64,000 nucleotides of DNA from Gammaproteobacteria bacterium. Lineage in GTDB: Bacteria; Pseudomonadota; Gammaproteobacteria; Eutrophobiales; Eutrophobiaceae. The DNA lies in contig JAURNY010000018.1 of assembly GCA_030829955.1 (NCBI GenBank), forward strand, positions 94,377 through 158,376. The letters run 5' to 3'. This document shows, in pieces, positions 1 through 64,000 of the stretch. Position 1 is the first letter of the stretch, and each line of letters begins with the position of its first letter. The translations under genes were made by a program, and so were the position numbers. The notes beneath the pieces are model-generated. The model made no database searches. It was not told the origin of the DNA and saw only the letters and a program-made list of their open reading frames with translations.

Positions 1-963
1 AAATGCTTCGTTAGCTTCGATCAAATCAAGATCATCTACTCCCCAGCCAGCTTTTTCCAGGCAGAGTTTAGATGCAGGGATAGGACCGGTACCCATGATC
101 GCTGGGTCAACGCCAGCAATAGAGTACGCCTTAATTGTGGCAAGTGGCTCAAGGCCGAGTTCTTTGGCTTTTGATTCTGACATGACCAATACTGCTGCTG
201 CACCATCATTTAATCCTGATGCATTTGCTGCCGTTACAGTACCTTCTTTATCAAAGGCAGGACGCAATTTGCTTATACCTTCAGCCGTTACACCTGCTTT
301 AGGAAATTCATCTTTATCAAATACGATTGGATCACCTTTACGTTGAGGAATTTCAACAGGCACAATCTCATCTACAAATTTACCGGCATTAATGGCGGCT
401 TCAGCTTTGTTTTGTGAACCAGCTGCAAATTCGTCCTGTTCTTCACGGGTAATGCCATATTTTTTAGCAATATTTTCTGCAGTGGTACCCATGTGATAGT
501 TATTAAATGCATCCCAAAGACCATCAACGATCATGGTGTCCTGCATTTTCCAGTCACCCATTTTTGCGCCGTTTCTTGAATTTGGCAGGATGTGAGGCGA
601 CATGCTCATATTTTCTTGGCCACCTGCGACTACTATTTCAGCGTCACCGGCTCTAATAGCCTGTGCTGCCAGATGAACTGTTTTTAGACCACTGCCACAG
701 ACTTTATTGATAGTTAGACATGGAACACTATGCGGTAAACCTGCTTCGATTGCTGATTGTCGAGCAGGATTTTGACCAGAACCCGCGGTTAACACCTGGC
801 CAAAAATGACTTCGCTTACTAGTTCGGGTTTGACATTAGCTCGTTCCAATACTGCAGCAATAACTTTCGCACCTAATACGTGTGCCGGAATGCTGGATAG
901 TGAGCCACCAAAATTACCAACGGCGGTGCGAGCGGCCGAAACGATGACGACGTTATCTGCCAT
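1..963 (-). CDS. acetyl-CoA acetyltransferase (thiolase), partial; C-terminus lies beyond the window start
   Basis: The reverse complement of 961-963 is ATG and the translation begins [21 protein letters not shown], a classic thiolase N-terminus with the active-site Cys region following. The minus-strand frame stays open to position 1. It is absent from the ORF track because it is truncated. Confidence 0.8.
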
Positions 964-1121
964 ATTATTCTCCTAAAATATGATTGTTTAACGTGAATTA
1001 AGGTACGACAAAAAGAGATATACTCTGCTTGTTGCAATGCAACATAATCATTCAGTCTAACAAAGTTAGTTCAGAAGTCCAAATTTCTTATTATTAGCCT
1101 AATGATCTGCGAATAATGCAG

Positions 1122-2021
1122 TTATGTCCACTTATTCCAATATGCATCAGGTTGGTATAAACCGTAGATAAAATCGATGAAGGTTTTTACCTTGGCTGAG
1201 AGATAGCGACGATGATGGTAAATTGCAAATATAGGAAGACTTGAGGGTTCATATTCTTCCAGCAATGCGCATAAGCGTCCTGATTGAATATCCAATCCAA
1301 CCATGTAGGTTGGCAACTGTGTAATGCCACAACCCTGGATGGCAGCAATTCGTAATGCATCGCCATCATTGCACTGTATATCACCACTGATTTTGATGCG
1401 TTGCTTGTTTGCAAACTCCCAGTCCAGTTGTGTATTTCGTGGTGAATAGATCATGCAATTATGTTGATAAAGACTTTCTGGTGTTTCAGGTATGCCATGT
1501 TCTTCAAGATATTGAGGTGATGCACAAACAACTCGCCTTGCAGATGCTACTTTTCTGGCAATAAATATTGAGTCATCCAATTCGCCTACCGAAAATGCAA
1601 TATCAATTTCCTCTTCGACTATATCGGGAAAACGATTAGATAATTCGAGAACGGCCTCGACCTCAGGGTAGGTTTTTAAATATGTAGATAATGCACGTGA
1701 TAAATGAAATGCACCAAATGAAGGTGGAGCCATTATTTTGATCTTACCACTAGGATTTGAATCCATTTGTTTAATAGAGTTTTCAGCAGCCTCGATTTCC
1801 GAGAGGATAGCGTAAGCCTTTTCATAATATGCAAGGCCAACTTCTGTAAGGTTGAGTTTGCGAGTTGTGCGATTGAGTAAGCGAACGCCTAATTCGCCTT
1901 CAAGATACTGGACATATTTGGATGCCATGGCCTTGGAGATATTTAATTTTTTTGCGGCAGCAGAAAAACTGGCATTTTTGGCGACAGTGGCGAATACCCG
2001 CATGCTCATCACTTTATCCAT
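1122..2021 (-). CDS. LysR-family transcriptional regulator
   Basis: 299 aa. N-terminal HTH (MRVFATVAKNASFSAAAKKLNISKAMASKYVQYLEGELGVRLLNRTTRKLNLTEVG) followed by a LysR substrate-binding domain. Confidence 0.85.
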   Translation of the reverse strand: MDKVMSMRVFATVAKNASFSAAAKKLNISKAMASKYVQYLEGELGVRLLNRTTRKLNLTEVGLAYYEKAYAILSEIEAAENSIKQMDSNPSGKIKIMAPPSFGAFHLSRALSTYLKTYPEVEAVLELSNRFPDIVEEEIDIAFSVGELDDSIFIARKVASARRVVCASPQYLEEHGIPETPESLYQHNCMIYSPRNTQLDWEFANKQRIKISGDIQCNDGDALRIAAIQGCGITQLPTYMVGLDIQSGRLCALLEEYEPSSLPIFAIYHHRRYLSAKVKTFIDFIYGLYQPDAYWNKWT

Positions 2022-2213
2022 ACAATAATTGTTTCCAGTTTAGAAAAAATATTTCAATAAAAACGCTATTGTAAACTATATATTGAGCAATTACCTTAAT
2101 TGAGAATTTTAAAAAGAGTTTTCATTAGCAGGATGCAAATAACAGTTAACAGTGTCGATACTCCTCTTGTTAGAAACACTGAATCCTACTAAAACATATG
2201 GACGTGTTGTTTT

Positions 2214-3650
<1,437 letters not shown>

Positions 3651-3658
3651 TTAAATAA

Positions 3659-4969
3659 TTATAGTTTTAGTAATAAACGTGCAGGATCTTCCAGCAACTG
3701 TTTGATCGAAACAAGAAACTGTACAGCATCTTTACCATCAATAATTCGATGATCATAAGACAATGCGATATACATCATTGGACGAATCACCACATCACCA
3801 TTCTCAGCAACAGGTCGTTCCTGAATTGAGTGCATACCCAAAATAGCACTTTGTGGTGGATTAATGATTGGTGTGGACAGTAAAGAACCGAAAACCCCAC
3901 CATTAGTAATTGTGAATGTGCCGCCTGTTAAATCCTCAAGTGATAATTTTCCGCCTCTGGCTTTCTCGCCATAATTTCTGATTTGATTTTCTATATCAGC
4001 TAATGACATGGAATCGACATCGCGCAAAATGGGAACGACCAGTCCTCGTGGTGAACTGACTGCAATACCAATATCAAAGTAACCATGATAAACAATATTA
4101 TCGCCATCGATAGATGAATTAATGATTGGAAATTTCTTTAGTGATTCCACTGCCGCATGAGTAAAGAATGACATAAAGCCAAGTTTCACGCCGTGTGTCT
4201 TTTCAAAATCATTTTTATATTTGGCACGAATATCCATTACCGGTTTTAAGTTAACTTCATTAAACGTGGTTAATAATGCATTTTCATGTTGTGCGTTTAA
4301 CAAGCGCTCTGCGGCACGCTTGCGTAAGCGAGTCATGGGAACAACTTCTCTTGGTCTGTCACTGGTATCCGTCAGCATAGGAATAGGTGCGGGTGTTTCT
4401 GCCTGAGGTTTCGCTTCTACAGTTTGCGGTGCAGCGATTTTTTCCGGTGTGGGAATAGGCACCGTTTCTTTTGCCGGCGCGCTAGCGGAAGCTTCTGTTA
4501 TAGGGATATTACCCAAATGCTTTAGCACATCTTCCTTGGTGATACGATCATTGTTATGTTTGATGTCTTTAGCTGTTAGATTATTTTCTTCAATTAGATT
4601 TCTCACAGCAGGACTAAGTTTTGGTAAATCATCCTGTTTATTTTTGCCCATATCCATTTCGGGTAAACTTTGTTGCTCAGGTTTTTTAGATTGTTCAGTT
4701 GTAGCCGGTCTTGCCGAAGCTCCGGCTTCAGTATCAATTTTGGCAATGACTTCATCGCTTAATACGGTTTCACCATCTGATTTCAATATTTCTGCTATCA
4801 CACCATCATTTAGTGCAGAGACTTCAAGTGTTACTTTATCGGTTTCAATATCGATCAGGTTGTCGCCGCGTTTAACCTTATCACCGACTTTTTTTTGCCA
4901 GGATAATAATGTCGCTTCTGCAACAGATTCAGCGAGTACGGGAACTTTGACATCTATTAACACGGGCAT
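3659..4969 (-). CDS. sucB: dihydrolipoamide succinyltransferase (E2 of 2-oxoglutarate dehydrogenase)
   Basis: 436 aa. N-terminal lipoyl domain ([10 protein letters not shown]), an Ala/Pro-rich linker and a C-terminal catalytic domain ending in DHRIIDG. Confidence 0.92.
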
Positions 4970-4975
4970 CTCCTA

Positions 4976-7828
4976 TTATCTGTTATATACCGAATTAGCT
5001 TGTTTATGAGAAGTGACTTCCAATTTATCAATTTGCAATGCATCAGACACTAGTTGTTTTTGCTGTTCATTATGCAAAGGCATCAAACCGGTAGCAGGGG
5101 AGGCTGAATAAAATCGACCTACATAGCCAAAGGTATGATGCTCTTTTAAACAGCCAATCATGGTACTGCGTGACTGCATGTAATACCAACTGCCTTGATT
5201 CTTCGGCTCTTCCTGAACCCAAACCACTTGTTCCAGGTTTGGATAAGATTCAATAATTTCTTTTACATGTTCACGTGGAAATGGATAAAGCTGCTCAATT
5301 CGAATAATACCAATATTCGTAATACCACTTTCGCGACGTTGTTCCAGTAAGTCATAATAAACCTTGCCGCTACAAATGAGTAATCTTGTGATTTCGTCCT
5401 TGTTTAAATCATCAATCTCATCAATCACAGTGTGAAAATGCCCATTAATCAGATCATTAACCGGAGACGATGACTGCTTTCTACGCAACAAACTTTTTGG
5501 GCTCATGACAATAAGTGGTTTTCGATAAGGACGAAGTTGTTGTCTTCTCAATAAATGAAACATTTGTGCCGGCGTGCTTGGATAACAAACTTGCATATTT
5601 TGTTCCGCACATAATTGTAGATAACGTTCCAGACGGGCAGAAGAATGCTCCGGACCTTGTCCATCATAACTATGTGGAAGAAAAACTGTTAAGCCACATA
5701 GTCGACCCCATTTTGCTTCGCATGAACTAATAAATTGATCAAATACCACCTGGGCACCATTGGCGAAATCACCAAATTGTGCTTCCCATATAACCAGTGC
5801 ATTAGGTTCTGCTGAACTATAGCCATATTCAAATGCTAGTACTGCTTCTTCTGATAAGGTTGAGTTAATAACCAGGAAGGTTGGTTGCTCAGGATTAATA
5901 TGTTGTAGTGGCAAATAAGTGCGACCATCTTCCATATTGTGAATTACAGCATGACGATGAAAGAAAGTGCCTCGACCACTATCTTGTCCAGAAATACGAA
6001 TTGGATAACCTTCATTAAGCAAAGAAGCATAAGCCATATTTTCTGCATAGCCCCAATCTATAAGCATTTCACCATTACCCATCATGCGTCGCGATTCCAT
6101 GATCTTTGTAACCGCAGGATGTAATTTGAAATCATCAGGTAATGTTGTAATCGCTGCGGTGAGTTTTTTTACGCTGTCCGCGCTAATCGTTGTTGTATAT
6201 GCATCGTCCCAATTTGTCTCTTTAAAACGGGAATAATCGATCATAAATTTAGGATTAGGGTTATCAGCAAATGTACCGGCAACTCCGCGATTACTTTCTA
6301 ATGAGTCTATATATTCTGTGGCAATGACATCAGCTTCTTCTTGACTAATGATACCTTCATCTATGAGTCTGTCTGTGTGTAATTTTCTAACACCAGGGTG
6401 TTTACGCACATGCTGATACATGATCGGTTGTGTTGCCATAGGTTCATCAGCTTCACTATGTCCATGTTTGCGATAGCAGATCATGTCAATTACCACATCT
6501 TTGTTAAATTCCATTCGATATTCGAGCGCTATTTTACTGACTAATACGACGGCTTCCGGATCGTCACCATTCACATGAAAAATTGGTGCCTGCACCATCT
6601 TTGCGACATCGGTACAATACAGAGAAGAACGGGAATCCAGCGGATCACTTGTGGTAAAACCAATCTGGTTATTTACAATAATATGAACAGTGCCGCCCGT
6701 AGAATAACCGCGTGTTTGCGATAGGTTAAATGTTTCCATTATGACACCTTGTCCTGCAAACGCTGCATCACCATGTATTAATATTGGTAACACTTGATTT
6801 CGTTCCAGATCATTTCGTCTTTCTTGTCTGGCGCGAACAGAACCTTCGATTACCGGGTCGATAATCTCAAGGTGCGATGGGTTGTAGCCAAGTGCTAAAT
6901 GTACAGTTCCACCAGGCGTCGTAATATCAGATGAATACCCCATATGATATTTAACATCACCCGAACCTTTAAGCGTTTCTAAAATCTTGCCTTCAAATTC
7001 GTCAAATAATTCACTCGGTTGTTTGCCAATGGCATTTACTAATACATTCAGTCGACCACGATGCGCCATGCCCATTACAATTTCCTTAATACCGATACAG
7101 CCGCTTGATTGAATTATTTCATCCAGTGCAGGAATTAAAGACTCACCACCTTCCAGTGAAAAACGTTTCTGCCCAACGTATTTTTTATGCAGATATTCTT
7201 CCAGTGCATTTGCGTCAATGACACGATCAAGCACACGAATACGTTTTTCCTTGTCGAAATTTGGTGTCGAGAGACATTCTTCGAGACGCTTTTGAATCCA
7301 GCGTTTTTGTTCGGTTTCATTGATGTGCATATATTCCGCACCGATAGAACCGCAGTATGTCTTTTTAATAATATGAACAATCTCTCTCAAGGTGATTTGA
7401 TCTGGCGCAAACAAAGAACCTGTGTTGAATGTTTTATCCATATCCTCTTCAGTCAAGCCATGGAACGCAGGCTCCAGTTCCTGAATAGCTGGGCGCTGAT
7501 ATTGACCCAATGGATCAAGATTGGCTTGCCTGTGACCATTAAAACGATGAGCATTTATCAATTGTAAAACGGCAGTTTGTTTCTGATGCGCCATCGCTTC
7601 TGCAGCAGGTGTAGAGCTGGAAGTATGACCATAACGTCTGGAAATATTTTTATAGGCTTGCTGAATAGGTGTGTGCGCAATATCTGAAGCGCCACCATCC
7701 TGTATGGAATCGAAATAGGCATGCCAGGCCGGATCGATGGAATCTGGCTTATTTAGATAAGATTCATATAGATCCTCAACATAAGCGGCATTGCCACTGT
7801 ATAAATAGGAATCAATTACTTCTTTCAT
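4976..7828 (-). CDS. sucA: 2-oxoglutarate dehydrogenase E1 component
   Basis: 950 aa, the typical SucA length, TPP-dependent dehydrogenase E1. Directly upstream of sucB on the same strand. Confidence 0.92.
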   Translation of the reverse strand: MKEVIDSYLYSGNAAYVEDLYESYLNKPDSIDPAWHAYFDSIQDGGASDIAHTPIQQAYKNISRRYGHTSSSTPAAEAMAHQKQTAVLQLINAHRFNGHRQANLDPLGQYQRPAIQELEPAFHGLTEEDMDKTFNTGSLFAPDQITLREIVHIIKKTYCGSIGAEYMHINETEQKRWIQKRLEECLSTPNFDKEKRIRVLDRVIDANALEEYLHKKYVGQKRFSLEGGESLIPALDEIIQSSGCIGIKEIVMGMAHRGRLNVLVNAIGKQPSELFDEFEGKILETLKGSGDVKYHMGYSSDITTPGGTVHLALGYNPSHLEIIDPVIEGSVRARQERRNDLERNQVLPILIHGDAAFAGQGVIMETFNLSQTRGYSTGGTVHIIVNNQIGFTTSDPLDSRSSLYCTDVAKMVQAPIFHVNGDDPEAVVLVSKIALEYRMEFNKDVVIDMICYRKHGHSEADEPMATQPIMYQHVRKHPGVRKLHTDRLIDEGIISQEEADVIATEYIDSLESNRGVAGTFADNPNPKFMIDYSRFKETNWDDAYTTTISADSVKKLTAAITTLPDDFKLHPAVTKIMESRRMMGNGEMLIDWGYAENMAYASLLNEGYPIRISGQDSGRGTFFHRHAVIHNMEDGRTYLPLQHINPEQPTFLVINSTLSEEAVLAFEYGYSSAEPNALVIWEAQFGDFANGAQVVFDQFISSCEAKWGRLCGLTVFLPHSYDGQGPEHSSARLERYLQLCAEQNMQVCYPSTPAQMFHLLRRQQLRPYRKPLIVMSPKSLLRRKQSSSPVNDLINGHFHTVIDEIDDLNKDEITRLLICSGKVYYDLLEQRRESGITNIGIIRIEQLYPFPREHVKEIIESYPNLEQVVWVQEEPKNQGSWYYMQSRSTMIGCLKEHHTFGYVGRFYSASPATGLMPLHNEQQKQLVSDALQIDKLEVTSHKQANSVYNR

Positions 7829-8124
7829 ATGTCATCCTTACAGGGAAGTCTTTTAGTCAACAGCTAAAAAATTCATCAAAAAGCTAAAAACTTTTATTTA
7901 CCTTATTGTTTAAATGTATGAATTAATATATCAAGTATAACTATAAGATTTTCTATCGTTATTTCCTACCTGAAATTCCTAGTTTTTGTTCAGAAAAATT
8001 AATTTTATGCATAAATTAGTCCTATTTTCATTCCTGCTCTTGCTGCACTGCCACTTCGAGCTGTATGCTAGTCGACCTTTTTAAAGTTATAACTATAAAT
8101 TTGTATTTTTTAGGGAGAAGTTCC

Positions 8125-9417
8125 ATGGCTGATACGGTAACTATTACCGATAATCGTTCGGGAAAAGAAGTTGAGTGTCCAATCATGACAGGCGTGTATG
8201 GCGCCCCTGTTATCGATACTAAAGCACTATACAAAGAACTTGGGATGTTTACATTTGACCCAGGTTTTGTCACCACTGCATCTTGTAAAAGTGCTATAAC
8301 CTATCTGGATGGTGAAAAAGGCATTTTATTGCATCGTGGTTACCCAATCGACCAACTTGCACAAAATAGCTCATATCTTGAAGTTTGTTATTTACTTTTA
8401 TATGGTGAGTTACCTAATCAAACTCAATTTGATGAGTTTCGCGCCAATCTTAATAAACGCAATATGGTGCATGAGCATCTCGAACGTTTTTACAATGGTT
8501 ATTTATATGATGCACATCCAATGTCTATGCTGATTGGCGTTACTGGTGCGTTGTCGTCTTATTATCATGAAGCAATGGATATTAACGATCCTGTGGATCG
8601 CGAGCTGACCGCTATTCGTGTAATTGCAAAAATGCCTATTTTAGCAGCGCATTGTTATAAACATTCTGTTGGTCATCCTTTTGTTTATTCACGTGACGAT
8701 CTGGGCTATGTCGAAAACTTTTTAAATATGATGTTTTCTGTACCTATGCGCGAATATGAGCCAAATCCGATTGCTGTTAAGGCATTAAATCTGATGTTAA
8801 TTTTGCATGCGGATCATGAACAAAATGCTTCAACCTCGACTGTGCGTCTTGCCGGTAGTGCAGAAGCCAATCCGTTTGCCTGCATTGCTGCTGGTATTGT
8901 GACTTTGTGGGGACGAGCGCATGGCGGAGCAAATGAAGCAGTACTGAACATGCTGGCTGAAATTGAAGATGTTAAGAATATTCCTAAGTTTATTGATAAG
9001 GCTAAAGACAAAGATGATCCTTTCCGTTTAATGGGTTTTGGTCATCGTGTTTATAAAAACTATGATCCTCGTGCGACGATCATTCGTCAGGTTTGTCATG
9101 ACTTGCTGAAAGAAGTTGATACCGTTGATCAACCATTGCTGGATATAGCAATGCGTCTGGAAGAAATTGCATTAAAAGATGAATATTTCATTGAAAGAAA
9201 ACTGTATCCAAATGTGGATTTCTATTCTGGTATTATTCTTAAGGCACTTGGTATTCCTACTTCAATGTACACAGTAATGTTTGCTTTAGCGCGTTCAGCA
9301 GGCTGGATTGCTCAATGGCTGGAAATGATGGATGACCCTTATTTCAAGATTGGTCGTCCTCGACAGCTTTATGTTGGTCACGAAACACGTGACTATGTGC
9401 CAATAGATAAACGCTAG
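8125..9417 (+). CDS. gltA: citrate synthase
   Basis: The track ORF begins at 8065, but the likely true start is the ATG at 8125 ([17 protein letters not shown]) preceded by the RBS agggagaag. Conserved type II citrate synthase motifs ([18 protein letters not shown]). Confidence 0.92.
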
Positions 9418-9460
9418 TCTTCAATTAAAAAATTAACAAACATATTATTAAGGAGTCAGT

Positions 9461-10441
9461 TTGATGAAAACTCCCGTTAGAGTCGCGGTGACTGGTGCTG
9501 CCGGTCAGATAGGATATTCATTATTATTCCGTATTGCTTCTGGCCAAATGTTAGGTGCAGATCAACCAGTTATATTGCAATTACTTGAAGTCGCGCCAGC
9601 AATGCGCGCGCTGGAAGGTGTGGTCATGGAAATTGATGACTGTGCTTTTCCTCTTGTTGAAGGTTTTGTTCTGGCAGATGATGCTAATGTTGCATTTAAA
9701 GATGTCGATTATGCATTGTTAGTAGGTGCCAGACCTCGTGGTCCTGGTATGGAACGTAGCGATTTGCTTGAAGCGAATGGTGGTATCTTTAAGGTGCAAG
9801 GTAATGCACTTAATGATAATGCCTCGAGAGATGTGAAAGTGTTGGTAGTCGGTAATCCTGCTAATACCAATGCGCATACAGCAATGTTGAGTGCGCCTGA
9901 TTTAAATCCAAGAAACTTTACTGCAATGACACGTCTTGATCATAATCGTGCATTAGCGCAGTTAGCTGCAAAAACTAATAATAAGGTTGATGATATTTCA
10001 CAGATGACAATTTGGGGTAATCATTCGACAACACAATTTCCTGATATTAGCCAGACTAGAGTTGCAGATAAATCAGCTAAAGATATGGTTGATTTTGATT
10101 GGTACAAGGATGAATACATTCCTCGTGTTGCAAAACGTGGTGCTGAAATCATTGATGCTCGTGGTGCATCCAGTGCAGCATCTGCGGCTGCAGGTGCTAT
10201 CGATCATATGCGTGATTGGGCATTAGGAAGCAGAGAAGGTGATTGGGTAAGCATGGCAGTACCTAGTGATGGTAGTTACGGAATACCTGAAGGTTTAATG
10301 TTTTCTTTCCCATGTACTTGCAAAGATGGTGACTACAGCATTGTTCAGGGACTGGAAATAGATGAGTTTGGTCAAAAGATGTTAGACATAACTCAAAAAG
10401 AACTTGAAGAAGAAAGAGATGCTGTTGCTAAAATCTTATAA
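9461..10441 (+). CDS. mdh: malate dehydrogenase (NAD-dependent, LDH-like family)
   Basis: 326 aa. N-terminal Rossmann motif [21 protein letters not shown], typical of long-type MDH. RBS aaggag at about 9449. Confidence 0.9.
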
Positions 10442-10462
10442 TCGGTTTTTGTAATTCAATAT

Positions 10463-10497
10463 AAATAAGGCCGCAATCGCGGCCTTATTTATTAGCG
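10463..10497. terminator. bidirectional rho-independent terminator shared by mdh (+) and the HAD hydrolase gene (-)
   Basis: Perfect 12-bp palindrome aaataaggccgc-aatc-gcggccttattt (10463-10490) flanked by A/T runs. Both convergent genes end immediately beside it. Confidence 0.75.
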
Positions 10498-11145
10498 TAA
10501 TGAAATAACCTGCCAATTCTCCTGATTAGCTTTTTCTTTTAGTTTTTCATCCGGATCTACGGCAATGGGATGGTCAACTTTTTTTAATAGCGGAATGTCA
10601 TTATGTGAGTCACTATAAAACCAGGTTTCTTCTGGCTGTTTGCCATGTTGTGCCAGCCAATGTTTATAACGAGTAACTTTACCTTCTGCAAATGAAGGTG
10701 TGCCAGAGACTTCACCGGTAAATTCACCATCAATCTTTTCCGGTTCACAAGCAATTAGTTCATCAATACCAAAAATTGTAGCAATAGGTTCGGTTAGGAA
10801 TCGATTTGTTGCAGTAATAATTAATAATTCATGACCTTGTTGCCGATGTTTATCAACCTCTTTTAATGCTTTATCCAGTATCAACGGTTTAATTTTTTTT
10901 GTCATATAATCTTCACGCCAGGAAAGTAATGTCTGGTAATCGTTATCAGCAAGAGGTTTTAGCTGAAAACGCAGAAAGGCATAGATATCAAGTTGACCAT
11001 CCATATAATCCTGATAAAACTGATCATGACCTGTTCTATATAGTTCAGAATCAACTTGTTTTATCTCAATCAGATAGTCACCCCATAAACAATCACTGTC
11101 ACCGGCAATCAGCGTGTTATCAAGATCAAAAATAGCGAGTTTCAT
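10492..11145 (-). CDS. HAD-superfamily hydrolase (subfamily IB, phosphoserine phosphatase-like)
   Basis: 217 aa. HAD motif I at the N-terminus (MKLAIFDLDNTLIAGDSD), with later motifs LLIITATN and YSDSHNDIPLL. Confidence 0.8.
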   Translation of the reverse strand: MKLAIFDLDNTLIAGDSDCLWGDYLIEIKQVDSELYRTGHDQFYQDYMDGQLDIYAFLRFQLKPLADNDYQTLLSWREDYMTKKIKPLILDKALKEVDKHRQQGHELLIITATNRFLTEPIATIFGIDELIACEPEKIDGEFTGEVSGTPSFAEGKVTRYKHWLAQHGKQPEETWFYSDSHNDIPLLKKVDHPIAVDPDEKLKEKANQENWQVISLR

Positions 11146-11271
11146 AATTTACAACGTTATTAATAATATAAGGGCGATAGTCTAGGGGCTTTATTTTTGA
11201 TAGCAAGCTGGATTGCAGATTGATACTGATTGTAAGAGAATTAGGCTAATTTGAAGTAAAAGGTAAATAAC

Positions 11272-11772
11272 GTGATTGATTCCGAAGGCTTCCGAGCGAA
11301 TGTTGGCATAATTCTCTCAAATAAAGAGGGTAGAGTGTTTTGGGCCAAACGTTTGGGTATGGATGCCTGGCAATTTCCTCAAGGTGGTATAAAGAAGAAT
11401 GAAACGCCTGAAGAAGCGATGTATCGTGAATTGGAGGAGGAGATAGGTTTATTGCCTAATGACGTTGAAATCATTAGTGCCACTGATGAATGGCTACGCT
11501 ATTGGTTACCGAAACGTTTTATTCGTCACAATGCCTATCCGCTTTGTGTTGGACAGAAACAAATCTGGTTTTTACTAAAGCTGGTTTCCGATGAAAGCAA
11601 GGTGAATTTGGAAAGTGCCGGACAACCAGAGTTTGATTTATGGAAATGGGTCGATTTCTGGTATCCAGTTAACGAAGTAGTCTCATTTAAGCGAAATGTT
11701 TATGAACAGGCATTAAATCAACTAGCCCCGTTTATACTTCCAGAGGGTAAACTTAAACGCACAATGTTTTAA
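11272..11772 (+). CDS. rppH: RNA pyrophosphohydrolase (Nudix)
   Basis: 166 aa with a GTG start. Nudix box [23 protein letters not shown], and overall similarity to RppH/NudH. Confidence 0.88.
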
Positions 11773-11774
11773 TT

Positions 11775-12140
11775 TTATCTTGGCATAGCCATAAAACGCA
11801 TAATATTTCTCAAAATACGATTTGCATTGCGGTTGCTGATACCACTTACATAATAACTACCAAATTCTGGCGGATAACCCCAACTGACAATTAAATTATG
11901 CAATTCTTCAAGTACCAAGACACAATGTTTCATAGCATGATCTGCGACGACGCGTGCATCAGCCTGTTGTTGAATTTGTTCAAGTGAATATTCTGTCATA
12001 CATTCTTCATGTTTGACGCCATATACACGTGCTTGAGCATACTCTTCGGTGGTCATATTGTCCGGGTCTTTATAATCTCCAGCCAAAACAGGACTGATGA
12101 TAAAAGTGAAAAGCAAAATAAGGCTGGCTGGTTTAATCAT
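11775..12140 (-). CDS. hypothetical secreted protein
   Basis: 121 aa. N-terminal signal peptide (MIKPASLILLFTFIISPVLAG). No recognisable domain. Confidence 0.5.
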   Translation of the reverse strand: MIKPASLILLFTFIISPVLAGDYKDPDNMTTEEYAQARVYGVKHEECMTEYSLEQIQQQADARVVADHAMKHCVLVLEELHNLIVSWGYPPEFGSYYVSGISNRNANRILRNIMRFMAMPR

Positions 12141-12187
12141 AATATTGCTGTCTCAATATAAAGGTTTCAATTTAGAGTAACTTTATC

Positions 12188-13327
12188 ATGAAAGTTTCCG
12201 ATTTTCTTAATGCTGATTTAAGCACGCCTTGTTATGTTTATGATCAGGCAATAATATTGGATGTGCTCGATAAGATTAATGCGCTAACAAGTAGGGTAGA
12301 TATTAAAACACTTTATTCTATCAAGGCTGCCAATAACATTCGTTTACTTGAATTTATTCGACCATATGTTAGCGGTTTTTCATGTAGTTCATTGTATGAA
12401 TTAATGTTAGCGGATGAAATCCTTGAACAGGGACAATCCAGACATTTGACTACGCCGATTTATAAGGACTATGAATGGCAAACTATTCAAACACTGGCTA
12501 ATTACGTCAGTATAAATTCTATTTCTCAATGGCAGCGTTTTAGTAAAAATAATTTGATTAGTGCCGGTTTAAGAATTAATCCAGAGCAGTCTTTTGCCAG
12601 AGACATTCGTTATGATCCATGCCGTGTTGATTCCAAATTAGGTGTCAATAGAAATCAGCTAGTTCAGGCATTCAACGATTCAATGGTATCTGTCGATAAA
12701 ATTGAAGGCATCCATTTGCATAATAATTGTGAATCAACGGATTTTGGACAGTTACAGCAGTCAGTAAATATTGTACTAACTATTCTTGATGAGTTTTCTA
12801 TAAAGCCACGATGGTTAAATCTGGGAGGCGGTTATTTATTTCACAATAGTAACTGTGATGAATTAATAACTATTGTGAATGAAATTCGTACCAGATTTGA
12901 TGTTGATATCTTTATTGAACCTGGCAAGGCGATTGTCGGACATGCCGGATATATTGTTTCCCGAGTGGTTGATATTATAAACGGTGAAAATAAAAAAATA
13001 GCCATACTTGATACGACGATTAATCATTTGCCTGAAGTATTTGAATATCAATATCGTCCTAACATTTTAAATTCGCAAAATGACAATGGTCATGAATATC
13101 GTTTGGCAGGTTGTAGTTGTTTGAGTGGTGATTTATTTGGTGATTATTACTTTGCAGAGCCATTAAACAGGGGTGATGTTGTCGTCTTTAATTCAGTCGG
13201 CGCGTATATGCAGGTGAAGGCAAACTGGTTCAATGGAATTAATATGCCAGCAACATATTTGACAGATGAAAACAAACATTTTGAGTTAATCATGCAGTAT
13301 GATTATGCTGATTTCAGAAAACGCTAA
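12188..13327 (+). CDS. nspC: carboxynorspermidine/carboxyspermidine decarboxylase (PLP-dependent, fold III)
   Basis: 379 aa. Alanine-racemase-fold decarboxylase layout, K in YSIKAAN, GGGY motif and the C-terminal CANSDC-type region. Confidence 0.7.
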   Translation: MKVSDFLNADLSTPCYVYDQAIILDVLDKINALTSRVDIKTLYSIKAANNIRLLEFIRPYVSGFSCSSLYELMLADEILEQGQSRHLTTPIYKDYEWQTIQTLANYVSINSISQWQRFSKNNLISAGLRINPEQSFARDIRYDPCRVDSKLGVNRNQLVQAFNDSMVSVDKIEGIHLHNNCESTDFGQLQQSVNIVLTILDEFSIKPRWLNLGGGYLFHNSNCDELITIVNEIRTRFDVDIFIEPGKAIVGHAGYIVSRVVDIINGENKKIAILDTTINHLPEVFEYQYRPNILNSQNDNGHEYRLAGCSCLSGDLFGDYYFAEPLNRGDVVVFNSVGAYMQVKANWFNGINMPATYLTDENKHFELIMQYDYADFRKR

Positions 13328-13382
13328 ATTTACAGTTTTATTTCACAGTGAAATAGTCAAGCTATGACAGGAAGATTAAAGA

Positions 13383-13928
13383 ATGCTTACTGAAGTCAGA
13401 GTAATTTATCTGGCTTTCCTGAAGATATGCTTGTTTAAGATTAAGCCGCAGGATATTCCAGTATCATCAAGTCTGTTGGCAATGACTATTGTTACCTATG
13501 CCATTGTGACCATGTTTTTACTTCTTGTGAGGGAAACAGTTGCCCAGGCGATTATGATGACCTTGCTTGAGGTCTCGATATTATTTGGTTTTATTTATAT
13601 CTTATTGCGACTAGTTAAAAAGCCGGAGCGAAGTTTGCAAACCTTATCAGCTTTATATGGTACCGGCACAATTCTCAGTCTTATTGTCTTGCCGTTATAT
13701 TTTATTATTAGCATGTATGATCAACAGCCTGTAAATCCGAATGTTATATTTTCTTTACTACAGTTTCTTTTGATCAGTTTAACCATATGGAATATCACCG
13801 TGATGTCCTACATCATGCGGCATTCATTTGAAGCAGGCGTATTTACCAGTGTGATGCTGGCGATTAGTTACATGTGTATTGTATTAAGTATGTCAGCATT
13901 TCTTTTTACGACAGAAGGCGTCAGTTAA
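13383..13928 (+). CDS. hypothetical polytopic inner-membrane protein
   Basis: 181 aa with 4-5 predicted hydrophobic helices. Its stop overlaps the mpl start codon (TAATG). Confidence 0.55.
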   Translation: MLTEVRVIYLAFLKICLFKIKPQDIPVSSSLLAMTIVTYAIVTMFLLLVRETVAQAIMMTLLEVSILFGFIYILLRLVKKPERSLQTLSALYGTGTILSLIVLPLYFIISMYDQQPVNPNVIFSLLQFLLISLTIWNITVMSYIMRHSFEAGVFTSVMLAISYMCIVLSMSAFLFTTEGVS

Positions 13929-15286
13929 TGCATATTCATATTCTGGGAATTTGCGGTACATTCATGGGCGGTATCGCGCAAATTGCAAAAAGTCTCGGTC
14001 ACAGGGTCACAGGGTCAGATCAAAATGTCTATCCTCCTATGAGCGATCAGTTACAGGGAATGGGGATCGAGTTGCAGGAAGGTTATCTGGCAGAACATCT
14101 TTTACCAGCTCCCGATATTGTGATTATCGGTAATACGATTTCCAGAGGGAATGCCGCACTTGAATATGTGTTGGAAAATCGCTTGCCATATTATTCCGGC
14201 CCGGAGTGGTTATATCGCGAAGTATTAATTAATAAACATGTTCTGGCAGTTTCTGGCACTCATGGTAAAACCACTACCACGACTATTTTGACCTGGATAT
14301 TGGAATATGCGGGCAAGCAGCCCGGATTTTTGATTGGTGGTGTAGCCGAAAACTTCGGTCTGACAGCGCGAATAACCGATAGTGATTATTTTGTTATCGA
14401 GGCAGATGAATACGATACGGCGTTCTCTGATAAGCGATCAAAATTTGTTCATTATCATCCAAAAACCCTGATCATGAATAATCTTGAGTTCGATCATGCT
14501 GATATCTTTCATGATATTGACGCTATCAAGCGACAATTTCATCATTTAGTCAAAATCATGCCCGCATCTGCGCAGATCATTTATCCAGCATTTGATAAGG
14601 AAATATGTTCGGTATTAGATATGGGCTATTGGTCTGAAACCGTCAGTTTTGGTGATGAGAACGCTGATTGGCATCTGTTACAAACCGCAGAAGATTTCAC
14701 AGAATTCAATATAGAAACAAAAGATGGAAAGCGGGCTACAGTCGACTGGTCGCTCTTGGGTAAACATAATGCTAACAATGCGCTGGCGGCAATTATGGCG
14801 GCTCACTATATTGGCATTGATGTCGACACTTCAATAGAGGCATTAAAGTTATTCAAGTCGGTTAAGCGCCGTCTGGAATGTATCTATCGATCTGAAGCAG
14901 TCACGTTATACGATGATTTTGCACATCACCCAACAGCGATAGAAACTACATTGCAGGCACTTCGTTCTCATGTTGGTGAGAAAAGAATAATAGCCATTAT
15001 GGAACCACGTTCAAATACGATGAAGATGGGGATTCATAAAGATACTCTGGCTAATTCCCTGAAGATTGCAGATGTAGTAATTGTATTTCAATCCGATGCT
15101 GTAAAGTGGGACATGCGCCAGCATATGGATGAACTCGGTGATAAATGTCAGGTCTTTACTGATATAGACGAGATAGTGTCAACGGTAAAATCACTGCATC
15201 AACATGGTGATCATATTGTTTTGATGAGTAATGGTGGTTTTGGTGGTATTCACAAAAAGTTAATCGAATTATTTAGTCATGAATGA
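13928..15286 (+). CDS. mpl: UDP-N-acetylmuramate:L-alanyl-gamma-D-glutamyl-meso-DAP ligase (murein peptide ligase)
   Basis: The track ORF starts with GTG at 13874, but the conserved Mpl N-terminus MHIHILGICGTFMGGIAQIA begins at the ATG at 13928. Mur ligase P-loop GTHGKTTTT. Confidence 0.88.
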   Translation: MHIHILGICGTFMGGIAQIAKSLGHRVTGSDQNVYPPMSDQLQGMGIELQEGYLAEHLLPAPDIVIIGNTISRGNAALEYVLENRLPYYSGPEWLYREVLINKHVLAVSGTHGKTTTTTILTWILEYAGKQPGFLIGGVAENFGLTARITDSDYFVIEADEYDTAFSDKRSKFVHYHPKTLIMNNLEFDHADIFHDIDAIKRQFHHLVKIMPASAQIIYPAFDKEICSVLDMGYWSETVSFGDENADWHLLQTAEDFTEFNIETKDGKRATVDWSLLGKHNANNALAAIMAAHYIGIDVDTSIEALKLFKSVKRRLECIYRSEAVTLYDDFAHHPTAIETTLQALRSHVGEKRIIAIMEPRSNTMKMGIHKDTLANSLKIADVVIVFQSDAVKWDMRQHMDELGDKCQVFTDIDEIVSTVKSLHQHGDHIVLMSNGGFGGIHKKLIELFSHE

Positions 15287-15872
15287 AATCGCAATCTTTC
15301 CATTAAATGTTGTTGTATTTCCGGAAGGGGAATTACCGTTGCGACTATTTGAGCCGCGTTATCTGGATATGGTTAAACGTTGTATGCGTAAGGATATTGG
15401 ATTTGGTATATGTTTAATCAGTAAAGGAAACGAAGCGGGTGTGCCTGCTGAGATAAATCTATTTGGTACCTATGTTCGAATTATTGATTGGGAACAATTA
15501 CCGGGTGGATTGCTAGGTATTACCGTTAAAGGTGAAAAACGCTTTCGTATAGAATCAAGCTGGCTACAGGATGATAATTTAAGAATAGCGGATATAACTT
15601 ATCTTGACGAAGATGATGATATTATTCCGGAAAACTATCAGGGATTTTCTGAACTACTAAAACAAATCGCCGAACGCTATGAACTTGAGATTGCTGATGA
15701 AGAAGAGCGTTTTGAAAAAGCAACCTGGGTGAGCGAGAGACTGGCAGAAATATTACCTTTTGAACTTTCTATGAAACAAACATTGCTGGAAATGGATAAA
15801 CCATTACAGCGTTTCGATTTAATGCAGGCTTTACTGGAAAAGGTAGAAGCAGGAGAGTTTAATCAGATTTGA
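15279..15872 (+). CDS. LON N-terminal (substrate-binding) domain protein
   Basis: 197 aa. Begins IAIFPLNVVVFPEGELPLRLFEPRYLDMV, typical of the stand-alone Lon N-domain family. Overlaps the mpl stop by 8 nt. Confidence 0.75.
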   Translation: MNEIAIFPLNVVVFPEGELPLRLFEPRYLDMVKRCMRKDIGFGICLISKGNEAGVPAEINLFGTYVRIIDWEQLPGGLLGITVKGEKRFRIESSWLQDDNLRIADITYLDEDDDIIPENYQGFSELLKQIAERYELEIADEEERFEKATWVSERLAEILPFELSMKQTLLEMDKPLQRFDLMQALLEKVEAGEFNQI

Positions 15873-16748
15873 TTAAGCAATAAATGTTGCTGAATCCGGT
15901 TCATCAATAATAGGGTTAGTTAACTTACCGATTTTCTCAATTTCTATGGTCACAGTATCACCGACATGCATGTAACCACTCGGTTTCATCTTTACGCCGA
16001 CACCACTACTGGTCCCCGTTGCAATTATATCTCCCGGTTCTAGTGTTATGACCTGAGATAAATAATGCACAAGAAAATAACAATCATAGATAAGATGTTT
16101 AGTATTTGAGTCCTGACGTTTGTCATTATTAACCCAGGTTTTAATATCCAGTTTATGTGGATCGCCAATCTCATCACGGGTAACTATCCAGGGACCAATC
16201 GGACCATGTGTGTCGAATGATTTTCCAAGCGTCCAGGTATGTGAGCGCATTTGCCAGTCACGTACGCTAACATCATTCACAATCGTATAACCGGCAATAA
16301 CTTCTTTTGCCTGTTCTAAAGTAACATTACGGCAACGTTTACCAATAACCAAACCAAGTTCACCTTCATAGTCGAGTTTTTCTGAAACCTTTGGCAAATG
16401 AATGGGTGCTCCAGTGCCAATGACACAACTATTTTGCTTATTAAAAAAGGTTGGATATTCAGGTTTATCCAATCCGGTTTCGGCAATGTGATCTGCGTAG
16501 TTTAGCGTGACACCGAATAACTTATCTGGCTTGAGAATAGGAGAGAGAATTTCAATATCATCAATATTGATACGGTCTGCATCATCATTAAGTATTTCCT
16601 GCATAGACTGAATAGCAGTAGCACCATCGGATAAAAACTGTTGCATACCTTTATCGTGATGATATGCCTCTGGGGCAGGACAGATACCCTGTGCATCTAA
16701 AACACCAACTTGAATACTGTCTTGATAACGATATGTGAGTAGTTTCAT
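15873..16748 (-). CDS. fumarylacetoacetate hydrolase (FAH) family protein
   Basis: 291 aa. FAH-fold motifs (DYEGELGLVIGK, VNDVSVRDWQ). Confidence 0.85.
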   Translation of the reverse strand: MKLLTYRYQDSIQVGVLDAQGICPAPEAYHHDKGMQQFLSDGATAIQSMQEILNDDADRINIDDIEILSPILKPDKLFGVTLNYADHIAETGLDKPEYPTFFNKQNSCVIGTGAPIHLPKVSEKLDYEGELGLVIGKRCRNVTLEQAKEVIAGYTIVNDVSVRDWQMRSHTWTLGKSFDTHGPIGPWIVTRDEIGDPHKLDIKTWVNNDKRQDSNTKHLIYDCYFLVHYLSQVITLEPGDIIATGTSSGVGVKMKPSGYMHVGDTVTIEIEKIGKLTNPIIDEPDSATFIA

Positions 16749-16766
16749 GATGAGAATCAGTTATTT

Positions 16767-17108
16767 TTAACCAATTATATCAATTGCCGCTTTAATAAAA
16801 AATCGTTCATGAGCAATGCTTTTGTGAATTAACCAATTTCTCTCTAATAGAAATTCTTTAAGTTTATTTTGAAAAGACTCAGGGCATGAATCATCTTTTT
16901 CGACTATGTTGACAGCTCTGCCTCGAGTATAAGAACGATACTTTTCTAAAAGTAGAACAGCCTTTACCTTTAACTTTGCTTTTTTTAATACAATAGAATG
17001 ACTGAGAGCATTTTCTACGTATTGAATAGCGCATACAGACTCGCCAACTAAGAAATATAGGTTTAGCTCTTGTTGTGAAGCTGTTTTAAATCTGGATTTC
17101 TTGTCCAC
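16767..17108 (-). CDS. hypothetical protein
   Basis: 113 aa, no recognisable domain. Likely co-transcribed with the FAH gene (19-nt gap). Confidence 0.4.
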   Translation of the reverse strand: MDKKSRFKTASQQELNLYFLVGESVCAIQYVENALSHSIVLKKAKLKVKAVLLLEKYRSYTRGRAVNIVEKDDSCPESFQNKLKEFLLERNWLIHKSIAHERFFIKAAIDIIG

Positions 17109-17285
17109 TTTGAATCCTTACAAAATATTTTCCATGTTCTACAATTAATTGTTTGCAAATGCTAACTTGTCAGTTGTCTTATGTTTACTTAGGGCTGTCA
17201 GTTTTATTATAAGGTAATATATGGTTTATTTAATTTTTGGCTTATTTTATTATCTAATTTGTTGAAATAATTAATAATAAGTCAG

Positions 17286-17936
17286 TTGAACAAAGAAAAA
17301 CGCTCGCTTATATTTTCTAAATTATGGGAACAGAATCCTAATCCCACTACTGAGCTCGTCTACAATTCGCCATTTGAATTATTAATTTCGGTGATCCTTT
17401 CTGCACAGGCGACCGATGTTAGTGTAAACAAGGCAACGAAACCATTATTTAAGTTTGCCAACACACCTGAAGCGATTCATGCGCTTGGGCTAACTAAGTT
17501 GAAACACTACATTAAAACCATTGGCCTTTATAATAATAAGGCGAAGAATATTATCGAGACCTGTAAAGCACTTATAGATGAGCATGATAGTGAGGTGCCA
17601 CAGGATAGAGAGGCATTAGAGAAACTTCCCGGGGTGGGAAGAAAAACGGCGAATGTGATATTAAATACGGCGTTTGGTGAACCTACTATCGCAGTGGATA
17701 CACATATCTTCAGGGTGTCGAATCGTACTGGAATTGCGCCAGGCAAAAATGTGCTGGATGTTGAAAAGAAGTTATTAAAACTTGTTCCGGATGAATTTAA
17801 AAAAGATGCGCACCATTGGCTGATTTTGCATGGACGCTATACTTGTATCGCTAGAACCCCGCGTTGTGCTAGTTGTGTTATCTTTGATGAATGTGAATGG
17901 CGACCCAGATTTAAACAGGCAGAGAAAGACAATTAA
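17286..17936 (+). CDS. nth: endonuclease III (DNA glycosylase/AP lyase)
   Basis: 216 aa with a TTG start. HhH-GPD motif (LPGVGRKTANVILN) and a C-terminal 4Fe-4S cysteine cluster (C-x6-C-x2-C-x5-C). Confidence 0.9.
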   Translation: MNKEKRSLIFSKLWEQNPNPTTELVYNSPFELLISVILSAQATDVSVNKATKPLFKFANTPEAIHALGLTKLKHYIKTIGLYNNKAKNIIETCKALIDEHDSEVPQDREALEKLPGVGRKTANVILNTAFGEPTIAVDTHIFRVSNRTGIAPGKNVLDVEKKLLKLVPDEFKKDAHHWLILHGRYTCIARTPRCASCVIFDECEWRPRFKQAEKDN

Positions 17937-17941
17937 GCATT

Positions 17942-18373
17942 ATGTTATTTAATAATCGAGATGAAACCCGCAAGGTCTTTTTTTCTGTATGGCAGAAAGT
18001 GCAGGTTGGGAAACAGCTTGAACCAATGGAGTCGATTATTGCCGATGTTATTAATCTGCACCCCGAGTATCAGAAAGTATTGGAAGACGAGGAAGAGGGT
18101 GTATTATCTGAATTCAAACAAGAGCAGGGGATGACCAACCCTTTCCTTCATATGGGATTGCATATTGCATTGCGTGAACAATTGGCAATGAATAAGCCCG
18201 ACGGGATAAAACAAATATATGAGCAACTTAGCAGACAATACCCGGATATTCATCAGCTTGAGCACAGTATGATTGATTGTCTGGCAGAAGCATTGTGGTT
18301 GGCGCAACTAAACAATACATTGCCAGATGAAAAACAATATCTCGACAAACTAAAACGATTACTAAACACATGA
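17942..18373 (+). CDS. DUF1841-family protein
   Basis: 143 aa. Recognisable DUF1841 pattern (FFSVWQK...LHPEY...NPFLHMGLHIALREQL...MIDCLAEALWLAQ). 4-nt overlap (ATGA) with the downstream phosphatase gene. Confidence 0.7.
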   Translation: MLFNNRDETRKVFFSVWQKVQVGKQLEPMESIIADVINLHPEYQKVLEDEEEGVLSEFKQEQGMTNPFLHMGLHIALREQLAMNKPDGIKQIYEQLSRQYPDIHQLEHSMIDCLAEALWLAQLNNTLPDEKQYLDKLKRLLNT

Positions 18374-19644
18374 GCCGCAATGTCTATGATTTGTTAACCT
18401 CGAAAAAGGGGCACTCTCTTGAAGAACAGCTCGCTTTACTTGCAGACATCTCACAAAGTTTTTCCAGTTCATTATATATAGAAGATACATTTCAAACTGC
18501 GATTATGCGTTTTATGGAATATATGGACGCGGAAGCAGCTTCTATTTTTTTATTACAAGGAAATAATAAAGAACTTGTGTGTATGGATTGTGCCGGTCCT
18601 TTTGATATAACCGGTTTAACGTTTGCAGCCAATCAAGGTATTGTTGGTAAAACGATTCAAACTCTTAGTTGCCAGTTAATTAGTGATGTTTCGAAAAACC
18701 CGGATTTTTCTAAAACCATTGATATTGGCACTGGTTTTCAGACCCGTTCAATATTATGTGTGCCCTTAATCGTCAATGAACAGTGTATTGGTGCGCTTGA
18801 GTTATTGAATAAAAAGAATGGCAAATTATTCGATGAAGATGATCGTCATCTATCTGTCGCACTGGCATCAGCAGCGGCGCTGGCGATTAATAACTCGAAA
18901 ATGGCAGAAGCATTACTTGAGCAGGAACGAATGCAAAAGGAACTGGAACTTGCCAGAGATATTCAGCTGGATTTATTGCCGGAAATGGATAGTGATTTTC
19001 CTATAAATAGTATCAATGTGCCTGCATATGAAGTGTCAGGTGATTTTTATGATTTCTTTAAACTTGATGATGGTCTGATCTATTTTAATCTCGCCGATGT
19101 GTCAGGTAAGGGAATGAATGCGGCTTTATTGATGGCACGTGCAAGCAGTTTATTACATCATCTGGCAAAATGTATTGATGATCCTGGCGAACTTTTAGCG
19201 CGAGTAAACGATGAATTATGTGAAACCATTTCGCATGGTATGTTTATTACGATTGTTTCCGGCTTCATTGATACAGAAACCTGCATTATCAAATTTGCCA
19301 ATGCCGGTCATCAACCACCACTATTTCATCATGCATCTGGTGATTTTGAAGAGATTCAAGCAGAAGCACCTCCCCTTGGAATATTACCCGGTGCAGAGTT
19401 TCCGGTAACGGAAATCAAATTGAATGATGGTTGTATTTATTTATTTACTGATGGCGTAACAGAAAGCATGGATGAGTCCCATCATGCATTGAATGTCGAT
19501 GGTTTAATTAATTTGATTGAGAACAACAGTAAGAAAGTCGCCTCTAAACGACTTGAAGATATTGTTGCCAGTATTCGTGATTTGGAGTTAAAACAGCGCG
19601 ATGATATCACCATGATGGTGATTGAATGTTGCAAGCATAAATAA
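18370..19644 (+). CDS. GAF-domain PP2C/SpoIIE-family serine phosphatase (RsbU/BtrU-like)
   Basis: 424 aa. N-terminal GAF domain and C-terminal PPM phosphatase (DVSGKGMNAALLMA...FTDGVTE...DDITMMVIE). Confidence 0.85.
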   Translation: MSRNVYDLLTSKKGHSLEEQLALLADISQSFSSSLYIEDTFQTAIMRFMEYMDAEAASIFLLQGNNKELVCMDCAGPFDITGLTFAANQGIVGKTIQTLSCQLISDVSKNPDFSKTIDIGTGFQTRSILCVPLIVNEQCIGALELLNKKNGKLFDEDDRHLSVALASAAALAINNSKMAEALLEQERMQKELELARDIQLDLLPEMDSDFPINSINVPAYEVSGDFYDFFKLDDGLIYFNLADVSGKGMNAALLMARASSLLHHLAKCIDDPGELLARVNDELCETISHGMFITIVSGFIDTETCIIKFANAGHQPPLFHHASGDFEEIQAEAPPLGILPGAEFPVTEIKLNDGCIYLFTDGVTESMDESHHALNVDGLINLIENNSKKVASKRLEDIVASIRDLELKQRDDITMMVIECCKHK

Positions 19645-20054
19645 TGGAAACCTTGTTTGAAATTCGTTTTCCGGCTTGTCCTGACAGATTGTGCATGATC
19701 CGTTCAATGGTCAGAAATACTGCGCGAGTTTGTGGCTGTAGTTCAGATCTGGCAGAACATTTAGTTATCGCTGTAAACGAGGCATGCATGAATGTGATTC
19801 AACATGCCTATCAGGGAGATGAACAGGGTGAAATCATTTTAAAAATGCTAAATAATGAAGGCAGCTTATATTTTAAACTATATGATTATGCGAACCCGGT
19901 TAATCTTGAAGATATAAAGTCTAGAGATTTGAATGATTTGAGGCCAGGGGGATTAGGTATAAATTTTATTAATGACATTATGGATGAATGTCATCGGGGA
20001 CATTTGGATGAGGGTAAAGGAAATTACCTCGAGATGATTAAAAAAATAACATAG
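19644..20054 (+). CDS. anti-sigma regulatory factor, HATPase_c serine kinase (RsbW/BtrW-like)
   Basis: 136 aa. GHKL N-box (AVNEACMNVIQHAY) and G-box (GGLGINFI). Start overlaps the phosphatase stop (TAATG). Confidence 0.85.
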   Translation: METLFEIRFPACPDRLCMIRSMVRNTARVCGCSSDLAEHLVIAVNEACMNVIQHAYQGDEQGEIILKMLNNEGSLYFKLYDYANPVNLEDIKSRDLNDLRPGGLGINFINDIMDECHRGHLDEGKGNYLEMIKKIT

Positions 20055-20069
20055 ATAAATAGGGTTCCC

Positions 20070-20420
20070 ATGGATATTAATATCACAAAATATGATGATT
20101 TTTCTGTTGTTGAATTAGTAGGTGATGTGGATCTTTCTTGTTCTCCCGACGCACGTACGCAAATTCTGAAAGTGTTAAATAATGAGACTGATTTAGCCGT
20201 AAATCTCGAAAAAGTGACTTATATTGATAGTTCAGGTATTGCCAGTCTGGTAGAAGGCTATCAAATAGCCAAAAAGAAACAATTGAGCTTTGCTCTGGTG
20301 TCAGCAAGTCCGGCAGTAATGAGTGTCCTAACATTGGCAAGACTAGATATGGTGTTTCCAATGTTTGCCAATCTCGAAGAATACAAAGCTAATCAAAGTG
20401 CATTAAAAAACCGGCGTTAG
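20070..20420 (+). CDS. STAS-domain anti-sigma-factor antagonist (RsbV/BtrV-like)
   Basis: 116 aa. STAS fold with the phosphorylatable serine in YIDSSGIASL. Confidence 0.88.
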   Translation: MDINITKYDDFSVVELVGDVDLSCSPDARTQILKVLNNETDLAVNLEKVTYIDSSGIASLVEGYQIAKKKQLSFALVSASPAVMSVLTLARLDMVFPMFANLEEYKANQSALKNRR

Positions 20421-20679
20421 TCGTTTTTTTATAAAAATTGCTCAGAATTAGTTAGCAGATGAAAACCCCATTTTAATGCCTGCTAATACAATCAAATCAC
20501 TATCTTTTAATTGATAAGCTTTGCCACCAATCGCTTCACCATTAACCTAAGGATGACGTTTGCCATCGCTAATTCCTATCCCCATTTAATAAAGCGCAAA
20601 CGCCGGTATTATTGAATGTAGGCAATTGTTTATATTTCTTGAGAAATTTAAGGAAGTTCTGATTACCTTAAGAGGTAGA

Positions 20680-21003
20680 TTATCTTTCAAGATAGTCAAT
20701 TTTGCCGGTTTTGTCTTTCCAGTCATCTGCGTTATCCAGAGGACTTTTCATTTCATTAATAACAGGCCATTCTTGGGAGAGTTCTGCATTGAGCTCAATA
20801 AATTCCCGCTGATTTTCTGGTACATCTTCATCAGACATGATGGCTTCTACCGGGCATTCAGGTTCGCAAAGTGTGCAGTCGATACATTCATCAGGGTCAA
20901 TCACCAACATATTGGGACCTTCATGAAAACAGTCTACCGGACAGACTTCTACACAATCAGTATATTTACACTTTATACAACTTTCTGTAACGACAAATGG
21001 CAT
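20680..21003 (-). CDS. fdxA: 7Fe ferredoxin ([3Fe-4S][4Fe-4S], FdxA type)
   Basis: 107 aa. [18 protein letters not shown] and [12 protein letters not shown] cysteine clusters. Confidence 0.9.
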
Positions 21004-21077
21004 CGAATTTACCTATATTTATTTCTTAATTTATTGAAAGTGCGCATCATACTAGTTCCTGCTGCAGCACAAAAGCC

Positions 21078-21998
21078 TTAATTATCGTTACGCAGCAGTT
21101 CGGAGATTTCATCTGCCAGCGCAGTGCCTTTACTGAATTCGGCGATAGAGATTTGTTGTTGATGCAAGGCATTCATAAGCTGTATCTGTATTGTGTTGGC
21201 ATCACTATCCTTACAAAAGATTTGGATTTTCCTAGAGTCTTTGATGTCCACTTCAATTCGCTCTATGTTATTAATTTGCTTAAATATATCATTGATATTA
21301 GAGGGGGCATTCTGCTCAAGAAAGATACGGAAACACTGGCTTACACGCTTTAATTCTCCAACCGAGGTCGTTTTAACAAGTTTTCCCCGATTTAGCACAA
21401 CGATCTGTTGGCATATTCCCTCGATTTCTCCCAGATTATGTGAACTGATCATTAGACGATGATCAGCTGCAAGTTGTTTTAATAGCAGGTGTATATCATT
21501 AACGGCAACGGGGTCCAGACCCGAGGTTGGTTCGTCCAACATGATTAATTCGGGTTTGCCGATTAATGCCTGCGCCAACATGACTTTTTTTCGTTGACCA
21601 AAACTTAACGTTTCGGGGTATTGTATAGCCAGTGGCATGATATTGATCAGTGACAACACACGCTCGGTTTCGGTTCTTGCGGAAGCACGTGAAAAACCCT
21701 GCAGGCGCGCGAAATGACATAGTTGATGAAAAACGCTGATACTTCTGAACATGTTGATATCTTGGGGCAGGATGCTGATTCTGCCTTTCAAATTCTCACT
21801 ATGCGCAGATTTACCAAATATTTTGATATCACCTTTAGTTGGCCGTGTAAATCCGCACAACAGTGCAAATAAGGTTGATTTCCCGGCACCATTCGCACCG
21901 ACCAGACCAGTCGGTTCATTACCTATTAGTTCAAGATCTAATTCATCCAGCGCTTTAAGGCTGCCGTAGTGTTTTGATAATGAGTGGCAGGTAATCAT
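21078..21998 (-). CDS. ABC transporter ATP-binding protein with a ~80-aa C-terminal extension
   Basis: 306 aa. Walker A GANGAGKST, signature LSFGQRKKV, Walker B LIMLDEPTSGLD. Confidence 0.88.
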   Translation of the reverse strand: MITCHSLSKHYGSLKALDELDLELIGNEPTGLVGANGAGKSTLFALLCGFTRPTKGDIKIFGKSAHSENLKGRISILPQDINMFRSISVFHQLCHFARLQGFSRASARTETERVLSLINIMPLAIQYPETLSFGQRKKVMLAQALIGKPELIMLDEPTSGLDPVAVNDIHLLLKQLAADHRLMISSHNLGEIEGICQQIVVLNRGKLVKTTSVGELKRVSQCFRIFLEQNAPSNINDIFKQINNIERIEVDIKDSRKIQIFCKDSDANTIQIQLMNALHQQQISIAEFSKGTALADEISELLRNDN

Positions 21999-22003
21999 GG
22001 CTA

Positions 22004-22813
22004 TTAAATATCCTGTCTCTCAAAACACCAACAGGTCAAGGCAGCATAAAATAGACTGTATGCACAGGATAAGCCGATGGTAATAAAAAAATTGCTTATC
22101 GTTAAATCAAAAATAAAAGGACGAGTACCACTAGGTAATATATAGACAATAAAATTATAATCTTTATAAAAGCCCAAGATAAAAAAAACCAGAATGGTAT
22201 AGATTGTCATTGATAAAAACAGGTTTCCTATTGCAGAGCGAGTGATAATGGATATTAAGCCGACATAGGTAATGAAAGGCAATGAATATATCGTCAATAT
22301 AATACTTATCTGCAAGGCATAACTCATGATGATATCAATATCATTGTCATCATTTATCATCGCAACGATAGCTGCACAAAATGTCGTTAATATTAAACAG
22401 AGACTAACCACTATAAATGCGGATAGTATTCTTGATAGATAAATTTCCTTACGTGTAGAACGCATTGATAAAAATCGAAATGTGCCAGTTGCAAAATTCG
22501 ATGAAAAAGGATTATTAGCAACAAACATGACAAACATCGGCATAATGACAACTGAGACGATTAAATAAAATGATAATACTGCGGATCGTTCAGCGATTAA
22601 TGAAATCGCCAGTTCCTGATTACCGAGTAGCCAACTTGTTGCCGCTAAACCGCCAACACCTTTTATCCAATTCACTGATTCCTCGCTAATATTATAAAAG
22701 ATAAGAAACCAGAAAAGAAAATAGGGGATAATAAATATTGCACTGCGCATACTACTCAGAGAGTGATAAAGATCAAAAAAGACCAGTTCTTTTAAACGGT
22801 AAATATTTAACAC
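22004..22813 (-). CDS. ABC-2-type transporter permease
   Basis: 269 aa with 6 predicted TM helices. 8 nt downstream of the ATPase gene. Confidence 0.7.
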   Translation of the reverse strand: MLNIYRLKELVFFDLYHSLSSMRSAIFIIPYFLFWFLIFYNISEESVNWIKGVGGLAATSWLLGNQELAISLIAERSAVLSFYLIVSVVIMPMFVMFVANNPFSSNFATGTFRFLSMRSTRKEIYLSRILSAFIVVSLCLILTTFCAAIVAMINDDNDIDIIMSYALQISIILTIYSLPFITYVGLISIITRSAIGNLFLSMTIYTILVFFILGFYKDYNFIVYILPSGTRPFIFDLTISNFFITIGLSCAYSLFYAALTCWCFERQDI

Positions 22814-22821
22814 AAGCTTAT

Positions 22822-25380
22822 TTATTCGGTTTCTTTGGCTAGCGCTTTTAATTCATATAGCAGTTCTAATGCCTGTTTAGGTGTCATATTATCCGGATTG
22901 ATTTGCTTGAGCTTATCCTTAACTTCATCATGTTGAAACAAATCGACTTGTTTCGTATTTTCCTTAACGTCATGGGGCAGGCACTCCATTTCGATTAATC
23001 GTTGTTTGGCTTGTTGTATGACTTTATTTGGTACACCGGCTAACGCTGCAACATGCAAACCATAGCTTTGATTAGCTGGGCCGGGGCTGACACTATGTAA
23101 AAAGACAACCTCTTCACCATGTTGTCGTGCTTCCATATGTACATTGCCAACTTCAACATACTGTTCAGGTAAAGCTGTCATTTCAAAATAATGTGTAGCA
23201 AATAAGCAATAGGCATGAATAGATTCAACTAAATATTGTGCTGTTGCCCATGCCAGAGAAAGTCCATCATAGGTACTGGTGCCACGACCTATCTCATCCA
23301 TTAACACCAAACTATATTCAGTTGCATTGTTGAGAATGGTTGCTGTCTCAGTCATTTCTACCATGAAGGTTGACCGACCACTTGCCAGGTCATCTGCAGC
23401 CCCTATGCGGGTGAATATACGATCAATCACTCCAAGCCTTGCCGAAGTCGCTGGAACATAACAACCAATGTGCGCCATTATTACTATTAATGCAGTTTGT
23501 CGCATGTAGGTTGATTTTCCGCCCATATTCGGACCAGTAATAATGAGCATTTGTTCTTTAGGCGTTAGCAACACATCGTTATGTACAAACGAATTCGTTT
23601 GTATTTGTTCAACGACTGGATGACGACCAGCCTGAATATCAATTATTTTTTCATTGCAGAGGTCAGGTTTATTGTATTGATAGGTTTCTGCAATTTCGGC
23701 GAAGCATAAATAGATATCTAGTTCGGCAAGGGTTTTAGCATTTATTTGTAATTCAGTTAAATAGGTCGCTATATTATTTAATAATTCTGTGTAAAGTGCT
23801 TTTTCTTTCGCGAGAGCTTTTTCGCGCGCACTTAAAACATCATTTTCAAACGCCTTTAACTCAGGAATAATAAACCGCTCAGTTGCTTTCAGAGTTTGAC
23901 GACGCATGTAATCATTCGGTACTTGATTTGAATAAATGCGGCTTATTTCTATGTAATATCCATGAATACGATTGTAGCCAAGTTTTAAGCCGGCGATTCC
24001 TGTTCGTTGCTGTTCACGCGCTTCAAGCTCTTGTAAAAATTGATCAGCATTTTTATCGAGTTTTCTGAGTTTATCCAAATCTTTATCATAGCTATTCGCA
24101 ATCACCCCGCCATCTCTAATGGTCACTGGCGGTTCATCGCATATGGCGCTTTTTAATTGTTGTAGAAGATCGGGCAGTAAATTTAACTGTGAATGTAACT
24201 TCTTTAGTCGGGGACTATCATGTCCAGACAATCTATTTTTTATTGCTGGAAGTTCATCCAGACTATTGCGTAGTTGAATCAGGTCTCTTGGTCTGGCGGA
24301 CCGTAATATCACACGTGTAAGGATTCGATCGATATCACAGATTCGACGCATATCTTCATGAAAATCCCGATGTGAAAAGTTATTTAGTAAATGTGCAACG
24401 GCATCATAACGAAGATTTAACTCTGTATGATTTCTGATGGGTTTTGCGAGCCAGCGTTGTAACAAACGACTGCCCATAACAGTCGATGTATTGTCAATGA
24501 CATTTAATAATGAATGTGAAGCACCTTTCATCAGACATTGTTCGAGTTCCAAATTAAGTCTGGTTGCAGCATCCAGCTTAATATAATCCTTATCATTGAT
24601 AACTAATGGCGTTTGTAAATGAGGCAATATGATTTTTTGAGTTTCATGCAGATAATGTAATAGTCCACCAAATGCATTAATTGCCAGATTAAGTTCCTGA
24701 CAATCAAAACCATCAAGATTATTAACCTTGTATTGTTGTTTAATCATGCGAGCAGCTGATTCAGAACCAAATTGAATATCTGGTCGCTTTGTAATACAAA
24801 AACGCTTTAACTTTTCACGATCTAATTCAGTAGTGTCTGTAATTAGTATTTCAGCCGGTTGTTGCTCAGCAATGATATCGTCGAGTTTACCGGCAGTGTC
24901 GAGTTCCATTAATTCAATTCGACCTGTACTTACTTCTACACTGGCTATACCAACCTGTTGTTCTGATAGATATATTGAAAGCAATACATTACGTTGTTTT
25001 TCTTCTAGCAGAGCATCATCGGTTAATGTTCCTGGAGTCAGGATGCGAACAATTTTTCGTTCTACCGGACCTTTACATAGGGCGGGGTTTCCAATCTGTT
25101 CGCATATAGCGACAGACTCACCTAGTTTAATGAGCCTTGTAAGATAATTTTCTGCCGCATGAAAGGGTACACCGGCCATGGGGATAGCTTCCCCCGCTGA
25201 TTTACCACGTTTGGTCAGAGTAATGTCGAGAAGTCGCGCGGCTTTCTTAGCATCTTCATAGAATAATTCATAGAAATCACCCATGCGAAAAAACAGTAAC
25301 ATATCGGGGTACTCGGCTTTAAAGCCAAGATACTGTTGCATCACAGGTGTATGAGTGGGCTGCTGGGTTGTGGCAGTCAT
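22822..25380 (-). CDS. mutS: DNA mismatch repair protein MutS
   Basis: 852 aa. Mismatch-binding N-terminus (GDFYELF) and Walker [10 protein letters not shown]. Confidence 0.95.
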
Positions 25381-25419
25381 GTAGTTATTTTAAAGAAACT
25401 AACCAAACTTGGCTATCTG

Positions 25420-26340
25420 TCATGAGCATGTATCAGTGATTTCACATTGATAAGCAGTTGATTGCATACGCATTATGCTTTGTGAATAAAGCACTATGCT
25501 GAAGCGTCCATTATCTGTAGGATCGGAAATACAGCTTTGGGCGAATGTGCCGGCAGCAGGCGGTCCAAAGAAACCTTCAGGGGTGTTGTCTGTATCCGGC
25601 CAATAATGTCCATAATCAATTTCTGATTGTGGTGCTGAACCCTTGCCATAGCGCTGCCAAGCCCAAATCATACGATTCACAAAAGGAACAATTAACTGAA
25701 AACAATAACCAACATGGACTTTTAACAAATTTGCATCTTGTATGGTCTGTGCACTTGCACCAACCAGATTGGAATCACGGTACATTAAATTATCATTCGG
25801 AATGCCTAATACCGCTCCACGTTCATCATCATCAATCATGACACCATAATCACTGAATGAATCTGCATTGGGATTAACGACAGTGATATTGACATAACCA
25901 TCATCAATTTGCTGCTGCACGATTTGACGGGCACAAAGCACGTCATCAGACTCAAACGTATTGATATTTTTATCGAGTACCCCGCGTGTATTGGTATCAA
26001 CAATTTGTGTCGCACCGACTCGTGCTTGTCTGCCAGCATCTGTATTTAGGAATGTACTGGAGCAGTCTCCTGAATTATCCATATTAAGATAACTACTGGT
26101 ATAAAGTGGTGACATATTACTGGCAAACGCGAGCTGCATATTGGATAAACTGGCATGACTGATGCTACCGGCACGAACAGTTTGGAAGGTTGCATAATTG
26201 AGCGTGACTTTGGCCTGATATATCAGGGCAAACTGTAATATACCCATTACCAGCATGAGCATAACAGGAAACACTATCAGGAACTCCACCATAGCTTGTC
26301 CATGTTGTGAATTTATATAGTGTCTATAGATAATCATCAT
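25420..26340 (-). CDS. TadE/TadF-like pseudopilin (Tad pilus minor component)
   Basis: 306 aa. N-terminal TadE-like segment QHGQAMVEFLIVFPVMLMLVMGILQFAL (G/xxxxEF pseudopilin motif plus a hydrophobic helix). Confidence 0.7.
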   Translation of the reverse strand: MMIIYRHYINSQHGQAMVEFLIVFPVMLMLVMGILQFALIYQAKVTLNYATFQTVRAGSISHASLSNMQLAFASNMSPLYTSSYLNMDNSGDCSSTFLNTDAGRQARVGATQIVDTNTRGVLDKNINTFESDDVLCARQIVQQQIDDGYVNITVVNPNADSFSDYGVMIDDDERGAVLGIPNDNLMYRDSNLVGASAQTIQDANLLKVHVGYCFQLIVPFVNRMIWAWQRYGKGSAPQSEIDYGHYWPDTDNTPEGFFGPPAAGTFAQSCISDPTDNGRFSIVLYSQSIMRMQSTAYQCEITDTCS

Positions 26341-26351
26341 GCTGCAGCTGA

Positions 26352-26825
26352 TTATTTTTCCTGAATAATCTTTTTGATTTCTTCCAGCATATCGTAAGCC
26401 TTACCATATAGAGGATCTTGTTTATCAGCATAGACTAACATTTCACTTAAACTAAATGCTGTTTGTTTTAATTGTACGACACTCAGGTTATACCAGGCTT
26501 TTGAGTGTTTAGGATCACGAATGACCGCTTCTCGATAAAGATTCATGGAGGCATAAGGTCTTTCTGTTCTGACATAGATATTAGCCATACGAAACCAGTA
26601 CTCAGCTTCCTGTGGTAATTCTTTTATCAGAATTTCGTAATATTTCTCACCATTCTGCAGGTCATCATTTTCATATGCCTGATTCGCTTTTCGTTTAATT
26701 TCCTGCAAATCAACTTGTGGCTCTGCCTCTACTTCAGTTTTATTCTGTAATGTATTACATCCACCTAGTAACAAGGCGATAGTTATTAACAGAATAGGTT
26801 TAACAAAGAGCGTTAGATAATTCAT
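26352..26825 (-). CDS. tadD: TPR-repeat lipoprotein, TadD-like
   Basis: 157 aa. Lipoprotein signal (LLLGGC lipobox) and TPR repeats, positioned after tadC. Confidence 0.6.
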   Translation of the reverse strand: MNYLTLFVKPILLITIALLLGGCNTLQNKTEVEAEPQVDLQEIKRKANQAYENDDLQNGEKYYEILIKELPQEAEYWFRMANIYVRTERPYASMNLYREAVIRDPKHSKAWYNLSVVQLKQTAFSLSEMLVYADKQDPLYGKAYDMLEEIKKIIQEK

Positions 26826-27172
26826 ATGTCCTTCCAGATAAGACGTTGTCCAATTTCTAAATTCAAGGTTTGCAATTTATTCGCATTGAGTTCAATTACT
26901 CCCTGTGCTGAATGGCAGATGGAAAAGCAGCATGGTCTTAACGTCTTTACCATTTTTACAATACGACATTCCTTATCCACATAGATTAAATCAATGCTGT
27001 AACGCATACCCAATGTATGCACAGATGAGCATGGCGTAATATATAAAGCTTCATTTGCCTGTAATTTTTTTCTAAGCAATAAACCGCAGAGTCGTTCAAG
27101 AAAGTGCGTTGTTTTTTTTACATCGGGTAAAACACATTGCTCAGGTTCAATCATTAACCTGCCATGCTTCAT
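26822..27172 (-). CDS. DUF192 (COG1430)-like protein
   Basis: 116 aa. Size and pattern consistent with DUF192. Translationally coupled to tadC upstream and tadD downstream (4-nt overlaps). Confidence 0.5.
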   Translation of the reverse strand: MKHGRLMIEPEQCVLPDVKKTTHFLERLCGLLLRKKLQANEALYITPCSSVHTLGMRYSIDLIYVDKECRIVKMVKTLRPCCFSICHSAQGVIELNANKLQTLNLEIGQRLIWKDI

Positions 27173-28050
27173 AACATGCCTTCAGACATGAATTTCATCA
27201 CGATGGGGAATCCTAATACGATAAACGTTACCGGGAAGATAAACATGATCAATGGTCCGACCAGTTTGATCGGTGCTTCCATAGCCAGTTTTTCAGCGCG
27301 TTGAAAACGCTCGTTTCTGCGCTGGTCTGATTGTACACGTAATACAGTTGCCAGTGACGCACCCATCTTTTCAGCCTGAATAATCGAACTCACAAACCCA
27401 GTAATTTCCTGAATATTTAGTCGCTCCGACATACGTCTCAGTGCATCAGCTCTTGAAAGGCCTGCACGTAGATCACGTAATACAATAGAGAACTCATTAC
27501 GTAGTGGTCCAGGAGGTGCTTTTTCCATTGCCTGTCCTAGTGCGCCTTGTAAATTTAAACCTGCTTCTACACACATCGTGATGAAATCCAGATAAACAGG
27601 CAATGTTCGTATTACTGCATTATCTCGTTTTTTTCGTGTGTCATTTAACCAGATGTTAGGAAATAAAAAGCCCAACACAGGCATAATCACAAACCAGACA
27701 GGTTGAAATTTATGCAGCATAATCATCATTAACAATGCGATGATTGGTGCAATGATTGCTGAAATAATTCTTAGCGCGATGAACTGTTCTGCATTTAATA
27801 AGTAACTAACACCAGAGTGGGTGATTTTCTTTTCAGTGCGTTCTAGAATTTCATAAGGAAAAAATACGACAAAGAAATTGGCAATGATTTGAATAAACGG
27901 CCAGATTATTTTTAATTTCCACGATAGAGGATCCATATAAGTACGATCTTCTTTATCGATCATTGAATAAACTGTACCGATTAAATATACGATCAGAAGG
28001 CCAGTTAGAAAATAACTTATGAGAGAGCCGTTGTAATATATAAAATCCAT
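27169..28050 (-). CDS. tadC: Tad pilus inner-membrane platform protein TadC (T2SS F family)
   Basis: 293 aa. T2SSF domain, second of the TadB/TadC pair. Confidence 0.85.
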   Translation of the reverse strand: MDFIYYNGSLISYFLTGLLIVYLIGTVYSMIDKEDRTYMDPLSWKLKIIWPFIQIIANFFVVFFPYEILERTEKKITHSGVSYLLNAEQFIALRIISAIIAPIIALLMMIMLHKFQPVWFVIMPVLGFLFPNIWLNDTRKKRDNAVIRTLPVYLDFITMCVEAGLNLQGALGQAMEKAPPGPLRNEFSIVLRDLRAGLSRADALRRMSERLNIQEITGFVSSIIQAEKMGASLATVLRVQSDQRRNERFQRAEKLAMEAPIKLVGPLIMFIFPVTFIVLGFPIVMKFMSEGML

Positions 28051-28061
28051 TACATTAGTCT

Positions 28062-28943
28062 CTAAACATCAATGCTTGTGATCTTACTAATCATGAAATA
28101 GCCCATAGCTTCCATCACAATAATAATTGTTAATACTACCCAGCCTATTGTCGTCGTCCAGAGTTTACTCATAGCTTCTGGCTCCATGAAATTCAGTAAA
28201 ACGCCAAGCAGTATAGGTAAGCCTGTCATCACAATGCCCTGTAGCTTTCCCTGCGCAGTTAAACTTTCAATCTTGCCTTCCATCATGGCTTTACGGCGAA
28301 GTGTTTCGCCTAGCGTTTCCATGGTTTCAGCAAGATTACCGCCAACTTCGCGGTTGATTAGCAGAGCGGTTACCAACATACCAAAGTCAGCTATTGGAAT
28401 TCGTTCTTCCATCTTCTTTATAGAGACTTCAAACTCCACGCCTAGACGTTGTTCTTTAAGAAACAGTTCAAATTCCTGTGATAGGGGGGCAGGTTGTTCC
28501 TTGACTAAACTTTCCAATGCAATATTCAAACTGGCGCCGGCACGCATCGCACCGGAAATCATTGCCAAACCATCAGGCATTTGTGCTTCGAAACGTTTCA
28601 AACGCTGTTTGCGCATTTGTTTATAAATAGCAGTTGGGAAAAATAAAATGAGTCCAAGCATGGCAACTGTGGCTGCCGTATCGCGCGTAACGACAAAGGT
28701 CAAGACTGGTAAAACAATAATGGCGATGATATTCATAGTAAAGAGCTGATTTGGATCAACTGTCATGAACATATCTGAGGCATTCGCTGTCGCTGTTGAG
28801 GTGAATGTTTGCTTATAATTATCAGCAAACTCCTGTACCTTTTTGCCAAGTGCAAACCAGATGATCGCAACTGCCAAAAACACAGCTGCTAACGATAAAT
28901 AATAAGTAACGTTTGCAGAAAGAGAAAGGAAGAAGTCCATCAT
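28062..28943 (-). CDS. tadB: Tad pilus inner-membrane platform protein TadB (T2SS F family)
   Basis: 293 aa. T2SSF domain, immediately downstream of the ATPase gene. Confidence 0.85.
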   Translation of the reverse strand: MMDFFLSLSANVTYYLSLAAVFLAVAIIWFALGKKVQEFADNYKQTFTSTATANASDMFMTVDPNQLFTMNIIAIIVLPVLTFVVTRDTAATVAMLGLILFFPTAIYKQMRKQRLKRFEAQMPDGLAMISGAMRAGASLNIALESLVKEQPAPLSQEFELFLKEQRLGVEFEVSIKKMEERIPIADFGMLVTALLINREVGGNLAETMETLGETLRRKAMMEGKIESLTAQGKLQGIVMTGLPILLGVLLNFMEPEAMSKLWTTTIGWVVLTIIIVMEAMGYFMISKITSIDV

Positions 28944-28948
28944 AATAA

Positions 28949-30643
28949 TTAAGAGAAGATAGACATATCCACTGGTAAACCTCGTTGACGCATCTCTTCA
29001 TAAAAATGAGGAATTGCACCGGTTGCTTCAAAACGACCCTTTACTTTACCGTTTTCATCAAAGCCTTCCTGTTGATAACGGAAGATATCCTGCATGGAGA
29101 CAATTCCCGATTCTACACCGGTAATTTCGGTAATGTTTATGACGCGTCTAGAACCATCTGAAAAACGGGTTTGTTGGACAACAATATGAATTGCAGAGGC
29201 GACCATTTCACGAATAGCAGAGACAGGTAAATCCATGCCAGACATCATTACCATGACTTCGATACGTGCAATCAAATCACGCGGTGTATTAGCATGCGCA
29301 GTTGTTAATGATCCATCATGACCCGTATTCATCGCCTGTAACATGTCCAGTGTTTCACCACCACGACACTCACCAACTACAATTCGGTCAGGACGCATAC
29401 GTAAACAGTTTTTTACCAAATCACGAATTGGAATAGCACCTTTACCTTCAAGGTTTGGAGGTCGTGATTCAAGACTAACAAGGTGTGGTTGTGCGAGTTT
29501 TAGTTCAGCCGCGTCTTCTACAGTAACGATACGTTCTGATGGAGGAATAAAGTTTGATAACACATTAAGTAATGTTGTTTTACCGCTACCGGTACCACCT
29601 GAAATAATAATATTCATATGGTTATTTACTGCAGTTTCCAGAAACTTAACCATGTTTTGATTTATGGCGCCAAAGTTAACCAGATCCTGTGCGACTAGTT
29701 TTTGCTTAGCAAATTTACGAATAGTTAAACAAGGACCACGTAATGCAAGCGGAGGAATAATAGCATTTACACGCGAACCATCTTTTAAACGCGCATCAAC
29801 CATAGGAGAACTTTCATCAATACGACGGCCTAGTGGTGAGACAATACGTTCTATAGCCGTCATTACCGCATCGTCACTTGAAAAGGTAATTCCTGATAAA
29901 CTTAATTTACCTGACTGTTCGACGTAAATTTCATCAAACTTGTTGACCATGATTTCAGTTACTGACTCATCTGCTAATAACTCTTCTAACGGACCGAGAC
30001 CTACGGCTTCGTTCAATACTTCTGCTGCCAGTTTTACTTTATCAACATCATTAGGCAATTTAGAACCCATCTCTTCGATGATTTCTTTAATCATGCCCTG
30101 GACATGTTTACGTAATTTTTCTTCATCCATGCTACCTATATCAGTGCGACGAAGATCCATCGCGGCTAATAGTTCATCATGTACACGATTACGCCATTTG
30201 AATTTTTCATTATGTTGAAGATTGATTAACGTTTTGCTGACTTCTTCTGATTCATCTAGTGCCTGATGATGTTGAATGCCGATGACCGTACGCATACCAT
30301 CAAATAAACTATCATCTTCTTCATCAATTTCATCCATATCGTTCGTTGCAGAACTCATGCCTGCCTTAATATAATATCCGGCGATAATGATTTCATCAGA
30401 AGATCGAATAGGACCGTGATGGTCGACATCAACACCATTGACCTCAATACGTTTCTGTCCGGTTTTATCTTCAATAAACAAACCTTCTGAAGTTCGATGT
30501 ATCTCTGCATGATGGGGTGCGACTTTCCAACCGCGTAACTGAATAAAGTTATCACGCGCCTTACCGATAGTGCACTCACTTACCGGACAATGAAAATTCT
30601 GTATTCTTTCGCCTTTACTATTATTTACGATGACATCAAACAT
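28949..30643 (-). CDS. tadA: CpaF/TadA secretion ATPase with an N-terminal FHA domain
   Basis: 564 aa. Residues 1 to ~100 show an FHA pattern (TIGKARDNFIQL...HAEIHRTSEGLFIEDK...NGVDV). The remainder is a T2SS-E/CpaF ATPase (Walker A GGTGSGKTT, Asp box, Walker B, His box). Confidence 0.88.
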   Translation of the reverse strand: MFDVIVNNSKGERIQNFHCPVSECTIGKARDNFIQLRGWKVAPHHAEIHRTSEGLFIEDKTGQKRIEVNGVDVDHHGPIRSSDEIIIAGYYIKAGMSSATNDMDEIDEEDDSLFDGMRTVIGIQHHQALDESEEVSKTLINLQHNEKFKWRNRVHDELLAAMDLRRTDIGSMDEEKLRKHVQGMIKEIIEEMGSKLPNDVDKVKLAAEVLNEAVGLGPLEELLADESVTEIMVNKFDEIYVEQSGKLSLSGITFSSDDAVMTAIERIVSPLGRRIDESSPMVDARLKDGSRVNAIIPPLALRGPCLTIRKFAKQKLVAQDLVNFGAINQNMVKFLETAVNNHMNIIISGGTGSGKTTLLNVLSNFIPPSERIVTVEDAAELKLAQPHLVSLESRPPNLEGKGAIPIRDLVKNCLRMRPDRIVVGECRGGETLDMLQAMNTGHDGSLTTAHANTPRDLIARIEVMVMMSGMDLPVSAIREMVASAIHIVVQQTRFSDGSRRVINITEITGVESGIVSMQDIFRYQQEGFDENGKVKGRFEATGAIPHFYEEMRQRGLPVDMSIFS

Positions 30644-30661
30644 AATTAAACCTGAATAAAA

Positions 30662-32161
30662 TTAATAAACGATATCGATATTATCTCTATCAATAGCCTC
30701 TATAGTTGCGCGTATGCCTTCCTCAGCATATTCAACCATGTCACGATTATGTTGAGATTGACCGTCGATAATTTCTGGCGTGACAAAGATAACCAGTTCC
30801 GTTTTATCATTAAGAAATGATTCAGAACGAAATAGGCGACCCAGAATTGGAATATCTTTCAAAAACTTGATGCCATTAATGGTTTCTGAGGCTTGTTGGT
30901 CAATAAGCCCAGACATCACTAGTGTTTCACCTGATTTCAAGATCACATCTGCTTCTGTGCGCCTAGTTAATAAACCGGGGATGTTATTAATCGCAACACT
31001 AAAATCCAGAGAGCTAATTTCGGTGGTGACATTGGCTCTGACATTATTATTACGATCAATTTCTGGCGTTACACTTAACTGAATACCATATTCCTTAAAT
31101 TCAACTGTCGTACCATTAATGGTAGAAATCTCAATTGGAAATTCACCACCAGCTAGAAATGTTGCTTCACCACCGCTACGGGCAGTTAAACGTGGTTCGG
31201 CCAGAATCACTGCATCGCCGGAACTTACCGCAAAATTAATTCGGGAAACAATTTCTGCCGCTATACCAAAGTAACCTAATGGACTACTGGCATTGTCCGC
31301 AGCACTTAAATTACCGGTAAAACTAGGTAAACCATTATCATCAGTAACTGTTGTTCCGCGAAACGTACTATTATTTACAGCATCAAAAGCAAAGGCAGCA
31401 GTAGGGCCAGAAACCGATGTATTCCAGTTAATGCCGAGGCTGTCAGTGAAAGATTTGCTGAATTCAGTAATCTTGGTGTTCATTAACACCATTTTGTTAT
31501 CCGGCATGTTCATATCGAGACTAGCACGTTGAGTTAAATCCATCAGTTCGCTGAATTTAGCCTGAACAGTTTCAATAGCAGTTGCATAACCATTATCAAC
31601 AGTACCACTCAAGACAATATTTTCACCGACAATTCGTACTTCAAGTCCTTCCAGTTCAGATAACAGATCTTCAATTTCGAGTTTTTTTCTAACCAAATCA
31701 TTAACAGCAAAATTAATATTATTAAGAATCTCCGGATAAGCTTCTATCAGCATCGCAATTTGAGCTTCATTGCCATAACCAACCTGTCCATTAAGGATAA
31801 TACGCTCACCAACAATATCTACATGTAAACCTGGTATATGAGCCAGAAGTTTCTCAATTTCATTTTTTCGTTGATTAATATTGTTTGAAGTATTTGCTAC
31901 ATGCACCATGTAATCTTTTTCAGTGCCATTACTAAACCAGACATGAACATTGGTAGAGCCCTCTTCTTCGGCAATTAGGATTAACTGACCGCTATTTAGT
32001 AGAGAATTACTTAACACCGAGGGACTGCCGACTGCAATACGTTCAATATTGCCAAGCTTTAATATTTTGATCTCACCAATATACATATCAAAGCGTTCAG
32101 CAGCATTTACCATTGCTGTGAGCATAAGCATGCTTAGGATTAATATTATTTTTTTCATCAT
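30662..32161 (-). CDS. rcpA: Tad secretin RcpA/CpaC
   Basis: 499 aa. Signal peptide, two N-terminal secretin-N/BON-like repeats and a C-terminal secretin domain (GIKFLKDIPILGRLF). Confidence 0.88.
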   Translation of the reverse strand: MMKKIILILSMLMLTAMVNAAERFDMYIGEIKILKLGNIERIAVGSPSVLSNSLLNSGQLILIAEEEGSTNVHVWFSNGTEKDYMVHVANTSNNINQRKNEIEKLLAHIPGLHVDIVGERIILNGQVGYGNEAQIAMLIEAYPEILNNINFAVNDLVRKKLEIEDLLSELEGLEVRIVGENIVLSGTVDNGYATAIETVQAKFSELMDLTQRASLDMNMPDNKMVLMNTKITEFSKSFTDSLGINWNTSVSGPTAAFAFDAVNNSTFRGTTVTDDNGLPSFTGNLSAADNASSPLGYFGIAAEIVSRINFAVSSGDAVILAEPRLTARSGGEATFLAGGEFPIEISTINGTTVEFKEYGIQLSVTPEIDRNNNVRANVTTEISSLDFSVAINNIPGLLTRRTEADVILKSGETLVMSGLIDQQASETINGIKFLKDIPILGRLFRSESFLNDKTELVIFVTPEIIDGQSQHNRDMVEYAEEGIRATIEAIDRDNIDIVY

Positions 32162-32205
32162 ATCTCTCTTCCTAACTCCTTATTCTTTACGCTTCATGAC
32201 TCAAT

Positions 32206-32460
32206 TTATTTAGTACGTTTCGGAAACACAGTAATCTGTTTTGCAACACCATTTTCTGATTGTCCACCAACAATCATTTTTATAGGTTTCCCCTGCAAAG
32301 CAAAATTATCTATATAATTTATTTCTTGAGTTGTATGTTTATTGAATTCAACTATCGGACTATCTTTCGACGTTGTTACAATCTCATTAAATTCCGAATC
32401 ATTCGCTTGCAATGAGCTGAATAAAAATAAACAAGCTGTGCCAGCGAACACTTTAAGCAT
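32206..32460 (-). CDS. small secreted protein paralogous to the C-terminal module of the upstream CpaB-like protein
   Basis: 84 aa with a signal peptide. Its C-terminus KMIVGGQSENGVAKQITVFPKRTK parallels the C-terminus of the 704-aa protein (ELIIGGSSEDGVAKSQKVALPVETK), with visible DNA-level similarity. Start abuts the upstream stop. Confidence 0.55.
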   Translation of the reverse strand: MLKVFAGTACLFLFSSLQANDSEFNEIVTTSKDSPIVEFNKHTTQEINYIDNFALQGKPIKMIVGGQSENGVAKQITVFPKRTK

Positions 32461-41052: not shown

Positions 41053-42702
41053 ATGAAAAAATATATGGATTTAAGTCAGAAAAACGTTCTTAATTTACTG
41101 CGCGAACTGAGTGAAATCGGAATAGCGCTGTCATCTGAGCAGAAACATGAAGAATTGCTTGAACTTATCCTTATTAAAGCGATGGAAATCACCAATGCTG
41201 ATGGTGGTACGCTTTACTCTAAAACCGAAGATCAAAAGTTAAAATTTGAAATTGTTCATAATCGATCCTTAGGTATTCATAAAGGTGGCACCAGTAATGA
41301 AACCATTACATTTTATCCTATTGCACTTTACAACGAATCAGGCGAAGCAAACATACATATGGTTGCTGCGTGGGCAGCTATCAGTGGTGACATAATTAAT
41401 ATCGAAGATGCGTATGCATCCGACAAGTATGATTTTTCCGGTACGCAAAAATTTGATGAAAAAACCGGCTATTACTCGAAGTCATTCTTGACTGTGCCAA
41501 TGCGGAATCATGAAAACGAAATTATTGGCGTATTGCAACTTATAAATGCAAAAGATAAAGCTAGTAATGAAGTCATACCTTTTGATGCGCTTGATCAACA
41601 GCTGGTGGAATCTCTTTCCTCACAAGCTGCAGTTGCAATTACTAATAAAATATTGATAGAGGGTCAAAAGAAACTATTTGATTCTTTTATTCAATTAATT
41701 GCTGACGCGATTGATGAAAAATCGCCTTATACCGCAGGTCATTGTCGTCGTGTACCAGTGTTGACCAATATGTTAGCCGATGCAGTAAACAATATTAATA
41801 TCGGTCCGTTAAAAGACTTTTCCATGACAACTGATGAAAAATATGAACTGGAAGTAGCCGCCTGGTTACATGATTGCGGCAAGATTACAACGCCGGAATA
41901 TGTTGTTGATAAAAGCACTAAATTGGAAACCATATATGACCGTGTGTATGAAGTTGATAAACGTATCGAGATATTAAGACGCGATGCGATTATTAATTAT
42001 CTCAAGGCGCGTGTTCTAGAATTAAATCCTGATAATGACATTGATATGTTATTGAAAGAGAGTAATGAATTACAGCAACAATTGACTGATATTGAACAAG
42101 CCCGTGAATATATACATCTTTACAATATAGGTGGTGAATCACTAAAAGATGATGACATCAATCGTATTTCAGCGATAGCAGAAATTGAATGGATAGACGC
42201 AGAAGGTAATATTAATAAATTGCTTGATTCAGAAGAAAAGGAAAATCTGGAAATAGGTCGTGGCACATTAACTTTAAGAGAACGTGAAATTATTAATAAT
42301 CATGTTTCTGTTACGATTAAAATGCTTGAGTCATTACCTTATCCCAAACATTTAAAACGTGTGCCGGAATATGCCGGGGGGCATCATGAAAAGATCGACG
42401 GTACAGGTTATCCGAATAAATTAACGGGCAAGGAAATGTCATTACAGGCAAGAATGTTGGCAATCGCTGATGTATTCGAAGCATTAACGGCAAGTGATCG
42501 GCCTTATAAAAAAGCGATGCCATTATCTCAATCGTTAAAAATTTTGGGTCAAATGAAATTGAATAAACATATTGATGCCGATTTATTTGATATCTTTATG
42601 AATGAAAAAATCTATCTCAGTTACGCAAAAGATTATCTCAATGAAAGTCAGATCGACGATATCAGGCATGAAGAAATACCTGGTTATCAAACTTTATCCT
42701 AA
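41053..42702 (+). CDS. GAF-domain HD-GYP phosphodiesterase (putative c-di-GMP phosphodiesterase)
   Basis: 549 aa. N-terminal GAF, then an HD domain (LHDCGK) with the HD-GYP signature HHEKIDGTGYP. Confidence 0.85.
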   Translation: MKKYMDLSQKNVLNLLRELSEIGIALSSEQKHEELLELILIKAMEITNADGGTLYSKTEDQKLKFEIVHNRSLGIHKGGTSNETITFYPIALYNESGEANIHMVAAWAAISGDIINIEDAYASDKYDFSGTQKFDEKTGYYSKSFLTVPMRNHENEIIGVLQLINAKDKASNEVIPFDALDQQLVESLSSQAAVAITNKILIEGQKKLFDSFIQLIADAIDEKSPYTAGHCRRVPVLTNMLADAVNNINIGPLKDFSMTTDEKYELEVAAWLHDCGKITTPEYVVDKSTKLETIYDRVYEVDKRIEILRRDAIINYLKARVLELNPDNDIDMLLKESNELQQQLTDIEQAREYIHLYNIGGESLKDDDINRISAIAEIEWIDAEGNINKLLDSEEKENLEIGRGTLTLREREIINNHVSVTIKMLESLPYPKHLKRVPEYAGGHHEKIDGTGYPNKLTGKEMSLQARMLAIADVFEALTASDRPYKKAMPLSQSLKILGQMKLNKHIDADLFDIFMNEKIYLSYAKDYLNESQIDDIRHEEIPGYQTLS

Positions 42703-42711
42703 TAGCTACTA

Positions 42712-43590
42712 ATGAAGACTGACAGTTTACGCGAGCTGATTGAATCGACAGCGCAGCAGTTTCAGCAGGCAGAACTCTATTATGGTCATGGCACTGAAGA
42801 TGCGGCAGCAGATGCCTATTATCTGGTGATGTGTAAATTGGGTTTGGATTTCGATTGTGATGAGTCTGAATTGGAAAAACCGGTTTCGCAACAAAATGTC
42901 GATAAAATAAATGAATTAATTCATATGAGAATTCATAAACGAATACCTGTGGCCTATCTCGTTAAACAAGCATGGTTTGCTGGTTTGGAATTTTATGTTG
43001 ATGAACGTGTGCTTATTCCTCGATCACCAATCGCTGAGTTAATATATGAACAGTTCAAACCCTGGGTAAATTTAGAACAGGTTAGACACATACTGGATAT
43101 TGGAACAGGTAGCGCGTGTATAGCGATTGCCTGTGCTTATGTATTTCCTGAAGTGAAAGTACATGCCGTAGATATAGATCAGGATGCTCTTGATGTCGCT
43201 AGAAAAAATATTGATTTACATGAACTGAATGACCGAGTGACATTATTTAAAACAGACTTGTTTAATGAACTACCTAGACAACAATACGATATCATTATTA
43301 GCAACCCACCTTATGTAAGTAATGATGAAATGCAGACTTTGCCTGATGAATATCGTCATGAACCTAAACACGCGTTGGAAGCTAAGGATGATGGTTTGGC
43401 ATTAGTGAATCGAATCCTAAAACAGGCGGGGGATTATCTCACTGATAATGGCATTCTGATTGTGGAAGTAGGGAATAGTATGCAGATATTAATTGATAAG
43501 TATCCGGATATACCGTTTCACTGGTTTGAATTTGAATATGGTGGCGATGGTGTGTTTTTATTAACAAAACTACAACTAAATAGGATTTAA
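42712..43590 (+). CDS. prmB: 50S ribosomal protein L3 glutamine N5-methyltransferase
   Basis: 292 aa. NPPY motif (ISNPPYV), SAM-binding DIGTGSACIAIA and PrmB-specific N-terminal domain (YYGHGTEDA...YVDERVLIPRSPI). Confidence 0.85.
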   Translation: MKTDSLRELIESTAQQFQQAELYYGHGTEDAAADAYYLVMCKLGLDFDCDESELEKPVSQQNVDKINELIHMRIHKRIPVAYLVKQAWFAGLEFYVDERVLIPRSPIAELIYEQFKPWVNLEQVRHILDIGTGSACIAIACAYVFPEVKVHAVDIDQDALDVARKNIDLHELNDRVTLFKTDLFNELPRQQYDIIISNPPYVSNDEMQTLPDEYRHEPKHALEAKDDGLALVNRILKQAGDYLTDNGILIVEVGNSMQILIDKYPDIPFHWFEFEYGGDGVFLLTKLQLNRI

Positions 43591-43888
43591 TTTATCTACA
43601 TAAACGTAAATATCGGATTGTTGATATGCTTGATAGAAATTACATATCAACAACCCGATGTGGATATAATTAGTATATGCGAAGTTGCATGTCGATATTC
43701 AAATGATTAGGAACGTCGAGACAGGGTGTATGCAGAGATGATATTAGTAATATAGCTATCATTGATCAAAACAAATTGGCAAAATTTGGAGAATTTGTCG
43801 ATTAATGAAACGAAAGTAACTGTAGATACCGAATTTATAGTTATAGTTAGTTTTAATAGCAGATAACTAACATAGTTGAGGCAGAGTA

Positions 43889-44731
43889 ATGAAGACTTTA
43901 ATTAACACTAAAAACATGATTTTTATAGTTTTTTTAGCCATAACAGGTGTTGTTTTCGCTGGAGTTGCCCCAGAAGATTTTCGAGAAAAAAAATCTGACG
44001 AAGCTTGGGAAAAGAATTTGCGTAAGCAAAATTTTCAGGACAGGAAAATTATTATAGGTGTTGAGCAGAATATACTTGAAGTTAAAGCACCTTACACCGC
44101 AGAAGATGCGACAGTCGTTCCCGTATCTATACACACTAAAATTGATCAAACCCCGGAACGCTATATCAAGAAAATGCACATTTTTGTGGATAAAAATCCT
44201 TTGCCATTAGTAGGTGTTTTTGAATTCACGCCAGATAGCGGTAAAGCAGATCTCGCCATGCGAATTCGTGTCGATACGTTTAGTTATGTACGTGCCGTAG
44301 CGGAACTGAATACAGGTGAATTGTACATGGCGAAAAACTTTGTAAGGGCAAAAGGCGCTTGCTCCGCACCGCCACCAGCCAGTATGGAAGATTCAAAGAA
44401 ACTGCTGGGTAAAATGAAAATGAAGATGTTAGGGAATCTCAAGTATGGTGAACCTAATTTAATGCAAGTTAAAGTGCGTCATCCAAACATTACGGGTATG
44501 GCGCCATTAAAGATTGGTTCACATGTTATTCCCCCCGCATTTTATATGGATACTTTTGAAGTTACATATAATGATAAGCCGATTGTTAAAGCATTATTAA
44601 CGTTTTCTATCAGTATGGACCCGGCATTGCGTTTTTTCTTTGTGCCTAGAAAAGAAGGTGTTATGACAGTGAAAGGTACAGATACCAAAAAGAATGTCTT
44701 TAGTTCAACCTATGAAGTCAAAACCACATAA
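43889..44731 (+). CDS. fused SoxY-SoxZ-like sulfur carrier protein
   Basis: 280 aa with a signal peptide. N-terminal SoxY-like region with the Cys in a GACSAPPP linker, and a C-terminal SoxZ-like Ig fold (VKVRHPNITGM...PAFYMDTFEVTYNDKPIVKA). Confidence 0.6.
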   Translation: MKTLINTKNMIFIVFLAITGVVFAGVAPEDFREKKSDEAWEKNLRKQNFQDRKIIIGVEQNILEVKAPYTAEDATVVPVSIHTKIDQTPERYIKKMHIFVDKNPLPLVGVFEFTPDSGKADLAMRIRVDTFSYVRAVAELNTGELYMAKNFVRAKGACSAPPPASMEDSKKLLGKMKMKMLGNLKYGEPNLMQVKVRHPNITGMAPLKIGSHVIPPAFYMDTFEVTYNDKPIVKALLTFSISMDPALRFFFVPRKEGVMTVKGTDTKKNVFSSTYEVKTT

Positions 44732-45091
44732 GTGATAAGTTTCAGTATGTTTTGGAAATAATTATTAAAGGGGCAATATCATCCTGTTAATATTGATGAA
44801 CTTGAAGTCTGGGCTCAGGAAACCGAACCACAAGTGGAAAAAGGTATTCGTTCAGTTGAAGGCAAATGGAGGGTTATACTGGCCTCATATGAAAACTAGC
44901 AGATCGTATTTCAACAGCAAAATCAAATATTACAAGTAGGTATGGCGATTGATATTGATCAGGAATATATTAATTAACAAGCTTGGTTTAGATTAGTGAT
45001 AGTAAGTTACAGAGCAGATGCAAGTTTATTTTAGATGAAATGAAATCTACTTATGGTTTTTGCCAGCCCGCGCATAAGTAAGCGATAATAT

Positions 45092-46441
45092 ATGACTGAT
45101 ACGAAACATAATAAAGAATTTGAATATGTGGCAGGTAATGGCTTATTAGATAGACGTTTGTTTTTAAAGCGCGGCATTCAGTTTGGAACTATTACTGCGC
45201 TTGCTTCAACCGTCACTCAACTATTACAAGCAGAAACTGAAACAGCATTTAATTCGGCACGTCCTCCCTGGATGACTCAACCCGGAAAACCATTTTCTTT
45301 GTACGGTAAACCATCCGAATTCGAGGATGATGTAGTCCGGTTCCCAACGCAAAATGAATCAGTTCTTGGCAATGGAGTTTCGTGGTCGCCACTTCATTTA
45401 ATGGAAGGCACGATTACACCAAACGGTTTACATTTCGAAAGACATCATAATGGCATACCGCAAATTGATCCTGCCAAACATAAATTATTAATTCATGGCA
45501 TGGTAAAGCAGGATCTTTTTTTCAGAATGGAAGATTTATACCGTTACCCCATGCAATCAAAGATTTGTTTTATCGAATGTGGCGGTAATAGTAATGCGGG
45601 TTGGAATAGTTCACCCTCGCGTAGTGAAGCAGGTTATTTTAATGGCATGGCATCAAATAGTGAATGGACAGGTGTGCCGTTAAAGGTGTTACTTGCAGAA
45701 GCGGGTTTGAAATCTTCTGCAAAATGGTTGATTGCCGAGGGTGCTGATGCCTTTAATATGCAGATGTCGATTCCAATTGAGAAAGCTATGGATGATGCAT
45801 TCCTTGCCATCTATCAAAACGGTGAAAAGATTCGTCCCGAGCAAGGTTATCCATTGCGTTTAATTGTTCCCGGTTGGGAAGGCGTATTAAATGTTAAATG
45901 GTTACGACGTTTGATGATTACTGATCGGCCTGTGATGGCAAGAAATGAAACATCGCGTTATACCGAATTACAACCCGATGGTAAGGCAAGACAATTTACA
46001 TTTTTTATTGAAGCTAAATCATTAATTACATCACCATCTGCCAATATGTTACTTAAACAACCGGGTCTTTATCAGATTACGGGTTTGGCATGGTCGGGTC
46101 GCGGCAAGATTAAAAAAGTCGATATCTCTGCTGATGATGGCAAAACCTGGGCAGAAGCAGAGTTACAACAACCCGTATTGGATCGTGCCTTCACCCGTTT
46201 TCGTTTGCCCTGGCAATGGAATGGTAAAAAGACAGTGATTAAGAGTCGTGCAATGGATGAAACAGGATATGTACAACCAGAACGAACCGAACTTATTAAA
46301 AAACGCGGTAAACATGGTTTTTATCATTACAATGCCATTACGAATTGGCAAATAGATGAAGATGGCTATGTTTCTCATGTCTATGATAAAAATGAAAATC
46401 AAACACTCTCTGACAATAGTATTGATAGCAGTTGGGATTAA
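45092..46441 (+). CDS. soxC: molybdopterin sulfite/sulfane dehydrogenase catalytic subunit (SoxC/SorA family), Tat-exported
   Basis: 449 aa. Twin-arginine signal (LDRRLFLKRG), sulfite-oxidase Moco domain and C-terminal dimerisation domain. Confidence 0.8.
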   Translation: MTDTKHNKEFEYVAGNGLLDRRLFLKRGIQFGTITALASTVTQLLQAETETAFNSARPPWMTQPGKPFSLYGKPSEFEDDVVRFPTQNESVLGNGVSWSPLHLMEGTITPNGLHFERHHNGIPQIDPAKHKLLIHGMVKQDLFFRMEDLYRYPMQSKICFIECGGNSNAGWNSSPSRSEAGYFNGMASNSEWTGVPLKVLLAEAGLKSSAKWLIAEGADAFNMQMSIPIEKAMDDAFLAIYQNGEKIRPEQGYPLRLIVPGWEGVLNVKWLRRLMITDRPVMARNETSRYTELQPDGKARQFTFFIEAKSLITSPSANMLLKQPGLYQITGLAWSGRGKIKKVDISADDGKTWAEAELQQPVLDRAFTRFRLPWQWNGKKTVIKSRAMDETGYVQPERTELIKKRGKHGFYHYNAITNWQIDEDGYVSHVYDKNENQTLSDNSIDSSWD

Positions 46442-46937
46442 TCTTGTCTTTGCAGAAACAATGCAAGGTCCAGGCTTAGGACATGCTGCGACTATTGACG
46501 AAGTCGCAAAATGGAATATCAGTGTTTTTCCTGATGGTGAAGGCTTACCAGAAGGAAGGGGCTCAGTTAGCGAAGGTGAGGTGGTTTACAATACACAATG
46601 TGTGGGGTGTCATGCTCAAGGTGGTATAGGTTCTGCAGTAGGTGATCAACTTGCTGGCGCACAAATGGAATTAACTAGTGATTATCCTGAAAAAACTATT
46701 GGCAAATATTGGCCTTATGCAACAACTGTGTTTGATGTTATTCGTCGATCTATGCCGATGACGACTCCCGGATCATTAACTGATAACGACGCGTATGCTG
46801 TGACGGCTTATCTTTTGTATTTGAATAATTTGATTGATGTGAATGCGGTGATAGATAAGTCATCCTTACCAAAGGTTAAGATGCCGAATGAAGATGGGTT
46901 TGTGAAAGTTTATGAAGTGAAGGAGACGAATAAATAG
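46392..46937 (+). CDS. mono-heme c-type cytochrome (SorB / short SoxD-like partner subunit)
   Basis: The track ORF starts at 46356 with a Met cluster. Proposed start is the internal ATG at 46392 (MKIKHSLTIVLIAVGINLVFA signal peptide). Single CVGCH heme motif. Overlaps the soxC 3' end. Confidence 0.65.
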   Translation: MKIKHSLTIVLIAVGINLVFAETMQGPGLGHAATIDEVAKWNISVFPDGEGLPEGRGSVSEGEVVYNTQCVGCHAQGGIGSAVGDQLAGAQMELTSDYPEKTIGKYWPYATTVFDVIRRSMPMTTPGSLTDNDAYAVTAYLLYLNNLIDVNAVIDKSSLPKVKMPNEDGFVKVYEVKETNK

Positions 46938-46980
46938 TTATTTTTCCCGGCATCTTATTTTGTATAGATAATCAAAAATA

Positions 46981-48072
46981 TTATTTACTCAATATCGATT
47001 TTAATGTGTCTATAAAACGTTTGACATCATCAGCAGTCATTTCGCCCATGCATGATATCCGGAACATGGCTTTAGCAAAGGCGCCTTGTCCTGCATAGAT
47101 AATAAAACCCGCTTCTTTCAGTTTGTCATGCAAGTTGTCATAACTAACATTTTCAGGCAAATGAAAGGCATTTAATACACATGATGATTCTTCTAACTCC
47201 ATATAAGGTTTAATTCCATTTTCAATTAAACCCTTTCTTACTTGATTCATACGTTGCCAATACAATTTATGCCTTGCTTGCCAACCGCCATTTTCGCTTA
47301 ATTCATCCAGTGCTTCAGCAAGAGCATAGAAGGTTTGTATCGATTGGGTAAATGGTGTGCCATTGGCATCCTGATTTTTTAAATAGGTCACTAAATCAAG
47401 ATAAAGTGTTCTGGCTGGTGTTGCAGACATTTGACTAATTCCTTCACGATTACCAATAACAAATGATGTGCCTGGCACGCCATGTAAACATTTGTTCGCC
47501 GTTGCTGCACAGGCTGCAAGGTTCCATTCATGAAACTTTATTTCTTCCGCACCAAAGCTACTCACAGCATCCAGTAAAATAGTGGCATTGCTATTATATT
47601 GTTTGCATAGCCTGGCAACAGCATCAATATCATTTAAGCGGCCACTTGTAGTTTCATGATGAACGATAGCGATGTGTGAAAACGCTTTTTCATAATTGAG
47701 TTCACCCTCGATAAGTTTTAGATCGAGAGACTGACCCCATTCATGATGAACAATTTTGTGATTGATACCATGTATTTTGGCAATTTTAGTAAGACGTTCA
47801 CCGTAAACCCCGTTTTCGATGATTAAAACCTTGCCATGTGCTGGCACAAAACTCGTCATCATCGCTTCCATAGCTGATGTGCCAGAGCCGGTAAATAGAA
47901 TACTTGCCCAATCTTTATTATCTAATTTATATACATCAAGTAAATCAGTGCGTATCTTGCTTTGTAATTCAATAAACTCCTGTTCACGATGACAAAGGTC
48001 GGGTTTTAACAATGCCTGCCGTACTCGTTCACTCAATACAACAGGACCGGGATTCATTAATATTTTTTTCAT
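46981..48072 (-). CDS. phnW: 2-aminoethylphosphonate:pyruvate aminotransferase
   Basis: 363 aa. Class V aminotransferase. Position downstream of ppd and ppm matches the canonical AEP biosynthetic operon. Confidence 0.8.
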   Translation of the reverse strand: MKKILMNPGPVVLSERVRQALLKPDLCHREQEFIELQSKIRTDLLDVYKLDNKDWASILFTGSGTSAMEAMMTSFVPAHGKVLIIENGVYGERLTKIAKIHGINHKIVHHEWGQSLDLKLIEGELNYEKAFSHIAIVHHETTSGRLNDIDAVARLCKQYNSNATILLDAVSSFGAEEIKFHEWNLAACAATANKCLHGVPGTSFVIGNREGISQMSATPARTLYLDLVTYLKNQDANGTPFTQSIQTFYALAEALDELSENGGWQARHKLYWQRMNQVRKGLIENGIKPYMELEESSCVLNAFHLPENVSYDNLHDKLKEAGFIIYAGQGAFAKAMFRISCMGEMTADDVKRFIDTLKSILSK

Positions 48073-49226
48073 TAGAACTTACTCCCTATCTGATGCATAG
48101 CACGTTGCAAAACTTCAACAGGTAGCACATCTGGTCGCGGCAAATCATCTATTGTACCCGCTTTGATCTTGATATGTCCGAAAGCAGGGCCTTCATTATT
48201 GGTTGAGGCAAATAGTTCATCAATGATTGATAATTGGTTACCTGAAAGACTAAGACCATAACCACTGGCTTCAGCAACTTTAGCAAAATCAATATTAGCC
48301 GCAACCGTTGCTTGTGCTCCGGTTGAGTCATGTACTTCATTATCCAGCAGGATATGAATCAAATTATTACCGGCATAACTACCAAGTGTTGCGAAGTTAC
48401 CCATACGCATTAAACCTGCACCATCACCATCTATGATGACCACTTTCAAATTAGGTCTTGCCAGCGCGACACCTAAACCAAGTGAAGAAGCGCAACCCAT
48501 TGAACCGACCATATAAATATGATTGTGTCGATCATCAATCGCATAAAGTTCTCGGCCAGTAAATCCAGTCGTAGCAATAACTAATGAATTGTTAATCGGA
48601 GTATGTTCAATGATCTTTTTTAAAACCGTATTTCGATCAGCAAGATCAATTTGTTCATCGAAAGAATACCGAAGTTCTTTTTTGCGATTGCGAATATCAG
48701 TAACCGGATTCTTTTTTAATATATTTTTTTTAACTGTACCTTTTTCCATAATAAAGGCATAAGGGCGTTGTTCTTTTTCCATATGGTCCATCGCACGTTT
48801 CAGCGCTGGTTGAATATCTTTCGCATCTTTGGGAAATATTTCCCATGGCACATGCATGAGATCAAATAATTTTTCTGTAATTTGACCCATCAGTTCATGT
48901 TGTGGTTCATCCTTTAAACCGAGTTGGCCTCGATGTGTAGTAATAATTAAAAAAGGAATTCGAAAGACATAGGATAATGATGTAATTGGACTAACTGCAT
49001 TCCCTAAACCGGAGTTTTGCATCATCACGATTGAACGCTGACCACCAATCGCAGCGCCTGCTGCAGTTGCTAATGCATCACCTTCGTTAGTAGATGAAAC
49101 ATATTCGAGAGAATCGTCATTAATGACGTAGTTTATAAAAGGTGTCAGGAAAGAGCAGGGGACGCCTGTATAACGTGTAAAACCCAGCTCGCGAGCAGCT
49201 TCGACAAATTCTTCAGCTTCGATCAT
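48072..49226 (-). CDS. ppd: phosphonopyruvate decarboxylase (TPP-dependent)
   Basis: 384 aa. TPP-binding motif [10 protein letters not shown]...NN...[10 protein letters not shown]. 1-nt and 4-nt overlaps with neighbouring genes. Confidence 0.85.
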
Positions 49227-50839
49227 GCTGTAAAATCACCTGCGCGATTAATATCATCCAGCGAATTAACATCCAGCCAATGTCCATCAATATAATGCAC
49301 ATTAATCGGTTTACCTTTTTCAATCAGATGATTGAGTAAATCAGGAATAGTGAGTTGATTAAAGTCATCGCGTTTGCGTAATTCCTTTAATGCTTTTGTA
49401 ATCCATTTTTTACCTTGTTTGCGAATACGCAGCATACCTATCCAGTAACCGGATGGTTTATTTCTGTCTGATTGGCGTGCTAGTTTTTTCAATAACACAT
49501 CCTGCATAAAGGGGTTTCGATCATCCTTCTTGCTACAAAAAGCAAGGTCAGGTGAACCGGAAAGATTAGGATTATCCAGTGCTGAATCGACAACTACTAC
49601 TATTTCCCCTGAGCTTTCGAGTAAATCACGCATAATATAACCACGGAATAACAGGTCGCCATAGAAAACCAGCATGTCATCACTAAAGTCTTTTTCTGCA
49701 CACGCGAATGATGTTAATTCATCAGAATTTTTAAATTGTTTATTAATGCGTTTATTAATGCCGGGAATATTGATTGCATTAGCTTTATAACCTGCAATAA
49801 CAGTCGTGTTATTAATACCCAGTTTTTTAAGTTCATCAATAGAACGGCGAAGTAATGTTTTTCCGCCAATATTAATCATTGTCTTGGGTTTATCCTCGGT
49901 CAGTTCATATAGTTCACTGCCACGACTCGCCGCAAGAACAATCGCATTAATATTTGACTGCTGACTTAGATATCGATCCTGTGCTTGTTTTAATTCATCT
50001 GCACCCTGTAATTCAAAGATATGATTAACTGTTGCAATTTGATCTTCCACATCCACTAATGATTCAAACTCAAAGATTTGGTTGCTAATTTTTTCCATCG
50101 CTGTAATTGATGCGCGAATCATATGATTTGCCCAGATCACCAGATTAATACCTGCTTCACGAAAGACATCGGTTGGGGTGCTGTAGTATTTGGTTGGTAC
50201 AATAACTAATGGACATCGCCCTGCCCATTCTTTTGCAAAGGCAAGCACTTCATCAGGGCGTGATAATTTACTATGAATTAAAATGCCATTAGCACCTGCT
50301 TTTCTATAAGCTTCCGCACGTTTTAATGCTTCATCCATTCCCCAGCCAGCAATCAGGGCTTCTACACGTGCAACAATACAAAAGTCATCATCACGCTGAC
50401 TATCTTTACCGGCTTTGATTTTGCCACAAAATTCATCAATATTTGCCAATGGTTGTTTCTCGCCATCGATAAAACTATTGGTTTTGGGAAATTGTTTATC
50501 TTCAATACAAACACCGGCGATATCACGTTGTTCAAGCTTCATTACCAGTCGTCGCATATTATTAAAGTTGCCATAACCGGTATCACCATCCAGCAATATC
50601 GGAATATTGGTGACATCCGACATAAACTCAAGCATGTCGACAACCTGTGTCCAACTGGCTTCATTACTATCACGCACACCAAATTGTGCCGACATGGATA
50701 AACCACTTCCCCAAACGCCTTTGAAACCGGCATTTTCAACAATACGTGCCGACATTCCGTTGTGTGCTTCCATAATGAATTCGAGCTTATTTGACTCGAG
50801 TAAATTACGCAGTTGTTTGGTTTTTTTTGTTTTAGCCAT
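49223..50839 (-). CDS. phosphoenolpyruvate phosphomutase fused to a C-terminal nucleotidyltransferase (PntC-like phosphonate cytidylyltransferase)
   Basis: 538 aa. Residues 1 to ~290 are Ppm/isocitrate-lyase superfamily ([11 protein letters not shown]...). Residues ~300-538 are a nucleotidyltransferase fold ([14 protein letters not shown]...GGKTLL). Confidence 0.8.
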
Positions 50840-50850
50840 TTAATTCGTTT

Positions 50851-51582
50851 TTATATGTTAGGTAATATTTCATTTTGGGCCCGTGTAATATCTTCCGGAA
50901 AATCTATTTCAATCCATGCCAGACTAGTGATGTCTTCAACTGAAAATTTTTCCGGTGCTTCTAGCAAGCAATCACGTATTGCTTCTTCATAAGGTATTGA
51001 TGAGTCATCTAGTTTTAAATAATCATCAATTTTATCAATCATCATTTGTGCGATATCGCGATTGAATTTGAAAAAACCCACTGATTCACCTTGAGTCTCA
51101 AATTTTAATGATGCATCAACTTTCTTTCTAAATTCATTGATATGACCGTTACTATCAATACAAACTTTCACCGGTTCATCACCAGGAATAAAATCTTTAT
51201 CAATTAATAAACAATTTTCATGAGTTGATTTTATCAGGCGTTTAAGAATGTCAGGGTGATAAAGTACATCGGCATCCATTAGTATCATGTTCTCATCCCT
51301 GACCATGATGTCTTTGGCATAGGCTAGACTAATCAAGCTGCCTTCCTGAAATCTCGGATTAAGAATGAAGTGTAAATTATTCTCTGTTTGTAAATGTGAC
51401 TGAATTACTTCGGCCTGATAACCGACGACTATAGTGATATCTTGAATGCCATTTTGCTTTAATAGTTTTATATGACGTTGCATCAGACTGATAGCGCCAA
51501 ACTCCATCAGTGATTTGGGCTTATTGTCTGCGGAAGAACCAAGTCGATTTCCCATACCCGCTGCCAGTATGATTGCCTGCAT
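50851..51582 (-). CDS. LicC-like sugar-phosphate/phospho-base nucleotidyltransferase (second, stand-alone)
   Basis: 243 aa. N-terminal MQAIILAAGMGNRLG (NTP-transferase G-loop). First gene of the AEP operon. Confidence 0.75.
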   Translation of the reverse strand: MQAIILAAGMGNRLGSSADNKPKSLMEFGAISLMQRHIKLLKQNGIQDITIVVGYQAEVIQSHLQTENNLHFILNPRFQEGSLISLAYAKDIMVRDENMILMDADVLYHPDILKRLIKSTHENCLLIDKDFIPGDEPVKVCIDSNGHINEFRKKVDASLKFETQGESVGFFKFNRDIAQMMIDKIDDYLKLDDSSIPYEEAIRDCLLEAPEKFSVEDITSLAWIEIDFPEDITRAQNEILPNI

Positions 51583-51803
51583 GGTTTTATATTAACCTCT
51601 TTGATTATTCGGGTCAGGAATGATCTAAATGACCATTGCTGACCCGTCGAAAAACAGTGATGAGAAATCAATCTCAATAATTAGCCAATATTGTGTTTTA
51701 ATTATCGTTTATAAACAATGAAAATATCAGACATTTTTTCTTTACGAAAACTATGGTTAATCGCTTATCTAAAACGACTGCAATGTATGCTTCCAGTCAA
51801 TAA

Positions 51804-53378
51804 TCAGAGATTTTTTTGTTTATAAAGATTGATTAAAGCCCTTGTTGAGGAATCGATATTTTCAGCAACTTCGTCTTTTGTCAGCATATTTGCATACACG
51901 GTTTTTGCCAGTTTCTTTCCTAGTTCTACACTCCATTGATCAAATGAATTAATATCCCAGATAACGCCTTGAACAAAGGTTCGGTGTTCAAATATTGCGA
52001 GTAACATACCTAAGGTTTTTGCATTTAGGGATTTATAAAGCAAGGTATTGCTTGGTTTATTTCCGGGAAAAAATTTTTGTGGGCTATGACTTTGTTCACC
52101 TTTCATCAGTGCCTGACTTTGTGCAAAACAATTTGCTAACATTAATGTATGATGTTCCTTGTTACCCTGTTTGACCAATGGCGCCAGAAAATCTACCGGA
52201 ATAAGTTTGCTGCCTTGATGCAATAACTGGAAATAGGCATGTTGTGCATTTGTACCAGTAGAACCCCAAAAAACAGGCGTTGTTTCATAATCAACCAATT
52301 TATCGTCCAGATTGGTAGATTTTCCATTACTTTCCATCAATAATTGAGATAAATATTCCGGCAATAATCGTAATGATTCATCATAGGGCACGAAGACATG
52401 TGAATCTGCATCAAGAAAGTTGTTATACCAGACATCCAGCAGCCCCATAATAAGCGGAATGTTTTTTTCAGGTTTGGCTTTTTTGAAATGTTCGTCTACC
52501 AGATTTGCACCATCGAGTAATTGCCTGAAATTATCAAAACCGAGTGCTAATGCGATGGGCAAACCAGTGGCAGACCATAAGGAAAAGCGTCCACCTACCC
52601 AGTCCCAGATTGAAAAAATATTATCGGGGTTTATACCAAAATTAACAGCAGCTTCGATATTGGAACTAATGGCAACAAAGTGTTTATTTATTGCAGTACA
52701 GCCTTTATCCAGCATCCATTTCCGTAAGGAGTTCGCATTGGTTAATGTCTCCAGTGTTGAAAATGATTTGGAAGAGATAATAAATAAGCTGGTTTCCGGT
52801 TCGATCTTGCTAATTAGTTCTTCTATTGGCTGATAATCAAGGTTTGAAATAAAATATGATTTTGTATTTTCTTTCCGAAAGGGAGTAAGTGCGTCAACAA
52901 CCAGTTTAGGCCCAAGTCCGGCGCCGCCAATTCCAATATTAATAAAGGTATCGATGGGCTTGCCCGTCCAGCCAGTATATTCTTTTTGATGTATGCGACT
53001 GGTAAATTGTTCTATTTTGTCGAGTTGCTCATATATAAATGGAACAATATTTTCACCATCAACATTGATGACGGAGTCTTTACCTGCGCGCAGCGCTGTG
53101 TGTAATACAGCCCGATTCTCGGAAATGTTGATTTTTTCACCACTAAACATAGCTTGTATTCTGGATTGGATATCAGACGCATTTGCCAGTTGTATTAAAA
53201 ATTGCAATGTATCTTTCGTGATCAGGTTTTTTGAATAGTCAAAATAGAGTTCATCGAGCGCGATACTGAATGCGGTGGCTCTATTTGGATCATGTTGAAA
53301 CAAATCGCGCATATGGATTGAACGCATCGAGTTGGAGTGATCTTGCAAGCTTGTCCAGATTGTTTTTTTGTCAGGCAT
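51804..53378 (-). CDS. pgi: glucose-6-phosphate isomerase
   Basis: 524 aa. PGI family signatures (GGRFSLWSATG, SNGKS). Confidence 0.92.
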   Translation of the reverse strand: MPDKKTIWTSLQDHSNSMRSIHMRDLFQHDPNRATAFSIALDELYFDYSKNLITKDTLQFLIQLANASDIQSRIQAMFSGEKINISENRAVLHTALRAGKDSVINVDGENIVPFIYEQLDKIEQFTSRIHQKEYTGWTGKPIDTFINIGIGGAGLGPKLVVDALTPFRKENTKSYFISNLDYQPIEELISKIEPETSLFIISSKSFSTLETLTNANSLRKWMLDKGCTAINKHFVAISSNIEAAVNFGINPDNIFSIWDWVGGRFSLWSATGLPIALALGFDNFRQLLDGANLVDEHFKKAKPEKNIPLIMGLLDVWYNNFLDADSHVFVPYDESLRLLPEYLSQLLMESNGKSTNLDDKLVDYETTPVFWGSTGTNAQHAYFQLLHQGSKLIPVDFLAPLVKQGNKEHHTLMLANCFAQSQALMKGEQSHSPQKFFPGNKPSNTLLYKSLNAKTLGMLLAIFEHRTFVQGVIWDINSFDQWSVELGKKLAKTVYANMLTKDEVAENIDSSTRALINLYKQKNL

Positions 53379-53462
53379 ATTACAAATATCTAGCTAATAA
53401 GTTGCTCAATAATAATCTTTAATACTTCGATAATTGATATTGTTTTACTGAGTTTAACACAA

Positions 53463-53493
53463 TAAAAAAGCAGCCAGCAGGCTGCTTTTAAGA
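53463..53493 (-). terminator. rho-independent terminator after the CBS-domain gene
   Basis: aaaaaag-CAGCCAGCAGGCTGC-ttttaag. GC stem of about 7 bp with loop agc, followed on the minus strand by a T-run. Confidence 0.7.
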
Positions 53494-53511
53494 TATAAAA
53501 ATAGTAAACAC

Positions 53512-53949
53512 TCAGGCCGTATCAGTAATATAATGTTCCAATTGCTCAATAATAAACTCTTTTTCATTAATAATATTCTTTAATACATCCATAATTGATA
53601 TTACGGTAACAGGTTTATCGCCATCTAATACTGGTAAATGTCGAATATGATTGTCAGACATAATAATCATACATTCCTCTATTGTTTGACAAAGAGATAC
53701 CGTTTTGACTTCTGTTGTCATAATGTCCATAACAGGAGTGTCCGATGAATGTTTGTTATTAATCACCACTTTTCTGGTGTAATCACGCTCTGATAAGATA
53801 CCGACTAATTTCCCATGTTCCAGAACAGCTAGAGCACCAACTTTTCTATCGGACATTACTTTAATTGCGTCTATGACCAGCGTGTCGGGGGTGACAGCAA
53901 TAATTTCTCTATGTCTGGTATTTAATAATTGTTTTACGGTTGTAATCAT
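53512..53949 (-). CDS. CBS-domain pair protein
   Basis: 145 aa. Two CBS motifs. Confidence 0.8.
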   Translation of the reverse strand: MITTVKQLLNTRHREIIAVTPDTLVIDAIKVMSDRKVGALAVLEHGKLVGILSERDYTRKVVINNKHSSDTPVMDIMTTEVKTVSLCQTIEECMIIMSDNHIRHLPVLDGDKPVTVISIMDVLKNIINEKEFIIEQLEHYITDTA

Positions 53950-54241
53950 TGTTATTGATCCTCTTCAATATCGGTCAGAATCCAGCTGATACAGCTATAA
54001 GTATAGTTTCATTCAGTTGATGATCAATAGTAGGATTTATAAATGTTAATTGTTGATAGTTTGCTATCAAAATTCACAAAGATAATTTTACTATTTGCGA
54101 CTCTGTCGATAGGTTTAACGATTTATACCTTGCTGTCGTTGCAATAGGCATTTTCTGAACCTCACTATGACATTAGTGTGAGAAATGAGGCTTTGTTGAA
54201 TTGATGAAATAACAAAAAGTAGTGTAAGCAATTGATTTAAT

Positions 54242-54317
54242 TGGTGCCCTGAGCAGGAATCGAACCTGCGACCTATCGCTTAGGAGGCGATTGCTCTATC
54301 CACTGAGCTACCAGGGC
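54242..54317 (-). tRNA. tRNA-Arg (anticodon CCU)
   Basis: The reverse complement folds as a 76-nt cloverleaf: GCCCTGG acceptor, D-arm TAGCTCAGTGGATAGAGCA, anticodon loop CTCCTAA, T-arm GCAGGTTCGATTCCTGC, 3' CCA encoded. Confidence 0.85.
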
Positions 54318-54397
54318 ATAATTTTTTAGTTTATCTGATAAAATAGCTTACTAAAAAATAATATCCTGTATTTAAACATTAATTAGAAAAATACTAT

Positions 54398-55846
54398 ATG
54401 TTGCTTAGCCCTATAATCCTTGCTGGTGGCGTTGGAACACGTCTTTGGCCACTTTCACGGGAACACTATCCAAAACAATTCATAAATCTGATTAATGAAA
54501 AATCCATGTTGCAAAACACTTTAAACCGTTTGCGAGGACTGGAGAATTCTATCGAGGTATCGTCGCCACTGATTGTTTGTAATGAAGTGCACCGTTTTCT
54601 GGTTGCAGATCAATGCGAAGAAATCCAACAATCTTTGGACTCAATCATTCTTGAAAGTGTTGGCCGTAATACAGCGCCGGCGTTAACTATTGCTGCGTTA
54701 AAACTCACTCAGGCACATGATGATGTAATGATGTTGATGATGCCGGCAGATCATGTCATTAAAAATATTGCCATATTTCAGCAAGCTATTTTAGTTGCCA
54801 GCAACTATGTAGAAAAAGATTATTTATTTACCTTTGGTATTTCACCTGATTATCCAGATACAGGTTACGGTTATATTCATTTTGACAAGGAAAAAGACAA
54901 AATTAATGATTTAACTGTTAATGCGGTTCTTGGTTTTAAAGAGAAACCTAATAAAGAAACGGCAAAGCAATATATCATTGCCGGTGATTATTTATGGAAT
55001 AGCGGTATCTTTATGATGAAAGCCTCTGTCTGGTTAAAAAAAATGGAACAATATAATCAGGATATAGTTACATCCTGTCGCGAAGCTATAAATAAAGGAG
55101 CAGTAGATAGTCAGTTTTTACGTCTTGATGCCAAAGCATTTGCAGATTGTCGAAGTGAATCCATTGATATTGGTGTCATGGAAAAATTACTGGCTGATTA
55201 CTCAGAACAAGTACTAACTATTCCTATCGACATGGGGTGGTCTGATATGGGTGCCTGGTCTTCGATATGGCAGCATGGTGAGAAAGATGCTAATAATAAC
55301 TGTGTGGATGAATATGCCTTGGCGATTGATACGAATAATAGTTTGATTAGATCTGACGGCAGGCTATTAGCTGTAATTGGTTGTGATGATCTAGTTATTG
55401 TCGATACCGCTGATGTCACACTGGTGGTAGATAAAAATAAAACTCAGGATGTTAAAAAGGCTGTAGAACAATTAAAAGCAAATAATCGTAGCGAATTCCT
55501 GGAGCATGTTGTTGTACATCGTCCTTGGGGAACATATCAATCAGTCGAACAAGGCGATAATTTTCAGGTTAAAAAAATTGTAGTCAAGCCAGGCAAAAAA
55601 CTTTCATTGCAAATGCATCATAAGCGCGCTGAACATTGGGTTGTTGTTAAAGGAATTGCAACAGTGACTCGTGATGATGATGTATTTGAATTAAAGGAAA
55701 ATGAATCAACCTTTATCCCACTAGGAGCAAAGCATCGTCTGGAAAATGCAACTTCTGAACCATTGGAGATAATCGAGGTTCAGTCCGGCAGTTATCTTGG
55801 TGAGGATGATATTGTTAGATTTGATGATGACTTCGGACGAAGTTAA
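54398..55846 (+). CDS. manC: bifunctional mannose-1-phosphate guanylyltransferase / mannose-6-phosphate isomerase
   Basis: 482 aa. N-terminal NTP-transferase (ILAGGVGTRLWPLS) and C-terminal cupin PMI domain (HHKRAEHWVVVKG). Confidence 0.88.
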   Translation: MLLSPIILAGGVGTRLWPLSREHYPKQFINLINEKSMLQNTLNRLRGLENSIEVSSPLIVCNEVHRFLVADQCEEIQQSLDSIILESVGRNTAPALTIAALKLTQAHDDVMMLMMPADHVIKNIAIFQQAILVASNYVEKDYLFTFGISPDYPDTGYGYIHFDKEKDKINDLTVNAVLGFKEKPNKETAKQYIIAGDYLWNSGIFMMKASVWLKKMEQYNQDIVTSCREAINKGAVDSQFLRLDAKAFADCRSESIDIGVMEKLLADYSEQVLTIPIDMGWSDMGAWSSIWQHGEKDANNNCVDEYALAIDTNNSLIRSDGRLLAVIGCDDLVIVDTADVTLVVDKNKTQDVKKAVEQLKANNRSEFLEHVVVHRPWGTYQSVEQGDNFQVKKIVVKPGKKLSLQMHHKRAEHWVVVKGIATVTRDDDVFELKENESTFIPLGAKHRLENATSEPLEIIEVQSGSYLGEDDIVRFDDDFGRS

Positions 55847-55860
55847 CCCTCTACAAAAAT

Positions 55861-56541
55861 ATGATTTCTATTGTTATTCCTGTATTAAATGAAGCAAAGG
55901 AAATCGAAACGCGATTAAAATCGTTTCAAAAGTTAAGACAAAACGGAAATGAAATAATTCTTGTTGATGGTGGAAGCTTAGATGATACTTTTCATTTAGC
56001 ACAAGTCTATGTAGATAAATCTCTGATAAGTAGTAAGGGTAGAGCCAGACAAATGAATGCCGGTGCTAGAGTTGCCGCTGGTGATTATTTATTATTTTTA
56101 CACCTTGATTCTCATCTTTCGACACAAGCATTGATTGATATAGCAGAGATAAACAGTCTATCTATCTGGGGTTTCTTCAGGATTAAATTAAGTGGTGAAG
56201 ATAAAGTGTTTCGCTTGATTGAAAGAATGATGAGTCTTCGTTCAAAATTTACATCTATTGCTACCGGTGATCAGGGACTATTTATCAGTAAGCAATTATT
56301 TGATGAAATTAATGGCTATCCAGATATTGAACTGATGGAAGATATTGCAATATGCAACATCTTGCGCAAGAAAAAAAAGCCGGTCATGTTAACTAATATA
56401 ATTACAACATCTTCTCGTCGATGGGAAAAACGGGGTGTGATTAAAACAATATTATTTATGTGGTGGTTACGCTTGCTTTATTTTGCAGGTGTGTCAGCAG
56501 ACTATCTTAATAAGTATTACTATCCTGAAGATAATGGATGA
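55861..56541 (+). CDS. family-2 glycosyltransferase (TIGR04283-like)
   Basis: 226 aa. GT2 N-terminus ISIVIPVLNE with a DGGS motif. Confidence 0.75.
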   Translation: MISIVIPVLNEAKEIETRLKSFQKLRQNGNEIILVDGGSLDDTFHLAQVYVDKSLISSKGRARQMNAGARVAAGDYLLFLHLDSHLSTQALIDIAEINSLSIWGFFRIKLSGEDKVFRLIERMMSLRSKFTSIATGDQGLFISKQLFDEINGYPDIELMEDIAICNILRKKKKPVMLTNIITTSSRRWEKRGVIKTILFMWWLRLLYFAGVSADYLNKYYYPEDNG

Positions 56542-57148
56542 TCTGTTAATCATCTTTAGTAAGTCTCCTGAAGCAGGCAAGGTGAAGACAAGACTCATGC
56601 CGTCGTATGGAAGAAGTTATAGTGCGACAATTCATCGCCGTTTGTTATGGCGAACATTGTCTGTTGCCAGACAATCGGACTTTTCTAATATAGAGTTGTG
56701 GGTTGGCGGTGATAGTAAACATCCGGAACTAGTAAGGATTTCTAAAGCATTTAATATGGATATTAATTATCAGCGAGGAAAAGATCTAGGCGAACGCATG
56801 TTTTATACAATCTCTCAATCACAGAAGCATTATAAGAATATAGTCTTAATAGGAACGGACTGTGCTGATTTGCAAGTAAAAGACTTAAATCTGGCTTTAC
56901 AGAAATTAACAAACAAGGTTGATGTTGTAATTGGACCTTCTAATGATGGTGGTTACTATCTGATTGGTATGAATTCAACATATCAGAAATTATTTGATGA
57001 TATTAACTGGGGAAGTGATGAGGTTTTGCAGCAAACTAGGCGAAATATTGAAAAATTAAAATTAAATTTATCAGAATTAAACCAGAGAAATGATGTTGAT
57101 GAAGAGCATGAAGTGGAAACGTATGTATTAAATTCTGATACTTATTAG
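56537..57148 (+). CDS. DUF2064 (TIGR04282-like) glycosyltransferase-associated protein
   Basis: The track ORF starts at 56483, but the likely start is the ATG at 56537 (MDDLLIIFSKSPEAGKVKTRL), overlapping the GT2 stop (ATGGATGA). DUF2064 pattern. Confidence 0.65.
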   Translation, partial: DDLLIIFSKSPEAGKVKTRLMPSYGRSYSATIHRRLLWRTLSVARQSDFSNIELWVGGDSKHPELVRISKAFNMDINYQRGKDLGERMFYTISQSQKHYKNIVLIGTDCADLQVKDLNLALQKLTNKVDVVIGPSNDGGYYLIGMNSTYQKLFDDINWGSDEVLQQTRRNIEKLKLNLSELNQRNDVDEEHEVETYVLNSDTY

Positions 57149-57403
57149 GCTGTGCGTTCAGTATTACTTATGAAGGCAAACGAAGCGCTAATCTGATGCG
57201 AACCATGTTCTTTAAATTTATTGACATGCAAAATCAGTAATGCACCTTTAATCCTTAGTTGTTCTTATGCCTCAATTAGGCATACAGGCATCATATCGTC
57301 CTGTAGATAGATTCATTACTATCACTATGCAGCAGGTTTAGTATACGAGTATTGAATTATTGTTTTACTTTGATTTAGATTAATATATATATTATTTGAA
57401 CAC

Positions 57404-57494
57404 GGAGAGGTGTCCGAGTGGTTGAAGGAGCACGCCTGGAAAGTGTGTATACGGTTAACCCGTATCGAGGGTTCGAATCCCTCTCTCTCCGCCA
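57404..57494 (+). tRNA. tRNA-Ser (anticodon GGA)
   Basis: 91-nt class II tRNA: GGAGAGG acceptor, GTCCGAGTGGTTGAAGGAG D-arm, anticodon loop CTGGAAA, long variable arm, T-arm GGGTTCGAATCCC, CCA encoded. Confidence 0.85.
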
Positions 57495-57583
57495 AATATT
57501 AATATTAATAATTGATAATAATATTTACCTGCCACATAAAACGGAACCATTTAGATGCTGAAAAAAAAGTTAGTGCAGGTGGT

Positions 57584-58570
57584 TTATTGATAATCGTGTT
57601 CTTTAAACCAGTTGATTGCATCAATTAATCCTTTAGTTCCGGCTCTAGGATTATATCCCAGTATTGTTTTTGCTTTTTCACTTGTGAAATACATTTTTTT
57701 CTTCGCCATCAACACACTATCTACAGTTATGCGGGTTGACTTGCCGGTGATAGCGGCTATGCGCTCCATGCACCATGCGATTGGAATAATGAGATTATGA
57801 GGAAGTTGTATGCTAGGTGGATCAATATCTTCATGCAGACATATAAATTCCAGAATTGATGCTAATGTCATATTATCTCCTCCCAATATATAACGCTCAC
57901 CAATTTCACCTTTTTCCATTGCCAGTAAATGGCCTTCGGCAACATCATCTACGTGAACAATATTTAATCCGGTATCAACATAGGCAGGCATACGATGTTG
58001 AATAGTATCAAGCACAATCAAACCCGTTGGTGTCGGTTTAATATCGCCGGGTCCAACAGGTGTTGAAGGGTTTACAATCGTAATGGGCGCGGATTCTTTT
58101 TTTATTATTTCCTTTACTGATTCTTCTGCCAGATATTTTGAACGTTTATAATGCCCCTGCATATCGTCAAGCGTTGAAGGAGTAGTTTCATCAGCAGGTG
58201 TACCATCATCGTGCACCCCTAATACTGCCACACTACTGGTGTATACGATCTTGCTAATGGACTGTTCCAGCGCAGCCATCATTAATGCTTTGGTGCCATC
58301 AACATTTGTTTTATACATATTTTTTGGATCAGGGATCCAGAGCCGATAATCAGCAGCAATATGAAATAGATGATCACATCCTTTAACAGCTCGTTTCAAA
58401 GAAGGCTGGTCAAGTAAATCAGCTTCGATTACTTCCGTGTTAAGGTTGGAAAAGTTACGTTTATCTGACCCTTTGCGAACCATGGCACGAACTTCATAGC
58501 CCTTATTGAGCAATAATTTCAATACAGCAGAGCCAATAAAGCCATTTGCACCTGTGATTAATATTTTCAT
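57584..58570 (-). CDS. hpnA: NAD-dependent epimerase/dehydratase (hopanoid-associated sugar epimerase HpnA-like)
   Basis: 328 aa. Rossmann motif ILITGANGFIGS and a YxxxK catalytic motif. Adjacent to hpnN in the shc operon. The symbol is assigned from context. Confidence 0.65.
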   Translation of the reverse strand: MKILITGANGFIGSAVLKLLLNKGYEVRAMVRKGSDKRNFSNLNTEVIEADLLDQPSLKRAVKGCDHLFHIAADYRLWIPDPKNMYKTNVDGTKALMMAALEQSISKIVYTSSVAVLGVHDDGTPADETTPSTLDDMQGHYKRSKYLAEESVKEIIKKESAPITIVNPSTPVGPGDIKPTPTGLIVLDTIQHRMPAYVDTGLNIVHVDDVAEGHLLAMEKGEIGERYILGGDNMTLASILEFICLHEDIDPPSIQLPHNLIIPIAWCMERIAAITGKSTRITVDSVLMAKKKMYFTSEKAKTILGYNPRAGTKGLIDAINWFKEHDYQ

Positions 58571-58571
58571 A

Positions 58572-61157
58572 TTAATGTTGCTGTCTTTCTTCCAGCCAGA
58601 TTAGAAAAGAGGGTAATACGATAACTGTTGCGAACATCATACATAACAAACCAATAGTCAGCATAATCCCCATGCTTGCTGTGCCAGCATGCTTTGAAAA
58701 GGCAAGGCTGCCGATACTGAAAATGGTGGTAAATGAACTGACCAATACGCCCCTGAATGCACTGGTTAAAAATAGATTTTTATCGTTTGCTTGATCTTCA
58801 CGAAAACGATTTACGATATGAATACCACTATCTACACCAATGCCAAGTAATAATGGTAATCCAATAATGTTAGCAAAATTTATGGGTTGATTAATCAACG
58901 CCATAGATGCCATAGAAAATAAGCTTCCAGTAAATAATGTGCCAAGGATTAATACGACATCAACTTTAGATTTAATAAGTATTAATAAAATTATTGTGAT
59001 GGCAATTAGTGCATAAAGTATTGCAGACTGGAATGACTTAATAACGGCAGCCCCAGCTTCAACATTGACAACAGGGGGGCCAATGATGGCATCGTCATGC
59101 TTTTGTAGTTCTCTAACAAACTCAATCATGGCATCATGATCATTGAGGTCTTTTTCCGGATATATTTCGAGTTTATAAAAACCTTTTTTATACCATCTGG
59201 CCTTGATTTCATCAGGCACATCAGATAATTCAACATTGGTAGCGGCAAGACCTGTTTCCAATAAATTGATGCTGTCAACAAAGTAATATAGTAAACGTTT
59301 TTCAATATCAATTAATTCTATCGGGTGATTAACCAAATATTCTAATTTTTTTTGTAAGTCAATTATTTGATCATTTTTCATCTCCAAAGGATACTGCTTC
59401 AACATGGATAATAAATTGTTAGTAATTTTTAAACGTTCATCATTTTTTATTGCCACACTTGATTGTGTCGGTAAAAGTGGACCCATCAAAATATTTAGAT
59501 CATCGACTATGAATAATTTCCCTTCTTGATTTTTGGGTACCAGATCATTTAGCCAGACAACATTGTTTACAATATCTATTGCTTCAAATTGTGATTTGGC
59601 GAGTTCAGCTCTAGCTTTATCTTTTTCCAATGTAACTACAAACCATGGAGAGGTTTCCTTATCTTTTAATAAATCCTGAAAGGTTTTAACTGATTCATTG
59701 TTCTGGTCTTGAAGATTAAGTGTGTTGCTATCAAATCGTAAATGATTGAGCGAAAAGCTTGCGACAATGATTAATATAGCCGTAATTACCAATATGGATT
59801 TATAGTTTTTATAAGGTAATTCACTTAAATAAAGTTTAATCTTCTCTGATGATGTACTTTTATCGGTTGCATCAGTTTTTTTCTCAAAACTTAGCAAGGC
59901 CGGTAGTAAGGTGAACGTATAAAATAAACTGACGAGCATGCCACAACCTGCTATCCAGCCAAGTTCCGCAACCCCTTGATAATCGGTAGGCATAAATGAA
60001 TAAAAGCCAATAGAAGTAGTTAATGCACATAAAAACAAGGTTCTGAAAATATTAATTGCGGCAAATCTTAATGCACTTTGTGTATTAAGATTATCTTTCT
60101 GAACCTCTCTAAAACGTAGGCATAAATGAATAGCAAAGTCGATTCCCAAACCAATATATAAAACTGCAAAGGCGACTGAAATAAGATTTAATACGCCGAC
60201 TGTGAACGCAGCCAAAGCAGTGGTGGCGATAAGACCTAGAATCAAAGTGATAATAGAGGAGAAAAATAACCATAATGAACGAAGTCCAATAATCAGCATG
60301 ATTGCCACCAAAATAATCGATGCGAGGATGGCAATAACATTTGCTTCGGCAACACTCTTTAATTCTTCATAAGCCAGAGCGGCGTTGCCACTTAGGCGAA
60401 TAGATGTTTTTCCTCCATCTTCCAGCCCAAGCCTATTAACTGTGTCATTGATATATCGAATAGCTATTTCGCCAGGCAGTAATTCATCCGGGTCTTTCAG
60501 TATTTTTGTAATAATAAATTCACGATAAACAGATTTATTTTTTGTGTCAGCTTGTAATAATGTTTGCCAGGAAAGACGATGCTCTTTTTCTTTGAGTGTT
60601 TTATTAAGTTCTGATAGGAGAATTGATAAATCAATTTCTTCACCATCTGCTTTTGCCACGAACACCTGCTCAAGCATATTAAAAAAACCACGGAGTGATT
60701 GATCAGATAATAAAGTACCTATAAATGGTTGTATTTTGGTAAGACGATTGGATAAATCATATAACTCATCTTCAGTCATAAAGAGAAATGCTGTTTCACG
60801 AAAAAAGGAAATCGCAGAAGGGAAATATATATCTTCGATCAAATAAGGTGACGCTTTCAAAGATGTATAAAGTTTCGTTGCATCCTCACGCGCCCTGTCA
60901 GGGGTGTCTGCCTCAATTACGATCAGAACATTATCAAGCGTTTCAGTAAATATATCCTCATACTTAATATCAAGCTGTCGCCATTTTAGATCTCTAGACA
61001 ACATATCTCTAGTGTCAGTGGTCATGCCAAGATGATTGACGATTAACCAGAGCGATAAGAGAGTAATTAAAGCAATTAAAACAAATACACCAAAACGAAA
61101 GCGCTGAATTATGGTGATCCAGCGTTCGATAAGATGGCTTATGCGATTATTATTCAT
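58572..61157 (-). CDS. hpnN: RND/MMPL-family hopanoid transporter HpnN-like
   Basis: 861 aa. Two sets of 6 TM helices, each preceded by a large periplasmic loop (RND/SSD architecture). Located in the shc operon. Confidence 0.75.
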   Translation of the reverse strand: MNNNRISHLIERWITIIQRFRFGVFVLIALITLLSLWLIVNHLGMTTDTRDMLSRDLKWRQLDIKYEDIFTETLDNVLIVIEADTPDRAREDATKLYTSLKASPYLIEDIYFPSAISFFRETAFLFMTEDELYDLSNRLTKIQPFIGTLLSDQSLRGFFNMLEQVFVAKADGEEIDLSILLSELNKTLKEKEHRLSWQTLLQADTKNKSVYREFIITKILKDPDELLPGEIAIRYINDTVNRLGLEDGGKTSIRLSGNAALAYEELKSVAEANVIAILASIILVAIMLIIGLRSLWLFFSSIITLILGLIATTALAAFTVGVLNLISVAFAVLYIGLGIDFAIHLCLRFREVQKDNLNTQSALRFAAINIFRTLFLCALTTSIGFYSFMPTDYQGVAELGWIAGCGMLVSLFYTFTLLPALLSFEKKTDATDKSTSSEKIKLYLSELPYKNYKSILVITAILIIVASFSLNHLRFDSNTLNLQDQNNESVKTFQDLLKDKETSPWFVVTLEKDKARAELAKSQFEAIDIVNNVVWLNDLVPKNQEGKLFIVDDLNILMGPLLPTQSSVAIKNDERLKITNNLLSMLKQYPLEMKNDQIIDLQKKLEYLVNHPIELIDIEKRLLYYFVDSINLLETGLAATNVELSDVPDEIKARWYKKGFYKLEIYPEKDLNDHDAMIEFVRELQKHDDAIIGPPVVNVEAGAAVIKSFQSAILYALIAITIILLILIKSKVDVVLILGTLFTGSLFSMASMALINQPINFANIIGLPLLLGIGVDSGIHIVNRFREDQANDKNLFLTSAFRGVLVSSFTTIFSIGSLAFSKHAGTASMGIMLTIGLLCMMFATVIVLPSFLIWLEERQQH

Positions 61158-61181
61158 TTATAAATGAATATGTCGATAAAA

Positions 61182-61928
61182 TTAAACGCGAAAGACGTAT
61201 TCTTTATCAGTCAGACGTTCGATATCCGGAGGATAGCTTAATCTTTTGTCATCATAATATTTACGACGTTTGTCACCTTCAGCAGCAGCATTATATGTCA
61301 CGTATAAAACACGTCGTTTATCGTTGGTTAGATTTGGCCCAGAGCGATGAGGCACAAATGAATCAAAGAAAACAGCATCGCCTGGTTGAGTTGGAATAGA
61401 TTCATAATCAAGTGAATTTTCTTCCAGTGGCTTCCATTTTTCTCCGATCAATCCTCTATCGTGGTATCCGCCTGCCATTTCAAGACAGCCGTTTTCGATA
61501 GTGGAGGCATCTATACTTATCAGAGCGGTGATATGTAATTTGCCATATTTATCCCAGCCAGCCTGAACATCCTGATGAGCTTTAAAACCATCTCCGCCCG
61601 GCATTTTGAAGTTGATTTTGTCTTTAAATAATACAGAGTCATCATGAAATAATTGAGATGTGATCTGTTGAATTTCACTTTTGGTAAATAACTCACTAAA
61701 GCCTGCATGATAAGGTTCAATGTCTTCCATACGGGAGAGGATGCGTCGATTATTGTCGAGTCTACTCTGTTCAAAATACATCATGTATTTTCCGGGGACT
61801 TCCGGATAGTTTGTTACTTCATCTGTCCATGCAGTAATTTTTTTCATGGTTTCTGCGCCATAAAGTCCGCGGATAACCAGATAGCCGGATGATTTAAATT
61901 GTTCAATCTGTTCGTTACTTAATTCCAT
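61182..61928 (-). CDS. phytanoyl-CoA dioxygenase (PhyH)-family Fe(II)/2-oxoglutarate oxygenase
   Basis: 248 aa. PhyH-like fold with an HxD...H facial triad (HQDVQ ... PHRSGPN). Confidence 0.7.
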   Translation of the reverse strand: MELSNEQIEQFKSSGYLVIRGLYGAETMKKITAWTDEVTNYPEVPGKYMMYFEQSRLDNNRRILSRMEDIEPYHAGFSELFTKSEIQQITSQLFHDDSVLFKDKINFKMPGGDGFKAHQDVQAGWDKYGKLHITALISIDASTIENGCLEMAGGYHDRGLIGEKWKPLEENSLDYESIPTQPGDAVFFDSFVPHRSGPNLTNDKRRVLYVTYNAAAEGDKRRKYYDDKRLSYPPDIERLTDKEYVFRV

Positions 61929-61951
61929 ATTTGTATATTTATAAAGATTAA

Positions 61952-62674
61952 CTAAGGTTGCATATTATAGAGAAAATGCCTGTCTTTTAAATCGGGCGCA
62001 ATAAGTTTCATAGTGTTTATCGCTTTTTTAAAAGCCCGTGCCAATATTAATAATGATGGAATCTGTGCTGGATTAAATATACAGGATAATACAAAACTTA
62101 TTGGCTTGGGCTTACCAAGATGATCAGTATGTTTGATGACAGCTGCAGGTATTGCCGCTATTGCTTCATCACATATGGTTCTGATTGCGATAAAATCCAG
62201 TTCCATCTCCTTTGCAAGTCCTGCAATAGCAGCACTTTCCATATCAACAGCATCGGCACCAGATTGTTGATGCAGTTTTACTTTGTCTCTTGGTGATGAA
62301 CAAATAATTTCATCAGAATAGATTGAGCTGCTAACAATACGATAACTATCTGAACTTAAATGTATTAAACATTGTTCTTGCCAATGGGCACTACATGGGT
62401 ACTCATTATCATTAGAAATAATTTTATCTGCGATAATAATATCACCTGAATGTAATCCTTCATTTAATCCGCCTGCTACTCCCCAGCTAACTAGCGCTTC
62501 GGCCCCTTGCTTGATTAATAACGCAGCGGCATGTAACGCACGATCATGACCGATGCCACTTAGGCATAACAACATATTATCGTTAAGAGAACAGGGCGTA
62601 TTTAGTGTTAACGAATGGGGTACAAGACATGCCGCTTCATCCGGCAAGGCTGCGATGATGCCTATCTTTTTCAA
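61952..62674 (-). CDS. hpnG: hopanoid-associated phosphorylase HpnG (PNP/UDP nucleosidase family)
   Basis: PNP_UDP_1 fold (IGIIAALPDEAA...SWGVAGGL...DMESAAIA). The track ORF reaches 62788, but that overlaps the shc 3' end by 118 nt. A TTG at 62674-62672 overlaps the shc stop (TTGA) and is the more likely coupled start, though uncertain. Confidence 0.65.
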   Translation of the reverse strand: MKKIGIIAALPDEAACLVPHSLTLNTPCSLNDNMLLCLSGIGHDRALHAAALLIKQGAEALVSWGVAGGLNEGLHSGDIIIADKIISNDNEYPCSAHWQEQCLIHLSSDSYRIVSSSIYSDEIICSSPRDKVKLHQQSGADAVDMESAAIAGLAKEMELDFIAIRTICDEAIAAIPAAVIKHTDHLGKPKPISFVLSCIFNPAQIPSLLILARAFKKAINTMKLIAPDLKDRHFLYNMQP

Positions 62675-64000
62675 GATGCTACTTGAGTTAGATTGCGGTA
62701 TCGAGCTAATGCCCAAAGCGGAAAATATTTGGTGTAACCGTGATATTTTAGATAGAACACACGTGGAAAGCCTGGGGCAGTATACCACTCATCATGCCAT
62801 TGACCATCAGCGCCCTGATTATTAATCAAATGTTGTATACCGCGTTTAACGGTTTCAGTATTGGCTTCACCAACAGCCAGTAATGCTAACAAGGCCCAGG
62901 CTGTCTGAAATGCTGTGCTGGGAAATGGCCGTTTGTGTCTTGGTGGATAATAACTCTCATTGCTTTCACCCCAACCACCATCTTCGTTTTGCATATCTTG
63001 TAAATAGGTAACCGCATTACAAATGTATTCCTGCCGTGGGTCTTCTTCTGCAATTTCTAATGCAGTTAATACTGACCAGGTACCATAAATATAGTTAGTG
63101 CCCCATCGACCAAACCAAGAACCATCTATTTCCTGTTCAGTTTTTAAATATTGAATAGCATCCTGAATATTTTTTGCATATTTATCTTTATCAGCGAGTG
63201 TCATTAACGCAATCGAGCGACCTGTGACATCTGCTGTTGGTGGGTCGAGTAATGCACCATGATCGGCAAATGGAATTGAATTTAGATAATATTGGGTATT
63301 ATTCACTTCAAATGAGCCAAAACCACCACCTTTTGATTGCATACCCGCGACCCATTTAGCCGCACGTTGAATAGGTTCTGCATATTTATCCTTACAAGAG
63401 CGATGCATTGCCCACGCGACCATTGATGTGTCATCTAAATCAGGATAATAATAATTACTATATTGAAACGCCCAGCCTCCGCCTTCAAGTTTAGGGCGAG
63501 GAATACGCCAATCTCCAGGTTCATCTTTCAATTGACGTTCTTTCAACCAGTCCAATGCATTTTCAATTTCCTGACTGCAATTTTTATCGGTTTCAATCAA
63601 TGCCTGACTGGCAAGACAAGTATCCCAAACGGGTGAGACACAAGGTTGACAATACATACTGCCATCCATGCGTTTAACTAATAAGTTATCTATGGCTTTT
63701 CTAGCTTTAACAACATGCGGATGATCTTTCGGATAACCAAGTACAATTAATGATTCATAAACATTAACCATCGCCGGAAATATACCCCCTATACCATGTT
63801 CTTCATTCATTCTTTCAATAAACCAACGTTTACAACGACGAATGGAATAGCAACGCACGAAACGCGGGACTAATTTCTCAACAACACGACCAATATGATC
63901 CAGAACCAGAAAGTAGCGACCCAGCATGGTTTTGATCTTGAAATAATTTTGTTCGCTTTCAGGTGGTACTACAAAGAGTTCGCGAATATCAATACCACGT
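62671..64000 (-). CDS. shc: squalene-hopene cyclase, partial; N-terminus lies beyond the window end
   Basis: QW motifs and a terpene-cyclase C-terminal domain (GGWGESNESY..., DGSWFGRWG). The minus-strand frame stays open upstream of the 63927 Met to position 64000. Confidence 0.9.
   Translation of the reverse strand, partial: RGIDIRELFVVPPESEQNYFKIKTMLGRYFLVLDHIGRVVEKLVPRFVRCYSIRRCKRWFIERMNEEHGIGGIFPAMVNVYESLIVLGYPKDHPHVVKARKAIDNLLVKRMDGSMYCQPCVSPVWDTCLASQALIETDKNCSQEIENALDWLKERQLKDEPGDWRIPRPKLEGGGWAFQYSNYYYPDLDDTSMVAWAMHRSCKDKYAEPIQRAAKWVAGMQSKGGGFGSFEVNNTQYYLNSIPFADHGALLDPPTADVTGRSIALMTLADKDKYAKNIQDAIQYLKTEQEIDGSWFGRWGTNYIYGTWSVLTALEIAEEDPRQEYICNAVTYLQDMQNEDGGWGESNESYYPPRHKRPFPSTAFQTAWALLALLAVGEANTETVKRGIQHLINNQGADGQWHDEWYTAPGFPRVFYLKYHGYTKYFPLWALARYRNLTQVAS

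Follow-up and report, generated by a model that had tools for sequence, protein, structure and literature searches.

A PhnY*-like oxygenase in a conserved hopanoid operon suggests a possible link between hopanoid and phosphonate lipid pathways

Results

The window, by which we mean the whole 64-kb stretch of DNA analysed, carries a PhyH-family Fe(II)/2-oxoglutarate oxygenase gene between hpnG and hpnN of a hopanoid operon, a placement that is conserved among relatives. Hopanoid genes and genes for 2-aminoethylphosphonate (AEP) synthesis also occur together in relatives and have repeatedly become physically fused. Judged by its sequence affinities, the oxygenase falls in the PhnY*-like branch of PhyH, whose members oxidise the phosphonate alpha carbon. 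Since it resembles an AEP hydroxylase and the window itself appears able to make AEP, the pathways for hopanoids and phosphonate lipids may be connected, a link without prior description in the literature searched. The reading that we favour, with modest confidence, is that the oxygenase hydroxylates C-1 of the AEP moiety within a pathway for lipid head groups that is tied into the synthesis and export of hopanoids.

Structure of the hopanoid operon

Five tightly packed genes on the minus strand, in the 5′ to 3′ order shc, hpnG, oxygenase, hpnN and hpnA and with successive junctions of -4, 23, 24 and 1 nt, make up the operon that the first-pass annotation had described, and profile scores bore out its family assignment for each of them. 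The squalene-hopene cyclase gene shc (62671..64000) runs off the window, its frame being open up to base 64000 with no stop before the edge; the C-terminal ~442 codons present contain SQHop_cyclase_C and _N domains, and this C-terminal two thirds of the protein scored 519 bits against TIGR01507 (cut-off 431). Elsewhere, the same contig carries the complete gene, which encodes 648 aa and has an SQS_PSY gene ahead of it; this uncultured gammaproteobacterium occurs in metagenome assemblies of ENA, JGI, NCBI and Logan. The hpnG-like nucleosidase/phosphorylase gene (61952..62674, 240 aa from TTG 62674) matched PNP_UDP_1 with 91.7 bits and TIGR03468 (HpnG) with 167.7 bits, slightly below the cut-off of 187.1. 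It is followed by the oxygenase gene (61182..61928, 248 aa), by hpnN, which encodes an RND/MMPL-type hopanoid transporter (58572..61157, 861 aa; TIGR03480, 823.9 bits, cut-off 751.85), and by hpnA, which encodes a hopanoid-associated SDR/epimerase-family protein (57584..58570, 328 aa; TIGR03466, 474.6 bits, cut-off 367.65). No hpnH was found in the 64-kb window, and when this gene was sought as an N-terminal CxxxCxxC protein none was found within 10 kb across 80 loci. Promoter and terminator scans of 46.5–64 kb returned sites no commoner than in shuffled sequence and were thus uninformative on operon boundaries.

The shc stop codon (TGA, 62673–62671) overlaps a TTG (62674–62672) to give TTGA, and the earlier suggestion that hpnG starts at this TTG (MKKIGIIAALPDEA) agrees with the N-termini of its orthologues. 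HpnG orthologues all start 2–3 residues ahead of the conserved strand IGII, and this holds also where the ATG start is unambiguous (as in MNRIGII); gene callers give a 240 aa hpnG with the same 4-nt overlap in two relatives (L004 and L097). The alternative, longest hpnG ORF does overlap shc by 118 nt, as had been noted; its description as a first-ATG ORF was incorrect, as it opens with GTG at 62788 and the first in-frame ATG (62575) lies downstream. In this organism's own contigs callers took an ATG, yielding a 207 aa product from which the conserved first strand is lost.

Family, active site and fold of the oxygenase

The 248-aa protein scored 78.7 bits against PF05721 (cut-off 22), residues 11–207 covering profile positions 1–213 of 213. 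Its best curated match was NF052437, the PhnY*-type methylphosphonate hydroxylase family (197.7 bits, residues 2–240), with the next-best curated family reaching only 27.6 bits and none of the hopanoid-associated NCBIfam models matching. The NF052437 score is far under the equivalog cut-off of 500, which places the oxygenase outside the equivalog, so that its substrate could differ. Several close homologues bear the KO-based JGI label '2-aminoethylphosphonate dioxygenase'.

The predicted iron triad (H118, D120 and H194) and the 2-oxoglutarate arginine (R205, ~11 residues past the distal His) were invariant in alignments of 18 and 54 sequences, which disposes of the reservation that the protein might lack a 2-His-1-carboxylate triad. 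These residues align with motifs HQD and PHSSVPN in proline hydroxylase H11, whose structure is solved, and residues K102, K104, N106, K108, E53, E68, R206, R221 and Y224 are common to the hopanoid-linked proteins and a PhnZ-linked relative. An AlphaFold2 model (pLDDT 87, pTM 0.88) has the PhyH-type double-stranded beta-helix fold, and Foldseek matched it to H11, PHYHD1, GriE, SnoN, EctD and human PhyH (TM 0.65–0.74), the closest solved folds being hydroxylases of small free amino acids. Foldseek and a profile search of PDB sequences recovered generic PhyH-family enzymes only, with no PhnY*-type structure among them; the model therefore supports the fold and cannot settle the substrate. PhnY* (EC 1.14.11.46) and the Gimesia maris methylphosphonate hydroxylase (NF052437) have the same PhyH-type fold, His-Asp-His triad and many of the same charged residues, whereas the oxygenase differs from PhnY* in scoring below the family cut-off, in having no PhnZ partner and in occupying a biosynthetic rather than a catabolic context.

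Conservation of the oxygenase in hopanoid loci

Synteny was assessed in 80 genomes with an orthologue of the oxygenase (58–81% identity). The gene directly upstream was hpnG at 67 of 73 evaluable loci and the gene directly downstream was hpnN at 61 of 71, both flanking the oxygenase in 56 of the 65 loci that were fully evaluable. Some hpn gene was near the oxygenase at 75/80 genome loci, so the suspicion that PhyH homologues in other organisms would be unlinked to hopanoid genes proved unfounded. This order has been kept while HpnG and HpnN diverged to 28–59% and 36–58% identity, respectively, and the oxygenase is far more constantly adjacent to hpnG and hpnN than to AEP genes. Synteny across orthologues of such divergence supports a functional placement of the oxygenase between hpnG and hpnN. 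The coupling of hopanoid and AEP genes was found in more than 70 genomes, mostly of uncultured Gammaproteobacteria, and also in Pelomicrobium sp. G1, whose record is not labelled as a MAG.

As in canonical hpn clusters (shc/hpnF, hpnG, hpnH, hpnN, hpnA, hpnL, hpnM), shc, hpnG, hpnN and hpnA form a tight operon here, to which relatives add SQS, hpnL, hpnI/J/K-like genes and hpnH. Unlike the loci considered here, the hpn clusters described in PMC12583986 and found by literature searches contain no PhyH-type oxygenase, CDP-alcohol phosphotransferase or AEP genes. A PhyH oxygenase is indeed not a recognised hpn gene, being absent from that 2025 survey, and we found no paper linking PhyH with hopanoids. 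Searches combining hopanoids with PhyH, phytanoyl-CoA dioxygenase, pepM or phosphonates returned one exception, a study of acidophilic Acetobacteraceae in which PepM, decarboxylase and aminotransferase genes lie near terpenoid genes and whose authors speculate on a 'terpene-phosphonate' (PMC8776678). That system is set apart by its description, which concerns another phylum-level lineage and includes neither the oxygenase nor hopanoid transport genes.

The AEP operon and phosphonate contexts among relatives

A complete AEP operon, overlooked at first reading, occupies 46981–51582 on the minus strand, ~6 kb beyond hpnA. Its first gene (50851..51582) encodes a 243 aa PntC-like nucleotidyl (cytidylyl) transferase with NTP_transf_3 and NTP_transferase domains, sharing 42–48% identity with nucleotidyltransferases encoded ahead of PepM in four relatives (L056, L077, L082 and L084), and this PntC-first gene order recurs in relatives. 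There follow a PepM-PntC fusion of PEP mutase and a C-terminal nucleotidyltransferase (49223..50839, 538 aa; Pfam PEP_mutase and NTP_transf_3), which shows 56–64% tblastn identity to PepM fusions whose representative scored 370.6 bits on TIGR02320 (cut-off 319.55); phosphonopyruvate decarboxylase, Ppd (48072..49226, 384 aa, 51–59% identity; relatives' representative 411.8 bits, TIGR03297); and 2-aminoethylphosphonate aminotransferase, AEPT (46981..48072, 363 aa, 47–55% identity; relatives' representative 403.1 bits, TIGR03301). The GT2 (TIGR04283), DUF2064 (TIGR04282) and ManC genes between the two clusters were considered as possible transfer enzymes and set aside; neighbourhood clustering did not recover them as a shared gene family at any other orthologue locus.

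Among relatives the hopanoid and AEP sets are joined to varying degrees. One locus (L056) is a one-strand supercluster of SQS, Shc, HpnG, oxygenase, HpnN, HpnA, HpnL, PntC, PepM, Ppd and AEPT, and the two sets are also contiguous in L082 and L078. Operons of the Pelomicrobium type run CDP-OH transferase, oxygenase, PntC, PepM-PntC, Ppd, AEPT, HpnL, MlaC and HpnN, the first two genes overlapping by 4 nt, and in L097 genes for HpnL, a CDP-OH transferase, a PntC-like protein and HpnH adjoin the hopanoid cluster. A CDP-alcohol phosphotransferase homologue lies near hopanoid genes at 37/80 genome loci, and also in L095, L097 and L098. All four of the large contigs that could be checked carry both sets, the match being indirect for P0223 and L027. 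The AEP operon lies ~1 Mb from the oxygenase in two complete chromosomes, within a range of 0.1–1 Mb in relatives. That the oxygenase keeps its place beside hpnG and hpnN with the AEP operon at such distances suggests that the head-group pathway is functionally coupled to hopanoid synthesis or export.

Other relatives of the oxygenase occur apart from hopanoid genes. Lysobacterales orthologues (59–61% identity) branch from within the hopanoid-linked clade, and their genes belong to PepM-Ppd-AEPT clusters that contain LPS-type genes and lack hpn genes. These clusters hold YejM-like, heptosyltransferase-like and Kdo-kinase-like genes, of which the latter two were assigned by reading the sequences and not by family search. 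An alphaproteobacterial subclade, ~63–66% identical to the Pelomicrobium protein, is found in a context without AEP or hopanoid genes. More distantly, a Rhizobium rhizogenes relative (39% identity) lies between a cytidylyltransferase and LicD, and a relative on a Dietzia plasmid (36% identity) is directly followed by an HD-domain protein, which is the PhnY*/PhnZ arrangement. Neither the window nor any of the orthologue loci retrieved gave a tblastn match to the PhnZ-like protein encoded beside the Dietzia copy.

Discussion

On the reading that we favour, AEP would be made by the operon at 46981–51582 (PntC, PepM-PntC, Ppd and AEPT) and activated by PntC to CMP-AEP, from which, in many relatives, the CDP-alcohol phosphotransferase of the hopanoid cluster would move it onto a lipid alcohol. 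The oxygenase would convert AEP to 1-hydroxy-AEP, acting on free AEP, CMP-AEP or AEP esterified to lipid, and HpnL, HpnM and HpnN would carry the product to the outer membrane. A more tentative extension, to which we give distinctly less credence, is a composite lipid or 'phosphono-hopanoid' with an AEP or 1-hydroxy-AEP head group esterified to bacteriohopanepolyol, formed through PntC, the CDP-alcohol phosphotransferase and the oxygenase and flipped and exported by HpnL/HpnM/HpnN. Several points count against the favoured reading: the NF052437 score under its cut-off, the more constant tie of the oxygenase to hpnG and hpnN than to AEP genes, the lack of a cluster-type transferase in the window, the alphaproteobacterial subclade with neither gene set nearby, and the failure to find hpnH in the window or within 10 kb in the 80 loci. 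The genes mirror the published Group 1 phosphonolipid core, which comprises Ppm-PntC, Ppd, AEPT, PntC, a 2-oxoglutarate/Fe oxygenase and phospholipid genes and has been predicted to yield 1-hydroxy-AEP lipids (PMC8942020). Likened by gene set, this core (Burkholderiales_CDP-OH; Yu et al. 2013; Li and Horsman 2022) is matched by the Pelomicrobium-type operons and split in two in the window, where Ppm-PntC, Ppd, AEPT and a second PntC were found but a cluster-type CDP-alcohol phosphotransferase homologue was not. What sets our loci apart from Group 1 clusters is the position of the oxygenase within a hopanoid operon, together with co-operonic HpnL, HpnM and HpnN.

CDP-alcohol phosphotransferases usually take diacylglycerol-type acceptors, and an unlikely alternative is that the oxygenase forms 1-hydroxy-AEP destined for ordinary acceptors (diacylglycerol or sphingolipid phosphonolipids, LPS or glycans), with the hopanoid link reflecting co-regulation or shared export and no covalent product. 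The Lysobacterales clusters, in which the oxygenase and AEP genes are joined with YejM-, heptosyltransferase- and Kdo-kinase-like genes in place of hpn genes, are in keeping with such acceptors, as are the predicted Burkholderiales phosphonolipid clusters (PMC8942020) and the lack of a cluster-type CDP-alcohol phosphotransferase in the 64-kb window of this lineage. Ordinary acceptors would nevertheless leave unexplained why it is only the oxygenase, and not the AEP operon as a whole, that holds a fixed position between hpnG and hpnN, and why HpnL, MlaC and HpnN are co-operonic with AEP genes.

This fixed position would also fit an oxygenase that acts on the hopanoid skeleton, for example by C-31/C-30 hydroxylation of bacteriohopanetetrol to the pentol or hexol, or by modifying ribosylhopane, the HpnG product. 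Fe/2-oxoglutarate enzymes are capable of hydroxylating unactivated CH2 groups, the place of the oxygenase is near-invariant (67/73 and 61/71), and it keeps with hpn genes even where the AEP operon is 0.1–1 Mb distant; the genes for pentol and hexol formation have also not been identified to date (PMC12583986). We nonetheless consider a hopanoid substrate slightly less likely still than ordinary acceptors. The specific sequence affinity of the oxygenase is to phosphonate alpha-hydroxylases, its conserved charged residues are common to a PhnZ-linked relative, and its nearest solved folds hydroxylate small free amino acids. Moreover, orthologues nested in the same clade reside in AEP/LPS clusters without hpn genes, and in Pelomicrobium-type operons the gene shares 4 nt with that of a CDP-alcohol phosphotransferase and has the PntC and PepM genes after it. 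The first-pass proposal that the enzyme hydroxylates or otherwise tailors the hopanoid side chain or ring is thus not the best supported, given the PhnY*-like branch, the orthologues in AEP clusters and the AEP operon in the window.

The KO-based names and the likeness to a PhnZ-linked protein would suit a catabolic PhnY* that begins phosphate scavenging by oxidising AEP from the environment, but we reject this as very improbable, since the window and the orthologue loci yielded no PhnZ homologue; AEP biosynthesis genes are present in the same genome, and the neighbours of the oxygenase are lipid-synthesis and export genes. Chance adjacency to functionally unlinked neighbours is scarcely credible, being contradicted by the same gene order at 56/65 loci despite HpnG/HpnN divergence and by junctions of 23–24 nt.

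The results also bear on annotation: homologues of this gene are named as the catabolic 2-aminoethylphosphonate dioxygenase, although their clade lacks a PhnZ partner and its gene neighbourhoods are biosynthetic. Among bacterial membrane lipids, hopanoids are a major class and serve as geological biomarkers; to our knowledge, hpnA, hpnL and hpnM have no assigned role, and neither do several steps in side-chain formation have an assigned gene. Phosphonates make up a large part of marine dissolved organic phosphorus, and their cellular carriers are poorly known. The conserved genetic coupling of the two pathways offers a concrete hypothesis within reach of mass spectrometry and 31P NMR, and if the MAG lineages that carry these clusters are abundant in the sea, phosphono-hopanoids could represent lipid-bound marine phosphonate that has gone unrecognised, as well as a bacteriohopanepolyol class that has yet to be assigned.

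Organisation of the hopanoid operon and the start of hpnG

The hopanoid operon consists of five closely packed genes, all on the minus strand, with junctions of −4, 23, 24 and 1 nt: shc (62671 to beyond 64000; TIGR01507, 519 bits against a cut-off of 431), in whose frame no stop codon precedes the window edge; an hpnG-like nucleosidase gene (61952–62674; TIGR03468, 167.7 bits, below the cut-off of 187.1); the gene for a 248-aa PhyH-family oxygenase (61182–61928; PF05721, 78.7 bits against 22); hpnN (58572–61157; TIGR03480, 824 bits against 752); and hpnA (57584–58570; TIGR03466, 475 bits against 368). GC content is even across the region (0.35–0.43). Longer metagenome contigs encoding an identical oxygenase protein in the same gene order carry a squalene/phytoene-synthase-family gene (SQS) and a full 648-aa shc upstream of the cluster. 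No hpnH was found in the window, nor, as an N-terminal CxxxCxxC protein, within 10 kb in the loci of the 80 relatives described below.

The in-frame start candidates for hpnG are GTG 62788, TTG 62716, TTG 62674, TTG 62647 and ATG 62575. In approximately 58 loci the hpnG orthologues all start 2–3 residues ahead of a conserved IGII-x-AL-P-x-EA strand, several of them with an unambiguous ATG (e.g. MNRIGII), and this type of N-terminus is reproduced solely by TTG 62674 (MKKIGIIAALPDEA). In relatives the gene has been called at 240 aa, and there too it overlaps shc by 4 nt. Comparison with orthologue N-termini, together with these calls, thus argues for the TTG start proposed in the first-pass annotation, although no strong Shine-Dalgarno sequence precedes it. 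The 118-nt overlap with shc noted there belongs to the longest ORF, which starts with GTG at 62788, and not to a first-ATG ORF. Automated annotation shortens genes on the contigs of this organism: the ATG chosen by gene callers gives a 207-aa hpnG that has lost the conserved first strand, and in one NCBI record the oxygenase is cut to 200 aa, hpnA to 177 aa and hpnN to 328 aa.

Conservation of the oxygenase and its hopanoid context

Alignments of 18 and 54 homologues show residues H118, D120, H194 and R205 of the oxygenase to be invariant, and the four residues line up with iron and 2-oxoglutarate motifs in a proline hydroxylase of solved structure. AlphaFold2 gives a confident model (pLDDT 87, pTM 0.88), and this predicted fold superposes on PhyH-family enzymes with a TM of approximately 0.7. 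One genome per species was scanned, nearly all of the genomes compared being MAGs; this gave 415 relatives, of which the best 80 (58–81% identity) were used for locus counts by tblastn of the window's proteins. We found hpnG directly upstream of the oxygenase in 67/73 evaluable loci and hpnN directly downstream in 61/71, with both in 56 of the 65 loci evaluable for the pair; at least one hpn gene lay nearby in 75/80. Across these loci the oxygenase is the most conserved of the three proteins, as HpnG is only 28–59% and HpnN 36–58% identical. The adjacency of oxygenase and hpn genes is not due to chance. Loss of the 2-His-1-carboxylate triad, or an absence of linkage between PhyH homologues of other organisms and hopanoid genes, had been named in the first-pass annotation as observations that would count against its reading; neither was seen, because the triad (H118, D120, H194) is invariant and the hpn synteny recurrent.

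Hopanoid and phosphonate genes in the window and in relatives

The window also contains a complete operon for 2-aminoethylphosphonate (AEP), located by tblastn with relatives' proteins and not connected with the hopanoid operon in the first-pass annotation. Its genes, all on the minus strand, encode a PntC-like protein (50851–51582), a PepM-PntC fusion (49223–50839), Ppd (48072–49226) and AEPT (46981–48072), and are predicted to provide AEP synthesis; the operon lies approximately 10 kb from the oxygenase gene. Past the window edge, a contig of the same organism (L085, 1–5891) carries, as do L005–L028 of this lineage, a polyketide/PUFA-synthase-like gene of >2200 aa with KS, AT, ACP, KR and DH domains, alongside an NMO/FabD-insert gene and divergently upstream of SQS-shc; PUFA-type, hopanoid and phosphonate membrane-lipid pathways are therefore clustered in one genome.

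Between the AEP operon and hpnA, and divergent from the latter, three plus-strand genes (54398–57148) encode a GMP/PMI-type mannose-1-phosphate guanylyltransferase (ManC), a GT2 glycosyltransferase (TIGR04283, 254 bits) and a DUF2064 protein (TIGR04282, 197 bits), the last two families being labelled 'arsenosugar biosynthesis glycosyltransferase' by NCBI; neighbourhood clustering found no gene family shared between this trio and other orthologue loci. Plus-strand genes at 43889–46937, adjoining the AEP operon, encode a fused SoxY-SoxZ, then a molybdopterin sulfite-dehydrogenase-like protein and then a cytochrome c, the latter two syntenic with relatives in L089–L091. A Tad/Flp-type pilus cluster (25420–38601, minus strand) comprises TadE/TadG-like genes, two T2SSF genes, a T2SSE ATPase with an FHA domain, a secretin and RcpC; within it are a DUF3659-repeat protein of 704 aa that has an RcpC domain, and two ORFs without a Pfam match (34977–36754).

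Neighbourhood clustering of the 80 loci, with families named using NCBIfam, identified three recurring additions to the hopanoid genes. The first is a CDP-alcohol phosphotransferase-family gene, matched by tblastn in 37/80 loci and mostly placed between hpnN and hpnA; tblastn found no homologue of it in the 64-kb window. The second is hpnL, and the third is a set comprising a fusion of PEP mutase (PepM) with a nucleotidyltransferase (TIGR02320, 371 bits), the phosphonopyruvate decarboxylase Ppd (TIGR03297, 412 bits), the AEP aminotransferase AEPT (TIGR03301, 403 bits) and a PntC-like nucleotidyltransferase encoded by its own gene. Five loci (L031, L032, L034, L038 and L050) have hpnI/J/K-like genes (GT2, B12-radical SAM, YdjC) directly followed by a second, divergent CDP-alcohol phosphotransferase-family copy, which shares 27–40% identity with the hpnN-adjacent copy in those loci where each of the two had a match.

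The two gene sets are fully merged in L056, where SQS, Shc, HpnG, oxygenase, HpnN, HpnA, HpnL, PntC, PepM, Ppd and AEPT are encoded on one strand within 15 kb, and L082 and L078 are arranged similarly. On an Ectothiorhodospiraceae contig the genes for SQS, Shc, HpnG, the oxygenase, HpnN and HpnA are followed by those for HpnL, a CDP-alcohol phosphotransferase, a PntC-like protein, Dxs and HpnH (radical SAM plus DUF3463). In the Pelomicrobium-type order the CDP-alcohol phosphotransferase gene comes first and overlaps that of the oxygenase by 4 nt; after the oxygenase come the genes for PntC, PepM-PntC, Ppd, AEPT, HpnL (LPG_synthase_TM), an MlaC-family protein that we read as HpnM-like, and HpnN. 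In L095 (9369–20010), with SQS and a class III aminotransferase gene divergent upstream, and L098 (9390–19911), with hpnA convergent downstream, the genes for HpnL, the MlaC-family protein and HpnN are contiguous and co-directional with those for AEP synthesis, a hint that these transport proteins may handle a phosphonate-bearing lipid.

In the window's lineage both gene sets always occur together in the genome at varying distance: approximately 6 kb in the window (measured from hpnA), 100 kb in ERZ25067878 contig_40 and 1 Mb in two complete chromosomes (2.75 and 2.85 Mb). The oxygenase gene remains with hpnG and hpnN whatever the location of the AEP operon.

The five loci without an hpn gene come from Lysobacterales/Xanthomonadales MAGs (L080, L081, L083 and L084) and a Planctomycetota MAG (L076), and nest in the hopanoid-linked clade of a neighbour-joining tree calculated without support values. 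The oxygenase lies within a PepM-Ppd-AEPT cluster with LPS-type genes alongside in L081 and L084; genes of this cluster are downstream of it in L083, where the contig ends just upstream of the oxygenase. L076 and L080 yielded no AEP gene.

Affinity to phosphonate hydroxylases

The single strong curated match of the oxygenase is to PhnY*-type methylphosphonate hydroxylase (197.7 bits over the full length; next family 27.6 bits), a score below the model's cut-off of 500 that indicates affinity to this type and not membership. A Dietzia plasmid protein 36% identical to the oxygenase is directly followed by an HD-domain protein, as in the PhnY*/PhnZ arrangement, and a Rhizobium rhizogenes plasmid protein (39%) is encoded between a cytidylyltransferase and LicD. 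The hopanoid-linked proteins and the PhnZ-linked one have the non-catalytic residues E53, E68, K102, K104, N106, K108, R206, R221 and Y224, many of them charged, in common. An alphaproteobacterial subclade (L096, 1593–2360; L099, 10001–10768) is approximately 63–66% identical to the Pelomicrobium oxygenase, and for the L099 protein the PhnY*-type model is again the best match (193 bits). Genes adjoining this subclade encode an amidohydrolase, an M20 deacylase, an ADP-forming CoA ligase and a PRK07036-type aminotransferase; neither hopanoid genes nor PepM were seen near these oxygenases, which could have a different, perhaps catabolic, use.

Predicted role of the oxygenase

Judged from sequence affinity and gene context, the substrate of the oxygenase is probably a phosphonate rather than a hopanoid. 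A published 'Group 1 phosphonolipid' core of Ppm-PntC, Ppd, AEPT, PntC, a 2-oxoglutarate/Fe oxygenase and phospholipid genes is predicted to yield 1-hydroxy-AEP lipids (PMC8942020). Its gene content equals that found here. In the present loci, hopanoid genes surround the oxygenase gene and, in many genomes, the transferase gene too. All contexts are most simply covered if the oxygenase would hydroxylate the AEP moiety; (R)-1-hydroxy-AEP is known from nature (PMC8154272). It is possible that the enzyme instead hydroxylates the hopanoid directly, as the first reading suggested, since hpn adjacency is its most constant feature and no genes are known for pentol and hexol formation (PMC12583986), but this would leave the Lysobacterales and Pelomicrobium contexts and the family affinity unexplained. 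The functional placement of the oxygenase in the hopanoid operon is supported by conserved synteny, while the hopanoid as substrate is disfavoured by the PhnY*-type affinity and the AEP contexts. A catabolic role is unlikely because homology searches found no PhnZ homologue in the window or any orthologue locus.

A search of the hopanoid literature found neither the oxygenase nor a phosphonate link described, and the nearest precedent is one sentence noting that in some Acetobacteraceae PEP mutase and terpenoid genes are linked, 'suggesting an undiscovered terpene-phosphonate' (PMC8776678). What is new is the conserved hopanoid context of the PhnY*-like oxygenase and of the phosphonolipid-type pathway, both of which are of known kinds. 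With AEP hydroxylation as the preferred reading, the head-group pathway would be coupled to hopanoid synthesis or export, and the AEP acceptor may be a bacteriohopanepolyol, or else an ordinary lipid that only shares the export route.
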